Below, one piece after another: positions 1 through 64,000 of a DNA stretch of 64,000 bases; the first letter of the stretch is position 1, and the number at the start of each line of letters is the position of its first letter. This stretch comes from a virus (Duplodnaviria; Caudoviricetes): positions 60,819 to 124,818 of the IMG/VR virus record IMGVR_UViG_3300047491_000255. One strand, given 5' to 3'. The notes under the pieces were generated by a model. It worked only from the letters and a program-made list of their open reading frames with translations, did no database searches and was not told the DNA's origin. Both the position numbers and the translations under genes were made by a program.

Positions 1-99
1 TTGCCTGTTAGTGTTTTTCAGGAAAGATTTACGAGGCCAACCTGAGTCCTCGGCATGTCATCAGGTTTCAACACCACACGTCGAATACCTTACGCCCCC

Positions 100-113
100 A
101 TTATCAAAGAACA
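100..113 (-). promoter_or_regulatory. boxA-like antitermination motif TGTTCTTTGATAAT
   Basis: Resembles rRNA-operon boxA (TGCTCTTTAACA / TGTTCTTTGAAAA). Lies in non-coding sequence downstream of a phage promoter motif. Confidence 0.45.
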
Positions 114-323
114 GTCGGGCTTTCATGCACCCGATGAGAGGTTTCGGACTAAGCCTACTTCCAGCAGATTGTTACGTCACTTCTTTATACTCGGTTGGCA
201 ACCAGAACAATCAACAGTTTCGCCGACGATTACCGAGTTGAACATCGCTCCTACCTTGCAGCAGCTAGGCAACCTGCATCATCGAGCGGAATACCGATGT
301 CCATCTATCCACTCGTCATCATT

Positions 324-348
324 ACATTACCAGATTCCTTCCAGAATA
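324..348 (-). promoter_or_regulatory. phage promoter motif TATTC-N11-(C/T)GGTAATGT
   Basis: One of 7 copies with an invariant 11-nt spacer, all at or next to gene boundaries and on the coding strand. Confidence 0.7.
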
Positions 349-405
349 CAATAAAAAATTTTTGGTGACCTCTCCCTCCCGTCAAGCAGTACCAGAAGCA
401 TCTGG

Positions 406-603
406 CTACTTTAGCCCTAAGTTGGGTGTATCGTCGTCCGCAAAGAAAACGTCATGGCATTCCCACGCTGGAGGCCCGCAGTGGTAGCAGTTGGTTTTAG
501 GATCGTCTGGGTCTTGGTTCCTGTCGGAACACGTCTTGCATGGGTCAGGAACACCCAGCAAGGCGTCCGATGCTACCTTCATCTGCTCGATTCGCTCACT
601 CAT
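406..603 (-). CDS. small hypothetical Cys-rich cassette protein
   Basis: 65-aa ORF whose N-terminus (MSERIEQMKVASDALLG) is read from an attC-like repeat. Confidence 0.55.
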   Translation of the reverse strand: MSERIEQMKVASDALLGVPDPCKTCSDRNQDPDDPKTNCYHCGPPAWECHDVFFADDDTPNLGLK

Positions 604-629
604 TTCGGAGCCTCAACCTTGTGTTCTGT
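553..629 (+). repeat. attC-like site (degenerate R'')
   Basis: Near-copy of 1279-1355 and 56324-56401. Imperfect palindrome ending GTTCTGT. Confidence 0.6.
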
Positions 630-867
630 ATGTACTCTTCGAGATACGCTTGGCAGATTCGACGCATTTCCATCCAAGACTGGCGGCCTGCCTTGCGACC
701 GTACATGAGCCGTAGTTGCACGTTCGGAGGCGCGGCCAAGAACATGCGTTGATATGGGTGCAGAACCATTTGCTCCTCCGTATGCCGGGGAGTGGCAGGC
801 GTTTCAGGTGCGGTCATTTCGGTTCTCCTCGCTCCCCGGAAACGGAGAGCACGGTGTTCGGCGCTAC

Positions 868-1053
868 TCATTTCGGCATCACTCGCAATTCGGACCACAG
901 TGCGTCCCAATAGGTCGCCTTCGGTCCGCTGGTGAACTTGTTGAACGCCCTCGCCTCTAAATAGGGCTGCATGAGCAACAACAGCGACGGCCCGACAACC
1001 AGCAGCGCAAGCACGATGAATACAAAACTTATCTTCACATCTTCCTTGTTCAT
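868..1053 (-). CDS. small membrane protein
   Basis: 61 aa, GAAAGGA RBS, one hydrophobic helix. Confidence 0.65.
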   Translation of the reverse strand: MNKEDVKISFVFIVLALLVVGPSLLLLMQPYLEARAFNKFTSGPKATYWDALWSELRVMPK

Positions 1054-1076
1054 CGTCGTTTCCTTTCAAAGCGGAG

Positions 1077-1134
1077 CGCCAACAAGGCGCTCCAGTTGAC
1101 TCACTTCGCTTGCAACTGAGTTTTGTCGTTCGGC
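1077..1134 (+). repeat. attC-like integron cassette recombination site
   Basis: CGCCAAC-AAGGC-GCTCCAGTTG...CAACTGAGT-TTTGTC-GTTCGGC: R''/L''/L'/R' architecture with an extra base in L''. Confidence 0.75.
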
Positions 1135-1328
1135 GTCACGAGTACTTGCGTGACCTTGCCACGTCCTTCCGCCTCGGCACGCTTGTAGTGGTCTGGCGAG
1201 CACATGCGGACGACCAACTCAGACGGGTACAGGTGGCGATATTCGCTTTTCTCGGCGTCCCACCACGCCCACAGAACCGCCGAACCAGGCGTTTGAGGGC
1301 TACCTTCATTCTTCGCTTCGCTCGTCAT
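1101..1328 (-). CDS. hypothetical cassette protein
   Basis: 75 aa. Start and stop both fall inside flanking attC-like sites. Confidence 0.65.
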   Translation of the reverse strand: MTSEAKNEGSPQTPGSAVLWAWWDAEKSEYRHLYPSELVVRMCSPDHYKRAEAEGRGKVTQVLVTPNDKTQLQAK

Positions 1329-1355
1329 TTCGGAGCCTCAACTCTCTCGTAGGGC
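1279..1355 (+). repeat. attC-like site
   Basis: GCCGAAC...GTAGGGC. Shares the CATTTCGGAGCCTCAAC core with 553-629 and 56324-56401. Confidence 0.65.
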
Positions 1356-1612
1356 GAAACCACGACGCGCTCAGTACGCTCGATGATCCGATGCCGATAC
1401 GTTTCGCCATGTCCGCGATTTGTTTCACATTCATGTCTCAGTTTGTGAATAGCTTCTTGCAGCGCCTTGCACTCTGGGATGTCCGGGTCGGCATACCATC
1501 CATCGCGGCAGTCGGGTCTTGCCTCTTGGACGACGAATCGCCGAACCAAGCGGTCCAGCGGATGAGCGCCAACGGCGTCATTCGCAAATGGTGGCTTTGT
1601 GGTGGCGCTCAT
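1325..1612 (-). CDS. hypothetical cassette protein
   Basis: 95 aa with ATGA overlaps at both ends. C-terminal VEAPK is attC-encoded. Confidence 0.65.
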   Translation of the reverse strand: MSATTKPPFANDAVGAHPLDRLVRRFVVQEARPDCRDGWYADPDIPECKALQEAIHKLRHECETNRGHGETYRHRIIERTERVVVSPYERVEAPK

Positions 1613-1633
1613 CGCTGACCTTTCTCGTTCGGC
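1540..1633 (+). repeat. attC-like integron cassette recombination site
   Basis: GCCGAAC-CAAGC-GGTCCAGCGGATGAGCGCC...GGCGCTCATCGCTGACC-TTTCTC-GTTCGGC, a long palindrome with extrahelical bases. Confidence 0.8.
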
Positions 1634-1833
1634 AACTCAATGCACGCGCCTATGGCGTTCCCGCCTGGTGTCGGAAACGTGTCGCCGCAAAACCACTTCC
1701 ACCCGTCTCGGATTCGCGTCCAGTGCCCACCGTTGAAGGCGTGCGCTTTGGTGCCAATCGGGTAGTCGTTCCAGTCACGATCCTTCCACAGTCTGGCCGA
1801 ACCAGACGGTTGAAAAAATTCACTACCGCTCAA
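1609..1833 (-). CDS. hypothetical cassette protein
   Basis: 74 aa, GGAGG RBS, Trp-rich. Confidence 0.65.
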   Translation of the reverse strand: MSGSEFFQPSGSARLWKDRDWNDYPIGTKAHAFNGGHWTRIRDGWKWFCGDTFPTPGGNAIGACIELPNEKGQR

Positions 1834-1854
1834 TGCTTACCTCCTTGTTCTCAA

Positions 1855-2073
1855 TCATAGCCACAGCCGCACCGCCTTTCCGTGTCTCGGATGCTGTTCA
1901 TTGACTCGCACAGTTTCAACGGTTGTCTCGAATACGTTTGGCACGCCGCAGGTCATATTCGAGTCTTGATCTGGCAATGTGCTACCAGTACAGGTCACTT
2001 CGATGTTCCCGTGTTCTTTGCGGACGCGCCGCAGTTCTTCGATCAGTTGGTCAATCTTCATGCTGTCCTCCAT
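1855..2073 (-). CDS. hypothetical protein
   Basis: 72-aa ORF. GGAGG precedes MKIDQLIEEL. Confidence 0.65.
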   Translation of the reverse strand: MEDSMKIDQLIEELRRVRKEHGNIEVTCTGSTLPDQDSNMTCGVPNVFETTVETVRVNEQHPRHGKAVRLWL

Positions 2074-2091
2074 TTGTTGCGAACAACCGCG

Positions 2092-2424
2092 TCACTCTTC
2101 CACCTGGTACATCGTCTTCCCGTTGCTTTGCATGCGCATTTCAACGACCCCCGCGCCCATTACCGCGATGTACTCGCGGCCGGTGTCCACGTCGCGCAGC
2201 ACAAGGATGTCGCGGCTATGCCCTTCAGCGTCGTTGATGACCTGAGCAGACGTGACGTTGAACCTTCCGCTCTGCTCGGCCTTCAGCTTCTCGTTGCTCA
2301 CTGGCGTCGGGTCGGAACACCCGGCCAACAAGGCGCTGGTAACTACGGCGATAGTACACCCGGTAAACAAGGCGCTGGTAACTACGGCGATAGTACACCC
2401 AGCAAACGTGATTCTCCTGTTCAT
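2092..2424 (-). CDS. putative lipoprotein
   Basis: Hydrophobic N-terminus with LLAGC lipobox. Signal region contains a tandem duplication (GCTIAVVTSAL twice). Confidence 0.65.
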   Translation of the reverse strand: MNRRITFAGCTIAVVTSALFTGCTIAVVTSALLAGCSDPTPVSNEKLKAEQSGRFNVTSAQVINDAEGHSRDILVLRDVDTGREYIAVMGAGVVEMRMQSNGKTMYQVEE

Positions 2425-2472
2425 GCGTTCCTTTCTGGCGTCTGCCGCCGAGTTTCAGCTTTGTCGTTACAG
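2323..2472 (+). repeat. attC-like site with internal tandem duplication
   Basis: GGCCAAC-AAGGC-GCTGGTAACTACGGCG pairs with CGCCGAGTTTCAGC-TTTGTC-GTTACAG. Left arm is duplicated. Confidence 0.55.
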
Positions 2473-2589
2473 ATCGAGCCTTCCGTCCGCTTGTTAGCGG
2501 GGTCATAGTGGAAAACCTAGCGTACAGACCTTTCGGCCACTCCCGCAGGTAAATCAAATGACTGTCTCTCCAGCCTGTCACCGATCTCC

Positions 2590-3072
2590 TTTATCTCGAC
2601 TGGCTACCTTACAGTGCTACGGTCGCCGTCACCAGTCAAAGTCCGATTTCCACAGACGCCCTTTCAGGTCGAACACGACTGACGGAATACCTTTTCAGTC
2701 TTTGGGAGCTTTTCATTCCCGTTTCCGTCATCGGGTTCGGGACAATCGATTTCCCCTCTAGGGAAATCGACTACCTCCCCACCATCCAATCATCGGGATT
2801 CTCTGCTATATTCGTTTTAGGTTCGTATTGATAAAGACCAGCATATCCTTCCCGATTTCGTGAGCCATTAGCGACCTCTTCTACCTAACTAATCTCAGGA
2901 AGGGATCATCTCCCCCCTGATTTAGCTTCGACCTGCTCACAGGCGGGCTTGGAACCGCCTTGCCGCATTACTGGCCCGACATTGCCTCTTCCGGGTGTTA
3001 CTCCGGACGTACAGTCGGCCAGTCCTCTGCGATTACTGACAACCAATAAGGTGTCAGTCACCTCAAGATTAA
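2590..3072 (-). ncRNA. putative structured non-coding RNA(s)
   Basis: No credible ORF. Many helices: TCGATTTCCC/GGGAAATCGA, GACTGA/TCAGTC, GACTGG/CCAGTC, CTGGCC/GGCCAG, TAATCTT/GAGATTA. Confidence 0.45.
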
Positions 3073-3074
3073 AA

Positions 3075-3525
3075 ACTGGCAGGACGGATTCTCGCCGTCG
3101 CACTTGTCTCCCTCATCCTCATCCGCCTCCAAAAAACAGCCTTTTATTTGAGAAGCCATTAACTTAGAGGTCTTACTGATGTTTTTTGAGATCATCGACT
3201 CTTTTTTTATTTTGCCCAAGAGGACGAACCTCCATGTTTACTATTGCACCCGACAAGAGGCATCGTTAGCCTTGCCCAAATTTCCCCCCGCTTCACCACC
3301 CTTGTTCCCTACGACTTGCGCCCGGATTGCTCCGTGTCACAGTCTCGGAGGGGGTGTGGCAGCCATTCAGGTTCCTTCGAGACCCTGTAGCCTTTTACTA
3401 CCCTTGCCTGTGTGTGCCGCCTGTTTTCAGACGGCTGACCGTGTTTCGGAATTACCCTACTTTGCGGATTTTTAGCGCATTGGGACTTCATGCGCAGACA
3501 CGTTAAATGCCGTGTCACTACCAGT
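3075..3525 (-). ncRNA. putative ~450-nt structured RNA with tRNA-like 3' end
   Basis: Terminal helix ACTGGTAG/CTGCCAGT, immediately preceded by a T-arm-like GACGG-CGAGAAT-CCGTC. Follows a boxA-like motif. Confidence 0.5.
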
Positions 3526-3530
3526 AAAAA

Positions 3531-3547
3531 TCAGTTTTCAAAGAGCA
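3531..3547 (-). promoter_or_regulatory. boxA-like motif TGCTCTTTGAAAACTGA
   Basis: Close match to bacterial rRNA-operon boxA/spacer sequence. Confidence 0.6.
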
Positions 3548-3640
3548 TCGAGCGTCTCGGGTCCAATTTCATAACCCGACTTGAGCCGCTTCTCAGTCCA
3601 ATCGGTTTCCCGATCTTAGCTCCACGGCTGATACTCGAAA

Positions 3641-3978
3641 GGACTTTGTGATGGCGTGCTGTTACGCCAAAGAATCCACCATGCGGTTGAGTATGGCCTA
3701 CGTCAAAATCGCGGTCCGCACGAACATTTTTGACGCCGGGAGCCGCAACCTCCTTCGCCACACAACAGGGCAGTACACTCTACCGCACCCCCGATGGCTC
3801 CGGCATGATCTTTCGATCTTCCGTCTCTTCGAGATGCAAGACATCCGGTTCCGTCCGGCCTACCCAATCCCCGTTGCGCCACTCCGAATAGCCGCTATTC
3901 CAACGGCACTCACGTAGTGATTCTCAGCGATGCACTCATTAAGGTGGCTGCCTCTAAGCCCACCACCATCACTAGTCC
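3641..3978 (-). ncRNA. 23S rRNA GTPase-associated-centre (H42-H44) mimic with large insertion
   Basis: GGCTTAGAGGCAGCCACC (H43-like) near the 5' end, GGCGTAACAGC (H44-like) near the 3' end, closed by GTGATGG/CCATCAC. Confidence 0.65.
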
Positions 3979-3994
3979 AAATTGTCAAAGAACA
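3977..3994 (-). promoter_or_regulatory. boxA-like motif TGTTCTTTGACAATTTGG
   Basis: rRNA-operon-like boxA directly upstream of the H43/H44 mimic. Confidence 0.6.
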
Positions 3995-4044
3995 TGTGAA
4001 GCCACGATCCATACCGTCCCAGGTTCGGGCTGACCCTACTACTG

Positions 4045-4200
4045 ACTGGAATTGAACCAGCTTTGTCGCCTCACACTCAGATTCTCTATTGAGGATTCTG
4101 GATGGCCGCTAAACCCTTCTCCATCGCCTCACTCTCCTGTCTTGTTGACCGCTAAGCCAATGACTCGGTTTGCTATGGCAACGCCAAAATCCTCAGTAGA
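4045..4200 (-). ncRNA. structured leader RNA: long hairpin plus isolated T-arm
   Basis: TCTACTGAGGATTTTGG/CCAGAATCCTCAATAGA helix and GCTGG-TTCAATT-CCAGT T-loop hairpin. Confidence 0.4.
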
Positions 4201-4216
4201 ACATCCTCACATCCAT

Positions 4217-4241
4217 ACATTACCGATTCTTTTTCAGAATA
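4217..4241 (-). promoter_or_regulatory. phage promoter motif TATTC-N11-CGGTAATGT
   Basis: Repeated bipartite motif at the head of the ncRNA block. Confidence 0.75.
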
Positions 4242-4687
4242 CGGGAAAAAAATGTTTTTTTCTTTTGAGTCTCTTCGACGTTCTCGTCGATGGTGACGAC
4301 ATTGTCCGGTCCCCGTTCAGACTCCACAGTAGGCTCAATCTCTAGGTCTGCCGCCTTCACACCATCTTCGATCTTGTCTGGAGCTGTGCCCTTCGGCTTC
4401 GATCCTGCGATATTCAAAATCAGCTCTCCAAGCTTTGTATCGATCACACGACCCGGAACGATCTCCTCGCCATCCTGACGCCGCTTCTCCGTGTCTATCT
4501 TATGAGCTTCGATCTGATGCCTGTAAGACCAATTACGAACCCCTTCCTTCCATTCCCCATCAATCAGGACATCCAGACGATACCTCTTATCAGGATTGTT
4601 TCTCTGAATGTTTCGCTTCTTCCGAATCGCATTGGCACGAGCTTGCTTTTTCTGCCACCTCTTACGCTCTACTCTTGTCTGACCCAT
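4220..4687 (-). CDS. hypothetical protein, basic N-terminus
   Basis: 155 aa, AGGAGG RBS. Confidence 0.8.
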   Translation of the reverse strand: MGQTRVERKRWQKKQARANAIRKKRNIQRNNPDKRYRLDVLIDGEWKEGVRNWSYRHQIEAHKIDTEKRRQDGEEIVPGRVIDTKLGELILNIAGSKPKGTAPDKIEDGVKAADLEIEPTVESERGPDNVVTIDENVEETQKKKTFFSRILKKNR

Positions 4688-4742
4688 ATTGCCATCCTCC
4701 TAGATAATTCGTTCGAGATTGACTATATCAACCAACACGAAC

Positions 4743-4751
4743 ATTATACGC
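4743..4751 (-). promoter_or_regulatory. GCGTATAAT -10-type promoter element
   Basis: Same 9-mer is intergenic at 13076-13084 and 47296-47304. Confidence 0.55.
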
Positions 4752-4819
4752 GGAAGGCAAAATATTTTGAAATAAAAATCTACCACTCTTTTTGCGGTCC
4801 TCTTATCCGACCATATATT

Positions 4820-5182
4820 TTATCGGAGTTGAGATATTCCGCTTTCAGTAAGCCGTCTTTCGATCTCTGGTGTCATTGGAAGATCGGCAATTCCTGTTGC
4901 AAACACGGAACCGTCTCCATTTCCTCCCATAAACACACCAGATGATATGACGTTGCCCATACGACCAGCTTCCCTGCGAGCAAATGTACTCGCTCGATCT
5001 GCCAACTTATTAGACCGAGAAACATTCAAAGCCGTCTTTGCAGATTCAGGAATGATTGCTAATACATATACCTTAGCCTCATCTTCATTCCGAACCCAAC
5101 ACAATTTTACTCCCGACATAGCACAAGATAATGAAGACATCATATTTTTCACAGTCATATTGCCCTCCTTCCATTTCTTCAA
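4820..5182 (-). CDS. hypothetical protein
   Basis: 120-aa ORF coupled to the upstream gene. Confidence 0.7.
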   Translation of the reverse strand: MKKWKEGNMTVKNMMSSLSCAMSGVKLCWVRNEDEAKVYVLAIIPESAKTALNVSRSNKLADRASTFARREAGRMGNVISSGVFMGGNGDGSVFATGIADLPMTPEIERRLTESGISQLR

Positions 5183-6171
5183 TTCATCATGCCACGTTCA
5201 AAACACTCATGAATATCAAGCTTGAACTTCGTATGCTTTCGATCTTCCAGCTCAATGTCTGTGTAATTGTCCTTAGCCTTTGGAGATTCTTTCCATCCAT
5301 TCCCTCCACAAGTCTCTCCAACCTGTTTACCCGTTGTAAAGACGAGATCATTCCTGCCCGCTCCAACATGAAGCACACTGTCCTGATTGTACTTATTTCC
5401 GAGTTCTTCAAGCATTTTCCGGCGACTCTTGCTTTCATCACCATCCTTGTGATGAACCATCAAGGACTTTTGTGTTTTTGGCGTTAGCTCGGTATCGTCA
5501 TGAAACACTAGGAACGTGCTCTCTGGACCACCATAATGACCTACAACCTCGGTGTATGGAAGACCAGCCCTCTCTAAATCAATTCTAAGTTTTTCATGTC
5601 TCTTGTGGAAAAACTCATCATCAGGTGCCATACCTGCTTCCTTTGGAAAATTCTTGTTTCTGCCAGCAGAAATAAGCGTGAAATGACCCTTTGTGAGAGT
5701 ATCTACTAGCTTCGGCTTGCTTAACGGAATATACGCCTTGTATTGAATTCTCTTCTTTGGCTTAGGATCAGCCGTCTCATCCTTCTTCGTTGGCATCGTC
5801 ACTTTAGACTTATTTTGTTGTGCGTCAGGAGATTTCCCCTCTGGAGGAGCCTTGCGATTCACCACTTTCAGTTTCGTGTCTTTCCTAACATCATGCTCTC
5901 TTTGATATTTATTAAGAGCGTCCTGTGTTGGGAAATCGATACCAACAAATACCCTAGCCACTCGATCAGCTAAAAAGCTCTCGACAATCCTAGATGAAAT
6001 AGCCGCAGTTCTTGAAGCCTTAAAATCCTTAATCAAATCATCAACATACCAAGTATTAACCATATTGTGTGGATCAAGATGATACTTCTCACGATTGTCC
6101 AATGCGTATTCCACAAAATCATCCACATTGAATCTATGATTCTTCGCAACAGTTTCTAATGTATTCCACAT
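5179..6171 (-). CDS. multidomain protein with C-terminal DUF3293-like domain and DFPT module
   Basis: FTLISAGRN...VVGHYGGPESTFLV...LGNKYNQDSVL. Internal LADRVARVF-GIDFPTQDAL is shared with head-module proteins. Confidence 0.65.
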   Translation of the reverse strand: MWNTLETVAKNHRFNVDDFVEYALDNREKYHLDPHNMVNTWYVDDLIKDFKASRTAAISSRIVESFLADRVARVFVGIDFPTQDALNKYQREHDVRKDTKLKVVNRKAPPEGKSPDAQQNKSKVTMPTKKDETADPKPKKRIQYKAYIPLSKPKLVDTLTKGHFTLISAGRNKNFPKEAGMAPDDEFFHKRHEKLRIDLERAGLPYTEVVGHYGGPESTFLVFHDDTELTPKTQKSLMVHHKDGDESKSRRKMLEELGNKYNQDSVLHVGAGRNDLVFTTGKQVGETCGGNGWKESPKAKDNYTDIELEDRKHTKFKLDIHECFERGMMN

Positions 6172-6193
6172 AATAGTTATTCACCTTTCATTC

Positions 6194-6934
6194 TCATGAC
6201 CATCCATCTATCGCTAAAGCATCATGTAAATCATCAATCTGTTGCCGACATCTCAGTTCTAACGCACTTGACTCAGCATGAGCCTTAGAGTAGGGAACAC
6301 CTTGTTCCATGAGATTCCTCTCGTGAATTTCATGTAGGATTACGAATCCACGTTCTTGCCAATTCAAATCGTTATCAATCCACACATCCATAGGCGGGAT
6401 ATACTCATAAACATACTCGTGACCGCCTTGAGTAAAATCTATATGCAAAACACTGCGAACAAGTCGTCCATTGACAACCCATACCTTGACTCCGCTTTCC
6501 AGCGTCTTGATGAGTTTTATTCTGAATAACTTAGGATCAACTATTTTCCGAATGGGATCAATCACTTGTTTAATATCCCCATCCTTCCGACGAATATTCT
6601 TCTCGACCTGATCTGCCTCTACAATGGCTTCCGCATAGGATTTTCCATTGCGCATCAAAGACCATTCTATTTTGAGATGCTCGATGTAATAACTGGACTC
6701 ATCATTTGAGCTTTCCTTGTCCAGCCAAAACTCTGTCTCAGGAATAAACGGGAAACGATAGTGCTGACCAAAATTGGTGAATTCCTCATCGATGTAGGTG
6801 CGAATATATTCGCCATCCACGACCCATACCTTGATTTCCGTATCCTGTGCTTTAGCAGTATCCTTCAATTCGAGACGAGGATATTCCACAGAGGCAACGG
6901 AATCAGCCAATCTTAGAATTCGAGCATTGTCCAT
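6194..6934 (-). CDS. duplicated-domain putative Zn-binding/metalloprotease-like protein
   Basis: Two copies of KVWVVxG..R....FT..G.H..Y.FIP...W.D. LHEIHE...YSKAH in the second copy. Confidence 0.6.
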   Translation of the reverse strand: MDNARILRLADSVASVEYPRLELKDTAKAQDTEIKVWVVDGEYIRTYIDEEFTNFGQHYRFPFIPETEFWLDKESSNDESSYYIEHLKIEWSLMRNGKSYAEAIVEADQVEKNIRRKDGDIKQVIDPIRKIVDPKLFRIKLIKTLESGVKVWVVNGRLVRSVLHIDFTQGGHEYVYEYIPPMDVWIDNDLNWQERGFVILHEIHERNLMEQGVPYSKAHAESSALELRCRQQIDDLHDALAIDGWS

Positions 6935-6962
6935 TCTTATGATCTCCTCCATTAAGGGAAGA

Positions 6963-6977
6963 AATATCAATAAAAAA
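6963..6977 (-). promoter_or_regulatory. candidate late promoter motif TTTTTTATTGATATT
   Basis: Similar T-rich...T(G/T)ATATT motifs lie upstream of structural gene blocks. Confidence 0.45.
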
Positions 6978-7187
6978 TGACAATTAGCGCAGATTATGAT
7001 CTTGCGGTAATCATCTACCCTTGGGTCCGCACTTCTTGAAGTGATCCGGCGGAACCTTCTCTGTTGAACGATGTTGCCCGTTTGGATGCCAGAATCAGAG
7101 CTTCACGACAAGTGCGGGCAACTGCCATGACGAGTTTCGAATCCCTGTCAAGACCATCATTAGGACCGATCTGTTAATATGCTGCCT

Positions 7188-8090
7188 TCATGCTGCAATT
7201 CCATTCGCTTTGGCTGTTTCATACCAATCAATTTGTCCGACCTTAGCCAGGACACGGCAATAATTGCCGGCTACCGCCAGAACTAAACTCTTGACAGCCC
7301 CGGTGTAATCCGTGCTCCACTTCTTCAGACACTCATCGCCATGAGGCAGCATGGTCCTCTTAGAGCGACGATTGACGCTGACGACATTGCCCTCTTTCTC
7401 TTCAAAACCAGGAAGAAACTTCACAACCGGGCACTTGCCATCTTCGGCCAACTTGGCGATTTTCTCAACCAGACCCTTCGACGCACGAGCCGCCAACTGA
7501 TTCCAGCGAGTTTCATCTCCCAGCGGCTGCACTACCATCGGCTCAAACGGCGAGTTGCGAACAGCAACCTCAGCGATCTTCTTGAGGTCAGACAAATTGT
7601 GGTTGACCGCAATCGTCGTATTGATATTCAGCCAGTCCGTCCAACCATTCGCCGTTCCACCACTCACATTGAACGTCACCTTGACGCCGTTGATCTCTGC
7701 AGGGATGTAGGAGTATCCCTTTTCAGGAAGCATCTTGATAGCAGTCCGAGGAATCACGAAGTAGAAATCCATACCAGCTTTCGCCGTCCAGAACTTACTC
7801 CCACTACAGCGATAGTGTTTGAACTCATGGACCACCTTGCCGGAAGCAGCCACATTCGGATGGCTAAACCGAGCCGACGGCTTGTTGACAGTCGCCCCAG
7901 CCCGAACGATCAGATAGTCTCCCGGAGCAATCTCGATCTGATACTGCTCGCCAGGAGTGCCGTCCACGACCAACAGCGTCCCACACTCACTCAGGAGCTT
8001 GGGTTCTGTCATCTTGACCCCGGTAGGGGGAGTAGATTTATCATTCGCATCAATCAGTTTTTGAATGTCGTTCATCATAGTGTCACCCAT
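7188..8090 (-). CDS. hypothetical protein
   Basis: 300-aa ORF on the genome coding strand. Confidence 0.8.
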   Translation of the reverse strand: MGDTMMNDIQKLIDANDKSTPPTGVKMTEPKLLSECGTLLVVDGTPGEQYQIEIAPGDYLIVRAGATVNKPSARFSHPNVAASGKVVHEFKHYRCSGSKFWTAKAGMDFYFVIPRTAIKMLPEKGYSYIPAEINGVKVTFNVSGGTANGWTDWLNINTTIAVNHNLSDLKKIAEVAVRNSPFEPMVVQPLGDETRWNQLAARASKGLVEKIAKLAEDGKCPVVKFLPGFEEKEGNVVSVNRRSKRTMLPHGDECLKKWSTDYTGAVKSLVLAVAGNYCRVLAKVGQIDWYETAKANGIAA

Positions 8091-8093
8091 TCT

Positions 8094-8291
8094 TTACCGA
8101 TAAAATCCAATGATCCACCACGCAGGACAAATCTCATACTTTCCTCCCGAAGCCTGTCGAAACAGATCGTCACAAGCGGCCTTCACATCAAACCACTGAT
8201 CTTCCGGGATAACCTTGACAGCCTGTTCCTTGATTCCGTTAAGGAAATACCACACATCAATAAGATTTTCCATATCATCCCCTTCACCCAT
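8094..8291 (-). CDS. small hypothetical protein
   Basis: 65-aa ORF downstream of the promoter motif. True start is probably MENL. Confidence 0.6.
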   Translation of the reverse strand: MGEGDDMENLIDVWYFLNGIKEQAVKVIPEDQWFDVKAACDDLFRQASGGKYEICPAWWIIGFYR

Positions 8292-8316
8292 ACATTACCG
8301 AAATGGAGCTAGAATA
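8292..8316 (-). promoter_or_regulatory. phage promoter motif TATTC-N11-CGGTAATGT
   Basis: Exact repeat of the bipartite motif. Confidence 0.75.
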
Positions 8317-8325
8317 AGGGAGTAA

Positions 8326-9072
8326 TCAAGAGATTTTCCTAAAAATTCGATTATGCATAACTGCCATAACTTCCTTCCAGTCTGGCTTTCCTTCGATTCT
8401 GTCCTTTACCGCACGAGATACATCCTCAATACCGGGGAATGATCCCCAATACATATTCAGAAAGTTGCTGGCATCATCCACAACGAGATAGCCTCCTCGC
8501 CTCACCATGTTCCCATAAACATCTAAATCCTTGACAGCAAAATCATATTCGTGACATCCATCCACGTAAACTATATCGAACGGTCCTTTAGGCAATACCC
8601 GAGTCCAAGTATCCGGGGAGTTAGAATCTCCACGCACGATCTGATCTTCTGAAAACGGAAGACAGAAATGAGCATGCAAGTTCTTGATGTGTTGCATGTA
8701 GTCCTCATCCGGAAACTTGTCAAATTTGTTGGTGACACCAGAAAATGAACTAAGTGGAGTGACACCCGTGATACTACAAGGCTTATTGAGCCTATCAGCC
8801 AGCATTCTGACAAGCGAAACAATCTGTCCCTTGAAGACTCCGATCTCCAAGAACCGAAAATTCGCAGGCATATCATCAATCAATAATTTCCACATCCATT
8901 GAAAGGAACGATCCCCAAATCCATAACAATGCTTTTCAACAAAGTCTCTGTGTTCCTTCAACCACGGCGTCTGATTGACAAAATTCGTAAAAGTATCGAC
9001 CACATGACGGTGTGCTTTTTCCGCATCACAGTATACTGCTTCCCATTCTCTTATCTTCCTATTCATTGCCAC
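8326..9072 (-). CDS. class I SAM-dependent methyltransferase (Methyltransf_24-like)
   Basis: FLEIGVFKGQ, DIVYVDGCHEY and GGYLVVDD motifs. Confidence 0.85.
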   Translation of the reverse strand: MAMNRKIREWEAVYCDAEKAHRHVVDTFTNFVNQTPWLKEHRDFVEKHCYGFGDRSFQWMWKLLIDDMPANFRFLEIGVFKGQIVSLVRMLADRLNKPCSITGVTPLSSFSGVTNKFDKFPDEDYMQHIKNLHAHFCLPFSEDQIVRGDSNSPDTWTRVLPKGPFDIVYVDGCHEYDFAVKDLDVYGNMVRRGGYLVVDDASNFLNMYWGSFPGIEDVSRAVKDRIEGKPDWKEVMAVMHNRIFRKIS

Positions 9073-9710
9073 AATCTCCTGGCATTCTCATCACGAATAT
9101 CCGCTCCGCCATGATGATGCGCCACAATTGGTTTAGTTCCAGTTAAAGTATTTGACAACTTCTTATTTTCAACCGATAGATGTTGCCAACTCCCTAACAA
9201 GGACTGAAACATCACACACTGAGTATCCAATCGTATCGCTGAAGTATCCTTAAGATAAACATCCGTGAACCATCTCTGATCATAAACCGTCGGGTCAAGA
9301 GGTCCATGCTTCTCGAAAAAATCCTTGAGGTATTCTCTCTCTGCAAGATAAGCCCCCGAATTGAGAAATCTCCAAGGAGTGTCACACGCAGGATACCTAT
9401 CAGCCTTCTCAGCATCCGGCCAACAATTCACCTCCGATTGACAAACGAATGGATGACCAAATCCAACAAAGCGTTCAAGCAACTCCTCCTCAGATGCCAT
9501 GACTACAACATCATAGGCATCAATGAGCATGATATGAGTATATTGAGTCATTGACTTGGCTGATTCGTAAGCCACAACCAATTTCTCTCCAAATCCTCTC
9601 CATCTTTCGAACTCATGATAAGAAAGCCCTCTCTCATTCAAAATGTTTCTAACAACAGGCAGTCTAGGGTCCTGCTTATTCGATGCAATCATAATAACAC
9701 CAAGATGCAT
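9063..9710 (-). CDS. PLOD/LH3-type glycosyltransferase domain protein
   Basis: LIDAYDVV, EVNCWPD, RFLNSGAY and DQRWFT motifs. Confidence 0.8.
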   Translation of the reverse strand: MHLGVIMIASNKQDPRLPVVRNILNERGLSYHEFERWRGFGEKLVVAYESAKSMTQYTHIMLIDAYDVVVMASEEELLERFVGFGHPFVCQSEVNCWPDAEKADRYPACDTPWRFLNSGAYLAEREYLKDFFEKHGPLDPTVYDQRWFTDVYLKDTSAIRLDTQCVMFQSLLGSWQHLSVENKKLSNTLTGTKPIVAHHHGGADIRDENARRLWQ

Positions 9711-9818
9711 AGAACCTCCTTTTTCAAATTCCGTTAGATTCGACCTTTTTAAATAGCGTATGGCTTTCTCCAAAATTCTTTATTGCATACCAAGCAATTA
9801 AAAATGCGCCTTGCCTTC

Positions 9819-10562
9819 TTATGGAATATCCAAAACACATAAAGAATTGATGCCCAAGTTTTGAACGATATCCCCATCCTTTATTCCTATCTCCCTGCGA
9901 ACTGCGGCAATCTTGGAATAAGTTTCCTCATAAGGCATCGATGGCGTATAAACCAACAATCCATTCTGATCCAAGTATCTAAACAGAGAAATAGCATCGC
10001 CATGTGCAGGAGTCCTAATCATGAAGATGTCGTGAATAGCGATCTTTCCACCATTACGCACCTTCGGGAAAAACAGCGGAACAAACCAATCACAAAAACT
10101 ATCCGTATGTTCCGAATCCATCAGAAGAAAATCAATTTTTGAAGGAACGTCATTCAAACGTTCGTGAATATCCCCTTGAAAGAACATCCACCTCCCGTCC
10201 GTCAAATCATGAGGCAAGTTTCTCTTTGCCGTATCCACGACATCGTAAGAAGTCAGTATGCCGAACCCATTATCCCTGAGTGCCCTCAATGTCCATGATG
10301 TGCTCCATCCACTACCACTAGAAATCTCACACGAAACATCAGGACGAAGGTCGCGAACAATCAAGTACATCACCTCCGCCTCCACATCGTCGAAGAAGAG
10401 ATAACCCTGCATCTGATTTCGAAGTTGCTTTTGCTCCTCTCTAACCTTGATCAAGTCCGATGCAAATCGCCGATATAGTTCGCACAGATAATCTGTCCGA
10501 TCACACACCCACAACATGCTGCCAATATCATTCTGATTCATAGTCGCTGTGATTCTACTCAT
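9819..10562 (-). CDS. class I SAM-dependent methyltransferase
   Basis: EISSGSGWST, IDFLLMDSEH, GGKIAIHDI. Confidence 0.8.
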   Translation of the reverse strand: MSRITATMNQNDIGSMLWVCDRTDYLCELYRRFASDLIKVREEQKQLRNQMQGYLFFDDVEAEVMYLIVRDLRPDVSCEISSGSGWSTSWTLRALRDNGFGILTSYDVVDTAKRNLPHDLTDGRWMFFQGDIHERLNDVPSKIDFLLMDSEHTDSFCDWFVPLFFPKVRNGGKIAIHDIFMIRTPAHGDAISLFRYLDQNGLLVYTPSMPYEETYSKIAAVRREIGIKDGDIVQNLGINSLCVLDIP

Positions 10563-11365
10563 TTTACATCCTTCTCGCTATTAATCTGATCTCTCCAAAA
10601 TGGAGACCTTTGCCCTGAAACCAATTCAAACCTAACCTGGTTGAATCTCGACATCCACCTTCCAGCCGACTCAGCCTTTTCAGTCGTATGCGCCGTTCCT
10701 CCATGATCAATATGATCGATTGGGATATGAGGAAGAAACACAGTCTTGAATCCAAGAATATGAGCACGCACACAAGCCAATCCATCATCATAGCCATAGA
10801 GATTTCCCTCATCCTGCATCTGATAAAGACCGCCAAACACATCCAACATCGCACTATTAAACGCCGTGCATGTTCCCATAATATCTGTTGCTTCTTCAAC
10901 AACAACCCATCTTTCTCCATGGTTGTGAGGCAACATCCTTAAAGTGCTCTTATACCAAGGATTTGTATTATCTGGATGTTGAGCAAGATCAGGTCTTTTA
11001 AGACCCACTATTCCTATGGATGAATCACATTCAAATACTCTTTCCATCTCGTCAGCCCAATGCGAGTGATTTATCACGACATCATTGTCCATCTTGACCG
11101 TATGCTCTCCCGGATTACGAAGACTCCATCCTATATTGACTGCCCTTGCCGTTCCAAGATTTTCTCCATTCTTGATAACGGCAAGTGGGAACAATTCTCC
11201 CATTTCCTCATACACCTTTTGAGTCTCGTCACATGAGCCATTGTCCGAAACGACGATCCTGTGCCTATCCATATTGACCCGCTTAGAGATAGACTCCAAT
11301 GTTCTTCGAGTCATCTCAGTGCGCTTATTCTCAACCGTATCAAACACCGCCATAACTATAAGCAT
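10559..11365 (-). CDS. family 2 glycosyltransferase
   Basis: IVVSDNGSCD, ENLGTARAVN, KMDND (DxD), YGYDD. Confidence 0.85.
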   Translation of the reverse strand: MLIVMAVFDTVENKRTEMTRRTLESISKRVNMDRHRIVVSDNGSCDETQKVYEEMGELFPLAVIKNGENLGTARAVNIGWSLRNPGEHTVKMDNDVVINHSHWADEMERVFECDSSIGIVGLKRPDLAQHPDNTNPWYKSTLRMLPHNHGERWVVVEEATDIMGTCTAFNSAMLDVFGGLYQMQDEGNLYGYDDGLACVRAHILGFKTVFLPHIPIDHIDHGGTAHTTEKAESAGRWMSRFNQVRFELVSGQRSPFWRDQINSEKDVK

Positions 11366-11375
11366 TCTATTTCTC

Positions 11376-12932
11376 CTATCTCGTGCAATTATCGCACCCG
11401 CCACACTTTCCATCAAATGTAATGTCTCCAAAATACCCACTGAGATATGATGCCCTACAATCCTTGCTCTTATAAAAAGACACAACTTGATTAAGCTTAT
11501 CAATTTTATCATTACGAATCAACTCAAATGGGGATCTTCTTTGAACACGATCCTTGTTTAAGTAGACCGCGTATTTTCCACGACCTAGAGTCGATACGAG
11601 ATGCTCGTTCTTAAGCGCAGCGATGCATCCGCCAACATTCTGGCACCTCGACATATCCGCCATCGCCTTCTGCGTCATGTTCAATTTGGCGGTCTTACTT
11701 CCCGGAACGACTTGGCTTAATGCCGTCTGCCGAATCCAAGTCCAGAAATCATCAATATCCTTGGCACTCGGAGATGTAAGATCAATCAAAAACATCTGTG
11801 TTCGATAGTCGATGGCAAAGTCCCAGAAAGTGACGCAGAACGAATCCTGTCCATCTCGACCTGCTCGACCAATTTCCTGATAATAATCCTCAATACTTTG
11901 AGACAACCCGGAATGAATGACAAACCGGACATCAGGACGATCAATACCCATTCCAAAGGCACATGTGGCAACGATCACTCCTCCATCCTTAGCCCACGCA
12001 TCTTGAATAGATGCACGCTCAGAGTCCTTCAATCCAGCATGATACAGAGTCGATGGGATTCCACTTCTCTTGAAATAACCGCAAATCTCATCAGACTCTT
12101 TTCTAGTAGGTGAATAGACGATCCCTGTCTTCTTGCCTTCTGTCACAAACTTTTTGACGAGCTTCGACATCTCTAAGAATTTATGATTTCCATAACCCTC
12201 AAACATCAGCAACTTCAAATTTGAGCGATGCACCCCACTAACGAACCTCTTGGCTTTTCCAATCCCTAGTATCTTGCAGATGTCATCCTGAACCTTCGGA
12301 GTTGCTGTAGCTGTCAACGCCACAACCTGTCTCGGATTGATTTTCTCGATGACACCACCCAATTCGGCATAAGACGGACGAAAATCATGTCCCCACCGAC
12401 TGATGCAATGACACTCATCCACTGCAAAGACATCAACTTGAATCCCGGAAATCGCCTTCATGAACTCGTCATTGGAAAATCTTTCCGGAGCCACATATAA
12501 AATCTTCACTCCTCCAGTTTGTACCTCCAACAACGCCATCTTTACATCACTCATCGGAACCGTAGAATTAATGAAGACCGCATTGATTCCAAGACTTTGA
12601 AGACGACTCACCTGATCCCTCATCAAGGAAATCAAGGGACTGACAACAATCGTGAGTTTGCCCGTGATTAAAGAAGGAATTTGGAAAATAATACTCTTGC
12701 CGTAGCCTGTCGGAAAGACTGCCAGAACTCCGTCCTTGCCATCCATGACCGCCTGTAGAACTTCTTCCTGCCCCTTCCTAAAGGAAGTATATCCAAAAAC
12801 AGCAAGTGCCTCCTTAGCCGTCATACATGCGTGAGAATCGACTACAGGGATTTCTTTGACTACTGACTCCACCACAGGAGATTGCTCCATGGCGGACTTG
12901 ATCTTTCTATAGCGTTCCAATATCGAACCCAT
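11376..12932 (-). CDS. recQ: RecQ-family ATP-dependent DNA helicase
   Basis: FGYTSFRKGQ, PTGYGKS, DECHCISRWGHDFRPSY, TATA, YHAGL, ATCAFGMGID, QEIGRAGRDG and C-terminal CGGCDNC. Confidence 0.95.
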   Translation of the reverse strand: MGSILERYRKIKSAMEQSPVVESVVKEIPVVDSHACMTAKEALAVFGYTSFRKGQEEVLQAVMDGKDGVLAVFPTGYGKSIIFQIPSLITGKLTIVVSPLISLMRDQVSRLQSLGINAVFINSTVPMSDVKMALLEVQTGGVKILYVAPERFSNDEFMKAISGIQVDVFAVDECHCISRWGHDFRPSYAELGGVIEKINPRQVVALTATATPKVQDDICKILGIGKAKRFVSGVHRSNLKLLMFEGYGNHKFLEMSKLVKKFVTEGKKTGIVYSPTRKESDEICGYFKRSGIPSTLYHAGLKDSERASIQDAWAKDGGVIVATCAFGMGIDRPDVRFVIHSGLSQSIEDYYQEIGRAGRDGQDSFCVTFWDFAIDYRTQMFLIDLTSPSAKDIDDFWTWIRQTALSQVVPGSKTAKLNMTQKAMADMSRCQNVGGCIAALKNEHLVSTLGRGKYAVYLNKDRVQRRSPFELIRNDKIDKLNQVVSFYKSKDCRASYLSGYFGDITFDGKCGGCDNCTR

Positions 12933-13223
12933 TTGATTGTTCTCCATCTGACCAATGGTTAATACGCACATCCAGCACATCCGAATACAAGCCCATGATA
13001 GCCTCTTGGCGTCGCAACCTTCTCCGCCACTACACTCGCTTTATATGGTTTCACATCTGATCCTTTCTAATCTCTATTATACGCCCGGAAACGGATTCTT
13101 ATCCGCAAACAGCTAATATCTCTTATCGAGTACGATTTTCAGCTTTATCTATGAAACATTTGCTGCCTTCCCGATATTCTGCTCTTCTATCCAGTCTTGA
13201 ACCGCCTGATATACACCCTTCTC

Positions 13224-13262
13224 AAAAAGAAAAGCCTCGGGAGTTCATCACTCCCGAGGCTT
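13224..13262 (-). terminator. rho-independent terminator after major capsid gene
   Basis: AAGCCTCGGGAG/CTCCCGAGGCTT stem followed by TTCTTTTT. Confidence 0.85.
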
Positions 13263-13287
13263 CCTTGCTTTCTATCGAACCGCGTGG

Positions 13288-14148
13288 TTAGACGCGAGTG
13301 ATGGAAAGTACTTGGAGTGCAAAGGGATTATACGCCCCAATGCCTATTTGCTCGAAGATCGAGAATCCGATCAGACGGTTCTTAGGATCGTCGGCGGACA
13401 GGACCGTCAACTCCGTGCGAACCGGGATACGACCGAAGAACTCTGCTTCGCCGCACACGTAGACCGTACCTTCCGGCACGATACGTGACACGATGAGCTT
13501 TGCTCCCCAGAGCGTCGCCATCAGACCCGTCTTCAACAGAATCGCCTGAGTCTCGATGTCCAGCGTGTCCCGATCCCACTTACGCAGGTCGGCATAGTCC
13601 TTGGCATTCAGGAACACGGTAGCGACACGAATGTCGGTACGCTCCACGTTTGCGAAGGCGTCAGCCAATGCGTTTGCGGTCAGGTTGCCAGTCACCGGAA
13701 TGACAGGATTCGGATTCGTCGGGTCAGCAGCCAGAGCGTCCATGACTGCGAAAACCTTGCGGTCCTCCTCAGCCTGAATCTCCGCCTTACCCAAGTCAAC
13801 CGAACGTTCGATCAGGTCGAACCGACGTTGCTTGATCTCCGTGAGCTGGATTTCCGGGTTCGAGGCGATCTCGAACAGAGGGAACAGCACACGCTTCGGC
13901 TTTGCAACCGCCACGATGTTTTCGCCCTCTTCGCCAACGACGTATGCCGTGACGTTCGGGTCCTTGTCGTAGATCGGCAGTGCGCCATCGGGGAGAGCTT
14001 CCACGAAGAACCCCTTACGACCAACCGACATGTAGTCTCTCCGGCGACGGAGAGGCTGGATCATGCTCGCTGCCAAACGCTGACGCCCTGCGGCGGTGCG
14101 AATGTACTGAGAGATGATGTCTTGCTTCATTTGATTGTCTACAGCCAT
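13288..14148 (-). CDS. major capsid protein (HK97 fold)
   Basis: 286 aa, AGGAGG RBS, HK97-like patterns (IQAEEDRKVF, LWGAKLIVSRIVPEGTVYV). Lies after the protease, scaffold and decoration genes and before a terminator. Confidence 0.85.
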   Translation of the reverse strand: MAVDNQMKQDIISQYIRTAAGRQRLAASMIQPLRRRRDYMSVGRKGFFVEALPDGALPIYDKDPNVTAYVVGEEGENIVAVAKPKRVLFPLFEIASNPEIQLTEIKQRRFDLIERSVDLGKAEIQAEEDRKVFAVMDALAADPTNPNPVIPVTGNLTANALADAFANVERTDIRVATVFLNAKDYADLRKWDRDTLDIETQAILLKTGLMATLWGAKLIVSRIVPEGTVYVCGEAEFFGRIPVRTELTVLSADDPKNRLIGFSIFEQIGIGAYNPFALQVLSITRV

Positions 14149-14161
14149 GGTGATATCCTCC

Positions 14162-14656
14162 TTATAGCCTCATGTCCAATCCCAAGGTAGGGCTTGAGGT
14201 TGATGGGGCCTTGGTGACTACCCCGATCAACACAGACGACGCCGTGGTTTCCTTCGTCAGGAAGCCCTGGGCCGAACCGTACAGGAGATCGCCAACAGCA
14301 TAAACCAAGTCTGCGTTTGCGGCCGCATTCCTAGTCTCATACACGTCGACTTCCACCGATGCATGAGCCTTCATAACGGCTACTTTACCACTAGCTACCG
14401 CCGGGCTGTTCTCGAACGCTGCGCCCGCAGCGTCATTGACGAACAATCCAACAGGTTGCAGAGCGGTCGTCATCGGAACAACTGTGTAATCCAGTCCAGC
14501 GCTGACCGCTGCAACAGAACCACCCAATACGCCCCGAGGAGTATTGACACTCAACGTCGTATTCGTGTTCACGCCGTAGTTGCTTTTGGTAAAGCAAGCG
14601 TCCGACAGAACAGGAATAGAGTTAAGTTGCCCACGAATTAGGATAGTCAGTGACAT
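14162..14656 (-). CDS. capsid decoration/cement protein
   Basis: Beta-rich 164 aa (PVGLF, YAVGDLLY, IGVVTKAP) immediately upstream of the capsid gene. Confidence 0.7.
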   Translation of the reverse strand: MSLTILIRGQLNSIPVLSDACFTKSNYGVNTNTTLSVNTPRGVLGGSVAAVSAGLDYTVVPMTTALQPVGLFVNDAAGAAFENSPAVASGKVAVMKAHASVEVDVYETRNAAANADLVYAVGDLLYGSAQGFLTKETTASSVLIGVVTKAPSTSSPTLGLDMRL

Positions 14657-14711
14657 TCTTAATTCCCTCTTTCCTTTTTTGATTCAACAAACGGCTATTA
14701 CTTGTTTCAAA

Positions 14712-14735
14712 CTCACGCCCCGTGAGGGGCGTGAG
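14712..14735. other. perfect intergenic hairpin CTCACGCCCC-GTGA-GGGGCGTGAG
   Basis: 10-bp perfect stem between the scaffold-like and decoration genes. Possible mRNA-stabilising or weak terminator hairpin. Confidence 0.6.
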
Positions 14736-14742
14736 GCATTCA

Positions 14743-15918
14743 TTACTTGAACGCTTCGCTGACATCTGGAGCCGACTGCCAGATGGAGCTAATGTCGACG
14801 CCTTCCGCACCAGCGGAGGCGACTCTCGGCTGCCCGCCGAGTTTCGATATGCCGGCCTTCTTCTGTGAAGCCTCGACCTTGCGGTCTGAGGTCACCGCTG
14901 TCATCCCTTCGGAGAACAGCACAGAAGCCAACCGTTCGTCTGCTTCAGGGTCAGGAGCAACCTCATCCTCCATCGCAGCGCTAAGCTCGATGTCGAACTC
15001 ATTCATTCCCTTCCTCGTTGCAGAAGCTTTCTTCTCGTCGACCTTATCGCCGACCTTCTCGTCAATCTTCTCGCCATCAGCGGCAACCTTGGGCTGCTCA
15101 TCTGAACCAGGCTTTTCGATAACAGGCTTGAGTTGAGACTCGGTAGCAGCCTTCTTCTCTTCGGTCTTTTCGACCTTGTCTTCGACCTTCTCATCTGCTG
15201 CTTTCTTCTCTTTCTTCTCGTCCTTCTCGTCTACCTTCTTCTGGATGAAGTCGGGGAGAGCGGCTTTGATAGCTTCAGAGACGATAGCGGCAATCATCGC
15301 CTTCATATCCTTGCCATCATCCTTCTCCTCAACCTTTTCATCGGCTGCTGCCTTCTTATCTTCTACCTTCTCCTCAACCTTTTCATCGGCTGCTGCCTTC
15401 TTATCATCCTTCTCCTCAACCTTTTCGTCGGCTGCTACCTTCTTATCTTCTACCTTCTCATCAGCCGCCTTCTTCTCATCAGCCGCATCCTCGTCCTTTT
15501 CGTCGACCTTCTCATCTTCGGCATAAAGCTTCTGCGTATCGGCGAAACGCTGAAGTGTGCGATCCATTGCCTGAGGACCCATAGCCATAAAGTCATGAGC
15601 CTGTGCCTCAACTACATCGTCGTCGACCTTCTCGCCGAGCAACAACATAGCCACACGAACTGCTTTATTGGCAGCGACACGCACAGAAGCGACAGTCGGG
15701 GACCGACCCCACACCTCTGGCACGCCAAAACCAATATCATCACGGCTGTCATCCTGCCACTGATGGCGCATGTCAGGAAGTTCGTGATTCACCTGCTGCT
15801 TGAAAGTGTGATACTGATCCCAACTTGGGTCCCTGCGGTCAGGCTGGTTGACATTGCCGGGATAAGGGGTTTGATCTGCCGCTGACCGGACACGGGATGT
15901 AAGTCTAACTCTATTCAT
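14743..15918 (-). CDS. scaffold-like acidic/lysine-rich head protein
   Basis: Start MNRVRL with AGGAGG. KKAAADEKVEEK repeats. Lies upstream of decoration and capsid genes. Confidence 0.7.
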   Translation of the reverse strand: MNRVRLTSRVRSAADQTPYPGNVNQPDRRDPSWDQYHTFKQQVNHELPDMRHQWQDDSRDDIGFGVPEVWGRSPTVASVRVAANKAVRVAMLLLGEKVDDDVVEAQAHDFMAMGPQAMDRTLQRFADTQKLYAEDEKVDEKDEDAADEKKAADEKVEDKKVAADEKVEEKDDKKAAADEKVEEKVEDKKAAADEKVEEKDDGKDMKAMIAAIVSEAIKAALPDFIQKKVDEKDEKKEKKAADEKVEDKVEKTEEKKAATESQLKPVIEKPGSDEQPKVAADGEKIDEKVGDKVDEKKASATRKGMNEFDIELSAAMEDEVAPDPEADERLASVLFSEGMTAVTSDRKVEASQKKAGISKLGGQPRVASAGAEGVDISSIWQSAPDVSEAFK

Positions 15919-15946
15919 GTTTTCTATCCTCCTTGTGTGATACTTC

Positions 15947-16447
15947 TTATGATTTTGATTCGAACTTAGCCACACGAGCGTCAATCGAATCGGCGATCCT
16001 GTCGATACGCAGAGCCATTGCCGTCCGTCCAGACTTCTCAAGATATTCCGCCACAGCATCCAACCGGGCAGACGCACTCTTCAGCCGAGCCACATAACCC
16101 GTCGGAGCTGCATCCAACATTGAATCGTCGGTTGTCAGTTCCGTTCCGTGTTCGAGGTCCTCAACTTCGGTAAGAGATTTCTGCGTGATCTGTTCCTCCA
16201 CGCCATCCGGGTCAACCAAGGACGCCTTCTTCTCGTCCTTCTCGTCAACCTTCTCGTCAATCTCCTCGTCATCAGAATCATCAGCAGCTTTGAGCTTCAA
16301 CTCAAGCGCTTCGATCTGAGCCGCAAGAACCTGACGCTCGCTCGCTTCCTTCTTGTCGGCTTCATCTGCCGAATCATCCTTGTCAGCAGCGAAACGACTC
16401 TCAAGTGCGGCAACTCTCCGTGCCAAGTTTGTCATGTCTATGCTCAT
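15947..16447 (-). CDS. acidic coiled-coil head/scaffold-associated protein
   Basis: 166 aa, GGAGG RBS, amphipathic terminal helices. Confidence 0.7.
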   Translation of the reverse strand: MSIDMTNLARRVAALESRFAADKDDSADEADKKEASERQVLAAQIEALELKLKAADDSDDEEIDEKVDEKDEKKASLVDPDGVEEQITQKSLTEVEDLEHGTELTTDDSMLDAAPTGYVARLKSASARLDAVAEYLEKSGRTAMALRIDRIADSIDARVAKFESKS

Positions 16448-16514
16448 TCAAATTCCTCCGTTTTTTCTTCACTTCCGAATATGGAAGCAGCACACTGCTT
16501 ACAACCATATACAA

Positions 16515-16530
16515 AATATAAAGAAATTAT
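16515..16530 (-). promoter_or_regulatory. candidate late promoter ATAATTTCTTTATATT
   Basis: Motif shared with 24115-24130, 42625-42640, 52181-52196 and 52218-52233. Confidence 0.5.
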
Positions 16531-16548
16531 TACAGTTTGAGTTGTTAA

Positions 16549-16851
16549 TTATTCGCCGAGAAGTTCACGGGCGAGTGTTACGAGCTTCTTCGCAACCTTC
16601 ACCTTGTCCGCCTCGGAAACCGGCCAATTGTTATTCGCCTTGGCATTCTGATCGCCCTGATCTTTGAGATCAGCAGCGCCAGCAGGACGGCTCTCATTCA
16701 CCGTCTCCTTATCTTCCTTTGCCGCCTTGTCCGCCTCGCTAACCAGACCAGCATCATCAATTGCCTTCACAGACTTCTCTAAGCCTTCAACGGCTGCGAG
16801 AACTCCAGCAACGACGGTATCATCCCTACTTGTCATTCTGTCTCTGCTCAT
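16549..16851 (-). CDS. small putative internal head protein
   Basis: 100 aa. C-terminal KVAKKLVTLARELLGE motif. Confidence 0.7.
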   Translation of the reverse strand: MSRDRMTSRDDTVVAGVLAAVEGLEKSVKAIDDAGLVSEADKAAKEDKETVNESRPAGAADLKDQGDQNAKANNNWPVSEADKVKVAKKLVTLARELLGE

Positions 16852-16924
16852 TTCTTCATCCTTCTTTCTGCGGTTTATAACCGCCGTTGTTTTAACACTC
16901 GCCCCCTTTTAAGGGAGCGAGACT

Positions 16925-17467
16925 CTATATGTGAACAGCAGGATTCATTAAGTTGATTCCTGCTTTCGCAAATAAATCATCCCAATCTGTGTAACCAGAA
17001 AATAACTTCCCATTCGCCGTAATATCGAGCCTTCCGAAAGTCTCTCCATTACTAGCAGTCGTCCGAGTGATTGTAGCAGACCAAACAACACCATTTGTTA
17101 CACCACTGGCAACTTGCCCTTTTGCTCTCCCACCATATCTAGCAGCAACCTTCTGCATGATCCGGCGAACCTTCGACAAGAACTCTGATTGAGGCATACC
17201 AGCCGCTGCTTGCCTTTCATATGCCTTCTTCATGCCCTTCTCGTTCGTATTCAGCCTGTGACGAGTCTTAGGATTTATAACCACATACCGCCTATCTCCA
17301 AGATAATCATCATAATCTCCGATAGCCCAAACATCTGTATAGCCCGGAAGACCTTCAACAACTACCTTATCTCCATGCTTAAACTTCGGCTTAGGTCCTC
17401 CAGGAGCCGCAAGTCCAAAACCGGCTACGACCCTCTCAGCAATTCTCATCTCATTAAGTGGATTCAT
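16925..17467 (-). CDS. putative internal head protein
   Basis: N-terminal MRIAERVVAGF motif, then an SH3/KOW-like FKHGDKVVV. Confidence 0.7.
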   Translation of the reverse strand: MNPLNEMRIAERVVAGFGLAAPGGPKPKFKHGDKVVVEGLPGYTDVWAIGDYDDYLGDRRYVVINPKTRHRLNTNEKGMKKAYERQAAAGMPQSEFLSKVRRIMQKVAARYGGRAKGQVASGVTNGVVWSATITRTTASNGETFGRLDITANGKLFSGYTDWDDLFAKAGINLMNPAVHI

Positions 17468-17639
17468 CGATTCCCCTTTTTCACACTGAACCATTTTCCT
17501 TTGCGAACTTCTCGATCTTAGCCCAACTAACTTCCATCCAACCAGCCGCCTCGACTCCCTGCCCCTGCATTGATTGCCAACTAAACACTGTTATCACATT
17601 TGATCCATGAAGCGATAGAAATCAATTCTCTGGCTATAT

Positions 17640-18230
17640 TCATAGATACCCAATCACCAAGTCTCGAACTACAATATCGCCCGATCCATGAGTCGCACCC
17701 TTTTTATTTACAATGGCGATGGTCTTACCATTACGAGTCTTAATCATCCAACACATGTAGTCGCCACTATCATCTAGAGTCACCTTGCCGATATTCATCC
17801 TCTCCAATGGATGACGCAATGACAAGAAGCTGTTGTTTCTCACAACACCCGCAACTACCTCAAGATCAACATCAGCCGCCGTCTTATCCTCTGATGCCAC
17901 AATCGGATGACGAATCCCTTCATCTGTAATGATGAAGCATTTTCTTCCGGACGTCACGACATAGCCTCCTTCTGAAGGCTTCGGAACGTCCTTGAAGAAT
18001 TTATCCTTCCACCCAACAGGAAACTCGGCACCATGTATGTAGACAAAGACAGCATCTCCGTAACCTAATCCACCAAATCCAATCGTCTTGGCAGAAAGAG
18101 ACTGGTATTTGATTCCAGCCTTGGACAAACGAGAGATAACATCTCTCTTCGCCTTTGAGACAAGTCCAGGATCGCCTGCTGCCGAAACCATACGAGAGAT
18201 GATTCTATCAATTATGAGTGATTCATTCAT
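17640..18230 (-). CDS. putative internal head protein (two domains)
   Basis: N-terminal IIDRIISRMVSAA. Domains joined by a KTAA linker. Confidence 0.7.
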   Translation of the reverse strand: MNESLIIDRIISRMVSAAGDPGLVSKAKRDVISRLSKAGIKYQSLSAKTIGFGGLGYGDAVFVYIHGAEFPVGWKDKFFKDVPKPSEGGYVVTSGRKCFIITDEGIRHPIVASEDKTAADVDLEVVAGVVRNNSFLSLRHPLERMNIGKVTLDDSGDYMCWMIKTRNGKTIAIVNKKGATHGSGDIVVRDLVIGYL

Positions 18231-19225
18231 ACCAATCTCCCTGCAATTTTCCACAAACGATCTTCGCGCATGCGCCGGGCAATCTCAGCCTGAGCCACCC
18301 TCAATACAATCATCCCGCTCTTGTCTGCCACGCGCAACTTAAAAATGTCTTCCATCGCAATATGCAGCTTCTCAGTCGGGAATTCCAAGATGTTGGATGC
18401 AAACTTAGGAAGTTCGCTCACGTAATGATTTAGAACTGCTCCGTAGAAGGCGGGACGCTCAACCCATGACGCCTCGATGAACTTCACCGACTTGGGATCC
18501 CCAACCCTCTTCCCATACTTATCAACAATCGTGCGTCCGCATAACTCTGCTACAACACGTTCAACACCCTGTTTGTCTATGAACTTCGCCAACAACTCAT
18601 GGTCAAGGTGACGACAATTCGGGGTATTGTCCCCCATGACCTTGCCGCAACGGGAGCATGTCACCCAGTCCGCCAAGCAGCCCATGCTCATTGTTGTCAG
18701 TTCGCCACTGGCAATCTTCTTGACGAGCCGGTCATGCTTGCGATCCGTTGCGACAAGGATGTCGCAATAGAAGATATTCGCCGTCCGACCTTCCTTGTCG
18801 ATATAAGTCAGTGGACGAAGCACCGCATCCAACAACTTGCCCTTGGATAACTCAGGAACCTGAACGTGTTCGAGATAGTTTTCACCACCGACAAAAGTTC
18901 TGAACGTAGCCAGCAATACTTCATTGGTCCAAGCATTACCATTATTATTCACCAATTCATTACATGCCGGCTTGATGAGATAACCATTATCTTCTGTCTC
19001 TACCGAGGCGACAATGGTAACATGAGTAAATAAATACTTGTCTGCGGAGAACTTACTCCAGTCTACTTCCAAGTTCCTAGCGACTCGCATCCGCCCACAA
19101 CCAGATGCAAGACGACTCCACTCCTGACGAGGGTTCATCAGGACAGTGGCAATAGGCATATCGAGAGACACTGATCGTGCTCCCGCCGCCGCCAAACAAC
19201 TATCGCCCGTGCATCTTCTGTTCAT
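18227..19225 (-). CDS. prohead (capsid maturation) protease
   Basis: NNNGNAW, YLEH, GKLLDA, TTMSMGC, CSRCG/CRH Zn motif and FIEASWVERPAF, typical of phage prohead proteases. Located in the head module. Confidence 0.8.
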   Translation of the reverse strand: MNRRCTGDSCLAAAGARSVSLDMPIATVLMNPRQEWSRLASGCGRMRVARNLEVDWSKFSADKYLFTHVTIVASVETEDNGYLIKPACNELVNNNGNAWTNEVLLATFRTFVGGENYLEHVQVPELSKGKLLDAVLRPLTYIDKEGRTANIFYCDILVATDRKHDRLVKKIASGELTTMSMGCLADWVTCSRCGKVMGDNTPNCRHLDHELLAKFIDKQGVERVVAELCGRTIVDKYGKRVGDPKSVKFIEASWVERPAFYGAVLNHYVSELPKFASNILEFPTEKLHIAMEDIFKLRVADKSGMIVLRVAQAEIARRMREDRLWKIAGRLV

Positions 19226-19971
19226 TTCTTGAATGCCTTTAAGTCGGGGTGAGTGCCATTCTCCGTCATCTGCTTCCACTTCTCAATATCCGCTCCGAAA
19301 GCTCCCGGATGAGTGCTCTTCACCCCCATTTCATGTCTCATCTGATGGTACGAATACGAATACTCGGCCATCTCACGTATAGGCTTATCCGCGTACTCAC
19401 GAGCCATTTGTCTCGATGTCTCGCTCGCTTCATCCATCCACTTCTTGTCCTTGACAGTCTTCTGTCCCCATGCCTTCTGAGCCTTGGCCATCTCAACACA
19501 GGCTCCCCAAGCCTTCTCGTTAGTCGGCTTGCCTCCGATACTATCGGGAGCCTTCAACTCATCACTCTTCTTTGTCTCATATTTCTTGGCAGGAGAATCT
19601 TTCTTATCAGTCTTCACAACCTTATGATTAGATCGATTTGCGTCAGGATGCTCTTTCATGTACTTGTCAAAAGCGTCTTGGGTAGGGAAGTCCATACCGA
19701 GGACTTCCTTAGCAAGAAAAAGCAACTCTTTTGCTAATTTGCTGTTGTCCATTCCACTTCTCCACTTCTTGAACTGTTCGATCTCTACTTCTTCAAGAGA
19801 CACCTTCCGTCCAACCTTACGCTCCAGAGTCGCCCATTCCCGCATGATCTGACGGTAACGCATCTGAACCTGTGCTTTGGAGATTTCTCCATCACAATGC
19901 AAATTCTCTGGGCTTAGACGATTTGCCAGCCCAAAGAACTGCTTCATGATGTTTTGATGACTTTCTGCCAT
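19222..19971 (-). CDS. putative internal head protein with DFPT module
   Basis: N-terminal LSPENLHCDGE domain, then KLAKELLFLAKEVLGMDFPTQDAFDKYMKEHP. Confidence 0.7.
   Translation of the reverse strand: MAESHQNIMKQFFGLANRLSPENLHCDGEISKAQVQMRYRQIMREWATLERKVGRKVSLEEVEIEQFKKWRSGMDNSKLAKELLFLAKEVLGMDFPTQDAFDKYMKEHPDANRSNHKVVKTDKKDSPAKKYETKKSDELKAPDSIGGKPTNEKAWGACVEMAKAQKAWGQKTVKDKKWMDEASETSRQMAREYADKPIREMAEYSYSYHQMRHEMGVKSTHPGAFGADIEKWKQMTENGTHPDLKAFKK
19640..19727. repeat. 88-bp exact direct repeat, copy 1
   Basis: Identical to 20503-20590. Encodes LLFLAKEVLGMDFPTQDAFDKYMKEHPDA. Confidence 0.9.
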
Positions 19972-19991
19972 GACTTCTCCAATTTCCTGAA

Positions 19992-20999
19992 TTAGCTGCC
20001 GCTACTCTTCAAACGATCCTCGATGTGCTTCCGAGTCTCCGGGCTTAACGAGTTCCACTTGACTGGCTTGCCAAGATGACTCCCCTCTTTGCCCTCACCC
20101 CATTGAGAAACTCCACGCCCACCCTCACTTAAAGTCAGCATTGGAACCGAACCCTTGCTCACAGACGATTCCCAATCTTTGCCCTCTACGACAACCGCAT
20201 ACCTATCCAAAGTATCTCCACCACCATCGTAAACCCTGATCTTGGTATCATCCTTGTCGCCTTTGGACATCTTCCCGAAACTGTGAGTATGCTCTGATTT
20301 TGGAATTGACGTTTGCTTGGGAGCATCATTCATCTGATTGAATTTGACAATCTCATCGTTCGTCAAATCATTCGGGTCTTTCTTGTAGTGCTTCCCTATC
20401 TCCTTCATCTTCTGCTTATTCTTGCGCCGCTGCATCAAATTCATCGGATGAGTCTCAGGCTTGCCAGAATTAGTCTTCACAACTTTGTGATGGCTCCTGT
20501 TAGCGTCAGGATGCTCTTTCATGTACTTGTCAAAAGCGTCTTGGGTAGGGAAGTCCATACCGAGGACTTCCTTAGCAAGAAAAAGCAACTGTGAAGCTAT
20601 CTTGCTCGTATTCATAGTTGTCCTCACTGATGCTTCACGGTAATTCACCAAGGATATGAAAGCATTCGCTATCGAATCCACAATGGCCTTCGCGTCGAAT
20701 GGCTGCCGATCCTGAACCGGGACTGGATGTCGGGCAGGCCCGAAGTGAGCATCCACCAGAACCTTGCCGGGGTAGTAACTCCCCTCGTAAAGTTCGATTT
20801 CCAATGGAATCGAATGAAGCATGTCCAAAACGAATTTCGGAGCCCTGATTCTTCCACCAGACGCCACAGCCCGCCCACCCCGCCTACTGATCTCTCGAAC
20901 AACCTGCGGAATGAGTTTCTTGATGTCGTCGGAAAGAAACCAGTCCTCGCCCGCCACGAATCTTCGCGCCACTCGTTCGGCAATACGCTTCTCGTTCAT
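19992..20999 (-). CDS. putative internal head polyprotein with DFPT module
   Basis: Starts MNEKRIAERVARRF. Internal KIASQLLFLAKEVLGMDFPT. C-terminal YDGGGDTLDRYAVV...HLGKPVKW domain. Confidence 0.7.
   Translation of the reverse strand: MNEKRIAERVARRFVAGEDWFLSDDIKKLIPQVVREISRRGGRAVASGGRIRAPKFVLDMLHSIPLEIELYEGSYYPGKVLVDAHFGPARHPVPVQDRQPFDAKAIVDSIANAFISLVNYREASVRTTMNTSKIASQLLFLAKEVLGMDFPTQDAFDKYMKEHPDANRSHHKVVKTNSGKPETHPMNLMQRRKNKQKMKEIGKHYKKDPNDLTNDEIVKFNQMNDAPKQTSIPKSEHTHSFGKMSKGDKDDTKIRVYDGGGDTLDRYAVVVEGKDWESSVSKGSVPMLTLSEGGRGVSQWGEGKEGSHLGKPVKWNSLSPETRKHIEDRLKSSGS
20503..20590. repeat. 88-bp exact direct repeat, copy 2
   Basis: Identical to 19640-19727. Confidence 0.9.
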
Positions 21000-21078
21000 C
21001 GTTCTTATATCCCTTGTATGATGAAGGGCTGGCGGGCGACGGTGATCGCCCTCGGAAACCAGCCCTCGGGAACCGATC

Positions 21079-21333
21079 TTACGAATGATTGACGGTTGGC
21101 GGACGATAAGCACCCTTGTTGCGCTTCGTGCTTGTCACCCCACCAAGGGCAACATTCTTGCCGACGAACTCGTTCGTGTCTTCCACCACTGTCGGCTGCT
21201 TCTGCCCGCCAACAGAGTTGAAGTTCGTAACCCGAGCCGGAGTCGCAACCTTGTTCTTCCCAAGGAACGTGATTGCCTCGTCCTCACGAACTCGACCAGC
21301 CGTAACTGTCTGATATGCCTTCGAATATACCAT
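21079..21333 (-). CDS. small hypothetical structural-region protein
   Basis: 84 aa with RBS. Confidence 0.65.
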   Translation of the reverse strand: MVYSKAYQTVTAGRVREDEAITFLGKNKVATPARVTNFNSVGGQKQPTVVEDTNEFVGKNVALGGVTSTKRNKGAYRPPTVNHS

Positions 21334-21379
21334 CTTCCTACCCTCCTTTTTCTTCCAAAGTTGGAAGATTTTTGTTTCC

Positions 21380-21751
21380 TTATACCACCGTCACATCAGA
21401 TGACGATCTCGCACCTTGCGATCCAAACCTTCTATTATTCGTTGCCGTTACAAGGGCTTCAATCGCAAGTCTCTCGCCGTTATCCTGCACCTGAATCTTC
21501 ATCATGTCCCGACCGATGACCTCGATCTGCCTTCCAAGAACTTGAGGATTGTCACTAGTGACCAATCCTTGCATCTCCTCAGAGTTGCCCAAGAAGTTGT
21601 TCTTGAGCCACGGTCTGCGAGAATACACGTAGGTGTAGAACAGTTCACATGCCGTCAACTCAGCAGAAGGATTCACCGCCGGATTGAGACGAAGCGAACG
21701 TGCGATTGAAATTACCCATTGTGCGTATTCCCAGTTGTTGATACCTATCAT
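21380..21751 (-). CDS. hypothetical structural-region protein
   Basis: 123 aa, AGGAG RBS. Confidence 0.75.
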   Translation of the reverse strand: MIGINNWEYAQWVISIARSLRLNPAVNPSAELTACELFYTYVYSRRPWLKNNFLGNSEEMQGLVTSDNPQVLGRQIEVIGRDMMKIQVQDNGERLAIEALVTATNNRRFGSQGARSSSDVTVV

Positions 21752-21786
21752 AATGCGTCTCCTTTTCTAAGTTGCAAACTGATTAC

Positions 21787-24033
21787 TTAACCTCTCCTGA
21801 TCCTTCTCTGAAGCTCTTTCTTGATCGCCTTTGCCGTCTCGCCCTTATACGCGGCTGCGTTGGACAAGAAATATGCGACGACGGATATTCCAGAATCCTG
21901 TCCATACATATCACTCACGTTCTGCAACGATGACATGGCCTCCAGATATGGCTTGGCTCCATAATTGACGTTCTTCCAATCTGTGTAGATTAGAGAAGCG
22001 ATCTGACTCAACGTCATTCTGGGAAGGTCTGCCAAATCCTTCGAGTCAACATAAGCGAATCTGCCACGCCGAGTCAACATAACATCACCTGCTTTCCTTT
22101 TTCCACTTTCTGCCTGATCAATCCACTTCTTCGCCATTTCAACACTGGCTGGCACTTCTCCAAACGCCCGATGTCCAGACGAATCTTTAACAAAGAAGTT
22201 GTCGCCAGACTTTTCGATGGTATAGCCCTTGTATTTCTGACCACTCGCTATAACTGCCTCACCTTGCGCTTCCTGACCAGATTCGTTCTTTGTGGTTACG
22301 TCCACCTCGACGCCATCGGGAACCTTGACTTCGATTTTGGTGACAGCCTTGCTAGTCGGAACCTTGAATCCGCAGGTCGGGCAAGTCAAAAGCTTGTCTG
22401 AGCGAGTGAACTTCTCCTTGTTCATCTCTACACGGCACTTAGGACAGGTCGCAGAGCCACTCTCTTGCTCTTGCTGCGTCAGCCTAAAGGTTCTATCAGG
22501 GGCGCACCAATACATCGACCTGCGTGACCGCTGAATGTCACTCATGCTCATCTCGCCAGTCGCCTTGATAGAAGAAGCACTCTGCCCCCTACGATGACAC
22601 AATCCCCGCCGAATCAGTTGCTCGGCTACCCGACCATAACTGCCCTGCAGATGATGAATAGTCCCTGAATCAATCAACTCCTGAAAGAACTCGACGATCT
22701 CGTTCTGATCCATCCCTCCATCCTCATACTGCATGATCTTCTTTACCAAATCAGAATTCAATGCCGTGCGAGAAACTGAAGAAATTTTTTCAATTTCTTC
22801 CTCGACAGTTCTCTGTGCAGAAGGCTCATTGCCAGAAGTTGCCTTCCTCAAAAACAGATTCATTTCACACTCTGGGCAACTAGAAGTGCTCGACTCAAAG
22901 GCAAGCTCCTTCAATCCAGCCTTGATGCTTGCAACACGAGGATTCACATCAGCGAATTCATTGGCCTCATCATACAGTTGATACGCCAAGTCCTTCATCA
23001 CAGATGTTCCACCAGATACAGGAACATACAACCCATGCGTATCCGGCTCCCCACAAAACTGATCCATAGGAGGATTCGTTGCCATTCTTGCCGATGTCTC
23101 TTTATATCCTTTCCTCTTCAATTCTTTCCCACCACTAGCCGTCTTGGCAATAGGACTCCGATCCCGCAAGTCGGTATCGATCATCAGCAAGCCACTTCCG
23201 GTGTCTGCCAGTTGCACCTTCTGATGCAGAGTCAGAGCAGCATCCTCTTCCTCGATCTGCTCGCTCAGGAAGTCCATAACCAGCTTACTAGTCGCCGGGT
23301 TATCCTGTTGCTTTGCCAACTGTCCAATTCTATTCCAGTCCTGAGTCACGCCCATCTCATGATCCAACACAAGACGTGTCAGATCGATGATTTCCATTCC
23401 AGCATCCAGAACAGGTCCGGGAATAGTTGGCAGCACAAGCGTTGAACCCGTGTCCACGAGATAGTTATAGACCTTCATGGCATGGTCAATCTCGTCATCT
23501 CCCTGACTCTCAAACCAGTTCTGGAACCCCACAAGACCCTTGCTCTGACAGATTGCGGCAATCATGTAGTAAAGATATGACGAATAGAACTCTGCTCCGA
23601 CCTGCCGATTCAACAAAACTTCCATGTCCTCTGGAACAAAATCGGTCTGGGCTGCTGAGTCAGCCGACTCTTCCACTACTTCGACGCCGATTTCTGGCAC
23701 ATCAACGATGTCAGAAACGTCTGCCCGCATACGACGACCTAGATCAGAACCGCTCTTACGAACTCCAACGCCTTCTTGCAGCTTTCTGCGCCTCTCTTCT
23801 TCACGCTTCTGAGATTCTGTTTTGATAGGCATAAATGATGATGTTTTGGCAGCATCTTTGTTCCCACCGAAAAACGGCATAGGCATGATCTCGTCGGGAT
23901 CGTGTTGGCTTTCTGGACCACCACCCCACGCAACTGTAATCTTATTCGTCTTGGTATCAACGTCCCTGACAACGCCAGTAAACATTTGGTCTGTAACCAC
24001 TACTGGCTTGACCACGTCGCCTGGCTTATACAT
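21787..24033 (-). CDS. multidomain polyprotein with a non-heme ferritin domain, Zn-ribbon and small phage domains
   Basis: Ferritin signature LNRQVGAEFYSSYLY...DEIDHAMK...HEMGVT...EQIEEE (~23160-23625). CPKC/CPTCG ribbon. Start could be up to 24114. Confidence 0.8.
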   Translation of the reverse strand: MYKPGDVVKPVVVTDQMFTGVVRDVDTKTNKITVAWGGGPESQHDPDEIMPMPFFGGNKDAAKTSSFMPIKTESQKREEERRRKLQEGVGVRKSGSDLGRRMRADVSDIVDVPEIGVEVVEESADSAAQTDFVPEDMEVLLNRQVGAEFYSSYLYYMIAAICQSKGLVGFQNWFESQGDDEIDHAMKVYNYLVDTGSTLVLPTIPGPVLDAGMEIIDLTRLVLDHEMGVTQDWNRIGQLAKQQDNPATSKLVMDFLSEQIEEEDAALTLHQKVQLADTGSGLLMIDTDLRDRSPIAKTASGGKELKRKGYKETSARMATNPPMDQFCGEPDTHGLYVPVSGGTSVMKDLAYQLYDEANEFADVNPRVASIKAGLKELAFESSTSSCPECEMNLFLRKATSGNEPSAQRTVEEEIEKISSVSRTALNSDLVKKIMQYEDGGMDQNEIVEFFQELIDSGTIHHLQGSYGRVAEQLIRRGLCHRRGQSASSIKATGEMSMSDIQRSRRSMYWCAPDRTFRLTQQEQESGSATCPKCRVEMNKEKFTRSDKLLTCPTCGFKVPTSKAVTKIEVKVPDGVEVDVTTKNESGQEAQGEAVIASGQKYKGYTIEKSGDNFFVKDSSGHRAFGEVPASVEMAKKWIDQAESGKRKAGDVMLTRRGRFAYVDSKDLADLPRMTLSQIASLIYTDWKNVNYGAKPYLEAMSSLQNVSDMYGQDSGISVVAYFLSNAAAYKGETAKAIKKELQRRIRRG

Positions 24034-24155
24034 CAGAATCGCATCACCGTAAATCGTGCCATTCAAAAGACTACTACGTCTGCTTTTCATATCGAGCCCT
24101 CCACTTGTGTACATAATATAAAGAAAAAATCACAATAACTACCATCTGAATCGTC

Positions 24156-24560
24156 TTAGAATTCTATAGGCCACATAGGTCTAAATCGCCTATCAGTCAA
24201 AGCGACCTTCTTGATGTTCCCTATGACAAAACCCTTGATGTGTTTGTCATCCATATCATAGGCAAAAAGCAGCTTCTTAATTCCAGACTTCAACCTTCTA
24301 TATCTCAGACTATAGGGGCAAACAATATACCTCTTCGTTTCCCCGGTTGTTTCCTTCTTGTAGATGATGATGATCTGAACCACCCTCAATGCTGCCTCTC
24401 GAATCGCCATCCGAGTATTTCTCAAGGCATACAGAGTCCCATAAGCGGGAGTCTTCCCGACCCTCTTAGGTTTCCTTTTGGGTGCCTTCTTTTCCTGTTC
24501 GGAGATAAAAGTCAGCCGACTAATATCATTCTTTAGTGCTTCTGCAAAAGAAAGTGGCAT
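24156..24560 (-). CDS. WYL-domain protein
   Basis: IIYKKETTGETKRYIVCPYSLRY...LFAYD...IKGFVIGNIKKV fits the WYL pattern. Confidence 0.65.
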   Translation of the reverse strand: MPLSFAEALKNDISRLTFISEQEKKAPKRKPKRVGKTPAYGTLYALRNTRMAIREAALRVVQIIIIYKKETTGETKRYIVCPYSLRYRRLKSGIKKLLFAYDMDDKHIKGFVIGNIKKVALTDRRFRPMWPIEF

Positions 24561-24561
24561 T

Positions 24562-24879
24562 TTATGGCTCCCTGTTTGATGCCGTCACCGCATCCGTTAA
24601 TCCACATCTATCTGCCTCAGAGCCGGTTCCGTGGATATAAATATAGTCTGCCTCGTCCAAATCGTCTTCAGTTGGTGTGGTCTTGACTTGATCTGCCATG
24701 TTATTAGACCATGAAGCACACTGAATTCCATTATGATCGTCAATCGTCCTAGCCTCGACTCCATATCTTGCAAGCCAATACATTCCAGGACAATAGGTGC
24801 GATGAACACAAGATTTACATCCCTGACCTACTGGTCTTTTAACAGCACCCATTGATGGATACGAAAATGAGAAAGCCAC
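24562..24879 (-). CDS. Cys-rich hypothetical protein
   Basis: CKSCVHRTYC motif. Confidence 0.6.
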   Translation of the reverse strand: MAFSFSYPSMGAVKRPVGQGCKSCVHRTYCPGMYWLARYGVEARTIDDHNGIQCASWSNNMADQVKTTPTEDDLDEADYIYIHGTGSEADRCGLTDAVTASNREP

Positions 24880-24895
24880 ATCTTACCTCTTTTGA

Positions 24896-27800
24896 CTAAT
24901 CAACAATTCGTCCAGACCACCAGTTATCCGCACCACTCCCTAGCATGACTTGTCCGGCTTTATCCGATGTTACAAATACCTCATAAAAATCAGAAGCGGT
25001 CGTTGTCATATCTACATAGTTGTACGGCATTGCCCAGTCATCGTTGTTGCTGGATACATATCTGGTTGCCATTGTGCTCTTCAAACTCCCGTTCTTATAC
25101 AGTTTGATCTGGAAAAGCACTGGCTGGCTCGCACCATTCACGCTCATAGCACCATCAATCCTTACCATGACGTTTGAAACGCCGGGTATCCATCTTGCAA
25201 TAGTGGATGAGTTAGAGTATGTTCCTCCGAAATTGAATACGACATTAGTATACAGAACTTGTGCTGTGGCGCTTCCAAAAGTTTGATTGGCTGTTACACC
25301 AACATTCGCCAAGAACTTTCGACTAGGAGTCGATGCTGTGTTCCATACGTTTGACCTGTCCTCAAGTCCTTTAATCCTGTTGGTGGATAAATTGATCTGA
25401 GTCTGAACATTTGTGTTGATGATGTTCTGATTGATGACAATGGTTGCCTCTGCCACGATTGCCCTATTAGTTTCAGCCGTGATACGAGAACCAAGATTTG
25501 TGTTCACTGTGTTCAAGTTGGAAGTCAATACACCTTCAGCCACGATTGCCCTATTAGTTTCAGATATGACTTGTGCTTGGAGGTTGGTATCACCTGCAAC
25601 CCTATTGGAAATCTCTGTTCTGAGCTCAGTTGATGATGCATAAACTCCTGTCAAAGGTCCAGTAAGTACAATACGAGTTAAGTAGCCATCCTGAGAAAGA
25701 GCCCTGATTGTGTCTCCTGCCCAACCAGAAATAAGACGGGTACGAAATAACATGATTCTATTTTCATCATTTATCATAACATCATTGGTAACAGAAATAC
25801 CAAGATCGTATGAGTGGATAGACCGATCTCTCATGATATGAACTAACTCACCATCAAATCTCTGAACAAGAGTTGTCTGGTCACTCTCATAGATGTAAAG
25901 TGTTCCTTGGATAACGCAGTCGTTTGTGCTTGTCGTCTCTAGGTTGTTGTGGATATAAACCATACCCTTTGTCAATGTTCTTGGACTCTCATTGGTGGAA
26001 ACGCTTAACCCACCAAGGAACTGACCATTCGTAACACTAAGGTAGGTGTTGGTTCTTACGGACTCAGCCGAAGGGCTGGCAATCTGAGCTAAACGGGAGA
26101 TTGGGTTAGTGTAAGGTCCAGTAAGGCTTCCCCAAACGTAGTAGGTAATAGTCTGTGCGACAAGCTGTTCCTTTGTAAGTCCACCAACGGTAAGGGCATT
26201 AACGGTATTGGTGTTGCTTGATGACCATGCAACGGTTGACGATGAAAGGAAGTCAGCTTCCCATATCTGTATGCTCAACAATCCGTTAGTAGATGACGTA
26301 TGAACCCAACCAACAAGCTGTTTAATCCCTGTCGTAGGGGCGACGTTAGTAAGCACGCCATCAGATACCGCACTCACATACAGATTGTCGCCAGAAGCGA
26401 ATGGGGCTGTATTGAAATAGGATTCTGTACGTCCGTAGAACATGACACGACCAACACCGCCGTTTGTGATTCCTCCCTGTTGGACAACGATACCCGAACA
26501 AGGCATCTTGGCTGGGTCACTTGCATTACACCTTCCGACTATAGGAGTAGCCATAGGAGATAGTCCAGACATACGGTAAACAGGTGTTCCAACAGGCATT
26601 GTAGTTCCGCTACTGTTGTATCCATTAAACACTGAGTCTCTGCCAATACGCAACTTGTTGCCGCTTGAGTCCTTGAAGTAAGGTTGTTCTAGTCCGGCAT
26701 AGGGACTAGCGTATATCTTGACATGTCCAGATTGAGGATTAACACCTGTGTCAACCGCAGACAAGTCAAGTCCACCACCAAGTAGAAGATCACCAGATGC
26801 GTGTTGAATCACATAACCCAAAACACCAGCAGAGCCATCACTCGTATAGCGCTGTGGATAAGCCGTAGCGAATTTACCCAACTGCGAATTCACTACATCA
26901 GCCTTGTCAGAAGCTGTTGCCGATGAACCATAGTATAGATGGTCAACTTTAATATTAGGAACGATAATAGTGCTGCTGTGTAAATTAACATGAGAGGTTG
27001 AAACACTTCCAGTAGAGCTGACAGCGATAACTTCACAATCGTTTGTGGCTGAAAGATTCACGTCAATAACACTTGAATCGATGTATGACTCGGACGATGC
27101 TTGCTTGTGGGCCACAGTAATAATCTTGTTCACATGGTTTGTGCTGTCAGCCAAATGCATAATGGTAGCATCGTTCTTGGAAGCAAAGAAGCTTTCAGTT
27201 GTGGCGTTACAGTAAACCATCATCACCGTATCATTCAAGTCAGCAATACGCATTACATGGCTTGATGAGAAGGCGTTAATGAGGTACTTGCCCACATTAG
27301 CTCCATCGGTTGTAAGATAATACAAACAAGATGGCTTCTGGGATGCAATATCCGCTGAAATCAACTCAATCCAACAGCTTGCGTACAGCTCTGCGTTTCC
27401 ACGGCTAATCTGAACTACACTCTTGACAGCAACATCAACTGTATAAGTGGAGTACAAGGCACAAGAACGTAATCCAATATAAGACGCATCTGAGCCAGCA
27501 TTTATCACACATGCAGGCGCATTGGTCATTGTAACCGTAATGATCTGAAGTTCCGTACCTTTGGTATCAACGTATGTGGCTGGCCAAGAAACCTGACCTT
27601 CGATAATTGTTGCCTCTATATCCAGACCACGTAAAGAGATAAAAGGCTTCATTGTCACGTTCTCTTTGTAAGTTCCGATACTACAAAGAACCAAGAAACG
27701 TCTTGTATCAGATGCTACGACGGCACAAGCGTTGATCGCAGCCTGAATTGTCTTGAATGGCAGACTTCCCTTCTCGATCCTTCCGGTTACATCATCGCCA

Positions 27801-29122
27801 TTCACAGGATCAACATAGGCCGTCCCGGTGCTTGCCTTGTTCCTTATCGAATCTACATAGCCCTTGCTTGCACCCTGATCATCTGTAACCGGGTTTCCCA
27901 TTCCTGACGGGAGTATGCCTCCTGTCCCTGCACCAGCCAACAAAACTTGAGAAAGCGTAGGCGTATTACCACCACCTACACCTCCTGATGTGATTGCTCC
28001 TCTACGAATCATAAACCTTCGATCTAGCCAGTATGTCGAATTAGTCCTAAGCGACGTATCATTTCCCTTGAATACATAAGCAGTCGTCAATGGGATATAA
28101 GGCGTAAAACCAGGAGGCAGATCAGGGTCATTGCCGGCAATTGCTTGTGTGTCATTCGTGTAGCTACGATCTGGAGTTATCCACGTCAATTGTCCAGAGC
28201 CAGCAATTGATACAAATACTCCACGATACCAACTTGAAGTATTGCACGGCACAATATTTGTACCATTATCCCATCTGCCCACAGGAAATTTATTTGTCAC
28301 AATCCTAGTCCACACACCTCCGACATGTCCATAATACGACATGGAATTCGATACTGAAAAATCAATTCTTGTATGATCCAATCTATCAGCCATGTTATGA
28401 TATTCGATACCAGAATCAGACACGATATTTGTTAGATTTGTGCCAGTCGGATATACCAACAAACCTTCCGTAATTATCGACGGCATAATATTGGCAAACG
28501 CAACATCTCCTGAAAGTGATTCGTCTCCAACCGGCATAGCGGTTCCAACATGAATAATCCTGCCTAATGATGTCACAAATGTTGCCAGATAGATATTGCC
28601 TTCTGCTCTTGGTCTTGACCCTGTCGTCCATTGAACAAGTGTGGTATCATTAGTAGACCAATAAGCATAGTTCACCGCATTATCCGTCAAGCCGTGTGTT
28701 CCGGGATCAAGATGAAAATACCCTCGAATCGGCTCATATACATCACCATTTGAATATGATACTGTCAGATTTGTCGAGTTATATGAAAACACAGGCAAAT
28801 CACGAGCCAGACCACGATCCGCTGTATCCTCGATAAACTCCTCTAATGTGTATCCTCCTAAAGCTCCTATCTTGCGAATGCCTTCCGATCCGGGAGTCGT
28901 ATCTCCAATATATCCAATCGTCACAGCCGAAGCCGAACTCGTGGACGAACCCGTCATTAAGAAATTAGATGCTGTGACCGAAACAAGATTTGTGAAACTT
29001 GATCTGTTTCCATCAGCATCACCAATCAATTTCAGACTTTGGATAGGAGTAGACCCTGCTCCAAGAACTGAAACGACACACCCCATCAAAAACGATACAG
29101 CCAATACAATTTTATTTCTCAT
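24896..29122 (-). CDS. large fibre/adhesin-like protein with N-terminal signal-like peptide
   Basis: ~1400 aa, Thr/Ser/Asn-rich. ASKGYVD fibre motif, YVDPVNGDD..G....PFKTIQAA beta-helix cap, and coiled-coil ETNRAIVAE repeats. Confidence 0.7.
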   Translation of the reverse strand: MRNKIVLAVSFLMGCVVSVLGAGSTPIQSLKLIGDADGNRSSFTNLVSVTASNFLMTGSSTSSASAVTIGYIGDTTPGSEGIRKIGALGGYTLEEFIEDTADRGLARDLPVFSYNSTNLTVSYSNGDVYEPIRGYFHLDPGTHGLTDNAVNYAYWSTNDTTLVQWTTGSRPRAEGNIYLATFVTSLGRIIHVGTAMPVGDESLSGDVAFANIMPSIITEGLLVYPTGTNLTNIVSDSGIEYHNMADRLDHTRIDFSVSNSMSYYGHVGGVWTRIVTNKFPVGRWDNGTNIVPCNTSSWYRGVFVSIAGSGQLTWITPDRSYTNDTQAIAGNDPDLPPGFTPYIPLTTAYVFKGNDTSLRTNSTYWLDRRFMIRRGAITSGGVGGGNTPTLSQVLLAGAGTGGILPSGMGNPVTDDQGASKGYVDSIRNKASTGTAYVDPVNGDDVTGRIEKGSLPFKTIQAAINACAVVASDTRRFLVLCSIGTYKENVTMKPFISLRGLDIEATIIEGQVSWPATYVDTKGTELQIITVTMTNAPACVINAGSDASYIGLRSCALYSTYTVDVAVKSVVQISRGNAELYASCWIELISADIASQKPSCLYYLTTDGANVGKYLINAFSSSHVMRIADLNDTVMMVYCNATTESFFASKNDATIMHLADSTNHVNKIITVAHKQASSESYIDSSVIDVNLSATNDCEVIAVSSTGSVSTSHVNLHSSTIIVPNIKVDHLYYGSSATASDKADVVNSQLGKFATAYPQRYTSDGSAGVLGYVIQHASGDLLLGGGLDLSAVDTGVNPQSGHVKIYASPYAGLEQPYFKDSSGNKLRIGRDSVFNGYNSSGTTMPVGTPVYRMSGLSPMATPIVGRCNASDPAKMPCSGIVVQQGGITNGGVGRVMFYGRTESYFNTAPFASGDNLYVSAVSDGVLTNVAPTTGIKQLVGWVHTSSTNGLLSIQIWEADFLSSSTVAWSSSNTNTVNALTVGGLTKEQLVAQTITYYVWGSLTGPYTNPISRLAQIASPSAESVRTNTYLSVTNGQFLGGLSVSTNESPRTLTKGMVYIHNNLETTSTNDCVIQGTLYIYESDQTTLVQRFDGELVHIMRDRSIHSYDLGISVTNDVMINDENRIMLFRTRLISGWAGDTIRALSQDGYLTRIVLTGPLTGVYASSTELRTEISNRVAGDTNLQAQVISETNRAIVAEGVLTSNLNTVNTNLGSRITAETNRAIVAEATIVINQNIINTNVQTQINLSTNRIKGLEDRSNVWNTASTPSRKFLANVGVTANQTFGSATAQVLYTNVVFNFGGTYSNSSTIARWIPGVSNVMVRIDGAMSVNGASQPVLFQIKLYKNGSLKSTMATRYVSSNNDDWAMPYNYVDMTTTASDFYEVFVTSDKAGQVMLGSGADNWWSGRIVD

Positions 29123-29127
29123 ACTCT

Positions 29128-29583
29128 TTACTCCACCGCTATGAACCATAATTTATATCCCGAACTTGATGCCGGAGCTGATAAGTCAGCCGCAAATCCA
29201 CTTGCTGTGATAGTTGATTCTCTTACCGTTGCAAACAGATTATCTCCCCCGTCAGGTTTCGTGACGACTACTGCAATCTTGGTTGGAACAAATCCCCATG
29301 ATGCAGAAACATTCACATAATTATTGCCAGAAGTGATCGCCATCGATCCGCCTTGAATATTCGACACACCTGGAATAGATGGATCAGTGATAATCCCAAC
29401 AAATTGAAGATATGCCTCTCCATCCACCGATTCTACCCAATCCCAAAATGCTTGGTTTGAATACTGGACACCATCAATCAGAACACTCGTCCTAGATTCG
29501 ATCTTCCCTACCGTATCAGACACATGAAGTCTAATTCCAAGCACTGGACTGGAGAACTCGTTTGTAACAACAAATACTCTCAT
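29128..29583 (-). CDS. putative fibre-associated structural protein
   Basis: C-terminal ITASGF...LWFIAV resembles tail-fibre tip modules. Confidence 0.6.
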   Translation of the reverse strand: MRVFVVTNEFSSPVLGIRLHVSDTVGKIESRTSVLIDGVQYSNQAFWDWVESVDGEAYLQFVGIITDPSIPGVSNIQGGSMAITSGNNYVNVSASWGFVPTKIAVVVTKPDGGDNLFATVRESTITASGFAADLSAPASSSGYKLWFIAVE

Positions 29584-29585
29584 GA

Positions 29586-29984
29586 TTATGCCCCTTCGAT
29601 ATTGTCATTTCCAGCCTGACGCTCACGATTGGCAAGATTGACAGGATTGACAGTATCCTGTGTGCTATTAGCACCAGAAACACCCTCTTCCGTCCGAGTC
29701 TCGACCCTCGTTCCAGTCACTACCGGAGCAATAACAGTCTGATCTGATATGATATTCCTGCCCAGTTTTACAACACGAGTACGATCCATCTTCACTGGAC
29801 CAGCCGCCTCGCCATCAAAGGCGGGCGTTCCTGTGGGGATGCGATGATCCTTGGGCCAGTTCATGTCACCCGCTAATCCAGTCGCCTTGCCCGGCGTAAA
29901 ATTGACTCTAGAAGCCTGTGACGGAGCAAGTTGCCCTACAGAAATATCACCAGAAACTATTGCTACTCTATCATTCGTTGCCAT
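29586..29984 (-). CDS. hypothetical protein
   Basis: GGAGG RBS before MATNDR. Confidence 0.7.
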   Translation of the reverse strand: MATNDRVAIVSGDISVGQLAPSQASRVNFTPGKATGLAGDMNWPKDHRIPTGTPAFDGEAAGPVKMDRTRVVKLGRNIISDQTVIAPVVTGTRVETRTEEGVSGANSTQDTVNPVNLANRERQAGNDNIEGA

Positions 29985-29997
29985 AATCAATCCTCCT

Positions 29998-30300
29998 TCA
30001 TTTTCCAAAAACCTGCATCACCTTGAGAATATCTGCTAGGTAAGGCTTAATAGCAGTCTCCATCAAGTCTTTCACTGCATCCACACCAGCCTGTTCTGGC
30101 ACACTTGCCGCCTTAATCTGTGGCAAATTTTCATCAATAACTGCCACAGCCGCTATGAAGGTATCTAGTGCCTGATCTACATTCGCCAGAGCCACATCCT
30201 CATCTGGAGAAACCACTGCCGTCCTAACATGTGAAACCGAATCGCCTGTCATCTCAGCCGCCACATTATCAGTCATTTTAGCTATCCTTCTATCATTCAT
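29998..30300 (-). CDS. small putative internal head protein
   Basis: MNDRRIAKMTDNVAAEM N-terminus and RTA linker. Confidence 0.7.
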   Translation of the reverse strand: MNDRRIAKMTDNVAAEMTGDSVSHVRTAVVSPDEDVALANVDQALDTFIAAVAVIDENLPQIKAASVPEQAGVDAVKDLMETAIKPYLADILKVMQVFGK

Positions 30301-31775
30301 GAAAACTTCTCCCGGAGTAATTGCTCGGCATCCTTTTCTGTCATCTCTCCACCTACCTGCTCAATATCAAACTTTTTATCCCTCAAGAACTTCATGGCCT
30401 CTCCTACTTGCTTGCCAGGCTTGATACCCAAAATCCTCTGTATATCCAACCCATCCACCGGCAATTCCTCTGCCTTCTCAACATGAACTTTCAAGGCTTC
30501 AATAGCTTTTCTCAGGTCAGGGACCATGTTTTGAACCGGATAATTACCTAACTCATCTGCCTCTGCCAAATCCAGCACCGCATCTACCAGTTCGCCCCCA
30601 ACTTCTCGAATGAACCTTCGTAAAGCAGAAGGTCCGACTTTCTCATTCCGAGTCAACATGTGAGGCCGCATATGATTTTCAACTATTTTCCTCACCCGCA
30701 TCACTGTAGCCGAATCAAACTTCAAACGTCGCATGATTCCCTCGGCTATCTCCCCACCCACCTTCTCATGCCCTATGAACCGAATTAGACCATCTATGAC
30801 TTCCTGAGACTCTGGCTTGCCCACATCATGCAATAGAGCCGCAAGCTGATTATCAACTCCCGGCTTGGCATTCTGAAGAACCAATAAAGTATGACGTAGA
30901 ACAGAGCCCTCTTGATGTTTTCCACGAGAATACTCATGCTCCACTCCCTGCATGGCCTGAATCTCCGGGAACACATACTGCAACAACCCAACAGCCTTCA
31001 TCAACTTAATAGCCTGAGCTAGTTTGCCGATCTCCATTATCTTAACCAGCTCTCCCCGAATCCTCTCCGCTGAAACAATGTTGATCCTCGAAGCATTTCT
31101 GCGAACCGCCTTCAATACTTCCATTGGGATGTTCCATCCATACTTTGCCTGAAAACGAATCAGCCGAATCATCCGAAGTGGGTCATCTCTCAATATCTTG
31201 TCAAAATCCACACCGGGATGCCCCCGGAGAACACCATTCTTCAAGTCTTTCACGCTTGTGCCTGTCAAGTCCAGTATCTCTCCGGTTGTCAAATCCTTGA
31301 GAAGCATATTGACGGTAAAGTCTCGACGCTCGACGTCTTCTTCGAGTGTTCCGTATTCCACTGTGCGTTGCCGACTATCTGGATCAGGAAACATTTCCTT
31401 CTGCGTGTCTGCAAATTCGATCACAGCCCCACTTGTAGCAAATTGATCCCCATCATACTCAATGTCTTCTTTGAACGTAATTTGCCAAATCGGATAACCA
31501 GCACCCAACTGATGAGGATTCGTCGTCTCATTCGGGAATATCCGATGAATCCAAGCCGTCAATTTCTCGGCACCACCCTTCATTTCAACAACTACGTCTA
31601 GGTCCTTAGCGTCCAATCCTAAAAGCTCATCACGAACATATCCTCCGACCCCATGCACTTTATTTGAAAATGGAGTTCCACGAAGAATGATCTTAAGAAG
31701 ACGCTCTACTTCCTTCTCGGCGTTAGATGCCCGAAGTTCCTTTGCCATAGACATAATCTCTGCGATGATGTTCAT
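30297..31775 (-). CDS. cca: class II CCA tRNA nucleotidyltransferase with HD domain
   Basis: VGGYVRD, DLD, RRDFTVN, DDPLRMIR, SAERIRGE, LLHDVGKP, GHEKVG. Confidence 0.92.
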   Translation of the reverse strand: MNIIAEIMSMAKELRASNAEKEVERLLKIILRGTPFSNKVHGVGGYVRDELLGLDAKDLDVVVEMKGGAEKLTAWIHRIFPNETTNPHQLGAGYPIWQITFKEDIEYDGDQFATSGAVIEFADTQKEMFPDPDSRQRTVEYGTLEEDVERRDFTVNMLLKDLTTGEILDLTGTSVKDLKNGVLRGHPGVDFDKILRDDPLRMIRLIRFQAKYGWNIPMEVLKAVRRNASRINIVSAERIRGELVKIMEIGKLAQAIKLMKAVGLLQYVFPEIQAMQGVEHEYSRGKHQEGSVLRHTLLVLQNAKPGVDNQLAALLHDVGKPESQEVIDGLIRFIGHEKVGGEIAEGIMRRLKFDSATVMRVRKIVENHMRPHMLTRNEKVGPSALRRFIREVGGELVDAVLDLAEADELGNYPVQNMVPDLRKAIEALKVHVEKAEELPVDGLDIQRILGIKPGKQVGEAMKFLRDKKFDIEQVGGEMTEKDAEQLLREKFS

Positions 31776-31869
31776 CTCACACCTCTACTTTAACCGGAAT
31801 CAATCTGTTCGGTACAATCTTTTGCATCATCCAATGCTCACTATATTTGTCAATCTTTGCAAATCCATT

Positions 31870-34842
31870 TCAGCTCCTACTCATAGCTTCTCGGAGCGTT
31901 CTAGGAGACCTTGCCAGTTCAGACTTAGCCATAGACACGAAACTAGCCGTCTTCCCCTTCACCACCATCTCGAAGTAAAGTCCCTCGGCACACATCTCTG
32001 GTCTTGCCCCGACATCAATGAATGTCTGAATCATCTCTTCTCCCTTTGGCATACGAATCAGTTGATCTGCCGATTTTTGCAATTCTTCCATACCAACAAA
32101 GTTCTTTTCAGATACTTTCTGGATGTCCGCCATAATATTCACCAAACTGTGTAAGACCTGACGATGATAGTTTTCCTCTGGGAGCATGAGTCCGAACATA
32201 CCCGGCACATTAAAGTCCAATGGATGCACTTCCGGCATAGAAGCCTTAACATCTATATCAGGGTCACGTTCTTCGGGAGTCTTGTCCTTCGTCCGATACC
32301 GATCAATGGAATCAGAACGAGAGGGCTTCTGTTCTGGCTCACGCCGTCTTCCCTTAGATACTCCACCAGTATCTGTCATCAAATCCTTGTCCTTCCTCCG
32401 GGTCTGTTGTCCCCTTGCCGCCGTAACATCTCTCTCATTGAACTCCCGATCCACACAGACATCTTCCTGTAGCGTAGTATCTCCGAGAAATGCTTTGGCT
32501 ATCTTATCTGCCAATGCCGCAATAACCAGTCTACGAACGATCCTTGAAGATGCCGTCTTACCAGTCAGGAATGACATCTCCGATTGAAGTAAAGGCCACA
32601 TTCCTAGTTGTTTTGCCAATGCCCCCGGATCACCGGCACCATCATCGAATGCCTTCATAAGTTTCTTCCACTCCTCTTTGGAGAACTTCTCCTTAGCTGG
32701 CTCAATCGCCTTTTTGGCCTTTGATATGTCCTTCTCACTAGCCGGGGGAGGCGGATACATAAGCATAGAGGCACGACGCAATTCCGTTCTGGCCGTCTTA
32801 TTTGCAAAGTCACGCATTGCTGCCGTCTGAGGATCGTCCTCCTCGGCGAAACCGTCGATGTTTAATTGAAATGCGGGTTTTCCAGTATCCTTGCTCTTGA
32901 ATATGGTATTCCCCCTCTTCCCTCGAACGGGTTGTCCGTCCAGCCCGTCTGCCATCTTATCGAACTGCCTGCATGCCACTTCATCCCCAAACAACTGATC
33001 CACCATCTGTCCCTCAGACGAATATCTCATGTGGACAATCATCATCTTCTTGTCGGCATCGTATTTGAAGCCATCCAACTTACCACTGAAGCGACTCAAG
33101 ATGTCAGTTGTCGTGCTGAACTTACCTTCGCTCATCTCGTCGATTTGCGCATGAAGCGACTCCCTATCAGCCTCGTCGAACTCATCCCCGTCAACTACTT
33201 CGTGCATCTGATCCTTGATGTCATCTTGCAATTTTTTGTCGTCCGGCTTGGTTTGAGCGGCCAAATGTAACTTGCACGCCAATTCAGTGGCCTTTGGACT
33301 TCTCAAGAACAAATCCTGCACCTTGTCATTACCAAAGAGAGAAGTATTGTCTGCAAGCCTAACCGCCGAAGAGACGGGATCACTCTCCCATTCGTAATTC
33401 TGATCATCATGTGTGGCAATCATAGCACGAATCTTGTCACCATCTTCTCTTCCGAAGATCGTATCCATGCGTTCCTTCTCCTGACCGACCAGATTAACAG
33501 AATTCTCCTTATGCTTCTTGCCAATTGAGATGTTTGTTCCTACCTCTCCAACTGTATAGCCAATGTCGTGATCCACCATCGCTGCCAAAGCCATTAGCTT
33601 CTGCTTACCTGTGATCTTCATTCCACTGCCTTGAAGTTCTTTGAGCATATTCATTATGCTTTGGCAGTTTCCAGCGACATGCCGGATACCATGATCCCCC
33701 AACGACCTACGTCGAGCTTCAAGCTCCTGATGTAAGACCCTCTTGATACTCTCACGAACGAACTCGTCCAAGTCCCTCTGCTTGACATTTCCCATGGAAC
33801 CATCACGAACTGCCTCGGCAATGGAATCCGAAATGCTGTCTACAAGCTTTTCTGCCATCGGACGAGAAACCGAACTCATAACCTTCCCATACTTCTTTAA
33901 AACAGTCCTTCCATTCTCCCTCAATCTAGAAGTAAACTCTCCCATATTTCCCTTGGAGATGACATCTTCGCTATCATTTTTCGATTCTTCCACATCTTGA
34001 TTATCATAAATATCCAAACTTGCCTTCATATTGTATTGCAGGGTAGCCGGAGAGACAGTGGTATAATCAAGCAATCCCTTGGAAGCAGCCAAACCTTCCG
34101 AAACGGCCCTGTCAACTCGACCCTTCTCGTCTGGAGAAAGTTGACCATACTTCTTTGCAGTCCCGTCAGGGAACTTGATTGTCACACCTTGCGTAAGTTG
34201 CGACTTGTCCAGTTTGTGAACCTTCCAGTCCTTTGCATCAGTTCCAAACTCATCAATCAACCGATCTTTAATGGCAACCTGACGACTCGGTCCTGCTGGA
34301 ACACGGGCAGGATGAGAATGCTCAAGAGGTTCTCCCGGCTCACGCTTCTCCTTCTTGTCCTCAGACACATTCTTGTCATCAGGCTTCTTCACATCTTTTT
34401 GTTTGTCGGGAGCCTTTACCGGAGGAGTTCCCTTCTCTACCTTTTGAGGCTTCCCCTTTTTCTCATCCGGCTTATTTGATGGAACCTTTGAATTGTCTTC
34501 GTCCTTGTCAGGACCACGCTTCTTGCCGTCATCCTTCTTGCTTTTACCCTTTCCATCATCCAAGATTTTAACCCTGGTTGTAGGCCTCATATCCACTGTC
34601 TGCTTATACTTCTCCAACTCATTACGGGTCATCTCCATTTCAGCAACCATACTACGGGAATGATCTGAGGCATCAAAGAGGTAGACAGTTCCATCCTTGT
34701 TGTCATCTTCTGACTGTTCATCGGCGGAATCCGACTGCTCGGTGTCAGAATTCTTCTGTTGCAGGAGTTTTTTGACCCTATCCCTGATCTGCTTCTTGAC
34801 CTTTTCGTCAAGCTGTGCCCTCCGTAGAACCATTTTACTCAT
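31870..34842 (-). CDS. large protein with HD phosphohydrolase domain, probable virion-internal protein
   Basis: DHGIRH...DHDIGY...H..S...THD...RLADN HD pattern with charged low-complexity flanks. Confidence 0.7.
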   Translation of the reverse strand: MSKMVLRRAQLDEKVKKQIRDRVKKLLQQKNSDTEQSDSADEQSEDDNKDGTVYLFDASDHSRSMVAEMEMTRNELEKYKQTVDMRPTTRVKILDDGKGKSKKDDGKKRGPDKDEDNSKVPSNKPDEKKGKPQKVEKGTPPVKAPDKQKDVKKPDDKNVSEDKKEKREPGEPLEHSHPARVPAGPSRQVAIKDRLIDEFGTDAKDWKVHKLDKSQLTQGVTIKFPDGTAKKYGQLSPDEKGRVDRAVSEGLAASKGLLDYTTVSPATLQYNMKASLDIYDNQDVEESKNDSEDVISKGNMGEFTSRLRENGRTVLKKYGKVMSSVSRPMAEKLVDSISDSIAEAVRDGSMGNVKQRDLDEFVRESIKRVLHQELEARRRSLGDHGIRHVAGNCQSIMNMLKELQGSGMKITGKQKLMALAAMVDHDIGYTVGEVGTNISIGKKHKENSVNLVGQEKERMDTIFGREDGDKIRAMIATHDDQNYEWESDPVSSAVRLADNTSLFGNDKVQDLFLRSPKATELACKLHLAAQTKPDDKKLQDDIKDQMHEVVDGDEFDEADRESLHAQIDEMSEGKFSTTTDILSRFSGKLDGFKYDADKKMMIVHMRYSSEGQMVDQLFGDEVACRQFDKMADGLDGQPVRGKRGNTIFKSKDTGKPAFQLNIDGFAEEDDPQTAAMRDFANKTARTELRRASMLMYPPPPASEKDISKAKKAIEPAKEKFSKEEWKKLMKAFDDGAGDPGALAKQLGMWPLLQSEMSFLTGKTASSRIVRRLVIAALADKIAKAFLGDTTLQEDVCVDREFNERDVTAARGQQTRRKDKDLMTDTGGVSKGRRREPEQKPSRSDSIDRYRTKDKTPEERDPDIDVKASMPEVHPLDFNVPGMFGLMLPEENYHRQVLHSLVNIMADIQKVSEKNFVGMEELQKSADQLIRMPKGEEMIQTFIDVGARPEMCAEGLYFEMVVKGKTASFVSMAKSELARSPRTLREAMSRS

Positions 34843-34844
34843 GC

Positions 34845-37800
34845 CTATCCTCCTGCTTCATCAGCTACCGCCTGTAACGCCTCATCTATGTCTTGAGGCG
34901 AAGCGTCCGGGGGCAGACTATCTGCCACTTCCTTCGCAACGGCTTCAGGATCGGGCTGGGAGCCCTCTGTCTCAACCCCCTGATCTTGACCCTGATCCGC
35001 TTCTTGCCCCCCGCCTTCGCCCTCTGGAGCCACTCCACCATCAGTCTGAGGCGTCTCTTCTCCCTGTTGTAACTCATCTCCTCCGCCTTCTCCTCCGCCT
35101 TCTTGAGGAGGACCACGGAATTTGAGTCCAAGATACTTCGATACTTTCTCAACAACGTCTGTCTGCTGAACAACCGCTCGACCAACCTCCGTGTTGACTT
35201 CTTCAGTCATCCGATTGAATGTTGAATCATTGGCTGTAAACAAACCAGACAATAATTTCGAATGCATCTCATCGACATTAAGGTTGAACAACTCATATAT
35301 GACTTCAATAGGCAAACTGCCCTTGCTGTAAAGCTGGAACAACGAATCAAATACTTCGGCATTATCCCGGATCGTAAGCCGATTGAAGCCAATCGAAGGA
35401 TACCAATACTTCCTCGCCCCGTTCTGATCCTCCTCGAACCATCCGTGAGCCTCACACACCGGAATGAAAATCTGCTTCTCGATGAAGTTTCTCATAACCT
35501 CACGAGTCAGCAGAAACATCGTATTCAGGATTTCAACAGTAATCTTTGTTCCTGAGAATGCCCCCTCACCAGTCAAAAGCTCCCTTGTGACACCCAAAGC
35601 GGCAAAGACCTGATTTTCGATCTGTTCGTATTCCCGGCTGTAATCAAGCATCCGTTCCTGAACGCCAATCTGTTGCCATGTCACCTCGTAGTTGGTGATA
35701 ACAGAGTATTCCGGGTCCATATACGACAAATCGACCTGAGTCCGCAGATTGTCAAGTTCGTCAGGCATGAGTCCAGGAGCCGTGATAAGATTCTTTGGAG
35801 TCATGTTTCGACTAGCCAGACTGAGCTGCGTATACCGATAATGCTCCTTCTGAAGCATGGGAACCAGCACCCTCTCCAATACAGACGCTCCAAGGTCCAT
35901 ATAGGGCGAACGCCTACGGGCGATATGATGGACGAATGAACCCGTCATTGGGTCCGTATCCATAACGATACAACCCTCCTTCAAGACCATTTCCTTCATC
36001 TCTTTCGGCACACCCTCTACGATCTTCTCATTCATTGCCGAACGATCATAGTCTCCCTTTGGAGTCTCACTTGCCGTTTCACCCTCACCCTGAGACTTGA
36101 TTAGCGAAATCAACCTCTGAGGACGATACTCGACCCGCTTGTTTTCCGAGAATGGATACTGGAATATATAGACTTCCTCTGGCGGAAGCATGACCGCGCG
36201 ACTCCACATCTTCTTCTCGTCATCCCACTCCAGGAACCAGTAAACATTACCTATCATGTTCAATTCCCACAATGTGGATTGACACATCTCGAAGGCATTG
36301 ATAGTTTCAAGTTGATAGGTGCAAAATGCTAAAATCTCCTCACTCAGCTTCTTTGTCAGTTTTCCACCAGCCTTGGGCATATTCAGGGTGAGTTTCGACA
36401 TTGGCAGGTCTGAGAGAAGCTCCAATGCCCGGCCAATGTACGCATCCGTATTGTGAGTAGCCATTCCATAAACAAGGAACGTTCTGTCTTCGTATTTTTC
36501 GCCCTTGGTCTGGAAATTCCAAATCAGTCCACTAAACATCCTATGCGTGATTTTTCTTACAGGGAGCAATAGGTTCCCGATATGGTTGTACTTCCTGTGT
36601 CTGAATTCTTTGTCAGATGAGTCCCACTTGGTATATGCAACAATACTATTGGCAGACAAAGGAGGTAAGAATATCCTCCATCCTTCTCCTATAGGAGTTT
36701 TGGAATCTCCAAACCCATATACTGTGATCTTTCTTTTTGACGGGGTAAGCCCAACACGAACCATCATCAGGTAAAACTGGTGAGCCATATCTGCTGAAAC
36801 CGTTGTTCCGTCGAACTGCCCTTCCGCCTCATCATGGTCTCGGTTTCCATCCCCATTCAGCCACGTTCCAATAATGTGTTTTACAAGCTCATCATCGGCC
36901 TGAAAAACACCACTGGAAAACTTCTTGGTGTGAGAACCAGTTCCACAGTTATCAGAAACCCATGTAGCAAACTCTCGATTCCACAGTCTCAAAGACGTAC
37001 CCGATGGACGATCTGGATAGTTGTATTCAGAAGGCTCTTTTCCGAATTCCCTCACACACAGGTCTTTGATTTCACGGATAATTTCAGTTTCATGTGATCC
37101 TAGAGACCAAGTAACCGCCTCTGGATAACCTTTCTTGTCAAAATTTACATTCCCTTCGGAGACGTAGTATCCAACGAGACGAGCACGTTCTGTTGAAAAG
37201 ACAAGTCCGAATCTATTCTGTGTCTTCGGAACAATCAGACAATCGCCCTCACGAATGTCTTTTGCCTCCAACCATTCGGGCGCAAAGTCAACATCAACAG
37301 ATGTTTGCCTGTGTTCTTTACCATTTTCATCTTTCACTCTGTTGTGATGACGGCAAATATGCTCTGATCTCAATACAAGAAATGGATGTTCGGGTGTTAC
37401 TTCCAAATCATTCCACCTGTTCGCCTCCACATCAAAACGAATAACAGCTCCTTCGTAATGCTGTGTCGTTACTTGTTCTATCTCCGTGTTCTGCCCCTTG
37501 GCATTGATAACCAAATCTCCGGGCTTAAACGACCACAAAGGAGCTTCTGTCCCGTCTGCTTTCGTTATCAATACATTCGGATTAGTGAAACAACGAGCCC
37601 AATATCGATACCACGAATACTTCTCATGCAGGGTGACGGGCCAATACAGCATTCCGCCATTCTGCTCATTCATCTGAACAAAATAAGTTGGGATGTCGTA
37701 TGCGCCCGTGCGATCACTCAGGCCATAGGCATAAGAACTACGATATGCCTCTAACTTGTATCCTGTACTATAGGGAGCCGAAACCTGAGAGGTATCAACC

Positions 37801-37955
37801 AACATACCAGCTTCACGATTCCGACTGTCAAATCCCCCTGTTCCTATCGCTTTTCTCGCAATCCTAGCCCGAACAGGGTCTGCTGGACCGACTGTAACGT
37901 CTGGACGAGACAACCCGGCACTGGAAGCCGTCTTAATTTTCTTAGCATTTGCCAT
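34845..37955 (-). CDS. portal protein interrupted by an intein
   Basis: Adjacent to terminase. Portal-like motifs (MIGNVYWF, HIARRRSPY..GASVL, ALGVTRELLTGEG) flank the intein. Confidence 0.85.
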   Translation of the reverse strand: MANAKKIKTASSAGLSRPDVTVGPADPVRARIARKAIGTGGFDSRNREAGMLVDTSQVSAPYSTGYKLEAYRSSYAYGLSDRTGAYDIPTYFVQMNEQNGGMLYWPVTLHEKYSWYRYWARCFTNPNVLITKADGTEAPLWSFKPGDLVINAKGQNTEIEQVTTQHYEGAVIRFDVEANRWNDLEVTPEHPFLVLRSEHICRHHNRVKDENGKEHRQTSVDVDFAPEWLEAKDIREGDCLIVPKTQNRFGLVFSTERARLVGYYVSEGNVNFDKKGYPEAVTWSLGSHETEIIREIKDLCVREFGKEPSEYNYPDRPSGTSLRLWNREFATWVSDNCGTGSHTKKFSSGVFQADDELVKHIIGTWLNGDGNRDHDEAEGQFDGTTVSADMAHQFYLMMVRVGLTPSKRKITVYGFGDSKTPIGEGWRIFLPPLSANSIVAYTKWDSSDKEFRHRKYNHIGNLLLPVRKITHRMFSGLIWNFQTKGEKYEDRTFLVYGMATHNTDAYIGRALELLSDLPMSKLTLNMPKAGGKLTKKLSEEILAFCTYQLETINAFEMCQSTLWELNMIGNVYWFLEWDDEKKMWSRAVMLPPEEVYIFQYPFSENKRVEYRPQRLISLIKSQGEGETASETPKGDYDRSAMNEKIVEGVPKEMKEMVLKEGCIVMDTDPMTGSFVHHIARRRSPYMDLGASVLERVLVPMLQKEHYRYTQLSLASRNMTPKNLITAPGLMPDELDNLRTQVDLSYMDPEYSVITNYEVTWQQIGVQERMLDYSREYEQIENQVFAALGVTRELLTGEGAFSGTKITVEILNTMFLLTREVMRNFIEKQIFIPVCEAHGWFEEDQNGARKYWYPSIGFNRLTIRDNAEVFDSLFQLYSKGSLPIEVIYELFNLNVDEMHSKLLSGLFTANDSTFNRMTEEVNTEVGRAVVQQTDVVEKVSKYLGLKFRGPPQEGGGEGGGDELQQGEETPQTDGGVAPEGEGGGQEADQGQDQGVETEGSQPDPEAVAKEVADSLPPDASPQDIDEALQAVADEAGG
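36450..37592 (-). mobile_element. intein (381 aa) with LAGLIDADG homing endonuclease
   Basis: N-terminal CFTNPNVLITKADG, block B VTPEHPF, LVGYYVSEG and IIGTWLNGDG, C-terminal THN followed by Thr+1. Confidence 0.92.
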
Positions 37956-37958
37956 AAA

Positions 37959-38522
37959 TTATGCCCTCGCCTTTGACAGCCGACTCTCAGACAAACCCCT
38001 CTCAGCCGCAAAAAGCAACCTCTTCAATCTTCCAACCTTCGTTCTACATATAGGATCAATATTCAAGATTCCTTCATTGTCAGACATTATCTTGTAGAGG
38101 TTCTTGATCTCACCCAACGCTCCTGCCAGACCAGAATTCACTTGATCTGCCGCCTCATTTAACCTTTCATTCCTCTCGTCTTCGGCTCGTCTGGCTTCTC
38201 TCCTAGCCACGTCAGCATCAACCCTATGAGCCCTACGAACTACTGAAGCCTTTTTCTGTTCAATATCTTTTTGAATCTGCTGCTGTTCATACCGTTCTTT
38301 AGCAGCTTGCATCGCTCTCAAAAGAGGATGTCCAGGAGGTAGCCCACTCAGGTCCCCTAACATAGCCTTCTGTTTCTCAGCCTCATTCCTCAGAGGATGA
38401 CCTTCAGGAAGTCCCTGTTCAATACTGCGAGCCTCTTCCCTTGCCAGTGAAGCCTCTGCATCCTTAGCTGCCGAAAGCATACTTCCACTCACACCCAATT
38501 TCTTTGCTATTTTGGCACTCAC
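37959..38522 (-). CDS. hypothetical coiled-coil protein
   Basis: 187 aa, LPxGHPL repeated twice. Confidence 0.75.
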   Translation of the reverse strand: MSAKIAKKLGVSGSMLSAAKDAEASLAREEARSIEQGLPEGHPLRNEAEKQKAMLGDLSGLPPGHPLLRAMQAAKERYEQQQIQKDIEQKKASVVRRAHRVDADVARREARRAEDERNERLNEAADQVNSGLAGALGEIKNLYKIMSDNEGILNIDPICRTKVGRLKRLLFAAERGLSESRLSKARA

Positions 38523-38563
38523 TTGAACTTCTCCTTGTTTTTCATATTGCCCTCCAATTGGAG

Positions 38564-40402
38564 TTACCTTACCATCATAGGCCGACGCCTGCCTATGTTA
38601 TACAGCCCACGAGGATGATCCCCATGCTTTTTAATCCTGTTCACGATAAAAGATGCTTGTGTGTCTGCTCTCCCCATTCCATGAGAAGATACTATTCCAC
38701 CACCTGCTCCGGTAGCGACATTAGCTGGTCTTTCCTTGAAACCATTATAACAGCTCCAAACGGCTCTGCAGTATGCATCAGATAAATCGTCGTGAGCACC
38801 TCGACGAGCAGGGGCACGAACTATCGTCTTACCATTATATCCCTCGCTGTCTGGATTAGACTTTCCCGTCCTCTTTTCTGCCTCCAACGTCAACATCTCT
38901 TTAATCAACACCGGATGATCGTAAAGTTCCAGCAATTGTTCGGCATAAAGCCTTTTGACAACCTGATACACCTCGCTGTTCAGAATATCTGTAAATGTCT
39001 GCATTTCAAACTGAGGAAGATGTTCTGATTTAAACAGTTCCGCCAGACCATAGCCATTACTCTGATCGAAAACCCCACTTTTAGCCGGGAACCATTTCAC
39101 CAATTCTTTGATCTCGTCAACAATGTCTGACATCCTCAGCAAATCAAGATTAGCATACTTATTACAACACTGATAGATGCTACCATCAATCTCCCATACA
39201 TCCGAAGACCCTGAATACCACACACTAGCATGATCAAGGACGATTTTATTAGTATCTTGATCTTTATGAACGATAGCCACAGAACTTCCGTCTTTCTTGA
39301 ATCCAAGATCGATGCCATAGTAATACTGAACATCATGAACGCCACGATTAGGAGCTGGCACATTTAAGACACACCGTTTAAATTCCTCCTCATCATCAAT
39401 CCATGCCGTAATCGTATCCGAGAACTCACCACCGTATTCACACATGAATTTTGTGCGATTAGCCTTACGTGCCGCCTTTAGAATTGCTGGTTCGCACCGT
39501 GGGGCATTCACCATTGTCGAATACATTTTGAATGCCAGCGTGATTTCTGGGTTCTGAAAAGAGTCCTGCCATAACTCATAAAACTTGCCGAACTTGGCAT
39601 ATGGAGAAGAAATGCAGATAACTTTACCATCACGCCTAAAAGTCATTCGAGAAGGTTCAAGAGCGTTGTAAACTTCCGATCCTGAAAACCTACCACTATT
39701 ATCGATAAAGAACGCCATCTCGTCCATGATGATTACAATAGCGTTCTTACCACGAAGAGAGTTTGAAGCACAACCACCAGACAATGACACCAAGCTCGCT
39801 CTTTTTCGACCCTGCAATTTAATGTCCGCATCGGTCTGAATATCAAAATAAGTCATTGTTGACCGCATGACTCTATCCTTGATATATGGACATTTCATCG
39901 CCAGTGTCTGAGCCGTATCGAATAAGTCTCCAGCCTGATCATCTGTTGGAGCTACATTCAAAATAGAGATAGTTGATCCGGGACTCTGATTGTAAAACTT
40001 CGCCGGGTCAGGTTGCCTCAATAAACGATACATCTCATAGTTTGAAATACAAGCTGCCAGGAGCGACTTCCCGCTGCGCCGCCCCCATGCGAGAATTAGG
40101 TTCTGCCAAACCTTTCCTTCTGTTTCCTCTACATTACACCGCTTCTCGGCATACAACCAACGAAGAAACTCTTTTTCCGTAAACCGATAAAGTATACGCT
40201 CATTAACGAGATCAGGAACTTCTATGGTTTTGTATTCCGTATCGAGATGAAGACCATAAAGGCATTTAAGTGTAAACTTCTGAGTAGGGGTTAGTGAAAC
40301 ACTAAGTCCCCATGGTGATTCTACAAACGTGATGATGTCCGCAGTCTCTGCAGTCCCAGTAACAAATTCCTTTGAAATCTCAGAAAGAAGGTTTGTTGGC
40401 AT
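38564..40402 (-). CDS. terL: terminase large subunit
   Basis: Walker A GRRSGKS, Walker B IIMDE, ISSP coupling motif, nuclease GIDLG...HDDLSDA. Confidence 0.93.
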   Translation of the reverse strand: MPTNLLSEISKEFVTGTAETADIITFVESPWGLSVSLTPTQKFTLKCLYGLHLDTEYKTIEVPDLVNERILYRFTEKEFLRWLYAEKRCNVEETEGKVWQNLILAWGRRSGKSLLAACISNYEMYRLLRQPDPAKFYNQSPGSTISILNVAPTDDQAGDLFDTAQTLAMKCPYIKDRVMRSTMTYFDIQTDADIKLQGRKRASLVSLSGGCASNSLRGKNAIVIIMDEMAFFIDNSGRFSGSEVYNALEPSRMTFRRDGKVICISSPYAKFGKFYELWQDSFQNPEITLAFKMYSTMVNAPRCEPAILKAARKANRTKFMCEYGGEFSDTITAWIDDEEEFKRCVLNVPAPNRGVHDVQYYYGIDLGFKKDGSSVAIVHKDQDTNKIVLDHASVWYSGSSDVWEIDGSIYQCCNKYANLDLLRMSDIVDEIKELVKWFPAKSGVFDQSNGYGLAELFKSEHLPQFEMQTFTDILNSEVYQVVKRLYAEQLLELYDHPVLIKEMLTLEAEKRTGKSNPDSEGYNGKTIVRAPARRGAHDDLSDAYCRAVWSCYNGFKERPANVATGAGGGIVSSHGMGRADTQASFIVNRIKKHGDHPRGLYNIGRRRPMMVR

Positions 40403-40409
40403 TTAATCC

Positions 40410-40994
40410 TCACCTCGGAGTCCTCGTTGCATCAAAACTATCCCTCAATTCCTTCTTCCATTCATTTGTAACTTCGCCAAACACCCTGAAAAACAAATCG
40501 TTGATTTCTGGACCTACTCCCATTCTTGTGAAAGTATCTCTCGCCTTCGCCATGAAATACCGAAAAACAATAATCATAGAAGGCGAATCCAGATCAATAC
40601 CACTCTGTTTCTCGAATTGCTGTCTTGTCTGAACTGCCTTGAGAGCCTTCTCTAATACCTCAGCCCTCTTGAATGATATGACGGATGCATCTCTCAAATC
40701 ACCGTTATGCGTCGCAACCAACTGATTTCCAAGTAGATTGTCTGTCTCGGAAAGTATTTCGTCGACCATAGCAACGATCTGAGACTCCAAATCCTCTTTG
40801 CCAGCCGACTTTAATCGAGCTATCAGACTTGGAGCACCTTGATGATATTGTTCAACAAGTTGTTTCCTAAACTTCAACAAATCAGTAGTTGGAGGTAGAG
40901 ACAAAGAATTGCTCTTGGATGGAGCTAGAACCTCCATGCCATTAACTACGCCAGCTTCACTATCGGCTTTGTTGAATTCGTCGTCAATGCTCAC
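40410..40994 (-). CDS. hypothetical helical protein (possible terminase small subunit)
   Basis: Position immediately upstream of terL. Function is positional inference only. Confidence 0.5.
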   Translation of the reverse strand: MSIDDEFNKADSEAGVVNGMEVLAPSKSNSLSLPPTTDLLKFRKQLVEQYHQGAPSLIARLKSAGKEDLESQIVAMVDEILSETDNLLGNQLVATHNGDLRDASVISFKRAEVLEKALKAVQTRQQFEKQSGIDLDSPSMIIVFRYFMAKARDTFTRMGVGPEINDLFFRVFGEVTNEWKKELRDSFDATRTPR

Positions 40995-42328
40995 AGTTCA
41001 ATGTCCTGATTTTGAGTCATATCCACATCCAAATCGTCTAGAACACATCCAGGCTGTTCGAGGTCAATCACGTCCGTACCCTCGAATTCCGGCTCCTTGA
41101 ATTGGCTCATCTCAACATCAAGCTGCGGGGAGTCAAACAATTCCACCTCGATCTCTCCAGACCTCTCGTCCAGATCAAGCTGTCCAGGTGCGTGAACATC
41201 ATCTCTCAACTCAAGTTCTGATAGATTTTCACCATCCATCATCTCAACTGGAATCTGATCCTGATCTACAGGACCCATCAGTTCGACATCATCCAAAATA
41301 CCCGGCAATGCCTGTGGACCATCAAAATTCGTCGGAGCGAAACCTTCCGTCTCTATATCTGTTGAAAGTGAAGGGTTTGTTCCATCCACAAACAATTCCG
41401 ACTGAGGTGTCCCCATAAGATCAATCTCATTATCTGCCATGAGAATCTTGAACTCACTCGAATCCACGCCTCCAGCATACCTTGCATCTTCTGCCGCATC
41501 AATCTTCTTATCCAGCCAACGAAATGCAGCACGAGCCTTACCAAGATTACTGATGGACATCGCCGTAACCTGATTGACGACACTCTGTGGAACCGGAGTT
41601 AAATTCATCATCTCGATAAACGTACTGTCGAGCATTGACTTATCCAAATCTCCGGCACCCAAAATAGGCATCATCGTCGAACGACAATGAGAAACTATTT
41701 TAGCTGTGCTCTTTTCACCTGCCAAAAAGTCATCAAAACCGTTTCCAGAAGATGCCTGTACATTGTCGAACAACCCCATATCATTCATCGGCAAATTATG
41801 GGGGTCACCACAATTACATCCATAGACATACTTGATAAACCTCTTATAAGGAGAATTGGATGCTGCCTTCATAGCCGCCTGACAACTCTTATATCCCCTT
41901 GCATCAACCATGATCCTACCTACCAAGCCCTCAAGGGCGAACATGGCACGTAGACCCTTCTGAGCCTTAGCAATCAATACTGGAGGATACTTCCCACGAA
42001 GCGCAGCCGCAACCTGTCTACCACGTAAACCACGATTCATAAGATCACGAGCAAATAGAATGACCGCATCTGCGTCCCCTAGATTCTCTTCCGGGATATT
42101 TCTCTTAACCATCCCTGCTGGCTCATCAAGATCGACATCTGGACCACCCAAACTCCATTCCAACTCAAGTTGAGGCTTGACGTTGTTCGGATTTCGCATG
42201 GACTCGATGTCAAGAATCGGGTCGTCTATACGAGCCAATCCTGTATCCCTCATCCATGAATGATCCACGAGCGAGTGATCTTCCACTGCGGCATCACGCT
42301 TTAAAATAGATGTCAAATCCATACTCAT
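40991..42328 (-). CDS. hypothetical protein with acidic C-terminus
   Basis: 445-aa ORF. Confidence 0.75.
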   Translation of the reverse strand: MSMDLTSILKRDAAVEDHSLVDHSWMRDTGLARIDDPILDIESMRNPNNVKPQLELEWSLGGPDVDLDEPAGMVKRNIPEENLGDADAVILFARDLMNRGLRGRQVAAALRGKYPPVLIAKAQKGLRAMFALEGLVGRIMVDARGYKSCQAAMKAASNSPYKRFIKYVYGCNCGDPHNLPMNDMGLFDNVQASSGNGFDDFLAGEKSTAKIVSHCRSTMMPILGAGDLDKSMLDSTFIEMMNLTPVPQSVVNQVTAMSISNLGKARAAFRWLDKKIDAAEDARYAGGVDSSEFKILMADNEIDLMGTPQSELFVDGTNPSLSTDIETEGFAPTNFDGPQALPGILDDVELMGPVDQDQIPVEMMDGENLSELELRDDVHAPGQLDLDERSGEIEVELFDSPQLDVEMSQFKEPEFEGTDVIDLEQPGCVLDDLDVDMTQNQDIEL

Positions 42329-42597
42329 TGAACTACTCCCTCCATTGCTGCCTTCACATCTTCGACAGACAGAACATCTGAACTAAAAGATGGCACAATA
42401 CTCTTCTTATCAGCAGATAATTCCCATAAACACCTAGTCGTCTTATGAATCAGCCTGTTATTACCAGCAGCGATAAACATTCCCATAGCTGCTCTGCTTG
42501 CTGGAATCTTAGTAACAAAAGCCTTATTACCCTCCAAACTAGAGTCTATCCCAATGGAACTATGCCAGCAAAAACCCTCAAAAATATCTTGGCTCAT
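42325..42597 (-). CDS. small hypothetical protein
   Basis: AGGAGG RBS, RLIHKTTRCLW motif. Confidence 0.7.
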   Translation of the reverse strand: MSQDIFEGFCWHSSIGIDSSLEGNKAFVTKIPASRAAMGMFIAAGNNRLIHKTTRCLWELSADKKSIVPSFSSDVLSVEDVKAAMEGVVQ

Positions 42598-42639
42598 AAA
42601 TCTGTCCTCCTACCCAATAGACAAAATATCAGAAAAAAC

Positions 42640-43257
42640 TTACAGTATTGAAATGTCTGTCAATCCACAAGAACCCTTATAAACTCTCCGAATAGAATTT
42701 AAATTGTCACGAATAGACATGAAAATCTCTCGAATCTCCCACATCTCATCCTCTTCCTTCTTTCGACCATCTGCCATAAATGATTGTGCAAGAAATCCCA
42801 TACGCCTCAAACATTTATTATAAGCATACCGGGTTCTAACCTGAGAAAAACCCATCATCTCTGCCGTCATAGTGAAACTAGACGTATAAAACATTAGAGT
42901 TAATATCTCCATTTCATCCGGTGTGAAATACCCAGACTTTTCCTCGACGAACCGAACAAAAATATCGAAAACGGAATGAATATAGAAGATATACCGAAGT
43001 CGACGCCGAATCCGCTTAATATCGTAACAAAGAGAAGGCTGAGATCGGTTCAGTATCCTCTGAACATCCTTCTGCTTTTTACGAGAAACGAAAATCAGGT
43101 ACAGGATGTCCCTGTCCTTATCGTTTAGAAAACCGAAAATCGAACGAAAAGCCAGAACTTGCTCGACACTGAAATATGGCAATACCCTATCTTCTATGCC
43201 ACTACCTGTCCTGACATTTTCAACTCGATCCCCTATGTAACTTACCGTGGTGAACAA
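42640..43257 (-). CDS. sigma-region-4/HTH-like transcription regulator
   Basis: LNDKDRDILYL...KQKDVQRIL..SQPSL...IKRIRRRL, plus a second HTH-like repeat. Confidence 0.6.
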   Translation of the reverse strand: MFTTVSYIGDRVENVRTGSGIEDRVLPYFSVEQVLAFRSIFGFLNDKDRDILYLIFVSRKKQKDVQRILNRSQPSLCYDIKRIRRRLRYIFYIHSVFDIFVRFVEEKSGYFTPDEMEILTLMFYTSSFTMTAEMMGFSQVRTRYAYNKCLRRMGFLAQSFMADGRKKEEDEMWEIREIFMSIRDNLNSIRRVYKGSCGLTDISIL

Positions 43258-43801
43258 TGTGTGCCCCTATTATTACTGGCTTCCCAACACGATCAGGGAT
43301 TTCATACCCAGATACTTTACCAATAAATTCGAGAACTGTCACGCTCAAATCAGTGGAAAATTGCCTAACGTAAAAACTGAAGAAAACTTTTAACTTTTTA
43401 CATGACAGTTCCTTTATGACTATCCCATACAATCCTTTTAGATATCCATCCTTGACTAAAACCACATCTCCGTTTTTAAAAGCACTCTCTTTTGATTCTT
43501 TGTGCCCTGCGGATGACACAAAATCATTGACTTCTTTTGTTGAAAAATGATAAGGAGAATCTCTGGATGGTATTACACTCGTTATGAAATGACACTTATT
43601 GATAGCTTCTATGTGATTCCAATAATTACGACAGTGAACAAAAATAAAATATTCGCCAGATGCCGACATTTGATCATTGCAAGCTATTTTTTGTCCAATT
43701 AAATCATCACCAAAAATGATCTTCAGCTCACGAGATATGGCCTTAACATCATTGTAAGGTAGAGTCCTGCTAACCATGAATCCGACCCAGACCGTATCCA
43801 T
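43220..43801 (-). CDS. NusG/RfaH-family transcription elongation factor
   Basis: NGN-like GEYFIFV and KOW FKNGDVVLVKDGYLKGLYGIV...KVFFSFYVR. Confidence 0.75.
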   Translation of the reverse strand: MDTVWVGFMVSRTLPYNDVKAISRELKIIFGDDLIGQKIACNDQMSASGEYFIFVHCRNYWNHIEAINKCHFITSVIPSRDSPYHFSTKEVNDFVSSAGHKESKESAFKNGDVVLVKDGYLKGLYGIVIKELSCKKLKVFFSFYVRQFSTDLSVTVLEFIGKVSGYEIPDRVGKPVIIGAHIVHHGKLHRGSS

Positions 43802-44251
43802 CTACCACCACCTAAAAGTAATGATCTTCCAGATAGCACTTACAGACATCTTTACTAATTGTCCAAATCGAGAGAACCGACTATGTAATTCTACATCCTG
43901 AAGGAACCAAATCAACATAGCCAATTTGGGATAATCATTTCCACAACGTGATGGTGAAGCCAAAACATCATTGAAGTCTCGCTCAACAGTCTCGTTTGTA
44001 CTTCGACAAGAAAATACGCGGCATCTTGCCGCAGTATCGTCGTCGTTACAAATAAACATCTTATGTGATCCACACTTAGCCAAAATCAGCGAATTTTGAC
44101 AAAAACCTAGATGCCCCTTACCCTTCACACGCAGACGGATATTATGACTACAATTGATTGGTCTTCTACCGAGATATTGATCTTTCCTTTCTGCAAGATA
44201 CCTATCCCTCAACTCTCGAAACTTCTCCAATACGTCTTGTCTATCTTTCAT
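43802..44251 (-). CDS. Cys-rich hypothetical protein
   Basis: 149-aa ORF. Confidence 0.7.
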   Translation of the reverse strand: MKDRQDVLEKFRELRDRYLAERKDQYLGRRPINCSHNIRLRVKGKGHLGFCQNSLILAKCGSHKMFICNDDDTAARCRVFSCRSTNETVERDFNDVLASPSRCGNDYPKLAMLIWFLQDVELHSRFSRFGQLVKMSVSAIWKIITFRWW

Positions 44252-44252
44252 A

Positions 44253-44858
44253 TTAACCTTTCATGGACATAACAAAATCGTCCATTTGTTTCTTTCCCCC
44301 GTAGAATGCTATCGCCTCATCCATGCGAAGATTCGAGTCCCTGACCTCAGCCAAGGTAGGAGGTCTTCCAAACCTCCTCATCAGTTTCTTATACTCCACG
44401 AGAAGCATCCTAAGATTCCTTCTTCTTGCTGACTCTATCAAATTCCGATATGAACCAAACTTCTTTTTCACTACGAACCATGAAGGCACAACATCAGGAT
44501 ATTGCTTGCGAACCTCTCTGAATCTCTTCTGGGACCATAGATTAAGTTCCTGAACTGCCTTTATTAGATACTCCGAATTGACATCCACTGCGATCTCCGA
44601 TCCGAATGCCTGTCTAACAGCCTCCGTCCATTTACCAAATACCCTCTTGAAGTCATTGGTGTTAGGATCGTCTGGCTCACGAGTCCTTTCGAGAACAACA
44701 CACGAACGAATACCATGATCCCTTAAATACTGCAACATCTCATCAGGAGACAGCTTCGTCCTTGGATGCCTCTTTTTGTACTTTCTAAAGCGTTTCCTCA
44801 GACGAAGCCGAGCACGTTCAGCCTTCGATGTAGGCAGGATGTCTTCCGCCTTCAACAT
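44253..44858 (-). CDS. homing-endonuclease-associated repeat protein
   Basis: Repeated P....F.R.FG.W.EA / VPS....KKFGSY units. Confidence 0.6.
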   Translation of the reverse strand: MLKAEDILPTSKAERARLRLRKRFRKYKKRHPRTKLSPDEMLQYLRDHGIRSCVVLERTREPDDPNTNDFKRVFGKWTEAVRQAFGSEIAVDVNSEYLIKAVQELNLWSQKRFREVRKQYPDVVPSWFVVKKKFGSYRNLIESARRRNLRMLLVEYKKLMRRFGRPPTLAEVRDSNLRMDEAIAFYGGKKQMDDFVMSMKG

Positions 44859-44888
44859 AGCCTCTCCAAACGACTAATTCTTAACAGT

Positions 44889-45398
44889 CTAGTTGGATTT
44901 TCCTTCGGATGGAGGGATGGCCTCAACAACCGGGATAGCATTAACGACCTGATCTGGTGTCTGATCCATCGGGTCCTTCGCCGCAGGATTCTCTTCCCAA
45001 TTCGGAACCCCGCCACTAGCCGCAAACTCCAATGTGAACATCTGAATGTCTGGCTTCTTGACCTTGCCGTATGCCTTACTCTGCTCGTCAAACCCTCCTT
45101 GCGGAATCGCACACATAGTACGAAATACGCTAAGATTCTTCCGCTTCTGATCGAGTCGCTTCCACACAACGTCAAAAGACTCTACAATATACACCTTCGA
45201 CAACCACACATTATTCGGATAGCGGACCTTGTGTAACTTCACGGCAGGACCAGAAACCTTCTTGCCCTTCATCTTAGTGGTGACAAACCCGATCTTTGAA
45301 GGGTCAAATCCCTCAAACATTGTAGGGAAACGTTCGAGATACGCTTCCATAATATCCTGAACTTCACGATCCGAGTAGAAATCAACGAACTTAGCCAT
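44889..45398 (-). CDS. phage metallopeptidase-like protein lacking HExxH
   Basis: YIVE....W..L...RK.L.VF..M.AI......K.KKPDIQMF pattern with catalytic residues replaced. Confidence 0.5.
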   Translation of the reverse strand: MAKFVDFYSDREVQDIMEAYLERFPTMFEGFDPSKIGFVTTKMKGKKVSGPAVKLHKVRYPNNVWLSKVYIVESFDVVWKRLDQKRKNLSVFRTMCAIPQGGFDEQSKAYGKVKKPDIQMFTLEFAASGGVPNWEENPAAKDPMDQTPDQVVNAIPVVEAIPPSEGKSN

Positions 45399-45418
45399 TT
45401 ATCTTGCTCCTTCTTTTG

Positions 45419-45775
45419 TTATTGCCGACCATCCAGTTTACTCAAAACTGCTTTGGATTCTGAATCCAGAGCCTCGATATTCGTTGGCTTACACCACGGA
45501 AGATCGAGAACGATTCCAGACTCTTCCTTCAGAATAATCTTCAGATTCTCCAACATAACTCCGAACGGCGTTGCCGCATCCAGATGCACAACGATCTTCC
45601 GATCTTGACTCCCATCTTGCTCCTTCCACAACCCCTTGATTCCAGACATCACCTTGTCAGCACACTCCTGAATATTATTAGTTGTAGGCTCATAAGGAAC
45701 TTCGACGATGATGTCGTACTCCTCTCCGACATGTTTGTCAATCGAACTTTCAGAAACCACTATCATACTCTTCAT
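45419..45775 (-). CDS. hypothetical protein
   Basis: AGGAG RBS before MKSMIV. Confidence 0.7.
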   Translation of the reverse strand: MKSMIVVSESSIDKHVGEEYDIIVEVPYEPTTNNIQECADKVMSGIKGLWKEQDGSQDRKIVVHLDAATPFGVMLENLKIILKEESGIVLDLPWCKPTNIEALDSESKAVLSKLDGRQ

Positions 45776-45806
45776 GTTGTCTCCTTTCATACTACCAGTT
45801 ACAACA

Positions 45807-47018
45807 CTATGCCGCAACTGCCTTCCCACTGTCAATCTTGATGTATCTACCCCACTTCACAGGATATTGAGCCCTATCCATATCGGAGTGCAATACCCAT
45901 AACGTAGGTATTCTATACCGTTTCTCAATCTTTGGAGCATAAAAATCTGTAAAATAAATCAAAGCATCAAACTTTTCATTCTCAACTTCTTTAAGCACTG
46001 GTTCTAAATCAGTACCACCACGCCCATGCACCTTTCCAGTGAACTTACCCTTGAATGGATACACCGCACAAACCTGACAGTCAGCCTCATAGACAACGAC
46101 TTGAACACCATTCTTCCAAATCCACCTGACTTCATTGAAGAATGTTTTAATCTGTTCATCGCTTATGGACCCGCTCGTATCAATTGCCACAGCAACCCTT
46201 AGAACGTCTTCCTTGCGAGTTCCTGGACGAGTCCCAAACCTTCTACTAACCCGCTTCACGGTGTAATCTAAGGCACTCTCCGCACAAGAGGCGACGAACA
46301 TCCTCAAGACCTTTGCCCAAGGAACAATGGCTTTCTCCCCCTTAAGCAACTCTTCAATCTGAGCCAACACCTCACCAGGTATATTCCCAAAGTTTTTATT
46401 ACACAACTCCTTAGCCTTCCGAATAATATCTTTGGCAAACTCCTTTGCCACAACATCATCAGATACATCATCCCACATCTTATGTGATGACATAACATGA
46501 GACAATACACCACCCACTCCAAACTCTCCATTCGCACATTGCTTTTGATATGTATCATTATTCTGCAGATGAGTGTAATACCAAAACGAAGATTTTTTCC
46601 TTTCAAAACCATACATCTCTGGAGTGAGATATTTACCAGGCAATCCGCCATCAGGAATAATACAATTCACTGATAAATCCATCGCCACATTACCACGAGT
46701 TTTGTCTTGGAATTTGATAAATAAATGTCCTAGAACGATATGCAATATTTCGTGCTCCAGGACGCCAAGCATATAAGTCCATCCCTTCTGCTTCCCATGT
46801 TCCTTGAAGAGATTATGAAATAACTTACGATTCAAATACATCTTGATAAAACGATCACCAGGAATGCGTCCAACCGCCGCAGTCTCTACCGGATGATCAT
46901 CTCCGACAAAGACTCTTTCGAATTGCTGAATAATATGCCCATAAAACTCCTTGTTACGAGCAATATCAACAATACCCTTAATCACCTCTCGATCCACATC
47001 TATAGAATTATCCATCAT
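45807..47018 (-). CDS. DUF2201-type metallopeptidase + VWA domain protein
   Basis: HEILH, NVAMDL, SHKMW, DTSGS MIDAS, GRGGTD, YFTD. Confidence 0.85.
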   Translation of the reverse strand: MMDNSIDVDREVIKGIVDIARNKEFYGHIIQQFERVFVGDDHPVETAAVGRIPGDRFIKMYLNRKLFHNLFKEHGKQKGWTYMLGVLEHEILHIVLGHLFIKFQDKTRGNVAMDLSVNCIIPDGGLPGKYLTPEMYGFERKKSSFWYYTHLQNNDTYQKQCANGEFGVGGVLSHVMSSHKMWDDVSDDVVAKEFAKDIIRKAKELCNKNFGNIPGEVLAQIEELLKGEKAIVPWAKVLRMFVASCAESALDYTVKRVSRRFGTRPGTRKEDVLRVAVAIDTSGSISDEQIKTFFNEVRWIWKNGVQVVVYEADCQVCAVYPFKGKFTGKVHGRGGTDLEPVLKEVENEKFDALIYFTDFYAPKIEKRYRIPTLWVLHSDMDRAQYPVKWGRYIKIDSGKAVAA

Positions 47019-47290
47019 AGATGTTTACTCTCCCGAATCCTATCTTGAATAACCGCCCGGATTCTAAAGTCAGGTTCTTTCATCAACATGTTTGATGCGC
47101 AATCCAATGGGACCATCTCGGCAGCAACCAACCTCTTCGCCACACTCATTGATTCATCAGCAAATATGTCGAATATCAATCTAGGTTCAATGTCAAAATT
47201 GATTACGATCTCATGAAAGTCGGATGCCTCACGAGCTTCATCTGACGTGAACTTCTGACCACGGAAATCAATCCATTTTATCGCTGCCAT
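47015..47290 (-). CDS. hypothetical protein
   Basis: 91 aa behind a GCGTATAAT element. Confidence 0.65.
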   Translation of the reverse strand: MAAIKWIDFRGQKFTSDEAREASDFHEIVINFDIEPRLIFDIFADESMSVAKRLVAAEMVPLDCASNMLMKEPDFRIRAVIQDRIRESKHL

Positions 47291-47363
47291 GTCCTATTAT
47301 ACGCCATCACGAAAAACATTTGACAATTTACATCAAATTTATTTTATTCGATTCGTGATTGGC

Positions 47364-48092
47364 TTATCGAATATAAGCATTTCCATAGGAAGACTTTTTA
47401 TAATTAAGTAGATACTGAATCTTGTCTGTATACCGACATACCTTTTGAGCTACCTCCAGAATGCGATCATCACTCGGTCGAATACCACAAAAATCAACAC
47501 CAACAATCCCAAAAACGCTACCGCCTTGTGCTATTCCGCAGATGACACTTGTCTTATTATTCTGTGACTCCAAGTGAAACCGACAATACCCTGACTCCAT
47601 ATCTTCAACATTCAGGACAACAACATGCTTCCCCTCTTTTATGCACTTGGTCTTGAATGGACATACTGGACAATCCTTAACAACTATTCCTGGAACAGAA
47701 GATTGTCCAGTCAACACGGGTGAGATAATATCAGGAATCAGAGACACTAACAATCCCTGAAGTTTTGGAGACTCGAATGTGACACCATGCCTAACTACCT
47801 CGTGAGTGCAAGAGAGCTTCCATGCCGGTTGACTAGGCAAAAACTCCATTCCATTATGAAATCTGAAAACATATGCCCGATCAGATTCGGTTACTGCTCT
47901 CAATTCAACAATTTCGTTGTAGATTCCCCTATTCTTTTCAGCTTCAATCCTGATCGGTGGATGGGTAATACTGAAAAGAATACGAGGCCAAAAACGCTTA
48001 AAAAAAAATACGAATAATATGGCCGTAAGAAATATAAGGAAGTTTTGCCAATAATGATGAAAATCCTTGTATGTTATCCACGCATCTAGCAT
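47364..48092 (-). CDS. membrane-anchored GAF-like domain protein (possible holin/lysis regulator)
   Basis: N-terminal TM helix. DRAYVFRFHNG...KLSCTHEVV...GIVGVDFC. Confidence 0.55.
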   Translation of the reverse strand: MLDAWITYKDFHHYWQNFLIFLTAILFVFFFKRFWPRILFSITHPPIRIEAEKNRGIYNEIVELRAVTESDRAYVFRFHNGMEFLPSQPAWKLSCTHEVVRHGVTFESPKLQGLLVSLIPDIISPVLTGQSSVPGIVVKDCPVCPFKTKCIKEGKHVVVLNVEDMESGYCRFHLESQNNKTSVICGIAQGGSVFGIVGVDFCGIRPSDDRILEVAQKVCRYTDKIQYLLNYKKSSYGNAYIR

Positions 48093-48094
48093 GT

Positions 48095-48895
48095 CTACTC
48101 CTTTCGAAAGCTGTTTCTCAATTCCTGAGTCTCCAGTTCTTGTAGATAGAGAGCTTCCCAATGTAACTGCCCAGCAGTATCACCAGCCGCTTTCGCTCTC
48201 ATAGCACTGTCGTAGAAAGCAGCAGCCAGACCAGTAGGCCGAACCACATCCGTTACGAAATCCAGTCCGTGTGTCGGCCGTAAAGTGACAAGCTGCCTTG
48301 AGTTGCCATAACCAGACGCGAACGCAGTCCTCGCGTAATCCGGTACGGATGTCACCAGGTGATCGCCTACCGAAGTCCTCATGTAGTCCGGTACGGATGT
48401 CACCAGGTGATCGCCTACCGAAGTCCTCATGTAATCCGGTACGGATGTCACCAGGTGATCGCCTACCGAAGTCCTCATGTAATCCGGCGCTGCTGTCGCT
48501 ACTTGCTTTCCGGCTTCGGTTTTAGCGTAATCCGGCGCTGCTGTAGCTACTTGCTTTCCGGCTTCGGTTTTAGCGTAATCCGGTGCCGATGTAGCTACTT
48601 GCTTTCCGGCTTCGGTTTTAGCGTAATCCGGTGCCGATGTAGCTACTTGCTTTCCTGCTTCGGTCGTCTTATACTCAGGAGTCGTGGAACCGAGTAGCAC
48701 AACAGTCCGTAACGCCGTGAAAAACTGAAAGACCGGCGCATAGGCTATAAGTTGCAATGGTGCACAACTCGGGATCACAAGTGGGTTTGCCGCACTGAGA
48801 GCCGGGCAGTCCGGTATCATAACCGGATCTGCCTGTGGAATATCAGACCGAGCGACGCCAGCCAGCAAGATAACTGTCAGCAGGGCGATCCTCAT
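48095..48895 (-). CDS. secreted protein with 16-aa tandem repeats
   Basis: Signal peptide MRIALLTVILLAGVARS. PDYAKTEAGKQVATxA x4 and PDYMRTSVGDHLVTSV x3. Confidence 0.75.
   Translation of the reverse strand: MRIALLTVILLAGVARSDIPQADPVMIPDCPALSAANPLVIPSCAPLQLIAYAPVFQFFTALRTVVLLGSTTPEYKTTEAGKQVATSAPDYAKTEAGKQVATSAPDYAKTEAGKQVATAAPDYAKTEAGKQVATAAPDYMRTSVGDHLVTSVPDYMRTSVGDHLVTSVPDYMRTSVGDHLVTSVPDYARTAFASGYGNSRQLVTLRPTHGLDFVTDVVRPTGLAAAFYDSAMRAKAAGDTAGQLHWEALYLQELETQELRNSFRKE
48335..48670. repeat. 48-bp coding tandem repeats, two variants
   Basis: Directly visible in-frame tandem units. Confidence 0.9.
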
Positions 48896-48897
48896 TT

Positions 48898-49797
48898 TCA
48901 GTTCTCCCCGTTGTACTGCTTTATCATCAAGTTGTATTCAACCACACCCAGTGATACCTTCAGTGCAGCTAGGTAAGGAGCTTGCTTTTCGGGTGCAACA
49001 TCACCGTCCAAGATGACATTCTTCCATCCAGTAGACACAGCCTCCATTGATTCACGAGCACTGTTCTGATTGGGGATTGTGATCCCGCACCCAGCCAGCG
49101 CACTCTCAAGACCAACCATCAGCGGTGCGTTCAACGCATCAACGACGGGACTGAGTAGCGGTGTTAATGGATTGACCCCATCCTTGACAACGAAGCTCTT
49201 ACCTTCGGACCGCAGCTTCTTCTTGGCCTCAGCCGTCGCCTTCTCCAGGATCATAGGCGCTTCGTCGAAGACACGCAACTCGGGCGCAAGCCTCAAAGCT
49301 ACCAGATCGCTGACAGTAGCGTTTTGCAGCAACGCGGACGGAGGGACCGTAATCACACGGTATGCAACGGACGAAGAACTCTCGTTCGATATTGCCAGCC
49401 GCACGAGAATAGAAGCGCGCTTAGGCGGGATAAACTCTTTTGCAGCTTGTAAGCACCCGGCCAAAAACTGTGCTCGAACTGGCATTGGTGCTAAGTGTGC
49501 TGTGTGAAACGCCAATGCTGGTTTGTCGCTAACAGAGGCAAGCCATTTCGTAGCGAACGACTCGCTCATACCGCCATCGACCCGAGCAACCCATGACAGG
49601 AGCGGTACGGCGTCTTGCGATGCTTCCCCCACCTCGGCGATGACCGCATCATCGCTGAAACCAGCAGCGACAAGCCGGTTGATGACATTACTCATTGAAC
49701 CCTTCACGCCGCTTGCTGCAGCGATGCGGGTCGCCGGATCAGCCGAAGCGATACCGACAACCATTGAGATAAGTGAGACGATAACCAACTTTTTCAT
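48898..49797 (-). CDS. secreted Ala-rich protein
   Basis: Signal peptide MKKLVIVSLISMVVGIASA, AGGAG RBS. Confidence 0.75.
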   Translation of the reverse strand: MKKLVIVSLISMVVGIASADPATRIAAASGVKGSMSNVINRLVAAGFSDDAVIAEVGEASQDAVPLLSWVARVDGGMSESFATKWLASVSDKPALAFHTAHLAPMPVRAQFLAGCLQAAKEFIPPKRASILVRLAISNESSSSVAYRVITVPPSALLQNATVSDLVALRLAPELRVFDEAPMILEKATAEAKKKLRSEGKSFVVKDGVNPLTPLLSPVVDALNAPLMVGLESALAGCGITIPNQNSARESMEAVSTGWKNVILDGDVAPEKQAPYLAALKVSLGVVEYNLMIKQYNGEN

Positions 49798-49865
49798 CTG
49801 ATACTCCTTCGGGCCGTTTAGTTTCAGTCGGGTTCTGCCCAGAAACCCAAACTGTTTTTGAAACA

Positions 49866-51545
49866 TCAAGGAACAATGAGTGGGACTCCGTTAGAGTTCC
49901 AGAGAGCACCGCTCGGAAGAGGATACGTCGTGGTCGGTAGAATGTCAATATCGGTCAGATACATATAACCTCCTACACCTGTTTTCCATTTGGCGCGCTC
50001 TGCTGATGTGGATGCGCCAATCCAAGAATTGTATGAAGCTGTGTCCAGATCAATAGAGTAGTTGGTGTTTGTTGTGTTATAGGCAAACCCAGTCTCGAAC
50101 AAGACATTGTGCCAGCGTGCTCGAAGAAGGGTCGAGGTACTGACCGGTTTCAGGTTTAAGCCTCCGCTGATCATCGTGGACTGGAGATTGTACGGACACA
50201 CGCTGCCGATCAACGGTCCTATCCCACTGCCAGCAGGCCCACCGCCTTGATGACCACCACCCCATCCGTAGGCAAAAAGATACGCTGTCCAGTCGTTGGT
50301 CGCAACAATAGGCCCGACCATCGCATCACGCAGGAAAATGTGCGCCAAATGAATTGTAGAAGTCGATTGCAGTGACGCTTGGCCTTGATAGGTCACCCCT
50401 CCACGAATACCAGCCTGGATGACGTGGAGCTCGTTGAACGGGGGCATGTCCGAGCCTTCAACGAGTTGGAAAGTTACTTTACCGGACACGCCAACGTAGC
50501 TGTGATTACCGTCCGCATACCCGGACCGCAGAGAGTCTCCCTTTATTACTACAGTGGTGCACCTTGGATCTCCACCACCATCAGGTATCATGTTGAAGGC
50601 GTTAGTCCTAACAAGATTACCTGCAATCAACGCTGATGAAAGTTCGATAGTCAGGTAAGGACGCCACGGAATAACCACATTCTCTGGATACACGCCTGGC
50701 ATCACTTTTACTGTGTAATATCGTTCGGAGTTGCTGTTTCTCCAGTCATTCACAGATGTCTCGTCACCAATAGCAGACATGGCCGCTGACACTGTCCGGA
50801 AAGGACGCATGATTGTTCCGTCTGACGTGAAGGAGTCCGTACGTTGATTATCCACATAGAGGATATGACTGGCTGCGTACAGCGAGTTCACGTAGCTCGT
50901 AGAGGCGAGACCATTAGTAGCCTTAACTAAGTCACTTGTCTTGGCAAGACCATTAGTGGCACTAATTAAGTCGCTTGTCTTGACGAGACCATTAGTAGCA
51001 CTAATTAAGTCACTTGTCTTGACGAGACCATTAGTAGCCTTAACTAAGTCACTTGTCTTGGCAAGACCATTAGTGGCACTAATTAAGTCGCTTGTCTTGA
51101 CGAGACCATTAGTAGCACTAACCAACTCACTTGTCTTGACGAGACCATTAGTAGCACTAACCAACTCACTTGTCTTGACGAGACCATTAGTAGCCTTAAC
51201 TAAGTCACTTGTCTTGGCAAGACCATTAGTGGCACTAACCAACTCACTTGTCTTGACGAGACCATTAGTAGCACTAATTAAGTCACTTGTCTTGACGAGA
51301 CCGTTAGTGGCCTTAACTAAGTCGCTTGTCTTGGCAAGACCGTTAGTGGCATTAATTAAGTCACTTACCAGAGCGAGTCCATTGCTACTGGCAAAAACCG
51401 CAACTGGTGGGTAGACCAACTTCTTCGTAGTATTACTGACTGTCACTGCCGAAGTAGCAATTGGAGGCACTGGACTAGTAGGAGCAGAATAAACTGTCCA
51501 CGCCGAGATCATCATCAATGTTATGAAAAATTTTCTCATACTCAT
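49866..51545 (-). CDS. fibre-like protein with signal peptide and 13-aa repeats
   Basis: MRKFFITLMMISAWTVYSA, ~12 TNGLxKTSxLxxA repeats, LYVD...DGT...PFRTVSAA beta-helix cap. Confidence 0.7.
   Translation of the reverse strand: MSMRKFFITLMMISAWTVYSAPTSPVPPIATSAVTVSNTTKKLVYPPVAVFASSNGLALVSDLINATNGLAKTSDLVKATNGLVKTSDLISATNGLVKTSELVSATNGLAKTSDLVKATNGLVKTSELVSATNGLVKTSELVSATNGLVKTSDLISATNGLAKTSDLVKATNGLVKTSDLISATNGLVKTSDLISATNGLAKTSDLVKATNGLASTSYVNSLYAASHILYVDNQRTDSFTSDGTIMRPFRTVSAAMSAIGDETSVNDWRNSNSERYYTVKVMPGVYPENVVIPWRPYLTIELSSALIAGNLVRTNAFNMIPDGGGDPRCTTVVIKGDSLRSGYADGNHSYVGVSGKVTFQLVEGSDMPPFNELHVIQAGIRGGVTYQGQASLQSTSTIHLAHIFLRDAMVGPIVATNDWTAYLFAYGWGGGHQGGGPAGSGIGPLIGSVCPYNLQSTMISGGLNLKPVSTSTLLRARWHNVLFETGFAYNTTNTNYSIDLDTASYNSWIGASTSAERAKWKTGVGGYMYLTDIDILPTTTYPLPSGALWNSNGVPLIVP
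50908..51375. repeat. 39-bp coding tandem repeat (~12 units)
   Basis: Directly visible. Confidence 0.9.
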
Positions 51546-52075
51546 GCCTCCCCGGCTGACCAACCCAATACACCATTCGACAACACCGGAGTATGCCATA
51601 AATTGTCTCCATAATCCCAAAACTGTATCGTCCCATCAGCCTTCTGTCTTACATTATTATTACCGAGATCGTTTAGAAACGGTATATTGGTCAATACTCC
51701 AAGAGTTCCATTTCCTCCAGATGTCGTAACCAATCCATTACTAGTCAAATTCGATATGCTGGTTATCGTAATTGCCGGACTGTTGATAATAACATTGCCG
51801 TATTCATCCTCTGGCACTGTTGATATTTTCTCGAATATGTCCCCGGTAAAAGAACCCGTCGGAGGAGGCTCCACTCCATAAAACCACTTCACCAACTGGG
51901 GGTCTTCGTACACTATGCCATCTCTAAGAATGATGTCGAGAGTAACGGCACCATTTGGGTCATAATTTACGACAAGACGAATCGCATTCTCGTATCGGGC
52001 AATGGTCGCACCGACCGGAATATATCGACCTAAAGCCGAGCAAAGAAAACGTGATTTACACCGATAGACTATCAT
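51542..52075 (-). CDS. putative structural protein
   Basis: 177 aa with fibre-like LTSNGLVTTSGGNGTL. Confidence 0.65.
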   Translation of the reverse strand: MIVYRCKSRFLCSALGRYIPVGATIARYENAIRLVVNYDPNGAVTLDIILRDGIVYEDPQLVKWFYGVEPPPTGSFTGDIFEKISTVPEDEYGNVIINSPAITITSISNLTSNGLVTTSGGNGTLGVLTNIPFLNDLGNNNVRQKADGTIQFWDYGDNLWHTPVLSNGVLGWSAGEA

Positions 52076-52318
52076 CTATTATCCTGTTTGTTTTAATTCC
52101 AGCCCCGTTAAGAGCGAGACATCAAACCAATCTACTCTCGCATTTTTGTTCCTACACTATCGACTACACCTTATCGATAAAATATCAACAAAAAAACACT
52201 CTTCTACACAGGAAGGGAATATCAAACAATTATCACGATTCAACTTCCATGACGATACTGAAGATTTTTGCGATTTCTGCAATGTCTACCTACGCATGAA
52301 CAATTTCATACGGCTTTT

Positions 52319-52582
52319 TCATGCTAGGATCGAACGCTTCTGATTTTTCGGGAGTTGCTTGATTGAATATTCGAGCCGTAGAGCCTCTCCGTGCCCCATG
52401 CCGCCCTTTTGAGCGATCAATCTGACTGGAAGCCGAGACCTGACATACCGTGAACCCTTGCCCATCTGGTGCTGTCTTAAACGCCTATCCAGATTGGTTG
52501 TGCAACCACAGTAAAGTTCTCCACCTCTGCACTCAAGGAGATAGACCGTCCATGCCTTCCCAACTGAATATTGAAGTTCCAT
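52319..52582 (-). CDS. GIY-YIG nuclease (YhbQ/UPF0213-like)
   Basis: WTVYLLEC..G.LYCG.TTNLDRRLRQH..GKGSRY...EALRLEY.IK. Confidence 0.85.
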   Translation of the reverse strand: MELQYSVGKAWTVYLLECRGGELYCGCTTNLDRRLRQHQMGKGSRYVRSRLPVRLIAQKGGMGHGEALRLEYSIKQLPKNQKRSILA

Positions 52583-52586
52583 TTTT

Positions 52587-52673
52587 TGGTGGGAAAAGAG
52601 GGACTCGAACCCTCACACCCTTTCGGGCACAAGCTCCTAAGGCTTGCGTGTCTGCCAATTCCACCACTCTCCC
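52587..52673 (-). tRNA. tRNA-Leu(TAG)
   Basis: Cloverleaf, CAAGC-CTTAGGA-GCTTG, long variable arm, encoded CCA. Confidence 0.95.
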
Positions 52674-52683
52674 GGAATCTATT

Positions 52684-52995
52684 TTAGCCCTGCGGTCCCT
52701 GAATCCCGCCTTGTGGTCCCTGAATCCCGCCTTGTGGTCCAACCACCGGAGGATTCTTCACTTCTGGCTCAATAGGCTGTCCATTGTCATCCTTCGACTT
52801 GTGGAAGTATGACATAAATACCATTGTGATGACAGCAAAGATAGCCTCCACACTCACAGGGAGAGGTTTGTCTGGATATTTCATATATGCTTGAAAATCC
52901 AGCAGAGTCATCAAAAGCAAACATGTTCCAGCAATGATTGTTAATAGCCAACGCCCGCTCGAAACCTGCACTACGACTCGATCAGTATTCTTCAT
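52684..52995 (-). CDS. two-TM membrane protein (holin-like) with GPQGGIQ tail repeats
   Basis: Two hydrophobic helices and a 21-bp repeat at the C-terminus. Confidence 0.6.
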   Translation of the reverse strand: MKNTDRVVVQVSSGRWLLTIIAGTCLLLMTLLDFQAYMKYPDKPLPVSVEAIFAVITMVFMSYFHKSKDDNGQPIEPEVKNPPVVGPQGGIQGPQGGIQGPQG

Positions 52996-53501
52996 ATGAT
53001 ACTCCTTTTAACACACATTCCACATGATTTCATCTCGTGACAGAAACCTCCCCTATACTCGCACTCTGGAACCAGAAACATCACCAAATCAGAATCAACC
53101 CACTTCATTTCATCCTTGATTGCCAACATGACATCCCGAGTCTCCTTGTGAGACTTGGAACAAAGTCTCTTCCGAGCCATATTGATAAGCGTCTGAGCAT
53201 TGACCAACATTCCATGATCCACAGGAGTTTTCCGATTCACATCCCCTGTACCACCACGATCATCCCTATTGGTCTGAATAAAATGTTCAGCACCAATCTT
53301 ATGCCGAACGAAATGTGTGCTTACAAACGAGGGAATCCCAGTCATCTCAATCCAAAAAACTTGGGTCCTACAAGGACTGTGTTCGCAATCATAGATTTCT
53401 TTCAACGTCATCTTGGAAGGTTTGCCATTCCCCCTCCATGTCATCTCACAAGCTCGTCTCATCAGAGACTCATCCGTCAATTTCTTAATAACAATCTTCA
53501 T
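52992..53501 (-). CDS. thyX: ThyX-like FAD-dependent thymidylate synthase family protein
   Basis: EHSP, IPSFVSTHFVRHK, NAQTLINMARKRLC, PECEYRGGFCHE. Confidence 0.7.
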   Translation of the reverse strand: MKIVIKKLTDESLMRRACEMTWRGNGKPSKMTLKEIYDCEHSPCRTQVFWIEMTGIPSFVSTHFVRHKIGAEHFIQTNRDDRGGTGDVNRKTPVDHGMLVNAQTLINMARKRLCSKSHKETRDVMLAIKDEMKWVDSDLVMFLVPECEYRGGFCHEMKSCGMCVKRSII

Positions 53502-53523
53502 GCTGGCTCCTTTTTACGCCATC

Positions 53524-53553
53524 ATTATATTCAAAGTGAGGCATCGGAGTCAA
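53524..53553 (-). promoter_or_regulatory. sigma70-like promoter TTGACT-N18-TATAAT
   Basis: Near-consensus -35/-10 upstream of the thyX-like gene. Confidence 0.7.
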
Positions 53554-53571
53554 CTGTTTGTGAAATATTAA

Positions 53572-53661
53572 TGGTGCCAGAGGTGGGATTTGAACCCACA
53601 ATCCCCTTGCGGAGAAACAGCGCTCTCGGCGCTGCGTGTTTGCCAATTTCACCACTCCGAC
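53572..53661 (-). tRNA. tRNA-Leu(GAG), C33 variant
   Basis: CAGCG-CCGAGAG-CGCTG anticodon arm, T-arm TTCAAAT, CCA. Confidence 0.9.
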
Positions 53662-53786
53662 TAAAACATCAGCCTAATCATTCCGCATGGCGGGCTGCGA
53701 CCTTCTCTTACGTGTTCTCATGCGGCACCGTTGTATGATCTCCCGCCACTAACGGCTTATCCGCTCCTCTGGACAACTGAAATAGT

Positions 53787-53962
53787 CGGACATGCCGTGT
53801 TCATCACAGAGTTGAACGGGCATCTCAGTCTCACGGTTCCCCGTCTAAATCCACCGATGTTTAACTCTGGACTGTTTCAACAACCAAAGGCAACTTCGCC
53901 GTTCAGGATTCCATCAGTCGCTTCCAACTGACTCTGCCTGCGTCTAATTCCGCCACATGTCC
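53787..53962 (-). ncRNA. tRNA-like RNA with expanded body
   Basis: Acceptor-like GGACATG/CATGTCC and Leu-type D-arm TGGCGGAATTAGACGC. No canonical anticodon arm, T-arm or CCA. Confidence 0.5.
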
Positions 53963-53964
53963 TT

Positions 53965-54049
53965 TGGTAGAGGTAGAGGGATTTCAACCCCCACGTCTTT
54001 CGACACTTCCTTTTGAGGGAAGCGTGTCTGGCAATTCCACCATACCTCC
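53965..54049 (-). tRNA. tRNA-Leu(CAA), atypical D/T loops
   Basis: CTTCC-CTCAAAA-GGAAG, T-loop TTGAAAT, D-loop GCC, CCA. Confidence 0.88.
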
Positions 54050-54145
54050 AAAAATCAAAACTTGAACTTCTACAACCTTTCGAGTTTCTTTTCCATCCCA
54101 CGCATATCCTTCAAACGACCTTCTTTATCTAGCCTCCTGACTCAA

Positions 54146-55366
54146 TCAACCCTGTTTACAAAGCCTATTCCAAGCCATTTCCGAAACTTTTCGGTAAAGA
54201 GCCTCCACCTTTTCCAGACTAATCTTCTCCGGCAGTTTGCACGACTTCTCTACCTCACGCAATTCCTTCATCTTCTCTTCCGCCATTGAAACCAATCTTT
54301 CATAGTCTGTGGTCTTGCCCGTTCGGATGTCCATGACCTGTTCTAGCGATTTTCCAGAAAGCCGAACCATTGGCTCTCCATACTTTGCCAGATGGAGTCC
54401 AGACAAAAGCAGCCTCATACAATGAGCCATATTTTTGGCATTGATGTGGCGTTTTCCGTCTTCATGTCCGGCATACCGCTCCTGATTACGCTCCCGAAAC
54501 CATGTCCAGTAAGACTGCCACAGCTTGACAGCTCTTTCATACTCATGCTCGTCATAAATCAAGATTCCAGCGAATCTGGTGTGTTCGTCGTCTATTGGGA
54601 TTGACTCGCAGACAAGCATATCGTCGCCTCGAAAGACACCCTTGCATTGAGGGTCTCCCAAGTAGCAATACAGACGATAGGCGTTTTGCATGTGCTCAAC
54701 AGCCGCCACATGGTAGTCTTTGAGGTTGATCCAAGGCATGTCCTTAATTAGGATTGGTCGAAATGGCATCCTTGGAGAAGGCATATCTGGATGAGTCCAC
54801 GCTTCGGCTCCTGGAATGCACGGAATAATCCTGCAGAAGTCTAGCTTTTTTGGACGTTCTACTGGTTCTGGATGGTTAGATTTCCTCGTAGTGCTATCAG
54901 CACGCTTGAACTGACCAATGGCATAACCACAATGTCTCGTTATACACTCCTTGGAGATAAAAATATCTCGATTGGCAATAACCTCCTGAAACTCTGGTGA
55001 CGAGCTAACAACACAGTCCTCTGGGACCCAAAGAGATTCAAGAACATTGGGAGCGGCCACTTTCAACAGGTCAAAAAATCTATGCAGGGTGTATGCAATG
55101 TCGTCGTTTTTCTTTTTCTCTACAGTCTCCCTTTGATCCGATATTTGCTCAATGGGAGCTCTGATTGACAAATAATGTGACATGGGAAGACAAAAAATAG
55201 AACGAACATCACGATCACTTGTTGGCAAATTGGTGCCATAACAATGACTACCTCCGACATACTCATAAAGCATGAACCCAGACTGCCTGACGAGATTAAG
55301 ACGGACCTCTGGATCATATTCCGTATGACATACTGCGTCTTCCAAAAGTTTTAAATTAACGTCCAT
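54146..55366 (-). CDS. Pol-beta superfamily nucleotidyltransferase (RlaP/YcgL-like)
   Basis: GSHCYGTNLPTSDRDVR, PNVLESLW, GYAIGQ, KNMAHCMRLL. Confidence 0.85.
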   Translation of the reverse strand: MDVNLKLLEDAVCHTEYDPEVRLNLVRQSGFMLYEYVGGSHCYGTNLPTSDRDVRSIFCLPMSHYLSIRAPIEQISDQRETVEKKKNDDIAYTLHRFFDLLKVAAPNVLESLWVPEDCVVSSSPEFQEVIANRDIFISKECITRHCGYAIGQFKRADSTTRKSNHPEPVERPKKLDFCRIIPCIPGAEAWTHPDMPSPRMPFRPILIKDMPWINLKDYHVAAVEHMQNAYRLYCYLGDPQCKGVFRGDDMLVCESIPIDDEHTRFAGILIYDEHEYERAVKLWQSYWTWFRERNQERYAGHEDGKRHINAKNMAHCMRLLLSGLHLAKYGEPMVRLSGKSLEQVMDIRTGKTTDYERLVSMAEEKMKELREVEKSCKLPEKISLEKVEALYRKVSEMAWNRLCKQG

Positions 55367-55790
55367 TTTCTCTCCTATCTGATTGCATAGTCGGCGCAGT
55401 AGTAAACGGATCGATCCTTCGTCAGGCCGAACGTGTCCGCCTCGACTCTGGCCAGCCGTGCCTTGTCATTGATGCCGTCATTCCCTCGGATCACCTCGAT
55501 AAGTGCTGCAAGCGGTTCACACGCGGCCCACGTTGTCCTGATTCATACGGTCTCCTTTGTGGTCCGCCGGAGTCTGACCGGCGGCGTTCTGTTTACTCAT
55601 TGCATCGTCCCTCGCTTGAGATAGTGCAGCATCCACTTCATTTCGTCCGTAGGGATCATTCCTCCAGCCGCGTGACTGTATCGCATCATCCCTAGATCAC
55701 CTGCACGGCGGTCAATCGTGCGTGGCAGAATCGCGTAGTGGTACAAGACTGCGCCTGCCGCAAGGCCGACAAGAAACAGAACAATCTCCT

Positions 55791-56081
55791 TCACGGTATT
55801 CTCCTTTCGTCGTGCCTGACCTGTTCGTTGGTGATACGCAATGCCGCGACTTCGGCCTCCAATTCGGCAATCCGCTTCATCGCTTCTTGCAGCTTGTACC
55901 ACGGCTGGTGTTTCTTTCTCTCTTCATACCGTTGGTCTGATAATTCACGGCGAGCCTTCACGCTGTCTGGGTGGTGTTGCTTGCACCATCCATCTTTCCA
56001 TTCCTTGCGGTTGCACTGGCTTTGCCTTGACCAGGGACCGCTAGAGACCAATGCCTTGCATTTTGTTTCGTCCATTGTCAT
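55791..56081 (-). CDS. small Cys/His-rich hypothetical protein
   Basis: C..C..WCKQHHP motif plus coiled coil. Confidence 0.65.
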   Translation of the reverse strand: MTMDETKCKALVSSGPWSRQSQCNRKEWKDGWCKQHHPDSVKARRELSDQRYEERKKHQPWYKLQEAMKRIAELEAEVAALRITNEQVRHDERRIP

Positions 56082-56374
56082 TCCCCCTTCAATTCGGACG
56101 CACCATCAACCGCGTCCAGACTAGTTCCGATTCGCTCCGCAATCTGACGCGGCTGTTGTTTGGGGTGACGGCGGTTCCACCTCGCGGAAACAATTGCCGT
56201 CGCCGGTTCGCGGATCAGGAAGTCGCATGCATTGACTTTCATGCGTGCAGAACACCCCGTACAATAGACGCTGGCCGACCTTGCACGCCCGACAAGCCTT
56301 GCCGACGCGCCGCAGAATGGGCACGCCAACAAGGCATCCGAGGCTACCTTCATCCGCTCGCTTCGCTCACTCAT
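56078..56374 (-). CDS. Lar-family restriction-alleviation-like Zn-finger protein
   Basis: LLACPFCG...VYCTGC...ARWNRR. Confidence 0.7.
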   Translation of the reverse strand: MSERSERMKVASDALLACPFCGASARLVGRARSASVYCTGCSARMKVNACDFLIREPATAIVSARWNRRHPKQQPRQIAERIGTSLDAVDGASELKGE

Positions 56375-56401
56375 TTCGGAGCCTCAACTTTCTCGTTGGG
56401 C
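56324..56401 (+). repeat. attC-like site
   Basis: CGCCAAC-AAGGC...CCTCAAC-TTTCTC-GTTGGGC. Near-copy of 553-629. Confidence 0.75.
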
Positions 56402-56667
56402 AGATACAGATTCTCGATTGGCAACTTGCCGGTTACTCGGAACATGACGCTGTTCCACAGGCCACGCACGCCAGAGAGTTTGAGCGATGTCATGCACTGG
56501 CTCGAACTCCCTCCAGTGACGCGATACCGCTTGCCGAGTTCAAGCGTGCTTCTGGCGCGCATGTTCTCTGCAGGGTATCCACCGCGTCCGTGGAACACTG
56601 CCCAACAAGCCTGTGCAGCCCTACGGCTGGCCCGCGACGGTTTCTGGTTATTCTTCGTTGTTCTCAT
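56371..56667 (-). CDS. hypothetical cassette protein
   Basis: 98 aa with C-terminal attC-encoded PNEKVEAPK. Confidence 0.65.
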   Translation of the reverse strand: MRTTKNNQKPSRASRRAAQACWAVFHGRGGYPAENMRARSTLELGKRYRVTGGSSSQCMTSLKLSGVRGLWNSVMFRVTGKLPIENLYLPNEKVEAPK

Positions 56668-57113
56668 GGCCCCTCTTTTATTGGAGGGTCGGGCTGTTCA
56701 GCCTTGGGGAACGTCGCCCCTAGCGATTCAAGCCACGCCTGTTCCTGGATGTTCAGACCGAGGACGACGGCAAGTTTCTGACAGACATGGAAGATCATCT
56801 TCCGGTCGGCTTCTGGTACTCGATCAGCCGAACCATAGGAGGCGGGTGGCTTGGCTGGTTCGGCTGGCTGTTTTGGCCTACGTGTCCGCCACACTGGCGG
56901 GTAGAACGGATAAGCCACATCAGCGGGGGTCGCATCTCGTCCTGTCTGGCACCATTGGCTGTCGTCGCGGTGCCATTTGTATTCGTCGAGCCATTGCGGC
57001 AGCTCGACGCTCGGGTCGAACTCGCGCCAAGACCCAACAAGGGGCTGCTGGTCAACAACAGTCTTCATGTTTTCCTTTCCAACCAGCCGAGGCTGACCGG
57101 CGTCGATCTTCAT
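56664..57113 (-). CDS. hypothetical protein
   Basis: 149 aa with ATGA coupling. N-terminus includes attC half-sites. Confidence 0.55.
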   Translation of the reverse strand: MKIDAGQPRLVGKENMKTVVDQQPLVGSWREFDPSVELPQWLDEYKWHRDDSQWCQTGRDATPADVAYPFYPPVWRTRRPKQPAEPAKPPASYGSADRVPEADRKMIFHVCQKLAVVLGLNIQEQAWLESLGATFPKAEQPDPPIKEGP

Positions 57114-57313
57114 TGCTCGTCTCCGAAGGCCACCACTCGGTTGGAATCAACACAAGCAACCTCGTCATACCGAACAGTCACTGTCACGACCCCGAGACCG
57201 TTCTGATATGCCCACAAGTCCTTGACCGGGTAAACATTCATCGTCTCTTCTTGAGTGTTGTCAGACCACACAACCATCTTCCGCCCATCCTTCAATAAAC
57301 AATATGTGTGCAT
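57110..57313 (-). CDS. hypothetical protein
   Basis: 67 aa, GAGG RBS. Confidence 0.6.
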   Translation of the reverse strand: MHTYCLLKDGRKMVVWSDNTQEETMNVYPVKDLWAYQNGLGVVTVTVRYDEVACVDSNRVVAFGDEQ

Positions 57314-57426
57314 GTTTCCTCACTTCCAGAACTTCGACAGCACCCGGAGATACACCCAACTCGGATGCTCTCCAACCTTCTCGCCGACCTGAGTTGACCG
57401 TTTAAACGAATCCCCTTGAAATTATT

Positions 57427-57648
57427 CTAGCGAAAGCATCCATCGAGTTCCCGCAGTTTCGTTGCGAGCTTTGCCGCTTCAGAGAGCAGTTCCCGCAGCA
57501 TGATTTCGAGCACGGGGTCGTCAACACAGGCCGCTTTGTGTGCCTGTCGGATGTCGATGGCGAGCATGTCAGCGCATTGCGCCGCCTTTGTGATTGCTTC
57601 TTCTTTGTCTTTGGATTTGGCTGTTGTCATGTTGCCTTTCTGGTTCAT
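57427..57648 (-). CDS. hypothetical protein
   Basis: 73-aa helical ORF. Confidence 0.55.
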   Translation of the reverse strand: MNQKGNMTTAKSKDKEEAITKAAQCADMLAIDIRQAHKAACVDDPVLEIMLRELLSEAAKLATKLRELDGCFR

Positions 57649-57668
57649 TCAGCGCCGAACCATGCGCT

Positions 57669-57883
57669 TCAGTGAGCGGTTGTGCCGTGACGGTAATCCC
57701 ACGCAGAAACCTGAGCAGGGACGCCGACGATCCAATGATATTCCTGCCCGTCATAGAGGTAGCAGAGTGTGGTATGCTTCACCCGGTAGTTTCCGTTGTA
57801 GAACTCAGGGACGGCCCCACAGAACGGGCACGCCAACAAGCCCGTCGAGGGCACGGCTCGATCCGCGTCGTTGCCCATGTCAT
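57669..57883 (-). CDS. Lar-like CPFCG Zn-finger protein
   Basis: GLLACPFCG...H...C...AW. Start lies inside the attC-like site; exact start uncertain. Confidence 0.5.
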
Positions 57884-57925
57884 GCCTCGCTTTCTCGCCG
57901 AGACCCCTCACGGGCGGCGTTCGGC
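57831..57925 (+). repeat. attC-like site
   Basis: CGCCAAC-AAGCC-CGTCGAGGG...CCCTCACG-GGCGGC-GTTCGGC. Confidence 0.75.
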
Positions 57926-58128
57926 AATGACGGAGGCACAAGCGGACCGACGAACAGGCCAACCTTGTCTGTCTGTGGCCCCTCAAGCATTACGGACCAG
58001 TACCTACCGTCCGTCTTGCCTTCATCGAGAAAGCATTTCGGAAGCCACCACCAGTACCCTTGTCGTGTTGGCCTTACCAGAGGTCCGACCGTATCCTCAT
58101 TCCGCTTCGCTTCATTCGTCACTGTCAA
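57880..58128 (-). CDS. hypothetical cassette protein
   Basis: 82 aa, AGGAGG RBS, PTRQGYWWW motif. Confidence 0.65.
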   Translation of the reverse strand: MTVTNEAKRNEDTVGPLVRPTRQGYWWWLPKCFLDEGKTDGRYWSVMLEGPQTDKVGLFVGPLVPPSLPNAAREGSRRESEA

Positions 58129-58147
58129 CCTCCTTGTTTACACCCAT

Positions 58148-58172
58148 ACATTACCGAAAGACGATTGAAATA
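58148..58172 (-). promoter_or_regulatory. phage promoter motif TATTT-N11-CGGTAATGT
   Basis: Repeated bipartite motif. Confidence 0.75.
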
Positions 58173-58176
58173 AGGA

Positions 58177-58773
58177 TTATTTCTTCTTTTGTTTTGTCAC
58201 AAACAGGAATAGATCATGTGAATCCTTCCTGAGCTTCTCCAAGTCCATGGGCACAACCTTCCTGTCCAGCCATGCCTTCGGCGTCTTATAGCCATCAAGA
58301 TTGAACCAGTGATCGAATTTGAGACTCCGAACGACATAAGGACTGTGCGTGATGACCAGACACCCCAGAGTCCCCTTGATCCTCTCCCGGAGATGCTCAT
58401 TCACCCACGTCACGACACCCATGATGGTTTCCTCAGAGCACCCCACCTCGATCTCGTCCAGAACCAGATAGCTGCCATAGACGGCATTGGATGCACAATT
58501 GAGAAAGTTGATCGTATTGACGCTAGTAGGGTCCCAGTCCGTATCTCTGGTAAAGATGCTCGCAACCCCATGATCCTGTGTTCTCAGACTCATCGAAATA
58601 TGAACCACCCTCTTGCCGAGCTTCTCCACCTCTTTTCGAAAGTTGAGTTGCTGTCGGATCAAGCTCTTTCCAGAGCCATTGCTACCCGTCAGCATGGATA
58701 TGGAGCCGTCCATCGGAATCTTCGAGTAGATGCTCACGATCCGGTCAAATTGTTTTTCAACAGTTACATTCAT
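58177..58773 (-). CDS. ABC-type ATPase
   Basis: GSNGSGKS, LVLDEIEVG, VITHS. Confidence 0.85.
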   Translation of the reverse strand: MNVTVEKQFDRIVSIYSKIPMDGSISMLTGSNGSGKSLIRQQLNFRKEVEKLGKRVVHISMSLRTQDHGVASIFTRDTDWDPTSVNTINFLNCASNAVYGSYLVLDEIEVGCSEETIMGVVTWVNEHLRERIKGTLGCLVITHSPYVVRSLKFDHWFNLDGYKTPKAWLDRKVVPMDLEKLRKDSHDLFLFVTKQKKK

Positions 58774-58779
58774 GTTTAT

Positions 58780-58804
58780 ACATTACCCAATCGGATTCAG
58801 AATC
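58780..58804 (-). promoter_or_regulatory. phage promoter motif variant GATTC-N11-GGGTAATGT
   Basis: Same spacing, two mismatches. Confidence 0.6.
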
Positions 58805-59003
58805 ATTTTCTTTTGTCGCAAACTCAGAGCACTTCGCCCCAGACAACCTATCATCTTTGCAGTTAGGACTGCCAAAGACCCGATTTCATCTGCCAAGGGA
58901 ATTCTCCAATTTGGCACAGGCTTTAACAGATCGCTCGCACTGGTGGCAACACGTATCTTCACAACCGATCTTCATCTTGATCCTTTCATACTCTTTTAAA
59001 AAA

Positions 59004-59141
59004 TGGCGTTCGATTCGGGCTTTTACCGCTTTCTTCCCACGAGTCTCGCACTACAACTCGTGAGCTTTCTGTGCCCCCTTGGCAGACGATATGAGATTGC
59101 ACTTGGCTCTCCACCATATCGGGGTAGCCATCCCCGGCACA
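59004..59141 (-). ncRNA. putative structured RNA downstream of tRNA-Ser(GCT)
   Basis: TGTGCC/GGCACA, GGGG/CCCC, GATATG/CATATC and CACGAG/CTCGTG helices. Ends CCA-TTTTT. Confidence 0.4.
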
Positions 59142-59144
59142 TTT

Positions 59145-59230
59145 TGGCGGAAGCGAGAGGGGTCGAACCTCCATATCCTTTCGGACGACGGTTTAGCAAA
59201 CCGTACCCTTACCATTCGGGACACGCTTCC
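59145..59230 (-). tRNA. tRNA-Ser(GCT)
   Basis: ACGGT-TTGCTAA-ACCGT, long variable arm, G73-CCA. Confidence 0.93.
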
Positions 59231-59236
59231 AGAAAT

Positions 59237-59539
59237 CTACAAGAATCCAACCACCTTCATTTTCTGAGCGAGCAACCAGACACCTCCCTGAGACGCTGGT
59301 CTCTTCAACTCAACAAAGTCTTCCACCTCTACTCTCATCCACACTCGACCCTTCATCGAAAGGTGTGGAGCACATGCAGTCAGGGTGACATGCCATCCCG
59401 GACGATGAGCATAGCCCTTCCGATGATGATCCTCTGCATCCATCCAGACTCCTAGTTGGATGACCTGCTTACGATTGATGAATAATGGTCCAATCGTTCC
59501 ATTACGCCGCATCCTCAACAACTTGAACGCTTTGACCAT
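59237..59539 (-). CDS. hypothetical phage protein
   Basis: AHRPGWH...PHL...SQGG.W motif, AGGAGG RBS. Confidence 0.75.
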   Translation of the reverse strand: MVKAFKLLRMRRNGTIGPLFINRKQVIQLGVWMDAEDHHRKGYAHRPGWHVTLTACAPHLSMKGRVWMRVEVEDFVELKRPASQGGVWLLAQKMKVVGFL

Positions 59540-59719
59540 TAATCCTCCTTGAACGTTGTTGTCTTGAACTTTCCTAAGTATTCAGTCAATTTCAACAACC
59601 AAATCGTAGTCTTGACTATCCGTCAAATGGACACATACCGTATGCCCTTGCGATGTAAACCACCCTATCGCCAGACCAACATCACCCTGCTTCTTCGTAT
59701 TCTTGTGACCAGTCAACAT
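59540..59719 (-). pseudogene. PD-(D/E)XK endonuclease remnant
   Basis: MLTGHKNTKKQGDVG...DSQDYDLVVEID*ILRKVQ, then a frameshift into KTT. In-frame TGA at 59582-59584. Confidence 0.6.
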
Positions 59720-59743
59720 ATTCTACCTCCCTTCCTGTCAAAA

Positions 59744-59831
59744 TGGTGTGAGCAGAGGGAATTAAACCCACTCGGATCCAAAGATGCGAGATTTACAGTC
59801 TCGCCCGCCTATCTTAGCGGTCTATGCTCAC
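59744..59831 (-). tRNA. tRNA-Tyr(GTA), atypical
   Basis: CGAGA-CTGTAAA-TCTCG, T-loop TTTAATT, CCA. Confidence 0.8.
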
Positions 59832-59888
59832 ATAAAGATACAGACTCCTGCCTTCGCCTCTAGGCATACCGACCCTTAAACAGATTTC

Positions 59889-59965
59889 TGGAGAGGAGTA
59901 TCGGACTCGAACCGATGAAATGCGGGTTTGCAATCCGCCGCCTTGACCAACTCAGCCAACTCCTC
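59889..59965 (-). tRNA. tRNA-Cys(GCA)
   Basis: GCGGA-TTGCAAA-CCCGC, U73-CCA. Confidence 0.92.
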
Positions 59966-60058
59966 AAAGATTCTTACTTCGCCCGACACCGAGCATTCTG
60001 CTTGGCAGTCGCAGAACCGATGTTACCAGAACTCCTCTTCGTCCTAGTGCATCCGTTC

Positions 60059-60445
60059 TTAATCTTCGTCGATTTTCGATGAACTTGCTCGTTTCGGAAT
60101 CCCTTCATTCAACTTCTTCCGGATCTTGAAATATTTCTTCGTCCATTCCGGGTCTTTGGGATCGAACCCCCATCCACTGATCTTGCACTGCTGTAAAACG
60201 CAAAGCTGCCTGAAGTGTGGAGGCACGATACACTTGCCGTCAACCACGAATGTCTTCCCGAATGGCATCTTCGGAAATGGATAACCTGCCTCAGTCATCG
60301 CATCTGCGGCAATCTGACAATATTCCGTCGAGCAGCATTGCCCAACCTGACGACAGACATCCTGACACTTTGCATTTGTCAGGTCTGCCATCTCCTGCCA
60401 CAGAGCCTCTTGTTCTTTTGTCATACTTGCTTTCTCCACTTCCAC
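60059..60445 (-). CDS. Cys-rich hypothetical protein
   Basis: C..VC...GQCC...C motifs. Confidence 0.65.
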   Translation of the reverse strand: MEVEKASMTKEQEALWQEMADLTNAKCQDVCRQVGQCCSTEYCQIAADAMTEAGYPFPKMPFGKTFVVDGKCIVPPHFRQLCVLQQCKISGWGFDPKDPEWTKKYFKIRKKLNEGIPKRASSSKIDED

Positions 60446-60969
60446 AAAAACCTGCGCCTGTAACTACCACTCCCGAAAGTAACATCCATCTTCATGTCCA
60501 GATCGTATCCAGCCTTCCGAATACCATCCTCGATCTCTGTCGTCCTCGCCTTCTCGCAAATCTCCTGAGCCGCCTCAAAGAGAACCACCCTTGGATGATG
60601 CTCCCCGATAATCCGCATGAACGTCTTGATGTCCGTACAGGATTCCGGGTTTGGCCCCCAATGAATCACCGCTCCACAAGCCCCAATGAACATCAGGACA
60701 TCCACCCGATCCACCCTTACGTCCTTGTCATCCTTCAACTCAAAGAGTGCCTTCCGTCCGAGTCTCTTTGCCTGCAACTCCTCTATGAAGTCCGGCTGAA
60801 CATCATTCCCGTAATAGAAAGCGTACCCTTCAAGGTATTCAAACACCGGAGCCTTGCCGCAGTTGAGATCAAGAACATGAGCACCTAATGCGTCATTCCC
60901 GATGACAGCCGCATAGAGTCTGCCCCTGCCGTCACTGAGTTCATTGAGATGTTTCCAGTAATCTGTCAT
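60421..60969 (-). CDS. class I SAM methyltransferase-like protein
   Basis: VLDLNCGKAP motif I. Confidence 0.65.
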   Translation of the reverse strand: MTDYWKHLNELSDGRGRLYAAVIGNDALGAHVLDLNCGKAPVFEYLEGYAFYYGNDVQPDFIEELQAKRLGRKALFELKDDKDVRVDRVDVLMFIGACGAVIHWGPNPESCTDIKTFMRIIGEHHPRVVLFEAAQEICEKARTTEIEDGIRKAGYDLDMKMDVTFGSGSYRRRFLWKWRKQV

Positions 60970-61517
60970 ACCACACACTCGAACCAATGAAGCGTCCTGA
61001 CACCCTTGAAATGAGGGAAGACTCCATGAACCACATTTCGGAACGTCCGGTTCAACGATCCCAAGAACTTCGCCTCTGAGAAGTAGTATTGTCGGTACTG
61101 CCCCGTCGGATCGAAATGACTTCCATCCTCCCTCTCGTAATCGCATGGATCAGCACTCACCCACACAACGATGTACACGACGCCCCCATCCTTCGTCACC
61201 CGGACATACTCATCTAGTGCTACCTGATAGTCGAACATATGATCGATGGTGCTCAGATCAACCAGCATGTCGAATATCTTGTTCTCGTAAGGCATCGCCC
61301 TTATATCCCCGACTGTTGCAACAAGACCAGGAAACTTGGATTGAGCCCTCCGAACACAATCGGAATCAATCTCAACACACTCCGCTCCAATGACATTGGC
61401 GATAGGCGTATCCCCATCAGCTTCGTTCCAGCAATCGGTTTTCAGGATTCTCTTGGGTTGATACCTACGAACCAAATCCTGAACTGCTGTCAGGTAATCT
61501 TCATGTATATGAGGCAT
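60966..61517 (-). CDS. class I SAM methyltransferase
   Basis: GDIRAMPY...FD...STIDH...EYVRVTKDGG. Confidence 0.8.
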   Translation of the reverse strand: MPHIHEDYLTAVQDLVRRYQPKRILKTDCWNEADGDTPIANVIGAECVEIDSDCVRRAQSKFPGLVATVGDIRAMPYENKIFDMLVDLSTIDHMFDYQVALDEYVRVTKDGGVVYIVVWVSADPCDYEREDGSHFDPTGQYRQYYFSEAKFLGSLNRTFRNVVHGVFPHFKGVRTLHWFECVV

Positions 61518-61537
61518 AGCCTCTTCCTTTCCTTTTT

Positions 61538-61613
61538 TGGCTGCTGGGACAGGACTCGAACCTGCAACGTCTTGATTAACAGTCAAGCGAACTACCAGTT
61601 GTTCTACCCAGCA
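61538..61613 (-). tRNA. tRNA-Asn(GTT)
   Basis: CTTGA-CTGTTAA-TCAAG, G73-CCA. Confidence 0.95.
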
Positions 61614-61770
61614 ATCTTCTCATCATCCCACACGAAAATCGCACTACCGACATTCGCACCCGTAGGTCCGTAACGATTCTTCACGATCACTCCATCCACA
61701 ATCACGACGTTGTAATTGAGCACCTTCCTCAGATTCAACTCATTCTGCGTCGTATGCCAAACTTCCCGAC

Positions 61771-61864
61771 TGGCGGAAGGAGAGGGATTTGAACCCCCGG
61801 TCGCTTTTTCGAACGACTCTCGATCTCGAATCGAGTGCGATAAACCAAACTCTGCCATCCTTCC
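61771..61864 (-). tRNA. tRNA-Ser(CGA)
   Basis: CTCGA-TTCGAGA-TCGAG, long variable arm, G73-CCA. Confidence 0.93.
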
Positions 61865-62244
61865 TATACCTCGCTCTCTTTCGGCTCCCTGAAGTTGTCA
61901 TCGTGATAACCCCAATGAACCCTTCCCTTTCGATCCACCACCGCCACATGTCCCGGCATCTGCTTGATCTCTCCCAGATACAGGAGCGACTCTCCCGCCT
62001 TCCACGGATACCGCCACTTCTTCTCCGTTGCCTTCCCGATCACAAGCTGCATCGGCTTGAAAGTCGCCTGCGGCTTTTTCCGGCATATCATCCCGCGAAT
62101 CGCATCCTCGTACTTCCGATGAATCGCACAATGTCCCCGCTCCCAACGATTCACTGTCGCAAACGCCACATTCAAAGCCTTGGCGAACTGATTCTGTGTC
62201 AGCCCGACAGATTCCCGAATCATCTTGAGTTCATGCCGCGTCAT
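61864..62244 (-). CDS. XRE-family HTH protein
   Basis: IRESVGLTQNQFAKALNVAFATVNRWERG. Confidence 0.85.
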   Translation of the reverse strand: MTRHELKMIRESVGLTQNQFAKALNVAFATVNRWERGHCAIHRKYEDAIRGMICRKKPQATFKPMQLVIGKATEKKWRYPWKAGESLLYLGEIKQMPGHVAVVDRKGRVHWGYHDDNFREPKESEV

Positions 62245-62540
62245 ACCTTCTCCTCAAAATGCGAACCAAAGATGTCAATCCCTCCCGGCACAAAGGCCAG
62301 AACCGCAACCGCATGAGCCGTCCGATTGAACTGATCGGCACATTCGCCCTTCTTGCCGCCGCCGAACAACAGGATGTCTCCACGCTCTCCGAGGATTTGA
62401 GATGTCTCCTGAGCCTTCTTCCGATCCTCTGCATCTGGTCCACCCTTAGCCTTGATCCTCTCAATCCAGAGCGGAATCGCCAATTGAAGCGCATTGCCGA
62501 GATTGGTCCCCGAAGAAGCTGATTCAGTTTTCTTTTCCAT
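62241..62540 (-). CDS. hypothetical phage protein
   Basis: 99 aa, LAFVPGGIDIFG. Confidence 0.7.
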   Translation of the reverse strand: MEKKTESASSGTNLGNALQLAIPLWIERIKAKGGPDAEDRKKAQETSQILGERGDILLFGGGKKGECADQFNRTAHAVAVLAFVPGGIDIFGSHFEEKV

Positions 62541-62546
62541 AACTCC

Positions 62547-62571
62547 ACATTACCGATCCTGTCCGATAATA
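62547..62571 (-). promoter_or_regulatory. phage promoter motif TATTA-N11-CGGTAATGT
   Basis: Repeated bipartite motif. Confidence 0.7.
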
Positions 62572-62586
62572 CGAAAAAAGAATTTT

Positions 62587-62671
62587 TGGTGCCAGAGAAG
62601 GGATTCGAACCCTCAATCCTTTCGGCAACGGTTTTTAAGACCGTTTTGTATTCCAATTCCAACACCCTGGC
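62587..62671 (-). tRNA. tRNA-Leu(TAA)
   Basis: ACGGT-CTTAAAA-ACCGT, CCA. Confidence 0.93.
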
Positions 62672-62789
62672 ATTAAAATCTGATTTCACACCACATTTTT
62701 ACTTGATTCCAGAGCTCCCCAATACCATCATGCCAGTCGCCTTATCATTGATAAAATCGCAGCAGTAGATACCGGCGGGGATTACATTC

Positions 62790-63011
62790 TCACCTGCATA
62801 CTCCTTCATCCACCGCATCTTCTCCTGGTCGTTGTGCAGTCCCCTTGGACCGACCACTTGACAGATCACTCGCCTCTTCGTCGGCTATCTCATCCTTTGA
62901 TGCCCGACGCTCAGCCTTGGCTGCGCTGCGCTTGGCAACTGGACGCAGATGCTTCCACCACGAAGCATACCGAATCCTTCCAACCAACGTATCTTTACGA
63001 ACATGTGCCAT
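62790..63011 (-). CDS. small basic hypothetical protein
   Basis: GAGG RBS, WWKHLRP...KAERR. Confidence 0.6.
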   Translation of the reverse strand: MAHVRKDTLVGRIRYASWWKHLRPVAKRSAAKAERRASKDEIADEEASDLSSGRSKGTAQRPGEDAVDEGVCR

Positions 63012-63095
63012 TTTCTAAATCCTCTCTACCCACGATGAGTGAGCTTCTACTACAATGACTGACAGAATACGAAAAACAGACCTTACATTTTTTTT

Positions 63096-63172
63096 TGGTG
63101 GGCGGTGAGAGACTCGAACTCCCAACATTCTGGGTGTAGACCAGATGCTCTAGCCAATTGAGCTAACCGCCC
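63096..63172 (-). tRNA. tRNA-Val(TAC), C33 variant
   Basis: TCTGG-TCTACAC-CCAGA, canonical D and T arms, A73-CCA. Confidence 0.9.
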
Positions 63173-63200
63173 ATGGGTGAGTGACCCGTGTCACCCACCT

Positions 63201-63230
63201 GAAACTTCAATATTCAGTTTTCAATGAACT
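63201..63230 (-). promoter_or_regulatory. boxA-like motif AGTTCATTGAAAACTGAATA and 5' arm of long-range helix
   Basis: rRNA-spacer-like sequence. 63201-63219 is complementary to 52562-52580. Confidence 0.55.
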
Positions 63231-63272
63231 CGGACAAATATCCAGACGAAATGTCCGGATTAACGTCCTCAT

Positions 63273-63360
63273 TGGCGGAAGGAGAGGGATTTGAACCCCC
63301 GACCCCTTTCGGGGTTTCGGTTTTCAAGACCGATGCTATAAGCCGCTCTGCCATCCTTCC
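63273..63360 (-). tRNA. tRNA-Ser(TGA)
   Basis: TCGGT-CTTGAAA-ACCGA, long variable arm, G73-CCA. Confidence 0.95.
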
Positions 63361-63364
63361 ATAC

Positions 63365-63455
63365 GACGGGCGCATTCAACCGTGCTCTGCCACTCGTCCC
63401 GAAGGACAAGGAGGGATTTGAACCCCCGAGGCCACCCGAAGGTGCCCTACCCGTC
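63365..63455 (-). ncRNA. circularly permuted tRNA-Ser-like RNA (acceptor stem closed by UUCG, no anticodon loop)
   Basis: Order 5'-GACGGG, variable arm, GGGGG-TTCAAAT-CCCTC, CTTGTCC-TTCG-GGACGAG, D-arm, CCCGTC-3'. Confidence 0.85.
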
Positions 63456-63457
63456 TC

Positions 63458-63544
63458 TGGTGCTCGAAAGAGGACTTGAACCTCCAAGGGATTTCTCCCC
63501 ACCAGTACCTGAAACTGGCGTGTCTGCCATTCCACCATTCGAGC
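63458..63544 (-). tRNA. tRNA-Leu(CAG)
   Basis: CCAGT-TTCAGGT-ACTGG, CCA. Confidence 0.95.
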
Positions 63545-63562
63545 GTCATCTCTATTATACTC

Positions 63563-63638
63563 TGGTGGGCACTCTCGGGATCGAACCGAGTTCTCAGGTT
63601 TTTCAAACCAGTGTAATTACCAAACCTACGCAATGCCC
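63563..63638 (-). tRNA. tRNA-Phe(GAA), atypical D-arm and U.U in anticodon stem
   Basis: CTGGT-TTGAAAA-ACCTG, T-arm TTCGATC, CCA. Confidence 0.85.
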
Positions 63639-63642
63639 GTAT

Positions 63643-63680
63643 AAACAAAAAGCCCCGTCTCCTTTTCCGGGAGAGGGGCT
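63643..63680 (-). terminator. intrinsic terminator (attenuator) upstream of the first tRNA
   Basis: AGCCCCTCTCC-CGGAAAA-GGAGACGGGGCT followed by TTTTGTTT. Confidence 0.85.
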
Positions 63681-63708
63681 TCTTTTTCGACTCATCCTGT
63701 GAATCAGA

Positions 63709-63786
63709 TCAGAGCAGACCCCTCCAGTAATTGCTATTGGAATAGCAACTTACATTAAAGAGACTGACTGACAATAACTGCTTCAC
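63709..63786 (-). CDS. attenuator leader peptide MKQLLSVSLFNVSCYSNSNYWRGLL
   Basis: AGGAG RBS 8 nt before GTG. Codons 4-20 are only Leu/Ser/Val/Phe/Asn/Cys/Tyr. Overlaps the antiterminator strand GGAGGGG. Confidence 0.75.
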   Translation of the reverse strand: MKQLLSVSLFNVSCYSNSNYWRGLL

Positions 63787-63829
63787 TTCATCTACTCCTG
63801 TTTTTCAAACCAATTCACGCAACACAGAT

Positions 63830-63859
63830 ACTATACTCCATAACCCCGAATCACGTCAA
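63830..63859 (-). promoter_or_regulatory. sigma70-like promoter TTGACG-N18-TATAGT
   Basis: Near-consensus hexamers ~45 nt upstream of the leader ORF. Confidence 0.7.
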
Positions 63860-63890
63860 CGCTTTTCTCAAACTTTTTTCTTACGTCCAT

Positions 63891-63915
63891 ACATTACCGA
63901 TTCTTGGCTTGAATA
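63891..63915 (-). promoter_or_regulatory. phage promoter motif TATTC-N11-CGGTAATGT
   Basis: Repeated bipartite motif, in tandem with the sigma70 promoter. Confidence 0.75.
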
Positions 63916-64000
63916 TGGATAAAAAGTTTTTTGTTCAAAACGTTGCATCAATCAAACAGATCGGTTAAGAACCCCTTTTCAGTCAGGTCTTCCTTGTTCT

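What the first reader, a model, noticed from the sequence alone, without database searches (positions are those of the whole stretch)
63643..63915. Multi-amino-acid translational attenuator gating a phage tRNA operon (apparent tRNA-depletion sensor)
Seen, minus strand: promoter TTGACG-N18-TATAGT, RBS AGGAG, then GTG AAG CAG TTA TTG TCA GTC AGT CTC TTT AAT GTA AGT TGC TAT TCC AAT AGC AAT TAC TGG AGG GGT CTG CTC TGA (63786-63709). A strong intrinsic terminator (63680-63643) ends 4 nt before tRNA-Phe. Codons 4-20 (17 in a row) encode only Leu, Ser, Val, Phe, Asn, Cys and Tyr. That is exactly the set of seven amino acids served by the 13 downstream tRNAs, and all seven appear, with varied synonymous codons (TTA/TTG/CTC, TCA/AGT/TCC/AGC). 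A naive (24/61)^17 is about 1e-7 (post hoc, ignoring composition). GGAGGGG in codons 21-23 (63719-63725) is complementary to CCCCTCT in the terminator 5' arm. A hairpin TTGCTATT/AATAGCAA sits within the sensing codons. Established: trp/his/ilv/pheST attenuators use this logic; a ribosome at the stop masks the antiterminator, while a stalled one frees it. Inference: the phage transcribes its tRNAs when host tRNAs of those families are cleaved or uncharged, for example by anticodon-nuclease defence. I know of no described attenuator controlling a phage tRNA array. Caveat: internal promoters (62547, 58780, 58148) could express distal tRNAs independently.
Basis: partly seen in the sequence, partly recalled or inferred. 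Interest (0 to 1): 0.95.

Follow-up and report, generated by a model that had tools for sequence, protein, structure and literature searches.

The report
Codon-matched leader attenuator before phage tRNAs
A lake phage places a tiny 25-codon gene, spelled almost entirely from the seven amino acids its own tRNA genes serve, plus a switchable transcription stop in front of those tRNA genes, so it probably makes them only when ribosomes decode these codons slowly.

Summary
On the minus strand lie a sigma-70-like promoter, AGGAG, a GTG-started 25-codon ORF (63786-63709) and a strong terminator ending 4 nt before tRNA-Phe, the first of 13 tRNAs. Codons 4-20 use only L, S, V, F, N, C and Y, the seven amino acids those tRNAs carry.

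- **Chance is unlikely.** This is the longest such run in all six frames of the 125-kb contig. No dinucleotide shuffle reached it (0 of 20,000). Of 31,362 comparable seven-residue sets, the tRNA-defined set ranks first.
- **The switch works in silico.** Ribosome-masked folding forms an antiterminator for stalls at codons 2-11 and 14-17, but not with a ribosome at the stop.
- **Relatives keep it.** Two metagenome relatives retain the ORF, with codon-sized indels only, all hairpins and the terminator.
- **It recurs elsewhere.** In the unrelated Caulobacter phage RB23 I found the same design with a different, again matching, residue set. Nine other phages scored negative.

Weak points: no expression data, only close relatives, and the antiterminator pairing alone is not significant (P about 0.07).

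Earlier unchecked notes of this scan report the same design on other phage DNA. My literature searches found no published account. The best reading is a leader-peptide attenuator of a phage tRNA array (confidence about 0.65). The proposed anticodon-nuclease trigger is untested.

The parts
63886..63905 (-). 20-nt element AAGAATCGGTAATGTATGGA inside a roughly 55-nt conserved block upstream of the -35. A second exact copy lies at 4231-4212 (-), at the head of the non-coding RNA region. Its role is unknown; it could be a regulator site or an alternative promoter.
   Evidence: exactly 2 perfect copies in the 124,818-nt contig, both on the minus strand. Conserved in L099 and L130. 0 hits in viral contigs and 1 unrelated coding-region hit in genome contigs.
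63830..63859 (-). Sigma-70-like promoter TTGACG-18 nt-TATAGT.
   Evidence: 10 of 12 matches. Both hexamers are identical in L099 and L130. Promoter-like sites as a class are not enriched in the region (9 found against 13.5 expected).
63795..63799 (-). Shine-Dalgarno AGGAG, 8 nt before the GTG start.
   Evidence: Conserved in both relatives. A 5-mer SD occurs at 35 of 124 crude gene starts, against 4.4% of random positions.
63709..63786 (-). Leader ORF: GTG start, 25 codons, TGA stop.
   Evidence: It is intact with 25 codons in L099 and L130. No Pfam or PHROG match.
63727..63777 (-). Sensing run: codons 4-20, 17 consecutive codons for L, S, V, F, N, C and Y only.
   Evidence: The run is still 17 in the relatives after one codon loss (AAT) and one codon gain (TTT).
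63708..63772 (-). Hairpin 1:2 inside the ORF. CUCUUU (63762-63757) pairs with GGAGGG. The inner stem is 63748-63741 / 63738-63731.
   Evidence: -23.6 kcal/mol, z = -3.84, and 0 of 200 shuffles fold as well. Retained in the relatives at -23.1 kcal/mol.
63719..63725 (-). Region 2, GGAGGGG (codons 21-23): the 5' strand of the antiterminator. A ribosome at codons 18-26 masks it.
   Evidence: In the relatives TGG>GGG lengthens the 2:3 helix to 9 bp.
63643..63682 (-). Intrinsic terminator. The 5' arm holds region 3 (CCUCUCC, 63676-63670), the 3' arm is GGAGA-C-GGGG, and the U tract is 63651-63643.
   Evidence: -20.7 kcal/mol; one of about 3 strong terminators on the minus strand of the whole 64 kb. 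In the relatives only the loop, the bulge and one arm base change.
52587..63638 (-). Gated unit: 13 tRNA genes interspersed with small protein genes, including an HTH protein, a methyltransferase and RlaP.
   Evidence: My hairpin-plus-U-tract scan found no strong minus-strand terminator between 63640 and 53283.

Best explanation
This is a leader-peptide (ribosome-mediated) transcription attenuator that gates the phage's tRNA array.

Transcription starts at the promoter near 63830. A ribosome loads at AGGAG/GTG and translates the 25-codon leader. What follows depends on how fast it moves.

- **Fast decoding.** The ribosome runs on to codons 18-26 and the stop. There it covers GGAGGGG (region 2), so the terminator (3:4) forms and transcription ends 4 nt before tRNA-Phe.
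- **Stalling.** If the ribosome stalls at one of the run codons for want of a charged, intact tRNA for L, S, V, F, N, C or Y, it holds region 1 apart from region 2. Region 2 then pairs with the terminator's 5' arm. RNA polymerase reads through into the tRNA genes and the genes among them.

Because the array's own tRNAs read the leader, the circuit is a supply-and-demand feedback on decoding capacity.

Shown: the sequence anatomy, the statistics, the in-silico switching, conservation in close relatives, and recurrence of the design in an unrelated phage. Inferred: translation of the leader, regulated read-through, and the nature of the trigger.
For: 1. **Anatomy in canonical order**: promoter, SD, ORF, hairpin 1:2, alternative 2:3, terminator 3:4, and the first tRNA 4 nt later.
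2. **Codon match.**
   - The run of 17 is the longest in six frames of 124,818 nt, where the set-codon frequency is 0.383.
   - 0 of 20,000 dinucleotide shuffles reach 17 for the intergenic region, the promoter-to-terminator stretch or the ORF alone.
   - The tRNA-defined set ranks 1 of 31,362 seven-residue sets of 22-26 codons; the next best run is 15.
3. **Switch logic.** With a 30-nt ribosome mask, region 3 pairs with region 2 for A-site codons 2-11 and 14-17. It does not for codons 12, 13 and 18-26, or for a ribosome at the start codon. The antiterminator fold is -21.4 kcal/mol against -20.7 for the terminator. In L130 it forms for codons 1-16 and not for 17-26.
4. **Relatives L099 and L130.** These were 2 of 115 pattern hits.
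   - The ORF is intact and both indels inside it are 3 nt, whereas indels outside it are 16, 21, 2, 1 and 1 nt.
   - The gained codon TTT is in the set, CTC>CTT is synonymous, and the two residue changes (K>S, W>G) lie outside the run.
   - L099 has no tRNA in the 5.8 kb upstream.
   - L130 has a different upstream gene but the same module from about 63915 onward.
5. **Independent recurrence.** In Caulobacter phage RB23, a TTGACA-17-TATAAG promoter heads a 32-codon ORF. Its run of 15 is made of Y, R, Q, F, V, I and N. A terminator follows, then a Tyr-type tRNA-like gene and tRNAs Val, Ile, Val, Gln, Asn, Arg and Phe.
   - 0 of 10,000 shuffles reach the run.
   - Swapping the two phages' sets gives runs of 3 and 4.
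   - The ORF holds a near-copy of the terminator's 3' arm that pairs with the 5' arm.
6. **The test is specific.** 0 of 28 blocks and 0 of 12 arrays in nine other phages reach P<=0.01.
7. **Context.** Strong terminators are rare on this strand, the phage uses SD sequences, and an RNA-repair gene (RlaP, PF10127, E 8.7e-19) sits in the gated unit.
Against: - No expression data exist for this uncultured phage. Translation and regulated read-through are not shown.
- The 2:3 complementarity alone is not significant. The duplex is -15.1 kcal/mol, and 6.7% and 8.2% of dinucleotide shuffles do as well.
- The relatives are close (about 93% identity in the module), so there is no compensatory covariation. 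The end of the upstream gene is equally conserved (2 differences in 53 nt). High identity may therefore reflect recent common descent rather than selection.
- Stalls at 5 of the 17 run codons (12, 13, 18-20) are not predicted to free the antiterminator.
- In L130 and in RB23 the truncated-transcript model also forms the antiterminator with no ribosome at all. In RB23 it forms with a ribosome at the stop as well. The equilibrium model is crude and the logic is not identical everywhere.
- Each amino acid appears only 1-5 times and never in tandem runs, unlike classical leaders.
- With the set of the first tRNA block alone (F, L, S, V) the run is 7, P = 0.048. The match therefore needs the whole 11-kb array to be one unit. 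That rests on the absence of detected terminators, and internal promoter-like sites exist.
- Nine other phages show no such leader, so the design is not general.
- RB23 was chosen after reading earlier notes of this scan, so that choice was not blind.
Confidence: 0.65

Rival explanations
1. The terminator is a temporal or leaky gate. A promoter-proximal terminator yields a short leader RNA of about 180 nt. It is read through constitutively at a low level, or after a phage antitermination factor modifies RNA polymerase, as with the short terminated late-promoter transcript of lambdoid phages (recalled from textbook knowledge). The small ORF is then irrelevant.
For: The layout of promoter, roughly 180-nt leader, strong terminator and operon fits such gates. 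A conserved repeated element lies just upstream of the promoter and recurs at the head of another RNA-gene region; it could be a factor site. The 2:3 pairing alone is not significant.
Against: This reading leaves the codon match to chance: 0 of 20,000 shuffles and rank 1 of 31,362. It does not explain the recurrence with a different matching set in RB23, the SD and start or the codon-sized indels. No Q-type antiterminator family (PF06530, PF03589) is found in the held 125 kb, although the record is only about 50% complete.
Confidence: 0.12
2. It is an independent small gene. The promoter-to-terminator unit encodes a stable small RNA or a 25-residue peptide, for example a small secreted or lipid-anchored peptide. 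The tRNAs are then expressed only by incidental read-through or from another start.
For: The ORF hairpin is unusually stable (z = -3.84), as expected of a structured small RNA. The unit has its own promoter and terminator. The N-terminal half of the peptide looks loosely like a short signal sequence ending in Cys (my reading).
Against: There is no room for a promoter between the terminator and tRNA-Phe (4 nt). The module travels with the tRNAs when the upstream gene differs. The residue before the putative lipobox is Asn in the window and is lost in the relatives, so the peptide motif is not conserved. No protein family matches. The match to the tRNA set stays unexplained.
Confidence: 0.13
3. 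The match is a chance coincidence in a T-rich intergenic region, picked out post hoc by a reader scanning very many windows.
For: The scan covers about 250,000 windows (as the findings tool's own description states), so rare coincidences will surface. The run is T-rich, which favours these codons (composition).
Against: Composition-preserving shuffles never reach the run. It is the top run in the whole contig. The set is fixed by the tRNAs and ranks first of 31,362. The same design with another set occurs in RB23. The test gave no positive in 28 blocks of nine other phages.
Confidence: 0.05

Closest known systems
Multivalent leader-peptide attenuators of enterobacterial amino-acid operons (ilvGMEDA, thr; also trp, his, leu, pheA). 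Recalled textbook knowledge, not fetched here.
   Same: A promoter, a short SD-led ORF enriched in the codons that report on the regulated function, a 1:2 hairpin, a mutually exclusive 2:3 antiterminator and a 3:4 intrinsic terminator. A ribosome at the stop masks region 2.
   Different: The regulated genes are tRNA genes of a phage, not biosynthetic enzymes. Seven amino acids are sampled, mostly by single dispersed codons rather than tandem runs. The product of the regulated genes itself decodes the leader.
pheST (pheM leader) attenuator, a leader-peptide control of a translation-apparatus gene. Recalled, not fetched here.
   Same: Leader-peptide attenuation applied to the decoding machinery rather than to metabolism.
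   Different: That system controls a synthetase and senses one amino acid. Here the tRNA genes themselves are controlled and seven amino acids are sensed.
T-box riboswitches (Rfam RF00230)
   Same: Terminator/antiterminator switch that reports tRNA status.
   Different: T-box RNA binds uncharged tRNA directly and needs no ORF. There is no T-box match in the region at E<=1 or in the 125-kb record.
Anabaena sp. PCC 7120 trn operon, a silent tRNA array induced under translational stress (PMC8421152, PMC10272220). I saw the search-listing abstracts and term searches of the main text only.
   Same: An accessory tRNA array that is off by default and switched on when translation is impaired.
   Different: Per the title and abstract of PMC10272220, control is by a transcriptional repressor, TrcR. 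Neither paper contains 'attenuat', 'leader' (or 'leader peptide') or 'terminator' in its main text (0 occurrences). The element is cellular and plasmid-borne, not phage.
   Same: A near-consensus promoter, a short ORF whose run (15 codons) uses exactly the residues of the following tRNAs, an in-ORF segment able to pair with the terminator's 5' arm, and an intrinsic terminator before the tRNAs.
   Different: There is no sequence similarity, the residue set differs (Y, V, I, Q, N, R, F) and the host lineage is GC-rich. The ORF starts 9 nt after the -10 region. The stop codon lies too far from the antiterminator strand to mask it in my model.

Membership tests
Leader-peptide (ribosome-mediated) transcription attenuators | Short ORF with a ribosome-binding site directly downstream of a promoter and upstream of the regulated genes | tested here: met
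   TTGACG-18-TATAGT, AGGAG-8 nt-GTG, 25 codons. SD use by this phage: 64 of 124 starts against 13.6% background.
Leader-peptide (ribosome-mediated) transcription attenuators | Leader enriched in codons that report on the regulated function | tested here: met
   17 consecutive codons of the seven residues served by the array. 0 of 20,000 shuffles reach it; rank 1 of 31,362 sets.
Leader-peptide (ribosome-mediated) transcription attenuators | Intrinsic terminator between the leader ORF and the first regulated gene | tested here: met
   Stem-loop of -20.7 kcal/mol with a U tract, ending 4 nt before tRNA-Phe.
Leader-peptide (ribosome-mediated) transcription attenuators | Mutually exclusive antiterminator whose formation depends on ribosome position | tested here: inconclusive
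   The pairing exists and switches as required in masked folding. The complementarity alone is matched by 6.7-8.2% of shuffles, and no covariation is available.
Leader-peptide (ribosome-mediated) transcription attenuators | Leader is translated, and read-through rises when cognate charged tRNA is limiting | not testable with these tools
Leader-peptide (ribosome-mediated) transcription attenuators | Regulated genes are amino-acid biosynthesis or synthetase genes (the scope of described members, recalled) | tested here: not met
   The first regulated genes are tRNAs. I therefore file it as a new variant, not an ordinary member.
T-box riboswitch (RF00230) | Match to the T-box covariance model | tested here: not met
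   No match at E<=1 in 50000-64000, and none in the whole record (the controls ring in 5 of 14 genomes).
Q-type processive antitermination at a promoter-proximal terminator | A Q-family antiterminator gene in the genome | tested here: inconclusive
   PF06530 and PF03589 give 0 matches in the 124,818 nt held, but the record is estimated to be 50% complete.

The most novel reading that the evidence does not exclude
The leader is the sensor of an inducible tRNA-damage response. When a host defence (an anticodon nuclease or another tRNA-targeting effector) or phage-induced stress depletes any of the seven tRNA families, ribosomes stall in the leader. The phage then switches on a single unit that carries replacement tRNAs together with RNA-repair functions such as RlaP. 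On this reading it is one member of a widespread, unpublished class of codon-matched attenuators by which phages gauge the decoding capacity of the infected cell.
Probability: 0.25. Interest if true: 0.92.

Novelty: new variant of a known kind. Interest (0 to 1): 0.8.

Why it matters
Why phages carry tRNA genes is still debated. The abstracts listed name two explanations: codon compensation, and escape from tRNA-cleaving defences (PMC10264068, PMC11464382, PMC11555353; abstracts only). How these genes are regulated is hardly addressed.

A leader whose codons mirror the tRNA set would mean the phage measures decoding of exactly those codons and expresses its tRNAs on demand. That would turn the debate into a testable question. 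The leader tells us which shortages the phage expects. Reporter fusions can then show which stress opens the gate.

It would also extend leader-peptide attenuation, a textbook mechanism, to tRNA genes and to viruses. Finally, it would give annotators a rule for finding small translated ORFs in front of tRNA arrays.

Tried and rejected
**Searches for relatives**
- The phages collection gave only tRNA-level hits of at most 10% of the query.
- Viral contigs gave nothing for a 21-nt leader stretch.
- A loose three-motif pattern gave 41 stretches, none related by BLAST.
- Neighbouring proteins gave the following:
  - The 126-aa HTH protein gave 2 distant loci with other tRNA arrays.
  - The 241-aa protein gave none.
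  - The 99-aa protein gave none.
- The 92-aa upstream protein of L099 has 11 relatives at 55-61% identity in viral contigs. None has a tRNA or any leader similarity.
- The repeated 20-mer is absent from viral contigs and has one unrelated hit in a Bacteroidales MAG.

**Sequencing runs and expression**
- No RNA holder was listed for the stretch, so nothing can be said on expression.
- The Logan contig of X11 that covers 63641-63915 has 19 other letters and 2 gaps. This more distant relative could not be read.
- A contig of X2 runs about 3 kb beyond the window end, but its sequence is not given.

**Readings rejected**
- T-box.
- Lipoprotein or known peptide family (and the non-conserved residue before Cys).
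- Purifying selection inferred from higher identity of the module: the neighbouring gene end is just as conserved.

**Survey of other phages**
- With 300-nt upstream windows the survey missed the RB23 leader. That leader lies beyond an unannotated tRNA-like gene. With 350 nt it is found. I report both runs.
- The literature searches found no account of attenuation of phage tRNA genes. Supplements are closed and were not seen.
Full report
**Where we are.** The window is the last 64 kb of a linear 124,818-nt IMG/VR virus record estimated to be 50% complete, and window base 64000 is the end of the record. Three runs from two studies of lake or freshwater metagenomes hold at least 99% of the sampled words of 62000-64000, and they may be its source. 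Nearly all genes lie on the minus strand. Nothing in the phages collection is similar beyond single tRNAs.

**The observation.** Read on the minus strand, the 309-nt gap between the stop of an upstream gene (TGA 63950-63948) and tRNA-Phe (63638) holds these elements in order:
- TTGACG-18 nt-TATAGT, matching 10 of 12 (63859-63830).
- AGGAG (63799-63795), 8 nt, and a GTG-started ORF of 25 codons ending in TGA (63786-63709).
- A GC-rich stem-loop with a U tract (63682-63643, -20.7 kcal/mol).
- Four bases, and then the first of 13 tRNA genes (12 of them also reach the Rfam tRNA gathering score).

The 13 tRNAs serve Leu (five anticodons), Ser (three), Val, Phe, Asn, Cys and Tyr. Codons 4-20 of the ORF encode only these seven residues, and all seven occur. 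Fifteen of the 17 codons are readable by the phage's own anticodons under standard wobble.

**Is it more than chance?** Three controls say yes.
- Over all six frames of the whole record, set codons make up 38.3% of positions. The run of 17 is the single longest, and the next ones (16, 15, 14) are low-complexity Leu/Val stretches elsewhere.
- No dinucleotide-preserving shuffle reached 17 in any frame. That is 0 of 20,000 each for the intergenic region, the promoter-to-terminator stretch and the ORF alone, with maxima of 14 to 16.
- Among all 31,362 sets of seven amino acids covering 22-26 codons, the set defined by the tRNAs gives the longest run in this intergenic region. The runner-up gives 15.

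The ORF also has a 5-mer SD at ideal spacing. The phage clearly uses SD sequences: 64 of 124 crude gene starts have a 4-mer SD against 13.6% of random positions, and 35 of 124 have a 5-mer against 4.4%.

**RNA structure.**
- The ORF contains a hairpin (63772-63708) of -23.6 kcal/mol, z = -3.84, which none of 200 shuffles equals. In it CUCUUU (codons 9-10) pairs with GGAGGG (codons 21-23).
- The same GGAGGGG can instead pair with CCUCUCC in the terminator's 5' arm. That duplex is -15.1 kcal/mol, and the whole antiterminator fold is -21.4 against -20.7 for the terminator.
- This complementarity is not significant by itself. Of the shuffles, 6.7% (whole leader) and 8.2% (last 63 nt) do as well.
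- I folded the transcript cut before the terminator's 3' arm, keeping a 30-nt ribosome footprint unpaired.
  - Region 3 pairs with region 2 when the A site is at codons 2-11 and 14-17.
  - It does not pair for codons 12, 13 and 18-26, including the stop, or for a ribosome at the start codon.
  - Without a ribosome the 1:2 hairpin forms.

This is the classical three-state logic. It covers 12 of the 17 run codons.

**Relatives.** A scan of metagenome contigs for the terminator pattern gave 115 stretches. BLAST shows 2 are true relatives, L099 and L130, and the Logan contigs of run X4 show the same variant.
- In both relatives the promoter hexamers, SD, start, 25-codon frame, hairpins and terminator are kept.
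- Inside the ORF the differences are:
  - loss of one codon (AAT) and gain of one codon (TTT, in the set);
  - CTC>CTT (synonymous) and TGG>GGG;
  - in L130, AAG>AGT.

  The run stays 17 long. Both residue changes lie outside it.
- Indels outside the ORF are 16 and 21 nt (5' UTR of L099), 2 nt (terminator loop), 1 nt (5' arm) and 1 nt (A tract).
- The lost codon is the internal loop of hairpin 1:2 and the gained one lies in its apical loop. Structure and frame explain the indels equally well.
- TGG>GGG lengthens the antiterminator helix to 9 bp (-27.1 kcal/mol). In L130 the antiterminator forms for stalls at codons 1-16 and not for 17-26. It also forms with no ribosome.
- L099 extends 5.8 kb upstream and has no further tRNA there. 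The upstream genes are a 92-aa protein and a 1219-aa protein.
- L130 lacks that gene block. It joins a different gene to the same module, starting near window 63915. The module therefore belongs to the tRNA array.
- Eleven viral loci encoding relatives of the 92-aa protein (55-61% identity) have no tRNAs and no leader.
- The relatives are too close (about 93% identity) for covariation, and the neighbouring gene end is equally conserved.

**One unit?** My scan for hairpin plus U tract found only about three strong terminators on the minus strand of the whole 64 kb. One is this one, and none lies between 63640 and 53283. The leader matches the set of the whole array (run 17). It does not match the set of the first block alone (F, L, S, V: run 7, P = 0.048). 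This argues that the 11-kb stretch of tRNAs and small genes is gated as one unit. Those genes include an HTH protein, a methyltransferase and an RlaP-family RNA-repair protein. A weak internal promoter-like site at 62595-62566 exists.

**Does leader content follow the tRNA set elsewhere?** After my own reading was formed, I looked up the scan's earlier notes. They report the same design in other phages, among them Caulobacter phages. These are unchecked AI notes, so I tested a public genome myself, Caulobacter phage RB23.
- Upstream of its second tRNA block lies TTGACA-17-TATAAG, then a 32-codon ORF with a run Y-R-Q-F-V-R-Q-I-Q-F-V-R-V-N-R.
- An intrinsic terminator of -31 kcal/mol follows. 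After it comes an unannotated class-II tRNA-like gene with a Tyr-type anticodon loop, which gives only a weak Rfam hit of 29.6 bits.
- Next come tRNAs Val, Ile, Val, Gln, Asn, Arg and Phe.
- The run of 15 is reached by 0 of 10,000 shuffles. Without Tyr it is 14, P = 0.0001.
- Swapping the sets destroys both signals. The window leader with the RB23 set gives 3, and the RB23 leader with the window set gives 4.
- The RB23 ORF holds a near-copy of the terminator's 3' arm that pairs with the 5' arm for stalls at codons 1-16. In my crude model it also pairs with no ribosome or with one at the stop.
- The first RB23 block is preceded by an annotated 39-codon gene with a run of 15 of its eight residues (P = 0.02-0.03).

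Nine further phages were taken from the hit list, or in one case from a viral locus. None reaches P<=0.01, in 28 blocks and in 12 arrays. Many of those arrays serve almost all amino acids, which leaves the test powerless. The design is thus real, recurrent and lineage-restricted, and the test does not fire by itself.

**Comparison with the known.**
- The mechanism is that of leader-peptide attenuators (trp, his, and the multivalent ilv and thr leaders; recalled). Five sequence-level features are present and one is not: the regulated genes are tRNAs.
- It is not a T-box.
- A lambdoid-type gate opened by an antiterminator protein cannot be excluded. No Q family is found in the half genome held, and that model leaves the codon match unexplained.
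- In print I found accessory tRNA arrays induced by translational stress in Anabaena, controlled by a repressor. Those papers never mention attenuation or leaders in their main text.
- I also found recent work on phage tRNAs as counter-defence (abstracts only).
- Three searches found no account of attenuation of phage tRNA genes.

**Verdict.** I put 0.65 on a ribosome-mediated attenuator of the tRNA array. About 0.25 goes to rivals in which the ORF plays no sensing role, and 0.05 to chance. The suggested trigger, tRNA cleavage by host defence, is open. The RNA-repair gene in the gated unit makes it attractive but is not evidence.

Noticed in passing
window 63886-63905 (-) and 4212-4231 (-): An exact 20-nt repeat, embedded in similar A/T-rich flanks, lies upstream of the tRNA-array promoter and again at the head of the roughly 4-kb region of non-coding RNA genes. 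It may be a shared regulatory site or promoter for the phage's RNA genes.
   Followed up: partly
window 2943-3031 (-): Type-P5 twister ribozyme match (48.6 bits, gathering score 37.6) in a phage.
   Followed up: no
window 63361-63457 (-): The 97-nt spacer between tRNA-Leu(cag) and tRNA-Ser(tga) contains a T-arm-like GGGGGTTCAAATCCCTC. ARAGORN does not call it. In L099 and L130 the two tRNAs are only 9 nt apart, and a contig of X12 skips 63363-63457.
   Followed up: partly
window 54146-55366 (-): An RlaP-family gene (RNA repair pathway nucleotidyltransferase, PF10127, E 8.7e-19) sits inside the tRNA array.
   Followed up: no
G000:C1:60174-60917 (just before and across the window start): ARAGORN calls a tRNA-Met(cat) and a tmRNA-like gene with tag AHLQNARVSTTSG.
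   Followed up: no
window 63783-63791 (-): A two-codon mini-ORF ATG-AAG-TGA overlaps the GTG start of the leader in another frame. It is conserved in both relatives. AGGAG is only 3 nt from this ATG.
   Followed up: no
L099 4763-5100 (-): Relative L099 carries 16-nt and 21-nt insertions in the leader's 5' UTR, between the -10 region and the SD. The rest of the module is unchanged.
   Followed up: partly
L130 2640-2980 against L099 5116-10235: L130 lacks the block of about 4.8 kb (299-aa, 1219-aa and 92-aa genes) that separates a conserved 101-aa gene from the leader module in L099.
   Followed up: partly
L173 26703-26786 (+), Caulobacter phage RB23: An unannotated class-II tRNA-like gene ending in CCA, with a Tyr-type anticodon loop, lies between the leader's terminator and tRNA-Val. 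ARAGORN misses it and the only Rfam hit is weak (tRNA-Sec model, 29.6 bits).
   Followed up: partly
whole record G000: Strong strand asymmetry: C 35,116 against G 23,569 on the plus strand, in line with nearly all genes lying on the minus strand.
   Followed up: no
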